DNA from: Zootoca vivipara
Taxonomy: Eukaryota
NCBI RefSeq assembly: GCF_963506605.1
Contig: NC_083292.1
Span: 25,978,001-26,042,000 of the forward strand
Direction: 5' to 3'
DNA length: 64,000 nt
In this document: in pieces, positions 1-64,000 of the stretch
Layout: each line of letters starts with the position of its first letter
Numbering within the stretch: position 1 is the first letter of the stretch
The notes under the pieces: generated by a model
Told to the model about the DNA's origin: nothing
Databases searched by the model: none
What the model saw: only the letters and a program-made list of their open reading frames with translations
Made by a program: the position numbers and the translations under genes

Positions 1-12136: not shown

Positions 12137-12245
12137 ATGTCGCTCGCCATGAAAGCCCGGCAGAAGGTGAAGCGGAAGGGACAGGCCAAGGATCGGGTCT
12201 TTGGGTGTGACCTAATAGAGCATCTGCAGTTATCTGGCCGGGATG
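12137..12245 (+). CDS. ARHGAP30: ARHGAP30 coding exon 1
   Basis: MSLAMKARQKVKRKGQAKDRVFGCDLIEHLQLSGRD, donor G|gtaag; the second ATG (12149) aligns with the mammalian start. Confidence 0.9.
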
Positions 12246-15200
12246 GTAAGTGATTTGTCTTTTCGGAGGCCGGAAATGTCTTTGCCTGGTAGCCTCCGGC
12301 ATCCATTGCCCCCAGTAGGAAATGGTTTGAGAAAAGGGGTCCTGCGCCTCAAGGATGGCTCAGAACACCTTATTCGGCTTCAACAATGGGCTTGGGCTGG
12401 GCATCTAGAGGGGTCCCGCCATCTCCTTCCTGGCTGGCTCCAAGCACCACAGAGGCATCGAGAACTTTAACAAAGTGCTTTGTAAAAGCTTTTTGGAAGT
12501 TATTGAAATTGCAAATGAGTAACATTGACTGTGACATTGACACCTCCAAAACAAAACAAAAACTTGATTGTTTTTATTTATTTGAAACATTTTCAAAACC
12601 ACCCTTCATCCAATAGATTCCAGGACAATGCATGATGGCATAATATTATAATATATATTGTAAATTTATTTATTTTTCCCCTAAGGAGTCAAAGGTGACA
12701 ATATTATATTACTGTATATATTATATTATATTATATTATATTATATTATCCATTATGCAAGCACCTGAGAGGCTACAAAACTATTAATAACAGAGGCCAT
12801 TAAACCTGGGGAAAAGCTTAACCCAGAGATACAGCATCTGCTTTGCACGCAGAAGGACTCTGGTTCAATTCCTGGCATTTCCAGGCAGGATGGGGTGTCC
12901 CCCCCCTTCCAAAACCCTGGAGAGACACTGCTGAAATAGATGAACTAGGAGCTTGGCTCACTATGTACCTAACCAATTTAAAACACCTGGTCAAATTAAA
13001 AACATCTTAATCTTCTGGCACCAAAAAGATTGCAATCAGCACCTCCTTGGGGAGTGTATTCCAAACTTGGTGGGGTATCATGGATTTGTGGGAGCCCACA
13101 TAGGAGACTGCCATGGGTATCTGTCTCCTGGTCCATCAGCAACACACACAAAACCCCCCAAAGCAGTACCAAGAGGAGGGGGGGAGTACCACCCAGCATG
13201 ATTTTGTGCCCAGTTTTCCTTTTTTTAATATATATATGTATTATTTATCTATAATATTTGTGCCCTGGCAGGAGTGCCAGCTTGGCCTCATGACTGTGGG
13301 TGCCCGGGGCCATGGGTGCCATGCAGCGTGCATGGCCCTGGCACTTAAAGTTGTGGGTGTCCGGCACCTTCAAGGGGAATTTTGTGGGTACTCGGGCACC
13401 CAGGGCCTCAGGGAGTTGGCACCTATGTGCCCTGGCCTTCTAATTCCCCCCTCTCCCTCAGAAAAGAAATCACAGATCAGCTTCTAAAATGTTACTATAA
13501 TAAAACATCAGATTATTTTTTTTTAAAGGATCAGCATAAATGTAAAACTAAATAGTATAAAACAAAGGGTGTTTGAAGCATTTTCAGATAGTAAGAATGA
13601 ACGGCCATGCTAATCTCAACATCCTCGTTCGCTAAAAGCAGATACAAATGTTTTAACTTGGTGCCTAAAGATAGAAGGTTGAACAATACATCTTCCTACC
13701 TAGAATGGCCTGGTGAGCCAAATGGGGTGGGCTGGTGGGCCAAGAATGGCTCATGGTGTAGAAATTGCACACTTCTGTCTCAGTGCATAGGCAGGCACGG
13801 GAAGAGATGGACTGTCCTTCAGGTATCCTGGTCCCAAGGTGTGAAGGACTTTTAAAGCTCAGAGCCAGCATTTTGAATTGATCCCAGAAGCAGACCAGGA
13901 GCCAGAGCAGCTGGCCCGGCACTAGCAGACCCCCCAAGTATCCCTATTTTCCAGGGACAGTCCCGGATTTACAGAAGCCGTCCCTGTTTCGGATGTGATC
14001 CCAGAACGTTCCCACTTTTCCCAAGGCTGTCCCTATTTTCATCGGAGAAATGTTGGCGGGTATGGTAGGACGTCCCTATTTTCATTGGAGAGTATGGAGT
14101 TATGTGAACCCTGAGTCAAGGAGATACAACTTTGAGAAGACATCTGAAGGCAGCCCTGTATGTTGTTGTTGTTTAGTCGTTTAGTCGTGTCCGACTCTTC
14201 GTGACCCCATGGACCATAGCACGCCAGGCACTCCTGTCTTGCACTGCCTCCCGCGGTTTGGTCAAACTCATGTTCGTAGCTTCAAGAACACTGTCCAACC
14301 ATCTTGTCCTCTGTCGTCCCCTTCTCCTAGTGCCCTCAATCTTTCCCAACATCAGGGTCTTTTCCAAGGATTCTTCTCTTCTCATGAAGTGGCCAAAGTA
14401 TTGGAGCCTCAGCTTCACGATCTGTCCTTCCAGGGAGCACTCAGGGCTGATTTCCTTAAGAATGGATAGGTTTGATCTTCTTGCAGTCCATGGGACTCTC
14501 AAGAGTCTCCTCCAGCACCATAATTCAGGTTTTAAAAAATATTTAATGTTTTATTATGTTTTTATTTATGTTGGAAGCTGCCCAGAGTGCAACCTAGTCG
14601 GATGGGTGAGATATACCGTATTTTTCTGTCTATAAGACGCCCCCATGTATAAGACGCCCCCTATTTTGAGGGACTCCGATTTAAGAAAATGGAGGGAGAT
14701 ATTATCTGTGTATAAGATGAGCCCAGATTTTGAACATTATTTTAGAGTAAAAAACCATACATGGAAAAGTACGGTACATAATAAAATTATTGTTATTGTG
14801 GAATAAAGGTAAAGGGACCCCTGACCATTAGGTCCAGTTGTGACCGACTCTGGGGTTGCGGCGCTCATCTCGCGTTATTGGCTGAGCTTCCAGGTCATGT
14901 GGCCAGGATGACTAAGCCGCTTCTGGCGAACCAGAGCAGCGCATGGAAACGCCATTTACCTTCCCGCTGTAGCGGTAGCTATTTATCTACTTGCACTTTG
15001 ACGTGCTTTTGAACTGCTAGGTTGGCAGGAGCTGGGACCGAGCAATGGGAACTCACCCCGTCACGGGGATTCGAACCGCCGACCTTCTGATCGGCAAGCC
15101 CGAGGCTCTGTGGTTTAACCCACAGCGCCACCCATTGTGGAATAGGACGTCCCTATTTCCATCAGTGAAATGCTGGAGGATATTCCCTAGCATAATAGGA

Positions 15201-16786
15201 TCATAATATCCAGGCCTGGTCAGCAACCTAGGAAGCTATATTCTGAACTGAAGTTAGTATTGTATCTGAACAGTCTGTAATTCCTCACAGTACTCTAATC
15301 TGGAAGTTACTGGAGCCTGGAGCCTACCTCTGCCCATGTTAGGGTTGTAGCTGGCATACCAGCCTAAGATGGGCAATATAGGAAACAGTATTGGGGTTTA
15401 TCCACACTTACCTTTCCTCCATTCTTTTCTTTTCTATATATAAGTTTATTTATTTTGTTTTTCAAATTAACTTTTTACACTCACATATCCAACGTACATC
15501 ATAAAATCAAGATTCCATAGAATCTCCTGGACTTCCCTCCTCCCCTTTGTGGGTCCTATTGTTAGTCATTTCCTCCTGCATCTTTTATGATAATCCAAAT
15601 CCTTTTCCTCTCCATTATATCCAAAATTCACCATGAAACTACAGGTGTCATTCCAATCCTACTAACGATTTTAACTGTTTACGATGATTCTTCAGATAAA
15701 TTATAAATTCCCCCCGTTCCTTATTAAAAATTCTGGTCTTCCTGATTTCTGGTTCTTACGGTCATTTTTGCCATTTCAGCATAATCCAGCAATTTAATCT
15801 GCCACTCTTCGCTGGTCAGGACTTCTTTCCATCTTTGGGCCAATAACATCTGCGCAGCTGTGGTCGCATACATAAATAATCTTTTCTGCTCCATTGGGAT
15901 TTCAGCACCTAGAATTCCTAAGAGAAAGGCTTCAGGATTTTTTTTAAAGAATAAATTATTTTAAACATGAAAATGTTCTTCCACTCTTTTTCAGGCATGA
16001 TTCACGCTTAAAGATTCTAGGGCCAAGCATTTTCTATTTTGCCCCGGAGCCTTCCTTTTGCAAACTTGCTCTTTAAAGCTCAATCAGAGGAAATGGCAAG
16101 CCATAGAAAACCCAAATGAATGTTTGCTCTGATTGAGAGCTAAAGAGCGGGTTTTCACAGGGAAGGTTTGGGGCAGGGGGGGCTGGGAACGCTCAGACAT
16201 GGAACTTTTAAACACAGCCCTGTGCCTGGGAAGTGCAGAGCAAAGGTTAAGTGTGGATAAGCCCTTATACTAACTGATTCAGAGCATAAGAACCTGTTGG
16301 GTCAAGCCAATGGCCCATCTAGTCTCAGGGTTTGGTTCTCACATTGGCCAACCAGATACCTGTGAGAAACCAGTAAGTAGGATCTGACCACATGTGCCCT
16401 CTCCCCTCCTGTGGTTTCCAGCGACTGGTCTTCAGAAGCATTACTGCCTGTGACCGTGGAGGCACAGCACAGACATCTGTGCTAGTAGCCATTAATGGCC
16501 ATTTTCTATGTGTGTGTTTTTCTAATCCTCTCTTAAATCCACCTGAATTGGTGGTCATCACTGCCTCCTGTGGGGGCAAGTGTGAAGAAGTAGCGTATTT
16601 TTCCGTGTATAACACGACCCCTATTTTGGGGGACTCCCCCATGTGCACTATCCGTGTATAAGATGACCCCCAATTTGAAACTTGAAAAAATAGGGTGGAA
16701 ATATAGTCTTATACACTGAAAAATACGGTACTTTCTTTTCTCTGATTCTTCCAACATTCTGCTTCCTTGGATGTCCACAGGCTCTA

Positions 16787-16845
<59 letters not shown>

Positions 16846-19800
16846 TTATTTATACCCCGCCCATCTGGCTGGGTTTCCCCAGCCACTCTGGGCGGCTTCC
16901 AACAGAAAAATAAAACACAATAATCTATTAAACATTAAAAGCCTCCCTGAACAGGGCTGCCTTCAGATGTCTTCTAAAAGTCTGGTAGTTGTTTTCCTCT
17001 TTGATAAGGCCCTCTGCCTAGTTCCCTGCAACTTGGCTTCTCGCAATGAGGGAACCGCCAGAAGGCCCACAGTGCTGGACCTCAGTGTCCGGGCAAAATG
17101 ATGGAGGTGGAGACGCTCCTTCATGTATACTGGACCGAGTGTCATGAGAAAATCTTTTCTGTATCCACTTTCTCCATGCCAGGTGTCATTTTATAAACCG
17201 CTGTCTTGTCGCCTCTCGCTTGTCTTTTCTCTAAGCGCTTGGTCCACCTAGCTCGGTGTTGCTTGCACAGACTGGCAGCAGCTCTCCAGGCAGCGGACAT
17301 TCCCAGCCCTACTTGGAGGTGCCGGGGATTGAACCTGGGGCCTTCTGCGTGCAAAACATATGCGCTACCTACTGAGCTATGGCAAAAGGGTCTCCATACC
17401 GAAGAGACAATCTGTACCTCCAGTGTGTAAAATGGGTAAAGGGGTATAGACACCTGTTCCTTCAGACGGAGGGCAATCTCATCTAAAACAGGGCAGGCAT
17501 CATTCACCTGGCAGGTAAAAAAAACAACCCACCCTGGGGTCTCTATTGCATCACCTGGCATGAGGTTTTAGAAGCAAGAGGCAGCAAAGAAGCAAAGACC
17601 CAGTGGAAAACTCCACTCGAGTCCCCCCCCTCTCTCTCTCTCTCTCTCTCATGCTTCTGAGATCTGTGAGCTGTCAGATCAGGGGCTGGTAGGGTATGAG
17701 ACACACAGGAAGTGAGCTGTGGGGAGCAAGCGGTGTTCTGGTGTTCTTGTTTGAATTTGCAAGAGGAGGGGAGGGGAAGGGAGGCGGCCCGTGCAACTTC
17801 CTTGTTTTGCTGGTCCAATTTTGGCGATTGCATCAATTAGGTGCTTGAGCAAGCGAGAGAAGACACAACAAGCAACAGTGGCAGAGCATGCCGGAGGCTG
17901 CTACTTAATACTATTAGTAGTACTATCATTATCATTATTTATTTATTGCATTCAGGGCCGTCTTAAGCATATCCGGCGCTGTGGTGCAGAGATCCCTCTG
18001 GTGCCTCACCCTCCGTTTCCCAGAGTTGTCAACCAAGCCTCTGCAGGGATCGATCTCCTCCCGCGGGAGCTTGGGAAGGAAGCTGCATGCCCGCCAGCCA
18101 TATAGTTGGCAGGGCACAGCTGGCGGGTGTGCAGAAGGGAAAGGGGAGGCCGCTGGCAAAGCCGCGCTGCTCCCCCACTTGCTAGGGCGCCCCTGAGAGG
18201 CCGGCACCCTGGTGCAACGCGCCAGTAAACCCAATGGGAAAGACGGCTCTGATTGCATTGATATTCCACCTTTCCCCCAAAGAGCTCATACAGTGATGGC
18301 TACCAACTTTGATGGTTTAAAAGAGGAGCAGGCAAATTAATGGAGGAGAGGGCTATCGATGGCTATTAGCCACAATGGCTCGGCTCTGCCTGCACAGTTG
18401 GAGGCAGCAATGCTTTTTAAGGCCAGTTGCTGGAAACCACAGGAGGGGAGAAGGCTCATGTGCTTGGGTCCTGCTTGCAAATTTCTCTCAGGCTTCCTGC
18501 TGGCCACTGTGGGAACAGGATGCTGGTCTAGATCCAGCCCTTTGGCCTGATCCAGTAGGCTCTTATTATATCCTTACGGCTTTTATATTGTTCTTCCCCT
18601 CCTCATTTCATTCCCACAACAACCCTGTGAGGTAGGTCAAGCTGAGAGGCAGTGACTGGGCCAAGGTCACCCAGTGAGCTTCAAAGCTGAGTGGGTATTT
18701 CCACCCCGGTCTCTCCCAGGTCCTACCTAGTCCAGGCATCCCCAAACTTCGGCCCTCCAGATGTTTTGGACTACAATTCCCATCTTCCCCGACCACTGGT
18801 CCGGTTAGCTAGGGATCATGGGAGTTGTAGGCCAAAACATCTGGAGGGCCGCAGTTTGGGGATGCCTGTAGTCTAACCCTAAATGCCTGCATACATTCCC
18901 AGGGCTTAGGTGGAAGAAAACTTGGAAACGGTTGAGGTTGAGGTCTCTAGTTGAAACTGTAAACTATAGGAAAACTAGACAGCAAGTGCCTCAAAAGGAC
19001 GGGCAAAGGCAAAGGTTATCTGTTGAACACACATACCAAAATGCTGTAACCTTTCCAAAGAGAAAAGTTAGGCAATCCTTGCCTAATATTTATGTACCCA
19101 TTTAATATGCAAGCTCCCTAAGCACAAAACGCAGTAAGATAATTAGAACAAGAAAAAGGAAAATGCATATGCATCATTTGAAACAAAAAATACAAAGATA
19201 AACGTAAGTAAAAATGAGAAGCTATCAGTAAAACATTCAGTTAAATATCAGTAAGGCATCAGCTGCGTGCTCAGCCAGGCCAAATGGTCCCCTAAACCAC
19301 CCAAGTCCGTCCTGGATGCTTTGTAGTTACTTCTCTGCAGGGAGCTTCAGTCTCCAATGCAGAAGGTATGAGTGTGTTTTTCAGCCCAAGAGAAATTTGC
19401 AGGGAACTTTCAGCCCTTTGTATGGAAAGTCCCAGGGGCCTCATGTTTGTGGTGGGCAGGGCCGGAGGCATTAGTGGGCGCTGAGGAGCAGCTGTTATGG
19501 CTGCTGCGTCTGCATCCCTGACCCATCCTCTGAGGAGGAGGTTCAGGGAAGAGACACTGATGCAGAATATGTCCCTGTTTTCATCTGAGGAGTGTTGTGG
19601 GACATGGGATTCTGAGTCAGACCACTGGTCCATGCAACTCAGTGCTGTCTACACTGACTGGCAGCGGCTCTCCAGAGTTTCAGACAGGGAGCCTTTTCCC
19701 AGCCTTGCTTGGACATGCCAGAGATTGGACCTGGCACAGGTTGTACTTAAAGCAGGTGTTCAACCGCTGAGCTGTGGCCCTTCCCTTTGTGCATCTTCCC

Positions 19801-22501
19801 ACTGCCTATTAGTATTAGTATTGTTATTATCTACACATTAACATACCGCCCTCCCTCTCAGCAGAGCCCAAGGCAGTGAGCAGCATAATAACTGGTATAC
19901 AACAATTGTACGCCATAATTTTACTGCCTCTGGGCATGCCCAAATTCACGCGAGGCCTTTCCATCATTTGATCTCCATACCAAGAAAAAAGCTTCACTTG
20001 CTAAGTCTCTGCACTGCTGTTAAAGGCAGAGGAGCAGGGCACATAAAACAGGTGGCAACCGTAGTTGAATACAGCTCATCTCTCCCACCCAGCACCCAAC
20101 ATTTATATCACCTCTGTAAAGCAAGGCATGTTTGCACAAAAGCTTCGGGGGAGCAGCTACTGTCCGTACGGGAGAAGCAGACCCCTGCTCTTGTTCTCCC
20201 AGGCTCCTGCAGGCCCTCTCTAGCAGAAGGACGGGATAGGGTTTACACCGGGGGTGGTGTGCTCTTGAGCAAGCTCCCTTTTTATGTCATGACATGCTCT
20301 AATCCAGTCCTCCGGGCGTTGCATGTGGGCTACTGTCAGGGTTTATACAACCACTCCGCTTTCCGGGAAAACGTTCAAGGAAGAGCGATAGGAGGCGTGT
20401 AATGAGCACAATTAGATGGTATCTGTTAATGACAGGGCTGCTTTTGGCACACCTGGGCTGTTGCTTCGCAATCGGGGGGGGGGGACAATCAGCAGGAGCA
20501 GATCTCCCAAAGACAAGGTGTCACTTTTCTAGGCACGCATACCTGAGATGGTCCTTGCCAGTTACATTAACCGGGTGGAGCTGCCAGGATGGAGCTGGTA
20601 GATTCCTAGGAAGCTCAAACCCTGCAGCAATCTCACAGATGAAAATAAGAAACCTCCATACCTTCTGTCTCTAACACTGAAGTTTTTGATTGCAGCAACT
20701 CCCCTATGAGGAAAGGTTGCAGCGTTTGGGGGCTTTTGAGTTTTGGCGAAAGGGTGAGTAAGAGGTGACATAGAAGTTTATAAAATTCTGCACGGCATGA
20801 GGAAAGCTTTCCTCCCTCTCTCATAACACTGGAACTCGTGGACATCCAAGGAAGCGGAATGCTGGAAGATTCAGGACAGAGAAAAGAAAGGATTTCACAC
20901 AGTGCTTAAACTGTTAAATTTGTTCCCAAAAGATGTGGTGATGGCTTTAAAAGAGGATGGGATATGTTCATGGAGGAGAAAACAGCTGATTGCTACTAGA
21001 CATGATGGCGATATTCTGCCTCCACAATTGAAAACGGTAGTGCTTCTGAAAAGCAGTAGCTGGAAATGGCAGGAGAGGAGTGTGTGCTTAGGCTCTGGTC
21101 CTGCTAGTGACATCTGGTTTGCCGCTGTGAAAACAGGATGCTGGACTAGATGGACCCTGGGTCTGATCCTGCAGGCCCTTCTTATGTTCTTTTGTTCCTC
21201 CTGTCTGCTGTATCCATTGAATTTGTAATAGCATTGCCGTCCATTGATCTAATAGCCAGTAGAATAATTGTTCTTTTGGTTAAAGGTGCATTGAGATGGC
21301 TCTTTTGGTTAACGGTGCATGTTATCAACAGTCCAAAAAGTGCCATGCACACAGATTTGGAGGCATATGCCCTCTAGCTGCATGAAATTAGGGATGGGTT
21401 GAGCAGCTAATTCTGTGGGCTCATCCACACATCCTTTTGTGCCATGTTTCTAGACACAGGTCCAGGCTTTTCCAGAATTTCTTGTGAGGAAAGTGCTTTG
21501 AAAGCGATAGCTCTGTGAGGTGAATAGAGGCCTCCTAACCACTGTCAGAACAAACTACAGCTCCCAGGATTCTTTGGAGGGAAAGCCATGTGACATGTTT
21601 ATAGTGGTGTCAGAGTGCTTTCAATGCATGGTATGGCTTTGGCCCAGGTGGGAAGGAGGAGGGTAAGTGAAAGAGGCTGTTTAAAGTGGCATCGTAGTGC
21701 TTTAAATGAGTGGTGTGAACACGGCATGAATGAGGCAGGGCACTTCTAAGCACATGTTGCTGGGGAGGAAACAGTGGGGAAGGCCCTATTTGCAGTGGAG
21801 CATAGCCTCTGGACATCCCTGTGGGATTGCTGAGAACCTTGTTGTGGTACCTTAAAGACATATCAAGGTATTATTCCAAGAGCTTTCCTGAGCTAAAGTC
21901 CATGACGACAGACCCATGAAGTAATAACCTTCACTCGCAAGTACAGTTGACTTGCAGCTTACAAGAGGGTTGTGTTCTGGGGACAGTGTGTAAACCAACC
22001 CTTAAAAAAACCGTAAAAAGACTCTCTGACCACCTCTGCACTCTCTCCAAAGGCCGCTACAGATTCTCTCTGCGCCTCTGAACGCAGAGGTAGAAGGAGG
22101 GGAGCAAAAAGTGGGGAAGGGTTGCATCTAGAATAGGTCATTTCTTTACATCTAGAATATGTCGTTTCTTGGAAGCGCATTCTTAAAAACTGCTATACAG
22201 TTGCTTAGCTGAGAGCTTCAGTTCTCCTTCTGTGTGCATTTTGCTTCCTGTCTCTGCTTCGGAAATGAAATCACCCAGGGACTCCACCCAGACATCTACC
22301 CTTGATGAGAAAGTGTGTGTGTGTATGTCTCCACACTTGCCCATTGCACATCAGATCTATTTTGTTTCCCTATTAAGTGTAGATCTTGACATTAGAGGCC
22401 CAGCGGACAATGTTTGATGGATTTCTGTATTTTAATAATTTGTTGGAAGCTGCCCAGAGTGGCTGGGGGAACCCGGCCAGATGGGCGGGGTATAAATAAT
22501 A

Positions 22502-22551
<50 letters not shown>

Positions 22552-25500
22552 GTTAACTGGGTTCCAAGCATCTCCAAGCCTGCCCATCTCTGAAACTAGA
22601 ATGGATTTCTGATCCATTCGAGATCCCCATAAAAAAGCAAACACAAGCAAGTTTTGTATTTTTAATTTTTCAGTTGGTTTGTTTACTGGTACCTTCCCTA
22701 CCTCATAAAGGAGCTATTTCAGATATGCACAGGCCACTTCTTCCAGCTACTCAAAGGAGCTATGTTGTTTAAAATCATATAAAATCAGTGTGGTAACAAA
22801 ATCATGAAACAAAACTGCAATCGTGTTTTAAAACAGCCCTGAATCTACTAAATCAACCTGCCTGCAAATCCCCCTGCCGCAAAAATAAATTAGTCCCAAC
22901 AGTAAACAGTAAAAGGCAGGCTTCTCACCTCACACATAGTTCGCCTCTTTCCTGTTTATACCCTCACAACAAACCTGTGAGGTTGGTTAGGCTGAGAGAC
23001 TGTGAATAAGCTAAAGGCCACCCAGTGAGCTTCATGGCCAAATGGGGATTTGAACCTTGGTCTCCCAGGTCCTAGTTTGACTCTAACCACTGCACCACAC
23101 TAGCTATACAGTGGTACCTCGCTAGACGAATGCCCTGCTAGACGAATTTTTCACTAGACGAATGGGTTTTGCGATCGGAGGTTGCCTCGCAAGACGAATT
23201 CGTTTTGTGAAAAATTCATCTAGCGAATCGCGGTTTCCCATAGGAATGAATTGAAGTTCAATTAATGCATTCCTATGGGCAAAAAATAAAAATAAAAAAA
23301 TTCAATGCATTCCTATGGGATTCGCAAGATGAATTTTTTGCAAAAAGAATTGACTCACAGAACGAATTAAATTCGTCTTGCAAGGCTCCACTGTATTACC
23401 CTTTCTGTCAGGGATTTGGAGATTTTTTTTTTTAACTGTTCAATCTTATTTCCGGTGGGTAAACCCAAATCAACTGGTGAATATTTAGACAGGGGGCGTG
23501 GGTTTTGTTGTTGCTACTTATCCCTGCAATGGACTTCCCCCAAAGAATTCTGGAAACTGTGGTTGCTCCTCAGAGATTTACAATTCCCAGTGTCATTAAC
23601 AGCGCCCAGAATTCTTTGGGGGAAAGTCATGTGTTTTGGATGTGTGTTGGATGTGCTTCAAATGTATGGTGTCGAGCTGCCCTGTGGCTGTCCAGAATGG
23701 AGGTCCCTTTGGTGGTGGGCCCCAGGAGGCCCCACGGCCAGCCCTGCAGGGTGGTGATGATGCCAGCCCTCCCGGGAACAACAGCAAGCTGCCTTTCAGG
23801 GCGATTTCGGCCATCTGTCAAGAGGCACCGCCATTCCCCAGGCTGACTCTCAACCCTTTCCCAGTTCCTCAGGTTCTGAAGAGCTGCACAGAGTTTGTGG
23901 AGAAGCACGGAATCGTGGATGGGATCTACCGGCTGTCGGGAGGTTCCTCGAACATCCAGAAGCTGAGGTAAAAGCCTGCCGGCATTATTCATGTGTGGTA
24001 CCCACTGCCGGAAAATGTGGTGCTGGAGTCGCCAGCTTAGATGGCTTTCAAAAAAGGATTTTTTTTGGAAATTTATGAAGAGGAGCAGTGGGTATCATCT
24101 GAAGGCTGTAAGCTGTGATCCATAAATGGAACATCCCTGCCCAAAAGCAGCCTACCTGGAATCACAGCTTAAGAATCCAACCTCCAACAATGGATAATCT
24201 ACCACCTTCTGAGGGAGTCCGATCCATTGTCTTACAGCTCTTGCCATCAGAAAGCTCTTCCTAATATTTAGCCGGGATCTCCTTTCTGGTCATTTGAATC
24301 CATTGCTTCAGGTCCTGCCCTCTGGAGCAGCAGAAAGCAAGCTTGCTCCATCTCCCATGTGACAGCCCTTCCGATAGTCCAGATCTTCTGGTGTTACTAT
24401 ATATTCCACTGACTTTTTCCTTCCTCCCCTTCCTGGCCCTTTGCAGGTTGGAATTTGACAACGACCGGGGCTCGCCTGACCTCAACTTGTACCTCCAGGA
24501 CATCCACTGCGTGAGCTCGCTCTGCAAAGCCTACTTCAGGGAGCTGCCCAACCCGCTCCTCACCTATCAGCTCTATGATAAGTTTGCTGTGAGTATGGCT
24601 GACCCAGGGCATATTTCGCACTAAGGGCCTTCACTCTAGGGCAGGCCAAAGGCCACATTATCTTCTGCGGAACCTTCTAAGAGCCATATGCCAATAGTGG
24701 GTGGGGCCAAGGGCAGATGTGGGCAGGACAACAGGTTTAAATTTCAGCTTTGAACAGTAGGCTAGTTTCTACACCCACCCAGCTCTGCCTCAAGCAAGAG
24801 TCATGGAATTACAGCGTTGGAAGGGACTCCAAGAGTCATCTAGTCCTCCCTCCCTCCCTGTAAGTCATTATCAGAGATCAAGGACAGATTCCAGCCAAGC
24901 AGAAGGAGGCAAAGCAGGGCCAGTGAGGGATGTGGCTTGGGAGAGGAGGTGTGGCCTGGGGAGATTCCCGAGGGCCAGAAAGAGAGTCCTGAAGGGCCGC
25001 ATTCGGCCCCCGGGTGTGAGGTTCCCTGTTCCCTGCCCTAATACAGTACATATAAAGTGTTGCTTTGTTGTGCTCACCAATACAGCAGTTTCCATGTGCT
25101 TTCAATGTGCATTGGACGTGCTTTAAATATACGGTGTGGATCTACCCTTATTGTGTATAGATTTGCATGCTTCTAATTGAATCATCAAATTGTAGAGTTG
25201 GAAGGGACCCAAAGGCTCATCTAGTCCAACCCCCTGCAATGCAATGGCAACTGTGGCTCAGGTCTGGCAGATGACTGTACCCGATATCCAAAATTATCTG
25301 CTTTCAACGTTTGGTATTGCATGGCAGGGTGGGAGGCATGCTGTGGAATTGAGCAGACAAAATGGTGAGTTGAGTACCTCTTTCCTCTCTCCCACTTCAC
25401 CCAGGATGCTGTGGCCATCCAGATGGAAGAGGGCCGGCTGGAAAAGATCAAGGATGTGCTGAAGGAACTCCCAGCGCCCCACTACAGGTACCTGCAAGGG

Positions 25501-28500
25501 CCAAAAAGCCCTCGCACATGTGCGAGAGCTCACGACATAAAAAGTAGTGTCCCGATTTTTGTCCCCCTGTAGATTGCTGAATGCTAGTATGACTGGTGAG
25601 GAGATTTCACAGTCCAGTTGCTATTGATGGATGCTGGTGGTTGTGATTTCTCGTTCAGTTGACCCTCACTCTGTTTCTCTCTCCCCCCCCCCAATCTTTG
25701 TTTTGGCTTTGCGTCCACCACAAGGACTTTGGAGTTCCTGATGAAGCATCTAGTTCACATGGCCTCTTTCAGCTCCGAGACCAACATGCATGTACGGAAC
25801 CTGGCCATTGTCTGGGCTCCCAACCTGCTCAGGTGAGACATAGCAGCTTTTATCAAACAAGTTCAGTTCTTGGTGAACCATCATTGACAGCAACTTTGTT
25901 TAAGGCCTGGCGAAGGGGAATTGGACTGAAACAAAGGCAAATTTGGGAAACTAGATTTCTGAACAAGGAGGAAGAAAACTGGCCTGACAATCAGGAGACT
26001 CTTGCTCAACGAACGAGTGTCAGCAAGACCCACAACACCCACTCCCAACCTGTGCACCTCAGCCTCCTTAGGCTTCACCTCCTCTCCCTCTCTTCTCAGG
26101 TCCAAGGACATTGAGTCGTCTGGCTTCAACGGCACAGCGGCCTTCATGGAGGTCCGCATCCAGTCCATTGTGGTGGAGTTTATCCTCACCCACGTGGATC
26201 AGATTTTCAATAATGTCCCTCTCTGTGGTAGGTTTTTATGTGTGACAGACGAATACCATAGAATTATCGAAAAGTGGAGTTGGAACTCCTTGTGGTGCCC
26301 TCCATTGCAATACCCCTCCATACACATTCAGTACACGGGCCTTGAGGGGAGGTGGGGGGGGGCACTTCAGCAGCCCTAATGAGCTTCCCAAAGAGCTTTC
26401 AAAATCTGAAGACCTCCCGAGAGAGGCTCGTTTTGTTGTGGTGACAGCATATGGTTTGTTTGTTTAGTTTCTTTGTTGCATTTATCCCCCAACTTTCTTC
26501 GCAAGGAGCTCAAGCTGTTGTACAAAGTTCTCCTCTCCCTCATTTAATTCCCACAACAATCCTGTGAGGAAGGTTAGGCTGAGAGTCAGTGACTGGTCCA
26601 AGGTCACCCAGTGAGCTTCATGGCCGAGTGGGGAGATTTAAACCCTGATCTCCAAAGTACAGTACAGTGGTACCTCGGAAGTCGAACAGAATCCGTTCCA
26701 GAAGTCCGTTCGACTTCCAAAACATTCGGAAACCAAGGCACACCTTCCTATTGGCTGCAGGAAGCTCCTGCAGCCAATTGGAAGCTGCGGAAGCAGCGTC
26801 GGACATTCAGGTTCCAAAGAACTTTCATAAACCGGAACACTCACTTCCAGGTTTGCGGCGTTCGGGAGCCAAGATGTTTGACTTGCATGGCATTTGGGAT
26901 CCAATGTACGACTGTACTAGTCCAATACTCTTTAACCACTGTACCACACTGTCTCTCCTGCACTAAACTAGCTCTCTGGCTTTATTCCTCTGCTCACTTA
27001 ATTTCCTGATGATGCTGTTTTTCTTCACTACTGCTATAGCCGGGAGCCGGGAATCTCTCAGGAAGTCCCTTCTCCTTGCGGGCTCACCGGTGACCTTTAG
27101 CGACGAGAAATACTCCTTTTCCTGCAATATCCCAGCTGCGCTGAACCAGGGGGATGGCCCACCACAGATGCGACCCTACCACACCATCATCGAGCTCAAC
27201 GACAACAAGTACACACCTCCCTTCCCTCTCTTTCCCCTTCCCATGTTCACTTCTGTATTTGCTTGCTGAGAATTTCCAGATTCTAGTTACAAAGGATGGC
27301 ATCGGATGCCCATTTTGCAAAGCGACTACAACCAGACGGCATTAAGCCCATTTTGCTGGCCGGGCTGCAGAGAAAAAGGCACATCCCTACCTATGTGGTG
27401 GGGTTGCCCCCAGACTGTGCAGTGTTGGTCACAGATATTCCAAACCCCTTCATCCCCCAGCAAACTGCACAGTTGCCCCCAGCCCTGATTATTTTATCTG
27501 GTGCTGTTTTTCTTGCACGAATGAGAATAGTAAATCCCTGCACAGAGATTTGTTGATGCTTATTTTAGCTGCAGACAGACAGGAAACCCCCTTCCCTCTG
27601 CCCTCACTTCTGAGGACTTAGAGAGTCCTAAGGATCCCATTGGAAGTGGCTCCAGACATGATGACTGTCCTGCATGCAAAATTTATAACCTCCATTCCAA
27701 TTCTTCACAGAAGAAAAGGATCCCTTAAGGCAAAGAAATGGAAGTCAATTTTCAACCTCGGCCGATCCAGCCATGATGCCAAACGCAAGTTGAACAAGCC
27801 GGAGGACAAAGGTAAAAGGCTTAACACTAAAGCTCACTGTAACTGTTCAAGCAGACTAAGAGTTAAGTGTGCCACATATGGGTCTTTCTGTCACTATGCC
27901 ATTGATTATTTTTCCCCAACAAAAGCACCGAGTGCTGCATTATAGTGAAGATCAATGGTTCCCACAAAGTTTTGGGCCACTGTACCTTTGGTTCTATACA
28001 CTCACCCCCAGTACCCCCTGTAAAACCGTTGTTCAGAATAGAAGGGCTATAATAACACAACCAAATTCAAAGCAGTAATAATTAATTGCACATTTAATTC
28101 AAAATGCATTTAAAATGTTTAATTAATTCAACAAAATGGATGAACTTGATACAGTGATAGCAGCTTTTCAGAGCCTGATAGTCGTTTAGTGTCCCCCTGC
28201 CACCTCTTTGGGAACCACTTTGGTTGTAGATTCCACCAGAGCTTTATTAAAGAGCTTTATTAAATATATGGGACCATGATATACGAGACAACTTTTTCTC
28301 TAAAGAATTATCTGGATGTTGACTGCTAGAATCTCTGTTAACACAACAATGAAAGACACGAAAAGATTTAAGCTTAACACTATGGTACAGTATAAAAAAC
28401 ATCTCCTGAACATTTATTTGCAGTGTGGTGGGACTTTATATCTTACATTTCATCTGCCAACATGCAAGACTCTTCACAGACATCAATAATATAAATTTGG

Positions 28501-31500
28501 ATTGATGGGAAAGATCAGAAACCAGGAAGATCAAGTATTCTTAAAATATTGGAATAACTTTGTAATATATTTAAAAGACCACTGTAAACAGTTGAAATCA
28601 TTGGCAGGGATACAATGACAATTCTATGAAAGATAAATACCGTACCCACTTTTTGTATGCATCCCTCCTGCAGTTCTTTTGGTTCATTATGTTGATGTTG
28701 CTTCTTTTATTTTGTTGCCTGCAAAAGGAAAAAAATATATACTATTAAAATTCAACTGAAAAAAGGTTTTTTTTTAATGAGGCTCTGATTTGGTTGGCTC
28801 AATCCTGCCTTTCTGTTCCAGATGACAAAATGGGAAAGATGCGTCTACGGCCGGCCAAAAGCATGGATTCCCTCAGCTCCATGCCATGTGCCAGCGATGG
28901 TAGGTGCAGAAATATCTGGGATTGTTTACATTCACTGCTGAGGGGCTGGCTGGCTTTTGCCCCACTTCTATTCATTCTGGAGCATAGAGATGGAGGAGAC
29001 AGAAGGACTCGGGTGTTTCCCCAAATCCTGGAAGGACTTTAATCCTTATAATTTGGATTGCTGGTATTCAAGGGTTTGGCAGATTGCCCTTATTGAAAAG
29101 GCATCTCCTTAAACTAAAAAGTATCTAAAGGGAAAAACTCATTTTTTTGGGACATATGACGTGATTTCTTTAACAAATATTGAGGCACATCGGCATATTC
29201 AAACATATAGCTCATTTAATACTATATAGAACCTTTATTCTCCATAATGATGGATTATACTCTTATTTTCATATATCCTTACTATTTGTAAAGGAAATCT
29301 TTTTATGAGTTAATACTTAATTATCCGCTTGGAGCTGTGCCTTATCTTTGTACTTTTGTCCTTCCAGGCTGTGACCCTTTACAATTTAAGTTTCAGATCC
29401 TTTGCTTTCTTTCTTTATGTTATGTTTGCGCTTTTTTTGGTTGACAAATCAATAAATAATAATAATTTTTTTTAAAAAACCCAGCAGCGTACCTATTCAC
29501 AGTAATCTCATAGCAAATTCATCACAATATTAAGGCTACTGGAAGGCAACCTTGGAAAAGGTTTGGGGCCCAGGCATGGGGCCCTGTCTTTTGGGTCCCT
29601 CTCTGATCCAGCTCTCTTCCTTTGGGTGCAGATGACATTCAGCTGGGGAGGAAGATCTCCCAGAAGCAGCTCACTCTGTGCCGTGAGAGTTTTGATGGCC
29701 CGGCTTCTCTCGATAACAGTTTCCTGCTGTCGGAGTCCGAGGAGTATACGGAGAGGCCCAAGGCTGAAGAAGCACAAGGCGAGTCGGAGGGTGAAACCAC
29801 TGCCAAGTCGGAGCCCACCACCCCGAAAGCCAGCAGGTCCAGCCTTGTCGGGGTGGCCCCTCAAGGGAGATCCCCCAAAACTGGGCGGAACCGCGCGGAG
29901 AAGTGCGCCGGCGTCCACATCTCTGGGCCTTTCTCTGTCACAGTCCCATTCCACATCACTTCCAACCTCAGTTTGTCCCGGCTAACGCGGGGGCTCGAGT
30001 GCCCTGCCCTGAGCCACTGTGCCTTGGAGAAGGACCCTCCTGAGACCTCTGGGGCCAAAGAAGATGAGCCTTCTAAGCAGAAAGAAACTGAGGAGAAGCT
30101 GGTGCCTGTCACAAACAAGGAAGACGCTGGATGTAAGTAAGACAGTCTCCCCAACATTTCTTCCACCTACAAGCTGCCTTGGTGGTATAGACCAGGGGTG
30201 TGGAACTACTTTTGGCTCCATGGGCCAGATCCTTCTCACTGCCCCCCCCCTTCATTTTACCAGGCAGGGGTCTATGCAAGCCCCCTTCCTGAATCCGGAA
30301 AAAAGTATGCATGGAATCCTGCAGGATTGAACCTATGCCCATCAGCTGAAGATCAGCTGTCACAAGTGGTGTCAGCTGATAGGCAGGCGAGTGTGGTTTG
30401 AGCCAAGATGGGCCTGCAGGCTAGAGCTTCTCTACTCCTGGTGGCACTTGGGCCCTGCTGCCAGATCCCCCAGTTTGTGCCCACTGGCGCATTACACAAC
30501 TGCATGAAGAACCATCTTCTCCTGCATGAAACCTGCCCATTCCTTAACATCACCCTTTTGAGGCTCTGCTCCAGGTGCCCCCAGTTTCAGAAGTTAAGCA
30601 GATGACAGCAGGTGAGAGGGACTTTTCAGTGGTGGCACCCTTCTTGACCTGGGAAATGGCCCTACTTACAATTGTTAGGTATTCCCAAAATAGTACAGAT
30701 GAACACCTGAAATGTGATGTATTTAATCAACTAGAGGAATCTTAGCTGATTACCTATATGAATCTTCATTGATTCATCAAATAAATCTGCAAAAATGGGT
30801 ATATAAGAAATAGAATGGATTGTATTCAACTAAGCTCTACACATAATAATGGGCAAATGTTAACCATGCCCACTAATTGCTACTTTGAATATGACTAGCA
30901 TGGGATGCAACCCAATAGTTCTAACTTACTAACTTACTCAGACCAACACGGCTACCTACCTGTTACTAACTTACTTTACTTTTAAGTGATGCAAACTAAG
31001 GTCAGAGCAAGTATCCCCCTTTTCTCTCACAGGGGAGGGAGGTGCTGTTGTTGTTGTTTTGCTAAGATTGCACTCGCCATCTGCAGTTTTCCTAAGTACT
31101 TGCATTACAAAGAACTTGGGGCTCACCAAGGAGCTAGTCCCTGTCATGGAGAACTGACTTGCTCTTTGCTTCTTCTTCTTTTGCTTCCTCTTATTGAAAC
31201 AGATGCAAAGGCAGGAGGCCTGTCTGATTCGGAAGAGAACCAGATGTCTTTGGAGGTCCAGGACTCCTTCTCTTTCCTGGACAGCCAAGATGCCTGGCTG
31301 GGTGAAAGCATGGATGGAGACCAGCCCCGGAAGAGCACCAGCATAGTGCCTGATTTTGCAGGCAGTGGTGTGGACAGTTCTCCACTCACGGAGGACGACA
31401 TGAGCAGTGGGTTCATGAATGAGATGATAGGAGGAGGGATGCAGGTGAGGTCCATTTACCTAGTTAAAAAAAGGCAGGTGCTCTTCCACCCCATCCTTGA

Positions 31501-32471
31501 GTCTCTGTCCTAGCAGGAGCTGCACATCAGCTCCTACCTGACCATTTTGGCAATTCCAAGGTGGGAAGGGAGGGAAGAAAGGAGTCCTTTGGAGCTAGAA
31601 TCTCCTACAATCTCCATTGTTTATTGTTCTGTATTGTATCGTTCTTATTAGTATTTTAATTCATGCAGAGTTTCTTAATTGAGTTGATACAGCAACCGAG
31701 AAATTTCATTGTTCCCGCAAGGGGACAATGACAATAAAGATTTATTCTATAAGCAGATACACACAACAATGCATAGAGCTCTGTGGGGGGCGGGGATCCA
31801 TTAACATAAAATTATGCTGCAGAAATAAAGTGCAGCATGGGGATTGACCCTTTTATGCATATTAAATGTGTGTTTTTGGCATATAATCTTGTATATAATT
31901 GGATAGGGCTCTTTTTAAAAGGCAATGCACAAGTGTGTTAAAAGACATTAAGTGAGTGCTCAGTAGCAGAGGTGATCCAAAGTGAGCAAAGCCCAGGACA
32001 GATAAAACCAGGCATCCCCAAACTTCGGCCCTCCAGATGTTTTGGACTACAATTCCCATCATCCCTGACCACGGGTCCTCTTAGCTAGGGATCATGGGAG
32101 TTGTAGGCCAAAACATCTGGAGGGCCGCAGTTTGGGGATGCCTGGATAAAACAAAGGACTTCTTCAGGCAGTGCATAAACTATGGAACTCCCTCCCGCAG
32201 GAGGCAGTGATGGCCACCAACTTGGATGGCTTGGAAAGAGGATTGGACAAAATTCATGGCTATGCTTTGCTTCCAGGGTCAGAGGCAGCAACCCTTCTGA
32301 ATACCAGTTTCTGGAGGCCACAGGAGGGGAGAGGGTTCTTATGCCTGGGTCCTGCTCAGAGGCTTCACAGTGAGACCTCGAGTTGGCCGCTGTGAGAATA
32401 GGGTGATGGGCTAAGTGGACCATTAGTATGACCCAGAAGGGCTCTCCTTAAACGGGTTGGAACTGCCTATC

Positions 32472-32526
<55 letters not shown>

Positions 32527-35362
32527 CATTCATCTAATAAAATTTATATATCACTTGATAGTAGAAAAAAAACCTCAAAGCAGTTTACAAAGAAGATAAA
32601 AACAATGAAATTACAACTAAAAATTTACAACTGTAATTTAAAACATACAGAAAATTAAAGCCACAGTAGAATAAACTAAAACACATTAAAACTCATACAA
32701 ATTCCATCCATAAATTCCCTTAAAACCCAATAGTTGGATTTGGGCACATGGCGTGTTTTAAATAAGTTTTTATTTTACTTTTTAATTGTATTGGTTTTGG
32801 GTTTTGCTGCCCTGGGCTTTTTTTGGAAGGGAGGACAGGAGAGAAATGTAATGAATAAAGAAACAGGCAGTTTCTTATGCTCCTTTCAGCCCCAGGCCTG
32901 GGGCTGATGGAAGTTGTAGTTCAAAGAGCCTTGCTGTCTGGTGCCTAAACCTATGGAGAAAGGGAGGTTGTTCTGTGTGTTTGCTATATTCATTATTTTT
33001 AAAAGGGTAACTGAGTAAACGAAAGCAAGAAAGATGAGTGTGTTTGAACCAAAGAGGAGCCTTATTTAAAACTCTTTTCTTTCTCTACCTCCAGCTGGAG
33101 ATGTTTCCAGCTGTTTCAGCACTAGATTACCTGTCCATTGAGGAGTGTATGAACGAGCACTCGGAAGAGGAAGATGACCAATATTATCTGGCTGTGGGAT
33201 GTTCAGATGGCGAAGAGGTTTCTAAGGAGGTTGACAGTGAAGAGGTCTACTTGAGTGCTTTTGATGACCTCAGCCCCTTAGCTGGCAAATTACAGCATTT
33301 CCAGCAGCCAGATGAAGACCAGGCTCTTGATGACACCCATCTCCCAAGGAGCACGTTGGACGATCAGCCCTTCAGTCTGGCCGGACAGCCCTCACCTGAA
33401 GACCCAGACAGCTCCCATCTCTTTGAGGTTGGCAGGGAGCCTCTCTTGGATGGCCCTCCAGTTCACAACTTCAGGTTAGATGATTCCCAGCTGGATCCAG
33501 ATTCAGCCAATCCATCTGAAGAAGAGTTGCAGGCCTTCCCAGATTCTGCTACTGATTTCAGTCAGTTGGAAACACTCATGAAGGCTGAATCTGAGACCAC
33601 CCAGGTAGATCCAGGCTTGGCAGCGTTGCAGATGGAAAGCATAAACACCAGAGGTGAAGATGACCTGCTTCTAGGAACAGGGTGCTTGATGCATCCCAAA
33701 TGCCCCGATGGAGTTCCAGAAAACCCTGTGCAAAGATCTTCGGTTCAAGAGAATCAAAACCATGCAGCCCAACCGAGCCTTGAAAATGAGCAGGAACGAC
33801 ACAATGCATTAGGTATTGAGCAGGTTGCTAGATCTCCTTGCATCCCCAGCATAGCGGCTGATGGATCTACCGTGGAGGTAGATGGATTGTCTGACTGGCA
33901 CCCAGACTATGAGTTCCCATTTCAAGAGGCAGAGCAGCTACAGAGGGGAGAGACTGCTCTTCATCCTCAGGCAGCAGCAGCTCTTTCACCCCTGGATGTC
34001 TCCACTTTGCACAGAGCTCCACTTTCCTCTTTGCTGGACAATTGCTCTGAAAACGCTTCTTCCGAGATGTCTCCAATGCTTGCGTTGAGTCTTGAGCCAG
34101 GTGCTCCACCTGAGAGATCCCCTCCTGATGGCTCCTCGCCTGACAATTGCAATGGGTCTGAAGCCTCGTCGCTTGGGGCCCCTTCTCTGCAGGGCTGCCC
34201 AGAAAGTCCTCCACAGACACCACCGCATTCAATGCCAGCGAAAGCCTACGATGCCCTCAAGCACGACCTCTCTGACGGAAGCGTCTCCATGAGGTTGACC
34301 TCGCATGCCATCAGAGTGCAGCAGGCGAAATCTTTCCCGGTCGTGCCTCCGAAACCCCAGTTTGCCAAGATCCCTCCGTCCTTAATGCCAATATCTCCGA
34401 CCAAGGAAGCCTCCCTCATGTGGTGTAGCCCACCTGTCCCAGAAAAGAACTGTAGAAACGGGATAAAAGAGGGGACCAACGAAGGCTCTCTGCGCAGGCC
34501 CCTTCGCCCAGCCAGCCTGGACATACATTGCAACACCCCCGATAGCATGGAAAATGTAAAAACTCCCCCAGCTTCTTCCAAGCTACCCACCTCTCCAGGT
34601 ATCTGTCTTGGCGATTCAGGGGCCCTGCGAAAGCAGCGGAATTCCATGCCTGTGAGTTTAGAGAAATATGACAGAGATTATGAGAGCAGAGGAGGAGACA
34701 CAGTCCCAAAGCTACTGCACTCCCCACTGGACAAATACAGCCTTTGGCCCAAGAGCAGTGATGACCTCCCTAATACAAAGTGCTCTCTGCTAGAAAGTTT
34801 GGATAAACACAGCAGCAGCACTACCACCACCAAGGGTGAAGAAGGGAAGGGTGAGCCCTGCCAAAAGCAACTTCCGGTGCCTCTATTGCTCAGCGAGGCT
34901 GGTGGGGCTGCCCTCCAGAAGCAGAGATGGGCCAGCTGGCGCAACGGGAACAGCATGTCGTTTGACGAGGCCGTCGCTCTTGCCAAGGAGAGGCACGTGG
35001 GCCAGTCCCCGGTGAGGAGGATGCAGACCTACTGTTTTGGCGACATGGAGGGGCTGCATGGCCCTCCCAGAACAGAGAGGCCTCCCCCGAACCCCAAGCC
35101 CGCCCTGAAGCCTCTGGGGCAGCGGCCCCTGAGACCCCCGGCCTGCGCAGGCACAGCCGCAGATGCCCTTGTCCCGGGGAAGCCGCTTCTTGCTCCAGCG
35201 TTGCCTGACATCATCCCAGAAGGCCAACTCTCTCCAAACCTGGAAGCTCTGTCCCTTCCTCAGGATCTCCCGCCAAGGAGAAGACTGAGCTTGACGAAAG
35301 CAGGGCGGCGTGCGTCCAACTCGGAAGAGGTGCTTTTAGCAGCACAGCAGGAGCGGAGGTGA
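12137..35362 (+). CDS. ARHGAP30: Rho GTPase-activating protein 30, complete 12-exon CDS
   Basis: join(12137/12149-12245, 23865-23967, 24447-24588, 25405-25487, 25725-25832, 26100-26227, 27040-27208, 27711-27811, 28822-28899, 29632-30132, 31203-31444, 33095-35362); 4020 nt from ATG 12149, in frame; RhoGAP domain with GIYRLSG arginine finger; family motifs GDGPPQMRPYHTII, LRPAKSMDSLS, EVQDSFSFL, PVVPPKPQFAK. Confidence 0.95.
14161..14526 (-). mobile_element. BovB (RTE) LINE 3' fragment
   Basis: Encodes ...LRLQYFGHFMRREESLEKTLMLGKIEGTRRRGRQRTRWLD...VHGVTKSRTRLND; (CAA)n tail. Confidence 0.92.
14616..14774. mobile_element. Tc1/mariner-type MITE (related copies near 16593-16728 and 46010-46102)
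   Basis: TA|ccgtattttt...aaaagtacgg|TA. Confidence 0.7.
14806..15133 (-). mobile_element. Sauria-type SINE
   Basis: Family shared with 40703 and 51874 copies; 11-bp TSD attgtggaata. Confidence 0.85.
15429..15975 (-). mobile_element. L1/Tx1-like LINE 3' fragment nested in a TIR element (15393-16264)
   Basis: Minus strand reads LFMYATTAAQMLLAQRWK..EEWQIKLLDYAEMAK; imperfect 15-bp TSD; host TIRs gggtttatccacactta / taagtgtggataagccc. Confidence 0.7.
16788..17140 (-). mobile_element. L2-type LINE 3' end with (TTA)n tail
   Basis: Same family as 57478-57843; LRSSTVGLLAVPSLREAKLQGTRQRA. Confidence 0.75.
17953..18251. mobile_element. Non-autonomous hAT element
   Basis: TIR cagggccgtct / agacggctctg; TSD attgcatt. 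Confidence 0.8.
18733..18868. mobile_element. 136-bp palindromic hAT MITE
   Basis: Same family; TSD imperfect. Confidence 0.8.
22400..22548 (+). mobile_element. L2-type LINE short 3' end with (TTA)n tail
   Basis: ggaagctgcccagagtggctggggg...gggtataaataa(tta)n. Confidence 0.7.
23109..23393. mobile_element. Tc1/mariner (Tigger-like) MITE
   Basis: TA|cagtggtacctcgc...gcaaggctccactg|TA; internally palindromic. Confidence 0.8.
23865..23967 (+). CDS. ARHGAP30: ARHGAP30 exon 2
   Basis: VPQVLKSCTEFVEKHGIVDGIYRLSGGSSNIQKLR; ccag|...AG|gtaa. Confidence 0.95.
24447..24588 (+). CDS. ARHGAP30: ARHGAP30 exon 3
   Basis: LEFDNDRGSPDLNLYLQDIHCVSSLCKAYFRELPNPLLTYQLYDKFA; ag/gt sites. Confidence 0.95.
25405..25487 (+). 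CDS. ARHGAP30: ARHGAP30 exon 4
   Basis: DAVAIQMEEGRLEKIKDVLKELPAPHYR; ag/gt sites. Confidence 0.93.
25725..25832 (+). CDS. ARHGAP30: ARHGAP30 exon 5
   Basis: TLEFLMKHLVHMASFSSETNMHVRNLAIVWAPNLLR; aag acceptor, gtgag donor. Confidence 0.95.
26100..26227 (+). CDS. ARHGAP30: ARHGAP30 exon 6
   Basis: SKDIESSGFNGTAAFMEVRIQSIVVEFILTHVDQIFNNVPLC. Confidence 0.95.
26665..26914. mobile_element. Tc1/mariner (Tigger-like) MITE nested in a SINE
   Basis: TA TSD; cagtggtacctcgg...gtacgactg. Confidence 0.75.
27040..27208 (+). CDS. ARHGAP30: ARHGAP30 exon 7
   Basis: GSRESLRK...GDGPPQMRPYHTIIELNDNK; weak donor AA|gtacac, but phase fits exon 8. Confidence 0.88.
27711..27811 (+). CDS. ARHGAP30: ARHGAP30 exon 8
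   Basis: RKGSLKAKKWKSIFNLGRSSHDAKRKLNKPEDK. Confidence 0.93.
28822..28899 (+). CDS. ARHGAP30: ARHGAP30 exon 9
   Basis: DKMGKMRLRPAKSMDSLSSMPCASD. Confidence 0.92.
29632..30132 (+). CDS. ARHGAP30: ARHGAP30 exon 10
   Basis: ...KSEPTTPKASRS...RAEKCAGVHISGPFSVTVPFHITSNLSLSRLTRGLECPAL...; phase 1/1. Confidence 0.92.
31203..31444 (+). CDS. ARHGAP30: ARHGAP30 exon 11
   Basis: ...MSLEVQDSFSFLDS...MNEMIGGGMQ|gtgag. Confidence 0.9.
32009..32144. mobile_element. 136-bp palindromic hAT MITE
   Basis: TSD gataaaac. Confidence 0.88.
32472..32523 (+). repeat. (ATCT)13 microsatellite
   Basis: Read directly from sequence. Confidence 0.95.
33095..35362 (+). CDS. ARHGAP30: ARHGAP30 terminal exon (755 aa)
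   Basis: Long ORF after ccag acceptor; motifs EEVYLSAFDDLSPL, VQQAKSFPVVPPKPQFAKIP, ASWRNGNSMSFDEAVALAK. Confidence 0.93.
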   Translation: MEMFPAVSALDYLSIEECMNEHSEEEDDQYYLAVGCSDGEEVSKEVDSEEVYLSAFDDLSPLAGKLQHFQQPDEDQALDDTHLPRSTLDDQPFSLAGQPSPEDPDSSHLFEVGREPLLDGPPVHNFRLDDSQLDPDSANPSEEELQAFPDSATDFSQLETLMKAESETTQVDPGLAALQMESINTRGEDDLLLGTGCLMHPKCPDGVPENPVQRSSVQENQNHAAQPSLENEQERHNALGIEQVARSPCIPSIAADGSTVEVDGLSDWHPDYEFPFQEAEQLQRGETALHPQAAAALSPLDVSTLHRAPLSSLLDNCSENASSEMSPMLALSLEPGAPPERSPPDGSSPDNCNGSEASSLGAPSLQGCPESPPQTPPHSMPAKAYDALKHDLSDGSVSMRLTSHAIRVQQAKSFPVVPPKPQFAKIPPSLMPISPTKEASLMWCSPPVPEKNCRNGIKEGTNEGSLRRPLRPASLDIHCNTPDSMENVKTPPASSKLPTSPGICLGDSGALRKQRNSMPVSLEKYDRDYESRGGDTVPKLLHSPLDKYSLWPKSSDDLPNTKCSLLESLDKHSSSTTTTKGEEGKGEPCQKQLPVPLLLSEAGGAALQKQRWASWRNGNSMSFDEAVALAKERHVGQSPVRRMQTYCFGDMEGLHGPPRTERPPPNPKPALKPLGQRPLRPPACAGTAADALVPGKPLLAPALPDIIPEGQLSPNLEALSLPQDLPPRRRLSLTKAGRRASNSEEVLLAAQQERR

Positions 35363-37392
35363 TTTGCTTTGGCAGCCGGTTCCCAAATCTGGCCTTCAAC
35401 TGTGCTGCCTGGTGCTGCTGTGACCTTGGACTTCTGCACTGATGTGGCACCTCCCCACCCACCCAATCAGGACACAAAGGACTGAAGAAGAGTCTTGCTG
35501 GAACAAACTAACCTTAGCTAAGAATCATCTCTGCTTCAATCAGAGACCAGCCAGAAGTCCACAAGCAGGGCCTGCGAAAGCAAGAGCTGCAGGAGCCGCA
35601 CCCACGGGTGATACAACCAAGGGCAAGGGCATGTCATGTGGGTGCTACAAATTGGGGTAGCTGCTCAGATTTGAGTCCTGTGCGGTAGGTAGGGTGGTAG
35701 ATAGCGATGTAGAATAAATGCTATTGTGAGTGAGTAGGCTTAAATTGATGCAACGGAAATGAGTAAGAGAAAAGGAAAAAAATACTGCAAATGTACCATT
35801 CTGAAATGTGCGCATCTTCTGTGCAGGCAGGCATCCCCTTAACTATTAACACATATTGGATGGTTGCATATAAAGCTTCCCTTTAATCAGTCATAGCTTC
35901 TCCCAACAAATTATGGGAAACGTAGTTTGTTACAGGTGCTGAAATCTGTTAGGAGGCCTCTATTCCCCTCACAGCAGTACAATTCCCAGAGTACCCTGTG
36001 AGGAGGGAATGCCAGTAAAAGCACTGTAAGAACTCTAGCCGTGGGTGGGAATAGGGGATTCTCCTACCACCCTTAACGTACTATACAGCCCCCTGGATTA
36101 TTTGGGGGAAGCCATGGCTGTTGAAAACTGTATCATGGTGCTTTAAATGTATGGTGTGAATGAGGCCGAAGTTGAACTGTTATATAGCCTACATCCCACT
36201 CGGCTTTTACCCTGAAGGCCTGAATGTACTTATAGACGCAAGAGACAAATTTCTGTTTAGCTCTCTCTTTAAACATGGAAGGATACTGAGCGAGATCACT
36301 GCCTTGAAGGTTGAGGCTGTCATAATATTTTACAAACTTATTTGGAAGGAAGTCCCGCTCAGCAATGTGAGACTTACTTCTAAGTAATATAAAATGCATA
36401 GGATTTTGCACGTAGACATGCACATGGGATCATGTTTGTTACCTAGAGGCTCTCAAACGTCCCAGAAGCAATGGGTGACAGTTACCAAACAAAACAGTGT
36501 TTCTCCACTATGAATTGGAAAATAAATGTCCATGCTGTTTGGTTGGTACTAATGAATATTTGTACGTGGCTGCCATGATGCTGCACTCAAGAATTTGCAG
36601 AACATAATATGGGGGACACAAGCTAGCCCACATGGGCTTTGTGGATGACAGAATATCCTGGATCCTGATACTAGGGGTGGCTTGTTAGTCCAGCCTTTGC
36701 CAACCTGGGGCCCTCCAGATGTTTTGGACTACAGCTCCCATCAGCCCCAGCCAGCAAATGGACACATGGTGGCTGGGGCTGATAGGAACTGTAGTCCAGA
36801 AATATCAGGAGAGCCCCAGATTTGTAATGCCTGTGTTAGTCCCTCTTTCCAGTAGAGAGCCCAAAGGAATACTGTTACATGAACTTTATTCACTGGCTTA
36901 ATATCAGTAACGTTTTATCTCAGAAGTCCAGATGTTTTGCCTCATGATTCTCCCTTTTACACAGGAAAAAAAGCAATGGTATTTAACTCAATGCATTTTC
37001 ATATTCAGATGTCAAGTGCAGGCTATACTCGGTGTGTGTGTATTAAATTCAGAAAGCAGAGCATTTGAAAAACACTTATCGTGTCTGTGAAACTGTTTAT
37101 TGACCCCGCTTAGGAACGGCTTGTTTAAGCGGCCTATTGGGTGACTGAAGTATAAAAAAGATAGGAGGAAATGTATGTGGATAGCCAAATAGTACCAAGA
37201 TTAGCATGCCAGCCAAGAAAAACCTGTCCTGGTTTGTATATGGAGTGTGGAAAAGGGGGCAGATTGGTCACTGGTGTGAGAATGGGGGTGTTACAAGGAC
37301 TGAGTTGTTCCCATTTTCAAATGCTGTAAAGTGTGTGGGGTTTGTCTAATCCTAACTGGTGGCACTTCCTCATAGCAGGTTAGTGTAGACTT

Positions 37393-37590
37393 AGGTCATA
37401 TCCACACCACACCATACATTTAAAGCACAATTAACACACATGGCTTTTCCCAGAAAACTCCTGGGGATTGTAGCTTACCCCTCACAGAACTACAATCCTC
37501 AGCACTCTTAACAAACTACACTTCCCAGGATTCTTTGGGAGAAGCCATATGCTTTAAATGTGCATTAAGTGTATGGTGTGGGTGTGACCT
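37393..37590. mobile_element. Palindromic MITE, possibly Harbinger-like; relatives near 5955-6417, 35850-36165, 38845-39010 and 62000-62255
   Basis: cacaccatacatttaaagc ... gctttaaatg..gtatggtgtg inverted ends with ctacaattcccag-type internal motifs. Confidence 0.55.
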
Positions 37591-39129
37591 TGGTGCTGCC
37601 CGTGCAGGTTTAGTGGTAGAGTCCAAAAGATTTCCGTCAGATGTGGTAAGCAACGCTTTTCTTCGTGGCTTCTTCAGCTATTCTTCAGTAGCCATCAATA
37701 TTTTTTAACACTTATGAAATTGTTTAAAATAGCCGCATCAACGCCAATGAAAAAAGTTTGCAATAAATCTTCAAGGTCTTGTGATGCCTAAGCCATACCT
37801 CAACATTTGAGACAATTTGATCTAGTGGAATCTTTACTACTAGATCTACTGTGGAGGTTTGGGTTAGCCTAATGCATTTTTAAATTTGCTGTGCTGGTGT
37901 TTTTAACAGGTGTCTTGATATTTTTTACCTGCTTCTGGGGCACAACTCTGGCATGAGGCTGGCCTCAAGTGAAGGTGTTGCATTTGGGCTTTTAAATCTG
38001 CCCAGTCATGCAGTTTAGTGAGTGGACTCGAGTCAAGTTGCCACAAGTCACCCTCCCTCTGCCTAAACTTTTGTAGAGTTGGTGCAGTGTACCAGCTAAG
38101 ACCTGAGCTACAAAACAGGAAATTCTTGGTTCGGATCTTGCTTCTGCCATTCACTCGTTAGTTGTAGGCGAGCCATTCTGCCTCAGCCCTCTCGTCTACA
38201 ACAGTGTGAAGCAGGTAACGATACTGATCTACTCTGCAGGGTGCTTGTAAGGGTTACAACATTTTGCATCATCTCATGCTGCTAGGTGGAAGGTGGGAAA
38301 GAGTACCATCTGCTATCACTAGGGAGAAGCATTAACATCACAGATTCCTGACCCCAGTGGCTCTCTTTGTCACCAACAGAAGAGCAGCAACTATGGGTTC
38401 TATTTTTGTAATGCTTTCATCTGTCATGAGCCTCTTTGAAGGGAAGGCTGGGTATAAACCTTTAAAACAAATAAAATCATATTTGTAAAGTGCTTTGAAC
38501 ATTCACAAGTGCTACACACTTGTCAATACAATTGTCCTTAATGAAGTACTGGGTTGGAGGGCAACCACAGGATAAAAGTCCAAACCGGAATAATTCTTGT
38601 AATTCTACCTGTATCCAGTTTCCTATTCCAACCTAATGCCATTTTCAGAGAAGAAAATTATCCTGATCCAAAAAGAAAAAATTATTTGCAAGTTGCCAAC
38701 AACCAATATGACCTATATGGAGCTGCTTCCTTCAAAACAAAACACAGCAAAGGCCACCATAGTTTGCACTGATTATGAGAACATAAGGAGATCATAAGAC
38801 ACTGGAGTCCTTTACCAATCAAAAAGGATTTAAGGTTAAATCAACACCATACAGATAAAACAGACACCACACACTTTTATAGCACATGACTTCTCCCAAG
38901 CATCCTGGGAACCGTAGTTTGTTAAGGGTACTGGGAATTGTAGCTCTGCGAAGTAAAGTCTTGAGTTTTAAATATGAGTTGGGTGTGCTTTAAATGTACA
39001 TTAAGGATCTGTCAAAGAGTAAGCAGAGGAAACTTGTTGCCCACAACAAAGATGGCAACACTAGGCAATGGTCCTTCCTTATTGGTTAGAGATGAGCCAA
39101 CCCCATGTTTGACGTTAGAAATTGACAGC

Positions 39130-39990
39130 TGAAGGCAGCGCCCTTCGCTAAGATGGCGGCCACCGGAAGTTAGACACAGACATTGCGCTCCCCCTCACAC
39201 CTCCTCATGGCATGGCATAACAAGTGAATTTAAAAATAAAAGTTCTCTCGTGGCCTACCTGCACTAGTCGGAAGTGCAGGTGACCACGAGCCGCTCCATG
39301 ACGGCGCTGGCGAGAGGAGAAAGCCCCGAGCCGCCTCCCTCCCCAAAATGGCACCGGCGAGAAACGAAGGCCCGAGTCCCTCCCTAAGATGGCGCCTGTA
39401 AGAAAAAAAAAAGCCGGATCCCTCCCTAAGATGGCGGCGACCGGAAGCGGCGGCCTTTCCCCTCACATCATTTCCAGCCGCGACGCCCCGGGTCCAGGAA
39501 CCAAGATCGGCGAGGCGGGGCTTGCGCCGCCTGCCGTGGTTGCCTCCCCGTCGAGCTGTATGGGCGGTGGCGGCGGCGGAGGAGAGGCAGAGAGGACGGA
39601 AGAGAAGAGAAAGGCTCCGCGGTGCGCATGCGCCGATCTCCATGGAGAGACAAGGGGGCGAAAGAGACGGAGGGGAGGCCAGGTAAACAGTCGCCCTCCC
39701 CCTTCCCCCCTCTGGCAAAGGAGGAGGAGGAGGAGGAGGGGATAATCCGGAGGGCGGGCGGGGGACTGGATAGGGTTGGACGGTTGGAGGCTCCGTGGTG
39801 CGGGAGGGTGCGGGGGGCGCAGGATTGGGCCCGGGGTGGGGGTCGTGTGGGCGGGTGTCTTTCTGGCCTCAGTTTCTCAAGGCGAGGCGACTCTTCGGAC
39901 GAGACTGGGCGGGGCTTCTCCCACAGCAGCTCCTCCCCATCTCCAGGCCTCTCCTGATTATCTCTTGTTTTTTGGGACTTCACACGTGCG
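39130..39990 (+). promoter_or_regulatory. USF1: USF1 CpG-island promoter and non-coding exon 1 (likely donor AG|gtaaac at 39682)
   Basis: Strongly GC- and CpG-rich; YY1 sites (AAGATGGCG), ETS sites (CCGGAAG), NRF1 palindrome TGCGCATGCGC 39623-39633. Confidence 0.8.
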
Positions 39991-40374
39991 AGGCCGCTTT
40001 TATTATTATGGGTTCGTGTCCAGCTCTATTGCACTTGGGGATGCCAAGTGAGCCAAGTGCATTTGTTTCGTTGGGGCTGCTCTGGGTGTGACTAACGTAA
40101 AGTAAGCAAGCTATTACCACGACGGCTCTTATGATCACTACTGTCATGTTGTTGTGAGTTTCGTCGGCTCCAATCCGAAGAGTGACTAACGCTGGGTGCA
40201 TGCTTTTTCGCTCTCTCGTTGTTATTATTCGCATTGGTCTGCTCTTGAGGGTGGCTATGGTTGAGTACAGCCGAGTATTATTACTACTGCTGCTGCTGCT
40301 GCTATTCCCATCAACAGTTTTATTGGGTCTATTCTGAATGTTATTAACGCTGGGTGCGTGGTGGTGCTGGGTGC

Positions 40375-40477
40375 AGTTTGACCAAACTGCGGGAGGCAGT
40401 GGAAGACAGGAGTGCCTGGCGTGCTATGGTCCATGGGGTCACGAAGAGTCAGACACGACTAAACGACTAAACAACAA
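40375..40477 (+). mobile_element. BovB short 3' fragment
   Basis: Reverse complement of about 14165-14268; ends gactaaacaacaa. Confidence 0.85.
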
Positions 40478-40702
40478 GCGTGGTGGTGGTGCTGAATGTA
40501 GCACTGAAGACACTGCGGTCCTCATCTCAGACCCTCCTTCAAGGGCTCCCCCCCCCCCCCGGATGCCAAGAGGATGGAATAGGGCTTTTCAGTGGTGGCT
40601 CCCTGCTTGTGGAATGCTCTCCCCAGGGCACCAGACAGAAATGTAACTTTTTTTTACCTGGGCTTTTGGCCCTTAATTTGAAGGGTTCTAAGTAAGCTCT
40701 TA

Positions 40703-40955
40703 TGGGACCCAGGTGGCACTGTGGGTTAAACCATTGAGCCTAGGGCTTGCTGATCAGAAGGTCTGTGGTTTGAATCCCTGTGACGGCGTTTCCGTGTGCT
40801 GCTCTGGTTCGCCAGAAGTGGCTTTGTCATGCTGGCCACATGACCTGGAAGCTATACACCGGCTCCCTCGGCCAATAATGCGAGATGAGCGTGCAACCCC
40901 AGAGTCGGTCACGACTGGACCTAATGGTCAGGGGTTCCTTTACCTTTACCTTTTA
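40703..40955 (+). mobile_element. Sauria-type SINE (internally deleted)
   Basis: (ACCTTT)n tail; 13-bp TSD aagtaagctctta. Confidence 0.85.
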
Positions 40956-42324
40956 AAGTAAGCTCTTAGTGGCACAGGATCCATAACGCCTGCCCTTCGT
41001 TTGGTATGGATGTGGGGTTTTTTTAGTATTATTTGGTTTGTTGTAACCAGTTTTAATGCTTATACTGTGTTGTAACTCACTTTTGTAAGTAAAGTAGTTA
41101 ATAAATATAAATATTATTTTGTTAGCTGCACGATACGGTCCCTAAGTTACCCATAATCAGGTTTTTAAAACATGCAAAATATTAGTGTTGCTATACTAAT
41201 AACAACAGTGAGTAACAACGCATGTGGTGCTATATAATATTTATAGTATTACAACACCTGTGTACTGGGTATATAGTACCGTATCTTAGAGTTTCATTGG
41301 CTAGAATGAGTAGGCCCCTTCCCTCAAGGAGCTTACAAATTAGAGTGGACCAGGAGTAAGAAAGGGATAGGAGCCAGGGAGGCACAGCTTGGGGAACAGG
41401 GCACCTGTTTTTCCATGCAAAAGGTCTCTGGTTCACTTCCTGGCCAGTTAAAAGAAGGATTGGAAAAGGACTTCTCTCTGCCTATCCTTGCTGCTGAAGA
41501 GAGTAGTGGGCTAGCACAGTGTTCTTCAATCTTAGGCCCCTAGATTTGGTGGGACTACGACTCCCATCATACCAATGGTCATTAGCCATTGGTCAGGAAT
41601 GATGCATGCTGCAGTAAAACAACATCTGGGGAACCCACCTGATAGAAGGCAGCATCCTTCTTGTATGAACACAGGAAGGTATGTATTGTTCATGCTTGGT
41701 TGCCATCAGCTCGGAGGATCAAAGGAGTGGTGTGACTTTGTGGGCTGTTGCTTTCCTTGGAAAAGCTGCACATCTAACCTCCACCTGTGTAATGCAGTGT
41801 AAGAAACTCCAAACACTCTTTATTGTTAATCTCCTTAACGTATTGTCTATACTTAACATATACTTTGAGGCTTCAAAGCACTTACATTTCAGTAATCCTT
41901 GAGTATTGGCCAGGCGCAAAAAAAATGGCGCCCTGGCGTTTTGAGGAGCTCACAAATGGAGAATCTTAGGTGCAAAATGCGCCTGGCGCATTACTAGTTT
42001 CGAACCCTGGTGTGATGTGTATGGAGACTGATCCGTACACCACTCTGCCTTCCTTAAATATCTGTGTGAGTGTTTATATAGCGCTTTCAGTGTATATAGC
42101 CCTCTGCAGGGGAGCATAAAATGGGAAAGGTTGCTGCCCCGATAAGCTTACAATCTAAAACTTAAAAGTGATGATGGGGTGCAAGAGAAGTGCCTCCTCT
42201 CATTCCAAGTTGTGGGGTTGTGTTGAGTGCAGGTCTGAACCATGGTGCCATCACTGTACATGACGCTTCACGGAAATGCACATATTTAAAAACCCAAGGA
42301 CTGGATGGGTCCCCCCCCCCAAGG

Positions 42325-42837
42325 ACATTGCAAACCCTACGCCAAAGGATAAATGGACATAAATCTGACATCAGGAACCATAAGACTGAAAAAGCAGTAG
42401 GAGAACACTTCAATCTCCCAGGACATTCTATACAAGATCTCAAAGCAGCTGTTTTATTACAGAGAAATTTCAGGAACAGACTGGAAAGGGAAGTTGCTGA
42501 ATTGGAAATCATTACCAAGCTTAAAACCATGGAAGCACCTGGGATGAATATAGACATCGGATTCTTATCTCATTATGCATGATCAAGCTTTCTTTAGCAC
42601 CTCAGCCCAGGACTAATTGCAGCCATCAGCAGCCGTTAACAGCCATCTACAGGTTTACCACTCCCATCAGCCCATCACCCATTCCCACCCACCCCCACCA
42701 CCCTCTGTATATATATATAGGGTCTGACACTTCTGTTTCTAGTGTATCTGAAGAAGTGTGCATGCACACGAAAGCTCATACCAAAATATAAACTTAGTTG
42801 GTCTTTAAGGTGCTACTGAAGGAATTTTTTTATTTTA
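42325..42837 (+). mobile_element. Penelope-like retroelement 3' fragment (GIY-YIG endonuclease C-terminus plus terminal region)
   Basis: QTLRQRINGHKSDIRNHKTEKAVGEHFNLPGHSIQDLKAAVLLQRNFRNRLEREVAELEIITKLKT...GFLSHY*; terminal region shared with the 5659-5821 copy. Confidence 0.85.
42744..42781 (+). ncRNA. Minimal type I hammerhead ribozyme motif (Penelope-derived)
   Basis: GUAU-CUGAAGA-A-GUGUG(CAUG)CACAC-GAAA-GC-UC-AUAC. Confidence 0.7.
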
Positions 42838-43807
42838 CCGTAATAAGCGTTCATATGAGTGGTTAGAGCAATAAGACATTGTCTCCATTGGTTGCTCTTT
42901 TTTCTCCCCTCTGGGTGCCCGGGGGAGGAAGTTTGTGATGCAAATTGATCCCTATAATTTAATGTACCTTTTCACACTCCACACTTGTGGGATGTCAGTA
43001 ATCTCTATTACTGATTTATTTATACAGTACATGAGATGCCCATAGCTAAGTGGTAGAGCACATGCTTTGCGTGCTGTAAAGATCCAGACGTTCCCAGGTA
43101 TTGCTGGGAAAGACCTGTCTGAATTCTGCCACAGTGGGTATAGAGCAGGATGAATAAACTCCCTCCCATAGGACACAGTGATGGCTACCAACTTGGATAG
43201 CTTTAAAAGAGGATTGGAAAAATTCTTGCCACAGATACACATGTGGCAGTTATTTCCAGGTTAGGCTGCTGTAAGGAGCTGTACGTAGGGCTACCCTTGA
43301 GAAAGGTCTGAAATTTGCATTTGGTCCCAGAAAATTAAGAGTGCTGCTGAGAACTTGGTTGCATGTTACATTAGTGACAAGTCAAAATGCTTTCTGGGCA
43401 TTTCATGGAAATTCTTCTAGCTTTTGACTGTTTAGCTTGTTGGTCCTTTTGCATTTTGCGATGGCCAGATTTATTTGGTGCTTCTGTTCTTAGAATTCTG
43501 AGCCACCCAGGCAGTACCATAATAGTGGAAATAGCATTGTGGAAATAAATGATTACAGAGAGTTTTTTTTAAAACCAAAAGCTAAAATCTGAGAGCATGC
43601 TGGGGCATTGAAAGAAGGGCAAAATTGCTTAGCTTTGGCAATAGCATTACTGTATTATTAGTGCGAGAGGAAATGAGGCAGCAGAACGACAGGCACCATC
43701 TTCACGAATCTGTGTTTTCCTTCCCAGGGTCTGGATGAAGCAGCTGTGAAGCAGTGGAAGACTAAAAACCCAGGCTCCAGTCTTCTGATGCAGAGTGGAG
43801 TGAAGAA

Positions 43808-43815
43808 ATGAAGGG
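43808..43815 (+). CDS. USF1: USF1 first coding bases (exon 2 spans 43728-43815)
   Basis: ATGAAGGG|gtgag (MKG); acceptor ttcccag ends 43727. Confidence 0.85.
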
Positions 43816-46800
43816 GTGAGAGAGAGAGGATGCCTCTGAATATATTTTGCTTCCTGGGGTGGGGGAGCAGTGGGGGGGGGTGGCTCTTAGTCTCAGGCCC
43901 TTCTTGGGGGCTTCCTGAGGGTATCTGCTTTGCTTCAGGGTGCTAGCCACAGGGCTCTTATGAGAGTGAGTGAATGGCCCCACAGGTTTCTGAGATAAAT
44001 TCTGTGTGTAAAGTAGCAGGGCTATCAGGCCTAGTGGCTGATAGTTCTCTTTTCCTCTTGCCCTGCCAGGAAGTCCAGCATCCTGGGGCCAGACAAAAGA
44101 TTCTGGCGGGCCCACAAGCAGGCCTCCCCTCATTCATCCTCAGCCAAAAGGCCTATTGCAGGCACCCCCAAACTCGGCCCTCCAGATGTTTTTGGGACTA
44201 CAACTCCCATCATCCCTAGCTAACAGGACCAGTGGTCAGGGATTATGGGAACCGTAGTCCAAAACATCTGGAGGGCCGAGTTTGGGGGTGCCTGGCCTAT
44301 TGCCTCTCTCCTTGAAGGATTGGACAGATTCATGGAGCATAAGGCTATAGATGGCCTCTAGCCAGGAAGGCTACACTCTGCCTCCATGGTCAGAGCCATA
44401 GGAAGGAGTGCTCTTGAGCTCAGGTCCTGCTTGCCTAACCTCCCTCACAGGGTTGTTGGGAGGATAGAGTGGGGGTGGGGGGAGAACTATGTGCTCCACC
44501 TTGAGCTCCTTTGAGGAGAAGTGGGATATAAATGTATACAAATGCATAAAATAAATTACATTGCACTTTCTGATACTGTTTTTAAATGCTGTAAGCCCCT
44601 TTCAGTCCCAACTTGAGAGCAAGGCGAGATATAAACACATTAAATAACATTAGCCTCCAAGGTCTGGTGCATGTGGAGGAGGGTGTCTGCTGAAGGTCTC
44701 TTCTAAATAAGGGAGCCCCTCCCTCCTTCTGTAGCCAGCCACCCTCGAGAAAGAAGCAGAAAGGCGGGTGCACACAGCCCAAATACTGTCTCGGGGCCCC
44801 TGAGCTCTCCTCATGTGCCTTCCTTTGTTCTCTTTCTTGGCAGACAGCAGAAAGCAGTAGAGACGGAAGAGGGCACTGTGCAAATCCAGGAAGGTGAGCA
44901 CCCACCCACACCTGCCTCTCTTGCTTCCGGCCTCCCCGCCCCCACCCTGCCCCACTTCCTCCCACTCCCCAAAAGCTAAACGGTGATCTGCTAGTGGAGA
45001 TTCCCCTCCACTCCCTTCTAATCTTCTGGCACACTGCTCCGCTGGTTGTGTGGGTGGATGGAGAATGTTCCTGCCTGGGCAACGCTTAATGAGCAAATGT
45101 GTCCATCTCTCTTCCCTGGGCGGCACCCCCTTCTCTTCTTTCCTTAAGGGGCAGTGGCGACAGGTGAAGATCCCACCAGTGTGGCCATTGCTAGCATTCA
45201 ATCAGCTGCTACCTTCCCTGATCCCAACATCAAATACGTCTTCCGGACAGAAAATGGGGGCACTCAGGTAAGACACTTATCGCATTCCCCTCGTGCCGCT
45301 GGCTTTGTTTCCTTTGGGGTGGGTTGGTGGGTGTGCAATATAGTGGCTCTGTTATTCCTTGACGGTCAGAGGCAGCAGTGCCCCCACAGAAGCCACAAGA
45401 AGGGAGAATACTCTTGTGCTTGTCTCCTGCTTGCGGGTTCCTTCACAAGCATCTGGTTGGCCACTGCAAGAACAGGATCCTGGACTAGATGGGCCATTGG
45501 CCTGATCCAGTACTGTTATTCTCATGTTCTTCCCACTATCTATTCTCTCTACATCACCCCTAACTCAGCGCACACACACCCCATCTCGTTTCCCAGCATT
45601 TCTGAAAAATAGACTAAAACAGTAGGTGTGATAAAAACGGGGATGGAGCGTCTGTGCTGCCCCGCCCAGTGTGTCCAGAGACATGTGGAAGACCCCCATC
45701 TTTGCTCTGCTGAAGTGCTCCATCCTTCCACCTTCCGGAAGTCCAAGGTGAGCAAAGCATAAGGAGACTTAGCACAGGGTGCCTCCCTGTCTCTGGCATG
45801 CAGGGACTCGTACCCTCTCAGGCTGGTCCTGCCCAGCCCCTTCATTAGCTTGGCCTGTGTGTTCCCCCTTGTAGGCATCAGCCACCTCTTGTGCAAATGC
45901 AGTTATGCGGGCATCCCGGGACTGCATCCTGGAGAAAGAGGCCAAGCCAACCGGTTTGCAGGGGTCCTGCTAGCTCAGGGTTATTTCCAACAAGGCTCAG
46001 GGAAGTGATGGGGGTCGTCTTATACATGGGGGTCATCTTCCCCCATTTTCATAAATTTGAGTCCCCCAAAATAGAGGTCGTGTTATACACGGAAAAATAC
46101 AGTACATTTGTAAGATCCCAGCCCCTCCTTCAGAATGCTCAGCATGGTGTGGATGTTTCTGCTCCCCTGCACATTTGGGAAGGGCCATAGCTCAGTGGTA
46201 GAACATGTGCTTTGCATGCAGAAGGTCCCAGGTTCAATCCCTGGCTGCATCTGCAGGCAAGGTTGGGAAGGAACCTTGCCTGAAACTCTGAAGAGCTGCT
46301 GCCAGTCAGTTTAGGCAGTACAGTCGTACCTTGGTTGCCGAACGCCTTGGAACTCGTACGTTTCGGCTCCTGAACGATCGAAAACCGGTAGTGAGTGTTT
46401 TGGTTTCCAAACGGTTTTCAGAAGCTGAATGTCTGGTGCGGCTTCCGTAGCATCCGATTGGCTGCAGGACGCTCCAATCGGAAGCCAAGCCTTGGTTTTC
46501 GAACCAGTTGCTGCGATGTTTGGGCTGGAGAGTGCTTACGAAGCTCCCGAACGATCGCCCAGGAGGGGGGGAACATGCCAGTCGGGCATGTGTCTCTGCC
46601 AGGGTGCTACTCGTAAGTAGGCCTTTTCCTGACAAAACGGACTCCCAGAATGGATTCTGTTCGAGAACCAAGGTACGACTGTACTACATGGTCCAAATGG
46701 CATGACTCAGTGTAAGGCAACTTTCTATGCCCCCCCCCACACACACTTGCAAGAAAGTAGCTAGGCTAGGCTAGGTGAAAAGCACGTGCCATAGGCTCAC

Positions 46801-49800
46801 CCAGTCAGCCTCATGGTTCAACAGGACTCTGAACCTGTGTCTCCTGGCTGGAGCTGATGAGGGTTTGGAGGGGGGCAGATTGGCAAAGGCTGCTCTCGCC
46901 ACTAAGCACTGGCTCTGTTAACAATGTCCCCCCTCCCCTTTGCTCTTTTCCCCAGCTGATGTACAGGGTGATTCAGGTAGCCGAAGGGCAGCTGGATGGG
47001 CAGACGGAGGGCACCGGGGCCATCAGCGGTTATCCTGCAACACAGTCCATGACACAGGTGGGTTCTGCTGAGTCAGCGGAGGAAATGGTGACGTTGCCAA
47101 TCTGCTCTATGCAGTCATCCTTTCTGGCTGAGCTGTTAGCTCTGCTCCTCTGGCCCCAGGTGGTTTGTGGCTGGTGAAACAGGCTCCTTGAGGCTTATGG
47201 GCAGGAGGTGGATATTCTGCAGGCACATTCACCCCAATTCTGCAGCTTGAATAACTTAGGTACGGTTGCATGTAGTTGGTGCATTTGCAGTGTTCAGCAT
47301 CTGCTAGTCAGTATGAAGGGCCAAAGGGTGATTCCAGTGGGGCTTAATGCTAAGATATTGAATGGGTCATTGGCAAGAGGAGTTTTTCTTCTTACTGGGT
47401 TTTCCCTGGAAATAGTATATCTGAAATAAAATAAAGGGTGGGGATACAGGCTGGCATATTTTTGCTGTTTATTGTGTGGACTCTCAAAATCTTGCATGTG
47501 GCACCCCCAGTCCAACAGAAAGAGCCCACCTGGAAGCACCCAAAGAGTGACAAGGAATCCTTCTTAGCCCCTCCCCTTCCCTTTGGCTTTTCCATAGCTC
47601 ATAAGGACTAGAAGCTTGTTTCATAAAACCAGGCTGCTGAATATCAAATAACTGCCTCTGCCCCTCGCTTCTTGCATCTAAGGTACCTTTGAAGGTATAA
47701 GCAGCTCAATCCAAGCAGTTGTGATGCCGTTGGGGTGTTTGCGAAGGGTATCACTGGATCACGTTCCTCAGTTTTGTTGAATTAATTCAACTAAATAAGT
47801 TTCAATTGGATTTTGGAAAACAAACGTGCAATTAATTGCTACTGTTTGGAATTTTGTGTGGGTTATCTTCGCCAGTGGTTTGTCCAAACATTTGTTTGAA
47901 TGATGCTTTTATAGAGTAGGGTAGAGTGGGCCTAGGGATGAATTTGTGGAACCGGGGGGGGGGGCGGTTGCCTGAAAAGGTTTGGGAACCACTGTGCTAG
48001 ACTGAAGGTTCTAAACCCTCCTGCATTGATTTTGCACTTGTGCTTTGGGCTTCAATACAAAAGCAGTGTAGGAAGAGGATCTCAAGGGAGGAGCATCCTG
48101 AGAGAATAGCACCATTGTCTGACCCTCTGTCTTTGCCTGAGATGGATACCTGCCCAAGTATTTGTTGAGGTAGATGTATCTGAAGGAGGCTCCTCTCTCC
48201 TCCTCCTCCCAGGCTGTCATCCAGGGCGCATTCACCAGTGAAGATGCCGTCGAGACAGAAGCTGCGACCACAGAGACGCACTACACGTACTACCCTGCCA
48301 CTGCAGTGGCTGACACCAGCACGTCTGCCGGGGCAGGGACCACAGCCACAGCTGTGGTGACGACCCAGAACTCGGATGCCCTGCTGGGGCAAGCGACGCC
48401 AACTGGCACAGGTCAGTTGGGTTGGGCTACCTGCAAGACGACTGGCCTGAGGAGCTTCCCTCCGGCCTGGGCCTAGGGCCACCCCTCCCCTCCCCAGGAG
48501 CCAGCTGGCAAGTTCAACTTACTTAGCCCCTTCCCCTGGGAAATGGAGTTGCTCCCACCTCTGTGCTCGCTATGGGTTTTCCATGTCAAGATGGGGCCGT
48601 TTTGGCCATCTCAGGTTGTGCAAATGATCGGAACGATGTCGTGCATCTATTTTTATTTTTATTTTAAATATATTTTTATTGATTTTATAACAAATACAAC
48701 AACTATAAAAAACATAGATAAAAGAAAAAAGACAAAACAAAAACAAAAAATGCAAAGAAAAAAAAACATTTTCTTAACAATATAATATTCCAATATACTT
48801 TCTTACTCTGTCGACTTCCTCCTTCCCCCCCTTCCACGTTTCTATTTATATCTAGTATAGCACTCTCTACTTCTTAAATCATTGCTTCTTCTAAAATACT
48901 CATTATAAATATTATTCTACATCCGTTATAACCACGAAATTCCAGTATTTCAAAATATCATTTGGATCTAAAAATCATAATTATTTTACATTTAGTCTTA
49001 ATTCCTCCTTACTATAACTATTTGCTTCTTCAGCCTCTTTGTACTTCCACTTCCCTTATTGTCCATTATTTAATCTTATATTTCTTCTCCAAATAAATCT
49101 TAAATTTCTTCCAATCTTCTTCCACCGTCTCCTCTCCCCGATCTCGGATTCTCCCAGTCAGTTCAAACAGTTCCATAAATTCTATCAGCTTCATCTGCCA
49201 GTCTGACGATGTCGTGCATCTAAACCGGTCGTCGCAGAGCACGAGTGGTGAAGTTTTAGGAGTCTAGGTTGCACAGGTTGGACACAGATTTTGGGAAACA
49301 AGCTCCCATACCTACAGATTGGGGGAACCCAGTTTCAGATCGCACTGCAGAATGTGATGGTGCTACGCAGTCATGTTAATATCCTCACCACCACCACTTC
49401 TCCTCACTTAGAACTAGGGCAGCTTGGCCACCTGCTTGGTCATCAGTTTCATGGGAGCTCCTTTAGGGCTGTGCTGCTCTTCTCTACAACTCTGTCTTGT
49501 TTTGAATTGCACAGGGCAGTTTTTTGTCATGATGTCGCCACAGGAGGTTCTGCAAAGTGGGACACAGAGGTCCATTGCACCCAGGACTCACCCTTACTCA
49601 CCGTGAGTGCTCTCCTTCCCTGTCGCATGCCAGTCGCTAAAGTTCTCCCTTTATTCAGGGGTGGGGCACACTTTCCTTGAGTGTCCAATGGCTTCCCAGC
49701 CTGGAAGGGGAGCTGCTGAGGGTCTCCTCCTGTCTCTGGAAATCTGAATGGGAAACCCAGTGCCAAACTGTGTGCTTTTGACTCCCTCAGGAAGTCTGAA

Positions 49801-52800
49801 GCCCCACGAACAACCCGAGATGAGAAACGTCGGGCGCAGCACAATGAAGGTGAGTGGGAACTGTTTTGCCAACGAACGTGATCCTTGAATTTAGCCACAC
49901 TGTTCCACGAGGAGAGGTTGCTTGGAGTGCTGACTGCCTTGCACCCCTCTGTAGAAGGATCTTATTGCAGGGTGTACTGCAGCACTGCAATCTGTTTAGC
50001 ATCTTGAAGGAGATTGGTCCACATCCCACCGTTCTTGTATGCCGATCATTCTTCCACCTCATGCTCAATTGTTATTTTGTTTGAATTCTTAGTAGGTCTG
50101 AGGCCCTGTATGTATTGAGATAGATTTGCGCGCAACAGAAATGTTTAAGAAGAAGAAAATTCATGTGAAACCAGAGAGCATTTCAGTTCACATACTCAAA
50201 ACAAGGCAGTCCCTCCCCGCAGGCTTACAGTCTAAAAACACAAGGGAAAGGGAGCAGACTTGGTGGTGTATTCTACATGTGCCATGGCTTCCAAACTAGG
50301 CGTGTGCTTCTCCATGTGCTCTGAATCCCACCACCTTTGGTGCTGCCTTTTTCCTCCTCTTCATTTTAGAAAGTTGGGTGCTGGCAAACCTTGCCGGGTT
50401 CTTGGTTTAACACAGCAGCAATGGGCTCCCGTGGACCAGAGGATCTCCCCAGTCTGAAGTAATTTGGCGAGGGCAGCAATCGCCAAGGTTGACTGCTATG
50501 ATTTTAGTGATGAATTGCTCTTTCCTAGCTGCTGTACGTACTGCCTCTTGTAATGTTTAATTATTTCTTTTAATTGTTGACAACCCAGTTTCTTTCTCTT
50601 TTTCCTTTTGAAGTTAAAGGAGAGTCATGCTCTCTCTCCTGACCCCCATATATACTATCTTGCTCACAACCTCTTTTGCATACCCTGTTTCTCCCCCTCC
50701 TTCACCTCATCTATTATCTTGCCTAGTATGTTCTAAAAAAAGAGATTCCCTCTAAAGAAATCCTCTAAGGGTGTAAAGATGTTGCTGCATATGCCAGTAT
50801 ATGTTCACATCTCATCCTCCAGGGATTTTATTCTGAGTTCTAAAGTATTTCCAACCCTGGCTAAAATTCTGGAAAAACTAGTAAGGCCTTTTGAAGTGTT
50901 TGAGTTGTGTTCAGTTGCATGTAATAATCGTCAAGAGGTGGGACCCGGCTGGCCACCTTAAATAGAGAGTTGTGTATGTAGAATGACCGGTGGTAGGCCA
51001 GGAGGCAGGGGATCATTTTGGGCTGGCCAAAAGGCTCTTCTTGAGGAATATCGAGTGCTTTTTCACCTAGGGCATAGCTAAACTATAGAACTGACTCCCG
51101 CAGCTGGCAGTGACGGCCACCAAATTGGATTACTTTAGAAGAGGATTGGACAAATTCATGGAGGAGGAAGCTACAAATGGGTACTCAGCATGATGGTGAT
51201 GCTGGGAGGCTGTCCTGATTTCAAATACCAGTTGCTACCGGTAGAAACCACAGGAAGGGAGAGTGCTCTTTTGCTTGCAAGTTTCCCGGGGCATTTGGTT
51301 GGCCGCTGTGAGAACAGCATGCTGGACTAGGTGGGCCCTTGGCCTCATCCAGCAGGCTCTGTCTATGATGTTTGTCTTTCCATCTCTTCCAGTGGAGCGC
51401 AGGCGCAGGGACAAGATCAACAACTGGATTGTGCAGCTGTCTAAGATTATCCCTGACTGTTCCATGGAGAACACCAAATCTGGACAGGTAAGGGGGCTTG
51501 GACTGGCCTTCTGTAGGAGCAGAGACAGTCTGGGCCCAGTTACAGAAAGGCCCCAGCAGGGTGCCAGCCCTTGACTTCAGGCTCGCTCAGGGTCAGCTGC
51601 TGCATCTGTGAAGCTGCTTGCCATTCTAATTTCCACAGTGCCCTGGCTTGATTCCATCATGTTGACGGCACCAGGGCTCTCTGGGTAATCTTAAAATGGT
51701 GGGCACATCGCTGAGGGATCGAAAAGGCCAGAAGGGGCTCTGCCTGAGGGAACTGACCTGAGCTCATCACCCTCTCAAACATTCTGCCTACCAAACTTCA
51801 AAATCTTGTATCCAGAACTCTACTCTGCACATCAAGGAAATCGTTCATTTTGGCGTTTAGTAACCCGTGGTGGTAAAAGGGACGTGGGTGGCGCTGTGGG
51901 TTAAACCACAGAGCCTAGGGCTTGCCGATCAGAAGGTCGGCAGTTTGAATCCCCGCAATGGGGTGAGCTCCCGTTGTTCGGTCCCAGCTCCTGCCCACCT
52001 AGCAGTTCGAAAGCACGTCAAAATGCAAGTGGATAAATAGGTACCGCTGCAGCGGGAAGGTAAACTGCGTTTCCGTGCACTGCTCTGGTTCGCCAGAAGC
52101 GGCTCTGTCATGCTGGCCACATGACCTGGAAGCTGTACGCCGGCTCCCTCGGCCAATAACGCGAGATGAGCGCCGCAACCCCAGAGTCGGTCACGACTGG
52201 ACCTAATGGTCAGCGGTCCCTTTAACCCGTGGTGGCGTCCATATCAAGCAATCTGTTTGCATGTGCATGGATTAAAAAACATATAGGTGCAAAACAGGAG
52301 CTGTTGGGTGAAGCAGCAGCCATTAACTGCTTTGGATGCCTTGTAAAAGCAGACCTGTTTGCCCAGACATCCCCTGACCCCAGAAGATTGGACCCTGTTT
52401 GTGTGTTTCAATCCCTTTAATGCCTTTTAAAATTCCTTTTTGCAAGCTTTGCTACTGCTTGCAGTTTGTTTTGGGTTGTATTTTTTTCTGTTAATTCTGT
52501 TGCTTTTCTATTGTTCAGAACTCAAAACTTTTAAAAACATTAAGTGGTTTATAAGAGCTTTTGAATAGAATCTTTTAAAAGACGATCCCGGGATCTGTCT
52601 TGCCACCCCCATCAGGAGGAGTCCCCTGCTTCCATCTTCACCTGGTCTAGGAATTGTTTGGTTCCCTGGAAACTGTCGGGGGTTGTTGCCTTAACTCGTT
52701 GCAGCACCTGGCAACAAAAGTTGTGCTGGTTTTAACATTTCTAGGCAGGAGGAGGCAGTTTTCCAGTCTTCAGGGAAACGGCACACTGAGATGGGTGGAA

Positions 52801-54189
52801 GGGGGAGGGGGTTGAAGAGAGAAGGCAGCCATGAACTGCCAAGTGTTCCCACCTGAAGTGTCAGGGGCTGGTACTACCCTGGGGCCTAATCCCTGGGCCT
52901 GCAGCTCAATCAATCGCTTTCACTGCAGAGCAAAGGAGGCATCCTCTCCAAAGCTTGTGACTACATCCAGGAGTTGCGGCAGAGCAACATCCGTCTCTCT
53001 GAGGAGCTGCAGGGCTTGGACCAGCTACAGATGGACAATGAGGTCTTGCGGCAGCAGGTAAGGCTAGCCAGAAGGGGGGCAGGGTATGGATGTTTTTCTA
53101 CCAGAAGGGGAGAAGTAGTGGGGGGGCTCTTCCAGCAGTCTGCCTATTGCTTGCAGCGGTATGGATGAATATGTAGGAACATAGGTAGTTGCCTTGTGCG
53201 GAGAGAAACCACTGGTCTTTCTAGCTCAGTATTGTCTACACTGACTAGCAGCGATTTCTGGCAGGTGTCTCTCTCCCTGGAGATTCTACTGGGCATTGAA
53301 CTTGGGTCCTTCTCGATGCTTTCCACTGAGCTGCAGTCCTTCCCTTAGCATATAGGGACACAGGAAGCTGCCGTATACTGAGGCAAATCATTGGCCCATC
53401 TAGCTCAGTATTGCCTACACTGATTGGCAACAGCAGCTCTCAGGCGTTTGAGGCAGAGGATATTCCCAGCCCTGTCTGCAAATTAAACCTGGGGAGGAAT
53501 GGCAAACCAAGCTGATGGACTATACCAGGCACCCCCAAACTTCGGCCCTCCAGATGTTTTGGACTACAATTCCCATCTTCCCCGACCACTGGTTCTGTTA
53601 GCTAGGGATCATGGGAGTTGTAGGCCAAAACATCTGGAGGGCCAAAGTTTGGGGATGCCTGGACCATACCATAATGGCAAAACTGACTAGAAAACTCAGA
53701 AACTAAGAGGACAAAAACTCTATAAAAGAATGGAAAAAATTTATAAGCTGCTTAGGAGACCACTGTAAGCAGATGGAAACATTGCCAGGATTTTGATTTC
53801 ACTTGTAGTGTAACAATTACCATGGATAATATGGATTGATATAATAGAGTATGGAAGAATATGCAGTTTTAAATGTTCAAAATGGGACCCCATTTTGAGA
53901 GGGTGGGGGGAAGTCCCGAAATTCGGAGGAATCTCTGTATATGGATATATATTTCAATATTTATAACTTTGTATATATCTAAAACCAAATAAAAATGCTT
54001 TTAAAAAAAAGATTTCAAGTTGAACCTGGGACCTTCTGCATGCAAGGCAGGCGCTCTGCCACAGAGCTGAGGCCCTTCCCTGCTTCCTTTCTCCCCCTGC
54101 AGGTTGAAGACCTGAAAAACAAGAACCTGGTTTTGCGAGCGCAGCTGCGGCAGCACGGCGTGGAGGTCATCATCAAGGACAGCCACTGA
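43808..54189 (+). CDS. USF1: Upstream stimulatory factor 1 (bHLH-ZIP), complete CDS, 311 aa
   Basis: join(43808-43815, 44844-44893, 45149-45267, 46956-47057, 48213-48411, 49515-49602, 49791-49849, 51393-51487, 52929-53057, 54103-54189) = 936 nt in frame; MKGQQKAVETEEGTVQIQE...RDEKRRAQHNEVERRRRDKINNWIVQLSKIIPDC...SKGGILSKACDYIQELRQSN. Confidence 0.97.
44159..44294. mobile_element. 136-bp palindromic hAT MITE
   Basis: TSD gcctattg. Confidence 0.88.
44844..44893 (+). CDS. USF1: USF1 exon 3
   Basis: QQKAVETEEGTVQIQE. Confidence 0.93.
45149..45267 (+). CDS. USF1: USF1 exon 4
   Basis: AVATGEDPTSVAIASIQSAATFPDPNIKYVFRTENGGTQ. Confidence 0.95.
46182..46318 (+). mobile_element. tRNA-derived SINE head
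   Basis: A box tagctcagtgg, B box ggttcaatcc; many diverged copies (about 12815, 17250, 43040, 53300, 54015, 56170). Confidence 0.65.
46321..46681. mobile_element. Tc1/mariner (Tigger-like) MITE
   Basis: Perfect TIR cagtcgtaccttggtt / aaccaaggtacgactg; TA TSD. Confidence 0.85.
46956..47057 (+). CDS. USF1: USF1 exon 5
   Basis: LMYRVIQVAEGQLDGQTEGTGAISGYPATQSMTQ. Confidence 0.95.
48213..48411 (+). CDS. USF1: USF1 exon 6
   Basis: AVIQGAFTSEDAVETE...LLGQATPTGT. Confidence 0.95.
48650..49205 (-). mobile_element. L1/Tx1-like LINE 3' fragment
   Basis: Perfect 17-bp TSD acgatgtcgtgcatcta (48633-48649, 49206-49222); A-rich tail on minus strand. Confidence 0.8.
49515..49602 (+). CDS. USF1: USF1 exon 7 (USF-specific region)
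   Basis: QFFVMMSPQEVLQSGTQRSIAPRTHPYSP. Confidence 0.95.
49791..49849 (+). CDS. USF1: USF1 exon 8 (basic region)
   Basis: KSEAPRTTRDEKRRAQHNE. Confidence 0.95.
51393..51487 (+). CDS. USF1: USF1 exon 9 (helix 1 and loop)
   Basis: VERRRRDKINNWIVQLSKIIPDCSMENTKSGQ. Confidence 0.96.
51874..52222 (+). mobile_element. Sauria-type SINE
   Basis: Full-length-like; 13-bp TSD taacccgtggtgg. Confidence 0.87.
52929..53057 (+). CDS. USF1: USF1 exon 10 (helix 2 and zipper)
   Basis: SKGGILSKACDYIQELRQSNIRLSEELQGLDQLQMDNEVLRQQ. Confidence 0.96.
53526..53661. mobile_element. 136-bp palindromic hAT MITE
   Basis: TSD gactatac/gaccatac. Confidence 0.85.
54103..54189 (+). CDS. USF1: USF1 terminal coding exon
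   Basis: VEDLKNKNLVLRAQLRQHGVEVIIKDSH*. Confidence 0.95.
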   Translation, partial: VEDLKNKNLVLRAQLRQHGVEVIIKDSH

Positions 54190-55121
54190 TAAGCCACCAC
54201 TGACCAAGGGCCCTCCTTGCCCTCCTCCTCCTCCTCCAGCACAGCAGCCAACGGGGGTCCTGTGCCTCGCCGGTGCTTCCATGCCAGGCCCCCGTCCTTG
54301 TTGTACAGACCCAGTGAGCAGCGCTGTTGCCCGGGCCAGGGAGCTGGGCTGGGCTCAGCTCAGGACACTTGCCTCTGCCCAGTGCTCTCCTTCATGGCCC
54401 GGGACCTGGCTTGCCCCCTTGAGCTTAGACGCTGCCTCTCGACACAGTCCTCTGTCTTGATACGACCCTAATCAGTTCCAGGGTCATGACCTTTTCTCTC
54501 TTTCTTTCTCTCCTCCCTTTGAACAGCACCTCCCACCTGTGCGCTCGACACACCTCTCGCTGTGTCCGTGCATGCGATATTATGTAGACATGTTGCACGT
54601 CCCCCATTTCTCCCTCGCGCCGCTTATAGGCCCTGCCCTCCACAGCACTGCCCATCTCCGGGCACCTTACTCTTTGTGAGCGTGGAGAGCTGAGGAGCTG
54701 AGAGTCTTCCTCTCCCCCAGCCCTGCTTTGTGGCTCTCTGGCCCAGTAGGAGGAACCCTTTACACCACAGAGACAGCCTCACACACGCTTCCCCTTCAAG
54801 GCTGGCCACCTAGTTCTGCCTCTGGGCTTCCACTCAAACAGCTGCAGGTCTGATGTGGCCCTGAAAACCCTCCCGAGAGTCTGGGCTTGCAGTGAAGACA
54901 AGCCTGCCACAGCCTCCCCCTTTCTTTACTCCACACCATGGAAGGTGATTTAAAGTTGCTCTCGTGCCATGGAAGCCGTTTGCCAAGGAGGTGAGTGTGG
55001 GCCGAGAGCAGCAGTAGCTGTCCTCCCGTCTCAGGTGATTGGACAACTGGTTGGGGTGATGCTTCTCTTTTTTTTCCTCCCCCCGTTTTTTGTTTTTTTA
55101 AAAAAGTCTCTGGATTAAAAA

Positions 55122-55127
55122 AATAAA
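55122..55127 (+). terminator. Probable USF1 polyadenylation signal
   Basis: AATAAA after a U-rich tract, followed by GU-rich gtgttctgtgttct about 20 nt downstream. Confidence 0.7.
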
Positions 55128-55169
55128 GTAATGGAAAAGCAAGTGGGTGTTCTGTGTTCTGGCTTGCGG

Positions 55170-55711
55170 ATGAGTGTCAAGTCTCCTCTTGCAGCGGTGG
55201 AGAGGACATTGAGTTTGGTCCTGCCAAAATAGGGGGCAGTACTGGTGAAGCAGCTGGAGAGCACTGGCCTTGAACTGGTGGGTTGGGGTATTGAAGAAGG
55301 ATATTGACAAGTTGGCACATTTGCGGAAGAGAGTGACCAAACTAATCGGGGTAACCAAGCCTTGTGAAGAATGGTCAAGGGAGTTCGGGGATGTTTTGCC
55401 TGGAGAAGATGAGGCCGAGAAGTGATGTGATAGCCATCTTCAAACATCTGAAGGGCTACCAATTGGAATATGGAGGAAGTTTGTGTTCTGCTGCCACTGA
55501 GGACAGGACCCAAACCAGCTGATTCAAATGATAAGAAAGATGATTCCGACTAAATATCAGGAGGAGCTTTCTGACAAAAAGAGCCGCTTGGCAGTGGAAC
55601 AAAGTCCTTCAAAAGGTGGTGGGCTCTCCTACCCTGGATGTTGTTTAACAGTGGTTGGATGGCGATCTGTCTTTAACTGCGGTTCCTGCATTGCAAGGGG
55701 TTGGACTAGAC
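55170..55711 (+). mobile_element. Degraded CR1 LINE 3' fragment
   Basis: ggatattgacaagttg...tagccatcttcaaacatctgaaggg...gggttggactaga. Confidence 0.65.
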
Positions 55712-55847
55712 CAGTGTTTCCCAACCTTGGGTCCCCAGCTGCTTTTGGACTACAGTTCCCATCATCCTTGACCGCTGGTCTTGCTAGCTAGGGATGATGG
55801 GAGTTGTAGTCCAAAAACTGCTGGAGGGCCGAGGTTGGGAAACACTG
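55712..55847. mobile_element. 136-bp hAT MITE (variant TIR) inserted in a CR1 tail
   Basis: TSD gactagac; TIR cagtgtttccc. Confidence 0.85.
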
Positions 55848-56636
55848 GACTAGACAACCCTTGGTTGTATGACCCACTACTAGGTCATGGTCTGAACCAA
55901 AGTGGTTGCAACAGTGTTGTTGTTATAACACCATACACCAGTGTGGTGTAGTGGTTAGAGTGTTGGCCTAGAACCTTGGGAGGCCAGGGTTCAAATTCCC
56001 ACTTGCCCATGAAACTTTCTGGGCCACCTTGAGCCTATACTAACCTACCTCACAGGGTTCTTGTGGGGATCAAATGAGGAGAGGGGGAGAGCCATGTATA
56101 CCACCTTAAACTCCTTAGAAAAAGGTGTGATATAAATGCAGTAAACAAATACATTTCCCTGCCTTAGGTGGAGAGTCCAGACATTGATTCTGGTTCCTTC
56201 TGCATGCACAGCATGTGTCCTTCCACACAGCCTTTCTCTACACCAGGACACTAGCTAAGGACGTGGAAATTTCACACAACCCTTGCACCAAATAGTTGGA
56301 GATCAGAGCACAAAAAGTACTTGTGTGTGTGTTTGTGTCTTACGCTAATTATATTCTCACCCAACATATTTTGGCTTGCATAAAATGGGAGAGCCGTTAC
56401 CTAGCGCTTCTAGGTTAGATACACTAACCCAGCTGGTGCCATTTCCCTGAGCCAAATGGTCAAAACAAAGTGCAAGGTCTGGTGGATGGTGATTGTTATT
56501 AAAGCGCAGAATTCACACACAGCCCCAAACTTGTCAGATCTCTCCCCAGGGCAATTTCTAATCCCCACCCCTAAAGTTCTGTCCCTTTGCTCAGGTGGAG
56601 TTTATCCATGCAGAGGGTCATCCATTGTGGGTGTTC

Positions 56637-56943
56637 CTAGACCAGGAATCCTCTGGGTTTTGGGAAAGGACCTGGCTGTTTCCCCTCCTCACTTCCGGAC
56701 GAAGACCCCTGCTCCTCAGAGAGGCTGTTGCTTCTCCATCTCCCCCAGGGTTGCCGTGGGCCACCTGGAAGTGTGGCCTGGCTGAGGTTCCCCTGCTCGG
56801 GCCTCCATTCACGATGAGCATAGGTGGTGTTGGGAGTGGAGCTGGTGAAGATCCAGAGGGGCTTGGTGACGGGGCTGGCCGCAGGGTTGGCTCCAGAAGG
56901 ATTCTTTACAACGATCAGGCGCCCCAATGTGAAGCTGTCTGTC
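56637..56943 (-). CDS. IGSF11-like terminal (cytoplasmic) exon
   Basis: ccgcag acceptor, phase 2 fits the TM exon; TDSFTLGRLIV...PKPRGFLV*. Confidence 0.78.
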
Positions 56944-59900
56944 CTGCGGAGCAACAGTCAAGGTTAGCCACATTTGAAACACTAGGGCTCAGTCTAGGGC
57001 AGGCTTCCTCAAACTCAGCCCTCCAGATGTTTTTGGCCTACAACTCCCATGATCCCTAGCTAGCAGGACCAGTGGTCAAGGATGATGGGAATTGTAGTCT
57101 CAAAACATCTTGAGGGCCGAGTTTGAGGAAGCCTGGTCTAGGGGGTCCCCCTAAAACTGTTTCACAAGCTTTATTTAGGTGGTCTGAAGGATGGCAACAG
57201 CAGTGGCTGTTCCATAGTTCTTGGAACCTAGTGGTTTAGAAGATGAGCAGGGTGAGATGCAGGAAGAGGCACTTCAAAAGGAGTGGAGAGGATTATCAGC
57301 TTGGAGGTGAGTGGTGTAGGCTTGAGGTTCTGGGGGAGAGGCACTTCTATAGCTCCCAGAATTTATTTATTTTTAGGGGTGGAGGGGCCTTGATGGTTTA
57401 AAGTGTTATTGTAGTGCTCTAAATGTATGCTACAAATGCGCCTTGTGTATAATACCCCAAATGGTAGGTGACCGAGGACGGCCTCGGTCCAGTATACCTG
57501 AAGGAGCGTCTCCACCCGTGTTGCTCAGGCCGGACACTGAGGTCCAGCGCGAGGGCCTTCTGGCAGCTCCCTCTCTGCGAGCAGCCAAGTTACAGGGAAC
57601 CAGGCAGAGGGCCTTCTCGGTAGTGGCACCCGCCCTGTGGAACGCCCTCCCACCAGATGTCAAAGAGAAAAACAACTACCAGACTTTTAGAGGACATCTG
57701 AAGGCAGCCCTGTTTAGGGAAGCTTTTAATGTTTAAGAAATTATTGTATTTTAATACTTCTGTTGGAAGCCGCCCAGCGTGGCTGGGGAAACCCAGCCAG
57801 ATGGGTGGGGTATAAATAAACTATTATTATTATTATTATTTATTCCTGGTTGCAATTCAGAGGTCTGCGCTGATCCTAGTCCAAGAAGCATGCTAGCCCA
57901 CATTGGCCCTTGCATTGATTTACCTGTGCTTTTTGCGTGCATTGTCCTGTTCCAGCTCTCTCTGCTTCTCCACGCTCTGATGGTGCAGCCACAACACCAG
58001 TGCAAACAGCGTCATCAGCACCAGGCCCATCGTGAACACGAGGCTGATCCCCACTGCGAGGGAGGTGGTGCCATGTGAGGCTGGAATACAGCAAAGGAAA
58101 CAGGATGAGAGAATGGCCACTCACAGCGCCCATCAGCCCCGTTATCCCTGCTGGCTGAGACTGATGGGAAATGTAGTCGAGAGCATTTGGAGGGCACCAC
58201 GTTGGGGAAGGCTGGCTGAAGACCGCCGTCTTGCCCCTAGCTACAGCCAAGCCTAGTAGGGTTTCTAGATCTCAAGGAGGACAGAGTTAACAGTTGTACG
58301 GAAGAGGTAACTGGGAATGGTCCTAAACTCTGGGAGAGTGGAACTTCCCCACCTTATTGCAGGAAAAAGATGGGGGGCCTTTGGATAGCGGCAACAGAGC
58401 TTCAACTGGGAGCCTGCCTGATCCATAGCTCTGTCTGCAATCTTAACTCCACTTACCTGTGCAGAGCTAACACCCGAGATGCATATATTTTAGGACCTAT
58501 TCCAAACGGCTTTTAAGAATTGTGTTTAAATTGTCGTCACCCACCCCGGGTTGAAGGGCAGGTAATAAATTGTAATAACAACACCAATAATAATTGATAA
58601 TATAGGCAAGTACATCGGGGGGGGGGGAGTCCTAGGCATATTCAAAGATGGACGCCTTGGTGCAATGAAGCCATGCCATGTGAATCTCCTGGATCTGCAG
58701 CTGAGGGCACCAGCTTAGACCCCGGCCCTTTCCAGACCCTGGCGATACTCACTGACGTGAACACGCAGCTCCAGGACGCAGGAGGTGGAGCCCAGCATGT
58801 TGGAGGCCGTGCAGCGGTAAAGGCCCGAGGCCTGCGTCGTCAGGTTTTGCAAGGTCAGGAGGGCACGCTTGCCATCTGCCCAACGAGAGGGCCGGAGCCG
58901 GAGGAGAAAGGGGAAATTAGCAATGGGAAGTAACTCCTCCCCAACCCCAACCCCAATCACAATCAGCATAGGACCCTCATCTGTATTACATGAATGTGAG
59001 CAGGAGTTGACCCGCCACTGCGTCCCCTTAGGAGAATTCTTCAAAGCTTGGCTGAGATGAATGGGTGTCAAAAGATGCATTCTTGTTCCCGGAATAATGA
59101 GGCAGTGGGAAGTTTGTGTGTATGTGTGTGTTAAGAACAAGGGAGGATCCGTAGCCTAGATTGGATAAACCCTTGGATTCAGCACTTTGGGACGTTTCGT
59201 CTTCCAAATCAGGCTTCCTTAGCTTGCTGCCCTCCTGATGCTTTTATAGTCCACAATTCCCATCAACCCCCGGCTGGCATGGTCGGGGCTGGGGGTGTAT
59301 TGGAGCTGCAGTACAAAATCCCTGTGTGGTGCTGCTCTAAATTGATTTTTAATAGAGTTAGACAACTAATAATCATCACAACAACAAAAATATTGTTGCT
59401 TAGAAGTTAATAGCTGCTGATCCACCAATACGAGATCCCGTTTTTTAAGTGTATTTGGGCTGGCCAGTTTTACCATATCGAAGTTTTCCCAACTCACCTG
59501 GCTGGATGCCACATCATCCTCGAACGGAGAACAATATCTTCCCCATTCCTTATTAAAATTTTGGTCTTCCTGATTGTTATTGGCCCAGAGATGGGAAAGA
59601 AGATAGAGTCCCTACCCGAGAAGAATGGCAGATTAACTTGACGGATTATGCTGAAATGGCTAAAATGGCTGGAAGAATCAGAAATCGGGGAGACCAAAAT
59701 TTTGATAAAGACCGGGGGAAAGTTATATTTTATCTTACAAACCATTGCAAACAGCTAAAATATTGTAGTTTAATGGTGAATTTTGGACACAATGGAGAGG
59801 TAAACGATTTGGATTATTATAAAAGATGCAGGAGGAAATTATTGACAATAGGACCCACAAAGGCGAGGAAGGAGATTCTTTGGAATCATGTTTTTATGTT

Positions 59901-61597
59901 GTATGTTATGATGATGATGATGATGATGGTGATGATGATAATAATAATAATAATAATAATACTTTTATTATTTATACCCCATCCATCTGGCTGGGTTTCC
60001 CCAGCCACTCTGGGCGGCTTCCAGCAGAAATATTAAAATACAATAATTTATTAAACATTAAAGCTTCCCTAAATAGGGGTGCTCTGTTGGGTATGTGATT
60101 GTAAAATTTTAATCTGAAAAACCAAATAAATAAATTTTAAAAAGAAAAGAATGGGGAACAATAGGCCAAGAAAAAGGGCCTGCGTTTGAGAGAGCTGTGG
60201 GCAAGAGTTTGGGACTGATGCTGGAAGCTGGAGACTCAGAAATATGTGCTCTGTGCTGTACCTGGGGGCTCCCCTGGAAACCTAATGGGGAAGCTATATT
60301 TGTTGGGGCGTTAATGCTGCGAGTCCCTCCCTCCTATGCTGGGGTTTGCATTTTTGTGAGAATTAAACCATGCACCTTAAAGATACCACCATCTCTCTTC
60401 ATTCCAAGGAAACTGAACCTGGGTATGCACAGGAACCCCTGGAGAATCTTGCAGCCTGGCCGTTAGGGTGCATGCAACAATATATAACATCCCTTCGCAA
60501 ACCTTAAATCAAATAAAAGTCCTCCTATCATTTTGCTGCTTGCCCTACTCGTACTGGGACCAGCAGCTGTTGAACACCGCCTCTCTCGGCTTCTTGTTAC
60601 CTTCAAAACTCATCATCAGAGGTTGCGCATCTGGTGGGATCTTCTCCCAGGTGAACGTGGGGGTGGGCATCCCTTCATCCACGGTGCACGAGAACTGGAG
60701 GCTTCCGCCCTCCTCGCTGTCGCCCTCGCTGGAGCACATGGGACGAGAGGGAGGCACTGGGGGAGGGACACAGAATAAGAGGAAGTCCAGTTCAGACTCA
60801 CAAGCCCCATTTCTTCAGAGAGGACGATTCTCGCTTTTAAAATACTCAAATATTTTAAAGATGACAATAATGAAATCGTTCCAAATGAAGATTATGTAGA
60901 GGCCTGGCAATATTTAGAATTTTTTTTTAAAAAAAAGGTAATGAAAACCAAATGTTTGATATGCTAACTAGAATAAAAGCCCAAAGTAATATTACAGATG
61001 GCGCACATGCCGCTTGCTTTTGTTTTGAAATTCGTTATCTAAACATTAACCAACCATTAGCGTTTTTCAATTGATTTGTTCGTTTTGATAACTTCCAGGA
61101 AAATGCTGGTTTGATCAGGAGCTGTAGTATCCTATTTTTCCTAACCAGCCTGTGATTTGGGAGTGAGGAGTTGCACAAATTCTAACAATAGCAAGTAAAT
61201 TAAATAATAAATTGATATTAACAGTTTATACCTCAGGTATCCAATAAGATTTTTCTTTGAATTTGGTTGGTTGGGAAAAAAATTATCCTGTTATTTCTTT
61301 AATTTTGTCTAAGATTATGTTCCAGGAAACTTGTTAACGCTAAGACGAGACCAAAGTATATAAATTAACATCTGCATGAGTAGAATTACATCTCTGGCAT
61401 TTACTACTGGCATTGGGATAGATCTTGTGAAATCTGCAAGGGCTGAGACACCGCAGAAATATATTATATTATGAAGATACCTCACTTGCAAATGACTACA
61501 GATTAGTCATGGGAGTGAAGTCAGAAAGCAAGGAGACCCACGGTAGATGGAGCCTAAGCAAATAATAGATGGAGCCAACTGAGGCCACATTCATGAC

Positions 61598-61659
<62 letters not shown>

Positions 61660-63037
61660 TTATTATTTATACCCTGCCCATCTGGCCGGGTTCCCCCAGC
61701 CACTCTGGGCGGCTTCCAACAAAATACTAAAATACAGAAATCCATCAAACATTAAAAGCTTCCCTAAACAGGGCTGCCTTAAGATGCCTTCTAAAGGTCT
61801 GGTAATTGTTATTCTCTTTGACCTCTGGTGGGGGCATTCCACAGAGTGGGCGCCACTACCGAGAAGGCCCTCTGCCTGGTTCCCTGTAACTTGGCTTCTC
61901 GTAGCGAGGGAACCGCCAGAAGGCCCTCGGCGCTGGATCTCAGTGTCCGGGCAGAACGATTGGGGGGAGGAGACGCTCCTTCAGTTATACTGGACCGAGG
62001 CCATACTGGACATACATTTAAAGCATTGTGATACCACTTTAAACAGTCATATCTTCCTCCAGTGAATCTTGGGAGCTATAGTATGTTGAGAGCAGATCCC
62101 TATTCCCCTTATGGTGCTACAGTTCCCAGAGTTCCCTGTGAGGAGGGGTTGATTGTTAAACCATTCTGGGAGCTGTAGCTCTGGGAGGGGAATTGCGATT
62201 GCCTAACAGCTCTTAGCACCTTTAGCAAACTATACTTCCTAGGATTCTTTGGGAGAAGAACGTGGTCTAATTTGAGTTTTATCTACAAGGGCAACACTGA
62301 AACAAAAGAGGAGGAAGCAGGTGCCCAGAGGCACCCACTGGGCTGCCTGTGAGAAAGAGGGCAGGTGGGTTTGGAGGAGCAGAGGTTGGTGAGTTTCCCT
62401 AATGGACCAGCCTCCACTGAATCCGTCCCTTGGGTACGTTCTTCAACAGCCAAGCCCGAGTATCTTCAGGGACCAGTTAATTTATAACTTTCTCCATTTC
62501 TTTTTAGAGGGAGGTATTCTAGCATCACGATTAGCTACCCAGGTATAAATTTCACCAAAAGGTTTTATTGAAGAGGGTCAGGTGATAAATCATTAGATTT
62601 AGATTAACTGGCATCACGGCAGAACCGGCAGAACACGGTTCCTCCCCACATCTGAGATGTTTGGCTCCTAGTACGTTTCCGAGCACAATTCAAAGTGTCG
62701 GTGCTGACCTTTAAAGCCCTAAAGGGCCTCGGCCCAGTATACCCAAAGGAGCATCTCCACCCACATCGCTGGACACTGAGGTCCAGCTCCGAGGGCCTTC
62801 TGGTGGTTCCCTCACTGCGAGAAGTGAAGTTACAGGGAACCAGGCAGAGGGCCTTCTCGGTAGTGGCACCTGCCCTGTGGAATGCCCTCCTATCTGATTA
62901 CAAGGAAATAAACAACTACTATCTGACTTTTAGAAGACACCTGAAGGGGAAATTTTTAGTGTCTGATGTTTTACCATTTTCTATGTGCTGTAAGTCGCCC
63001 AGAGTGGCTGGGGAAACCCAGCTAGATGGGCGGGGTA

Positions 63038-63086
<49 letters not shown>

Positions 63087-63354
63087 GAGACAAGCCTAGC
63101 CTTGTGCTTGTGAGGGAGCTGAGAATGAAGGATGTGGGAGCAGCCATACCAAAAACAGTGAGCTGGATGACCCCGATGTTGGGCGTGGCAGCGTCTGGAG
63201 GGTTCATCACGCTGCACTGGTACCTGCCACTGTCCGAGCTCCGTGTGTCGTTCAAGATGATGGTGGCACTCTTGGTGGGCGAGAAAGCAAAGCCCACCCG
63301 GCCTGTGTACTGGGAGATGCTCTCCACCACCTCACCTTGCTCATAGGCAAGGAC
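56637..63354 (-). CDS. IGSF11-like CTX-family Ig-superfamily membrane protein (V-C2-TM-tail); 5' exons lie beyond the window end
   Basis: complement(join(63150-63354, 60601-60756, 58753-58875, 57924-58080, 56637-56943)), all phases compatible; DSGRYQC and SGLYRC Ig motifs, extra C2 cysteine pair, TM segment LAVGISLVFTMGLVLMTLFALVLWL, ends GFLV*. Confidence 0.9.
57000..57135. mobile_element. 136-bp palindromic hAT MITE
   Basis: TSD gtctaggg. Confidence 0.88.
57478..57843 (+). mobile_element. L2-type LINE 3' end
   Basis: GTRQRAFSVVAPALWNALPPDVKE..FRGHLKAALF, typical of the L2 ORF2 end; (TTA)n tail. Confidence 0.8.
57924..58080 (-). CDS. IGSF11-like transmembrane exon
   Basis: SHGTTSLAVGISLVFTMGLVLMTLFALVLWLHHQSVEKQRELEQDNARKKHR. 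Confidence 0.88.
58753..58875 (-). CDS. IGSF11-like exon, second half of C2 domain
   Basis: DGKRALLTLQNLTTQASGLYRCTASNMLGSTSCVLELRVHV. Confidence 0.92.
59575..60135 (+). mobile_element. L1/Tx1-like 3' fragment containing an inserted L2 tail (about 59940-60072)
   Basis: DYAEMAKMAGRIRNRGDQNF matches the 15.4-16.0 kb family. Confidence 0.6.
60601..60756 (-). CDS. IGSF11-like exon, first half of C2 domain
   Basis: VPPSRPMCSSEGDSEEGGSLQFSCTVDEGMPTPTFTWEKIPPDAQPLMMSFE. Confidence 0.92.
61598..62000 (-). mobile_element. L2-type LINE 3' end with (TTA)n tail
   Basis: Same family, reverse orientation. Confidence 0.75.
62660..63086 (+). mobile_element. L2-type LINE 3' end with (TTA)n tail
   Basis: VLTFKALKGLGPVY...RAFSVVAPALWNAL. 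Confidence 0.8.
63150..63354 (-). CDS. IGSF11-like exon, second half of V domain
   Basis: VLAYEQGEVVESISQYTGRVGFAFSPTKSATIILNDTRSSDSGRYQCSVMNPPDAATPNIGVIQLTVF. Confidence 0.92.
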
Positions 63355-64000
63355 CTGCAGAGCAGAGGAATGGTCAAGTGAGATGACGGTCCAAGGATGC
63401 TCAAAGCGAGAGATGACAGTGAAGTTAAGAGGACACTACATTGAGGCAGTTTCAAGGTGGGCAGGTGAGTGAAAGTCTAGACTCTCTGTTTGGTTGTGCT
63501 GGGCCTTGGCTTTCTTGGGCACCTGTTACAGGACTTAAACTACCTTTTGTTTAGGATGTTGCTTGTCAATGGATTGCCTGGGTCAGGAATATCCCAGACC
63601 CTGAGATTTTATGGCCCAAACCTGAGAGCTAGAGTGGCCCCTGGTGATTCTGCACTCCCTCCCACCAGTGAACCCTGGAGACGGAGGTTAATTGGGAGAG
63701 GCGAGGAGGGAAGACCGTGGAGAGCCCGTGCTATAATTTTCAGCTGGCTCCTACCAAGCTGAAGCTTGCAAACTGCATGCATAATAAAAGTTTTTTTTTT
63801 AAAGGCACTGTTGCCCACCTGGAGATTCAAGCCGTCCCACCTGAAGGGGGCTAGGCAAACCTGGAGATTTCAGGTCAGGTCTGGCAACCCTACCAAGGCT
63901 GATTGGCAGATCTTTCATCAAAGGGGACCTAATGGTTAGGAAACAGTTGGCAATTTCTCTGGAGAGTGATTTGAATGTCTCAGGTTGGAAGAGGCAGTTT

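Follow-up and report, generated by a model that had tools for sequence, protein, structure and literature searches.

Given that an apparently intact immunoglobulin-superfamily receptor gene lies next to USF1 in Zootoca vivipara, we asked whether it is IGSF11 in a new position, another junctional receptor, or a paralogue in its own right. The window, by which we mean the whole 64,000-nucleotide stretch analysed, carries the last five coding exons of the gene annotated as "IGSF11-like" or zgc:165604, encoding a type I receptor of the CAR subgroup that is likely an old sister of IGSF11 and whose range extends from shark to lizard, with no copy found in mammals or neognath birds. Automatic annotation in RefSeq and UniProt already lists both the gene model and its family, and the protein belongs to the CAR subgroup as an IGSF11-related member; it is no new kind of molecule.

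Exon structure and transcript models

Reading the window on the minus strand from 63354 to 56637 yielded five coding exons with AG...GT at all internal borders and intron phases of 1, 1, 1, and 2. Their translations are exact substrings of XP_034954143.1 (RefSeq "IGSF11-like"; residues 80-147, 149-199, 201-240, 242-292, and 294-394), the database protein used as reference for our comparisons. The four split codons, the only pieces joined across exons, give the V148, D200, T241, and R293 of the reference and, together with the exons, account for residues 80-394. These results bear out the first-pass annotation, which had described five in-phase exons of an intact gene.

Exon 1 (63150-63354) codes for the latter half of a V-set Ig domain (residues 80-147 and the first base of codon V148; Pfam V-set positions 58-108) between an acceptor ending in ctgcag and a donor G/GTATGG, and in a search of 1.84 billion proteins it was 91% identical to its Gekko orthologue. 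The coding exons for residues 1-79, and with them the first V exon, lie beyond the end of the window. Exon 2 (60601-60756) carries the first half of a C2-set domain (residues 148-200; Pfam Ig_3) with an extra cysteine, C155, and the canonical C171; it has AG/GT borders, both in phase 1, and matches XP_034954143.1 exactly over 149-199. Exon 3 (58753-58875) supplies the second half of that domain (residues 200-241; Pfam I-set positions 54-90) with C221 and the extra C232. The Pfam assignments agree with the earlier reading of half a V domain followed by a C2 domain divided over two exons. Exon 4 (57924-58080; residues 241-293) encodes the stalk, a single membrane helix at about residues 248-272, and a juxtamembrane stretch, and ends in phase 2. 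The last exon (56637-56943; residues 293-394) encodes the cytoplasmic tail, which ends GFLV ahead of a TAG stop at 56639-56637. All five exons lie on the minus strand.

A second RefSeq model, XP_060125820.1, leaves the last exon through an internal donor (A/GTGAGG at 56693/56692) and continues into an alternative 3' coding exon on the same strand (55177-55220; acceptor ttttggcag). Residues 12-362 of this model equal residues 26-376 of XP_034954143.1, and the last 18 residues of the GFLV model are swapped out, with loss of the GFLV end. Its own last 12 residues map to 55215-55180 and are followed by TGA, and the corresponding ORF is also visible in the window. In the 2.4 kb that follow the receptor stop, the minus strand has neither AATAAA nor ATTAAA. 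Of the words in 56600-60800, a stretch of which the exons make up 0.18, a fraction of 0.16-0.21 is present in three small sequencing runs presumed to be RNA, and this word share gives only a hint of receptor gene expression.

Domain architecture of the encoded receptor

Across the whole protein, Pfam places a V-set domain at residues 37-146 and an Ig_3/I-set domain at 156-238, and in the AlphaFold2 model both Ig domains are predicted with confidence (pLDDT 80-95), followed by a membrane helix at 243-286 and a disordered tail (pLDDT under 50). Across 15 orthologues six cysteines do not vary: the canonical pairs C51/C126 and C171/C221, and the extra pair C155/C232, which had already been picked out in the motifs RPMC and STSC and which would form a putative second disulfide of the C2 domain. 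Conservation among the orthologues is also high in the membrane segment. A cytoplasmic tail follows as first described, although it measures ~122 residues and not about 128; the tail exon has no Pfam or PDB match. Tail conservation is not uniform, in that a C-terminal G-F-L-V is common to squamates, a turtle, frogs, and coelacanth, while in teleosts the tail of the orthologue is short and ends R-S-F-V.

When solved structures were searched by sequence, the best match was CAR D1-D2, which aligns colinearly with residues 35-240 (E 7e-24), and JAM-A was absent among the 60 PDB matches listed. A fold search likewise returned the mouse CAR ectodomain first (3jz7; E 3.7e-17, TM 0.76 on target), with JAM-A (1f97) as third-best match. 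Pfam, the fold, and the extra Cys pair uphold the earlier assignment to the CTX/CAR group. Exon-by-exon Pfam and PDB searches gave nothing beyond Ig domains and a weak, colinear match to CAR, and the ESM Atlas gave generic CTX/JAM clusters only. As a separate observation, exon-wise summed scores put the multi-Ig proteins pIgR, DCC, and titin above the true relatives.

Phylogenetic separation from IGSF11

We built a maximum-likelihood tree of 51 rows and 353 columns under LG+C20, with a sturgeon ESAM-like protein, which we take to be ESAM from its tail motifs, as the single outgroup and root; CXADR, CLMP, VSIG1/2/8, GPA33, and the JAMs lie outside the sample. The IGSF11-like proteins formed one clade (99/99) and true IGSF11 another (100/99), the internal order matching the species tree, with support of 100/100, 98/97, and 98/97 for the squamate, sauropsid, and tetrapod nodes of the IGSF11-like clade. 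Nesting within true IGSF11 had been named at the outset as the outcome that would speak against a separate paralogue, and the IGSF11 clade instead excludes the lizard protein. Both genes are present in Pogona, where they are 43% identical, and in nine fish species. Together, the separate clades and the co-occurrence of both genes within these species mark the lizard gene as a distinct old paralogue and not a translocated IGSF11, in line with the original claim.

Each clade contains ray-finned and lobe-finned lineages, and the IGSF11-like clade also includes one shark on a long branch. Read from the tree, the duplication predates the bony vertebrate split and probably predates the jawed vertebrate radiation. 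The single "lamprey" entry in the tree looks like fish contamination, and the cyclostome data are unusable.

Identity to IGSF11 is 46% over the ectodomain, as against 33% to the sturgeon ESAM-like protein, which makes IGSF11 the nearest paralogue found, as had been suspected; these pairwise scores and the one root suggest that the two clades are sisters. Beyond residue 238, in the membrane segment and tail, BLASTP against IGSF11 found no similarity. The path from Amia to Astyanax, summed by hand from the newick, is 0.79 changes per column in the IGSF11-like clade and 0.21 in IGSF11, making the former ~3.7 times faster.

Genomic neighbourhood and mode of origin

The neighbourhood was read in one species only, Zootoca vivipara. 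Coding exons on the plus strand at 44815-54189, recognised as ORF pieces with a Pfam HLH match on 51263-51574, belong to a gene that we take to be USF1 from its protein; it is convergent with the minus-strand receptor gene, the two stop codons lying 2.4 kb apart. Upstream of USF1 on the plus strand is an ARHGAP30-like RhoGAP gene (23636-35362; Pfam RhoGAP at 23636-23971) with a long 774-aa exon at 33038-35362, which its position beside USF1 suggests is ARHGAP30. These are the neighbours that the first-pass annotation had named.

For human, we assume a map of NECTIN4-ARHGAP30-USF1-F11R (1q23), NECTIN3-ARHGAP31-IGSF11 (3q13), and NECTIN1-ARHGAP32-ESAM (11q23-24), which we take to be paralogous blocks. 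The age of the duplication and the place of the gene in the USF1-ARHGAP30 block fit an origin by whole-genome duplication. The chief competitor, which we consider unlikely but deserving of weight, is that IGSF11 was copied locally or segmentally in an early vertebrate and the copy landed beside USF1, in which case the gene would not be a 2R duplicate. The tree and the searches reveal how old the duplication is and not its mode, and the synteny comes from the single species; on the other hand, whole-genome duplication would predict a copy at just this place, in the ARHGAP30-USF1 block, if the NECTIN-ARHGAP blocks of the assumed human map are paralogous.

Distribution among vertebrates

Protein database searches recovered orthologues from squamates, turtles, alligator, ostrich, frogs, a salamander, coelacanth, Amia, sturgeon, teleosts, and a shark, with no mammal or neognath bird among those found. 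The proposal that the gene was kept in reptiles stands in this respect, but the gene is not specific to them, its range extending from shark to lizard. Names for the group are automatic only: "immunoglobulin superfamily member 11-like" in RefSeq and, for fish, "zgc:165604" in UniProt/Ensembl, with some members (Varanus, Chelonia, Xenopus laevis, and many teleosts) named plainly "IGSF11" in RefSeq/UniProt. The library searched held no literature on zgc:165604 or the IGSF11-like gene that we could find, nor on CTX/JAM paralogons or ARHGAP30-33 duplication; among the matches inspected, those to "member 11-like" concerned SLC2A11-like and that to "165604" was a PMC id.

It is improbable that mammals have an orthologue after all, whether diverged, renamed (for example as VSIG8, on the same human chromosome arm), or present without annotation in monotremes or marsupials. 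Such a gene might be passed over, given that VSIG8 and other CTX members lie outside the tree, that the word-based searches cover proteins of 0.55-1.75x query length sharing exact words, and that the exon 1 search used 50%-identity representatives, behind which cluster members may be hidden. Nevertheless, no mammalian member appeared among the 48 matches of one word-based search or the 120 listed of another, and in the index-free exon 1 search the whole-exon mammal-type matches were all of true IGSF11 type, at 43% identity. Among the matches up to about 700 aa that were inspected in the best 150 of that search, IGSF11, CXADR-like, and ESAM-like proteins were present and no VSIG8-like protein was; fishes and reptiles, moreover, presumably have VSIG8 genes of their own, which counts against a renamed VSIG8. 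A mammalian member was missing from the results of all three protein searches.

Integrity and identity of the lizard gene

We also evaluated whether the lizard copy might be decaying or neofunctionalising, and so no longer a working adhesion receptor, which appears very unlikely. Several features would be consistent with loss of function: the juxtamembrane S-Y-N-E-I-R, conserved in other orthologues, is replaced in lacertids, the second RefSeq model is without the PDZ-type end, no canonical polyadenylation signal follows the stop, and the clade evolves at the raised rate given above. However, the frame is open through all five receptor exons, every splice site is intact, and the lizard protein keeps all invariant Cys, Trp, and Gly positions. 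The Zootoca, Podarcis, and Lacerta proteins are, in addition, ~96-97% identical, with the altered motif conserved among them.

That the gene is instead a relocated IGSF11 orthologue or F11R (JAM-A) is hardly credible and both were rejected: against the plain "IGSF11" labels on some members stand well-supported separate clades, both genes within single species, and no similarity past the ectodomain, and against the JAM-A-like F-L-V end stand CAR as the best PDB match by sequence and fold (the tree itself containing no JAM), an extra C2 Cys pair of the CTX/CAR kind, and convergence with USF1 where human F11R, which we take to adjoin USF1, is presumably co-oriented with it.

Proposed function and significance

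In our preferred reading of an old IGSF11 paralogue, the product is a type I membrane protein in which an N-terminal V-set domain is followed by a C2-set domain carrying the extra Cys pair, a single membrane helix, and a disordered ~122-residue tail with a GFLV end. By analogy with CAR, IGSF11, and ESAM, it may support cell-cell adhesion through the V domain, and its C-terminus may dock PDZ scaffold proteins at junctions. Because the F-L-V end differs from the S-x-V of those three proteins, the scaffold partners may differ as well.

More tentatively, and as a possibility that we would not yet favour as a whole, we propose that the gene is a fifth CAR-subgroup member, a 2R ohnologue of IGSF11 from a NECTIN-ARHGAP-USF paralogon, retained between sharks and lizards but lost in mammals and, independently, in neognath birds. 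Exchange of the S-x-V PDZ ligand for a JAM-A-type F-L-V would have directed it to a different junctional scaffold, and it may share the IGSF11 role in gap-junction-dependent cell patterning, for example in the arrangement of chromatophores in ectotherms. Taken as a whole, the interpretation offered in the first-pass annotation is partly supported.

The existence of this gene has several implications. The CAR subgroup has been treated as four proteins (PMC10957231), to which fishes, amphibians, and reptiles would add a fifth, IGSF11-related member. In zebrafish, zgc:165604 may buffer the loss-of-function phenotypes of igsf11 or be confused with them, and the many database entries that label the gene plainly "IGSF11" are mislabelled. 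Reconstructions of vertebrate genome duplication can draw on a further member, retained or lost, of the NECTIN-ARHGAP-USF-CTX/JAM paralogon; medical relevance is limited by the absence of the gene from mammals, none having been found in our searches.

Comparison with known systems

The CAR subgroup of the CTX family consists of CAR, CLMP, IGSF11, and ESAM, each with an N-terminal V-type and a membrane-proximal C2-type Ig domain; IGSF11 and the CAR subgroup act in cell adhesion, bind PDZ proteins, and organise junctions and connexins (PMC10957231). The lizard protein has the same V-type and C2-type domains by Pfam, AlphaFold2, and its top fold match to CAR, and has the second C2 Cys pair at C155/C232. 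Its Ig domains are spread over two exons with phase-1 introns, as the E1/E2, E2/E3, and E3/E4 borders are all in phase 1, the C2 domain is split at D200, and exon 1 starts at residue 80 in the middle of the V domain.

F11R (JAM-A) is also a two-Ig junctional adhesion protein, but its orientation relative to USF1 differs from that of the lizard gene. In JAMs the C2 domain is without the extra Cys pair and the tail is ~40 residues long, whereas the lizard protein has the pair and a tail of ~122 residues, and CAR outranks JAM-A in both sequence and fold, again with no JAM in the tree. The JAM-A C-terminus is F-L-V, of the hydrophobic class-II kind, while IGSF11, ESAM, and CAR end S-x-V.

CXADR (CAR) is the best solved-structure relative by sequence and fold, and in both proteins the ectodomain consists of two domains, with D2 bearing a second disulfide that in the lizard protein is predicted; however, identity is only about 26-28%, the tail is different, and no virus-receptor role is implied. 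ESAM, also of the CAR subgroup, has a long cytoplasmic tail with a PDZ-type end and falls outside both IGSF11 clades.

IGSF11 (BT-IgSF, VSIG3), the nearest paralogue found, shares the V and C2 plan, the extra Cys pair, the exon split, and many motifs. The lizard gene nonetheless sits beside USF1/ARHGAP30 where IGSF11 is near ARHGAP31, its membrane segment and tail are unrelated, and it ends F-L-V where IGSF11 ends S-L-V. It is not an IGSF11 orthologue by any of three measures, as it lies outside the IGSF11 clade, its type coexists with true IGSF11 in Pogona and nine fishes, and its tail differs. The coelacanth IGSF11-like member keeps an IGSF11/CAR-like tail end (M-G-A-M-P-V-M-V...A-G-F-L-V). 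With the RefSeq IGSF11-like/zgc:165604 group, finally, the comparison reveals no difference: the match to XP_034954143.1 is exact, the protein falls inside the 99/99 clade, and the lizard gene is the same gene.

Gene model and protein architecture

Reading the minus strand of 56000-64000, we found the last five coding exons of an IGSF11-like receptor gene: the second half of a V-set domain (E1, 63354-63150), the first and second halves of a C2/I-set domain (E2, 60756-60601; E3, 58875-58753) and a hydrophobic membrane segment (E4, 58080-57924), each with AG/GT borders, followed by a tail exon that ends in TAG (E5, 56943-56637). The introns between them have phases 1, 1, 1 and 2, so the five blocks are mutually in phase. 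When exons were searched singly, the V-set half, both C2/I-set halves and the membrane segment were detected, and no family match was found for the tail exon. All five translations are exact substrings of the 394-aa Zootoca vivipara RefSeq protein XP_034954143.1 (P0220; residues 80-147, 149-199, 201-240, 242-292 and 294-394), and the codons split across exon ends supply the residues between these matches, V148, D200, T241 and R293. The five-exon in-phase model proposed in the first-pass annotation is therefore identical to an existing RefSeq model; the coding exons for residues 1-79 lie past the end of the window.

Pfam analysis of the whole protein placed a V-set domain at 37-146 and an Ig_3/I-set domain at 156-238. 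An AlphaFold2 model, resting on an alignment of 15 orthologues, predicted two Ig domains, mostly at pLDDT 80-95, then a helix (243-286) spanning the membrane segment (about 248-272) and a disordered tail. Six cysteines are invariant across the orthologue alignment: C51/C126 in the V domain, C171/C221 in the C2 domain and C155/C232, which bears out the extra C2 pair claimed earlier from sequence. The same alignment revealed strong conservation of the membrane segment, a tail stretch K-P-L-W-x-F...T-Y-A-H-R plus a Ser/Glu cluster common to sauropsids, and a G-F-L-V C-terminus in tetrapods and coelacanth.

The introns also carry an interspersed repeat of ~350 bases ending in an (ATT)n run, with copies at 57440-57830 (+), 61650-62040 (-), 62660-63030 (+) and about 59950-60080. 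With a mean column identity of 80% among three copies, it is probably a squamate SINE, and its ORF-like stretches account for several spurious entries in the ORF list.

An old paralogue distinct from IGSF11

Scored alone against 1.84 billion representative proteins (a library collapsed at 50% identity clusters), E1 best matched a Gekko protein of 399 aa (91% identity across the whole exon), with 58-72% identity to frog, coelacanth, turtle and ostrich proteins versus 43-52% to true IGSF11 proteins. Cluster look-ups showed that the Gekko, frog, coelacanth, turtle and ostrich group is named "immunoglobulin superfamily member 11-like"; lacertid members were also recovered. We defined the group by a Gekko word search (48 matches, limited to proteins 0.55-1.75x the query length with exact words in common), a 15-orthologue profile (120 of 130 matches listed) and the E1 scan. 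Its members come from squamates, turtles, alligator, ostrich, frogs, a salamander and coelacanth, from Amia, sturgeon and many teleosts (UniProt name zgc:165604), and from the shark Heptranchias. Among the group members listed in the word, profile and E1 searches none came from a mammal or from a neognath bird, and the mammal-type sequences in the E1 scan belonged with true IGSF11.

A maximum-likelihood tree of 51 proteins (353 columns, IQ-TREE, LG+C20+F+G4, 1000 ultrafast bootstraps and SH-aLRT), rooted on one sturgeon ESAM-like protein, placed 35/35 IGSF11-like rows in one clade (support 99/99) and 15/15 true IGSF11 rows in another (100/99). Branching inside the IGSF11-like clade matches the species tree, with support for ray-finned fishes (100/100), tetrapods (98/97), sauropsids (98/97), squamates (100/100) and the Zootoca-Podarcis pair (100/100). 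Both clades contain one gene from each of Amia, Engraulis, Clupea, Megalops, Scleropages, Esox, Gasterosteus, Astyanax and Silurus, and likewise from the squamate Pogona (P0187 and P0046, 43% identity in the overlap). In pairwise alignment the Zootoca protein shares 46% ectodomain identity with a tetrapod IGSF11, and its membrane segment and tail show no similarity to that protein; identity to the sturgeon ESAM-like protein is 33%.

Given separate supported clades and both genes within single species, we rejected the possibility that the receptor gene is IGSF11 itself. The USF1-side gene is therefore distinct from IGSF11, and the duplication is older than the ray-finned/lobe-finned fish split; the shark row, on a long branch, suggests a still older date. 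Between Amia and Astyanax, branch lengths add up to 0.79 for the IGSF11-like copy and 0.21 for IGSF11, so the former evolves ~3.7x faster. The first-pass proposal of a candidate ohnologue missing from the mammalian locus is supported in part, namely as a distinct old paralogue with no mammalian member among the matches listed.

Several proteins warrant separate comment. The sole "lamprey" member (P0385/P0418, Lampetra planeri, 23-kb contig) nests in teleosts beside Gasterosteus (100/98, 78% identity) and is most likely fish contamination of the assembly, not a cyclostome gene. The sturgeon ESAM-like P0146 (Acipenser sinensis) has two copies of the latter half of the V domain and the hamster CXADR-like P0222/P0120 (Cricetulus) three, which look like artefacts of assembly or gene modelling or like exons copied in tandem.

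Genomic neighbourhood

USF1 exons, recognized by ORFs and an HLH domain, run on the plus strand from about 44815 to a stop at 54189, and an ARHGAP30-like gene with a RhoGAP domain lies upstream in the same region (23636-35362). The receptor gene and USF1 are on opposite strands and convergent, with stop codons 2.4 kb apart. In human, ARHGAP30, USF1, TSTD1 and F11R share one orientation, and no such receptor gene is known to be annotated between them; human IGSF11 is near ARHGAP31 (3q13) and ESAM near ARHGAP32 (11q24). The receptor's position beside USF1/ARHGAP30 in Zootoca fits the ohnologue idea, and a literature search found no paper on an ARHGAP/USF/IGSF11 paralogon.

Positions 11295-11437, which precede the exon with the RhoGAP domain at 23636, are 143 consecutive N, an assembly gap or a mask. 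In the ESM Atlas, 50 chordate two-Ig proteins form a cluster (rank 16) with the automatic name "Thiosulfate sulfurtransferase like domain containing 1", which hints that a TSTD1-adjacent Ig receptor (the IGSF11-like gene or F11R) has been merged or misnamed in some annotations.

Lacertid changes and the 3' end

Geckos, turtles, ostrich, a salamander and coelacanth all keep a juxtamembrane S-Y-N-E-I-R, the counterpart in non-lacertid orthologues of the N-E-I-R/K-E-D motif that IGSF11 and ESAM carry. It is replaced in Zootoca, Podarcis and Lacerta by a basic, same-length A-R-K-K-H-R (residues about 281-293, 57924-57970 on the minus strand). By eye, no frameshift explaining the replacement was seen in the other two frames. 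Another RefSeq model of the gene, XP_060125820.1 (P0219), splices from a donor A|GTGAGG inside the last exon (56691-56693) to a small 3' exon at 55177-55220 (-) and loses the GFLV end. Neither AATAAA nor ATTAAA occurs on the minus strand across 54190-56640, the 2.4 kb from the receptor stop to the end of USF1. These three features leave a small chance that the lizard gene is in functional decay; against this, the gene retains an intact reading frame and all invariant residues, and mutual identity of the lacertid proteins is about 96-97%. On the USF1 (+) strand, two polyadenylation-like signals (55114 and 55122) closely precede the small exon.

Comparison with known receptors

RefSeq, UniProt and Ensembl already list this exact gene model and the orthologue group, with automatic names that fail to tell the gene from IGSF11 and mislabel some members. 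Many clade members are called plainly "immunoglobulin superfamily member 11" in Varanus, Chelonia, Xenopus laevis and most teleosts and "VSIG2-like" in Pogona and Pyxicephalus, and the true IGSF11 of Pogona carries the name "IGSF11-like". Our literature search found no publication treating the protein as a distinct CAR-subgroup member; it is an uncharacterised member of a known receptor kind.

The CAR ectodomain was the top solved-structure sequence match of the Zootoca protein (E 7e-24, colinear with residues 35-240), and JAM-A was not found among the 60 matches listed. Mouse CAR (3jz7) was likewise the top fold match (E 3.7e-17, TM 0.76 on target), outranking JAM-A, butyrophilins and nectins. 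For the CAR subgroup, with IGSF11 and ESAM among its members, roles in cell-cell contact, V-domain trans binding and PDZ scaffold recruitment are described (PMC10957231). By analogy, the IGSF11-like protein would be located at cell-cell contacts, with a V domain that may bind in trans and a C-terminus predicted to recruit PDZ scaffolds. Its F-L-V end has a hydrophobic residue at position -2, as does the JAM-A C-terminus, whereas the IGSF11 C-terminus is S-L-V, as in P0077, a difference that points to putative PDZ partners other than those of IGSF11.
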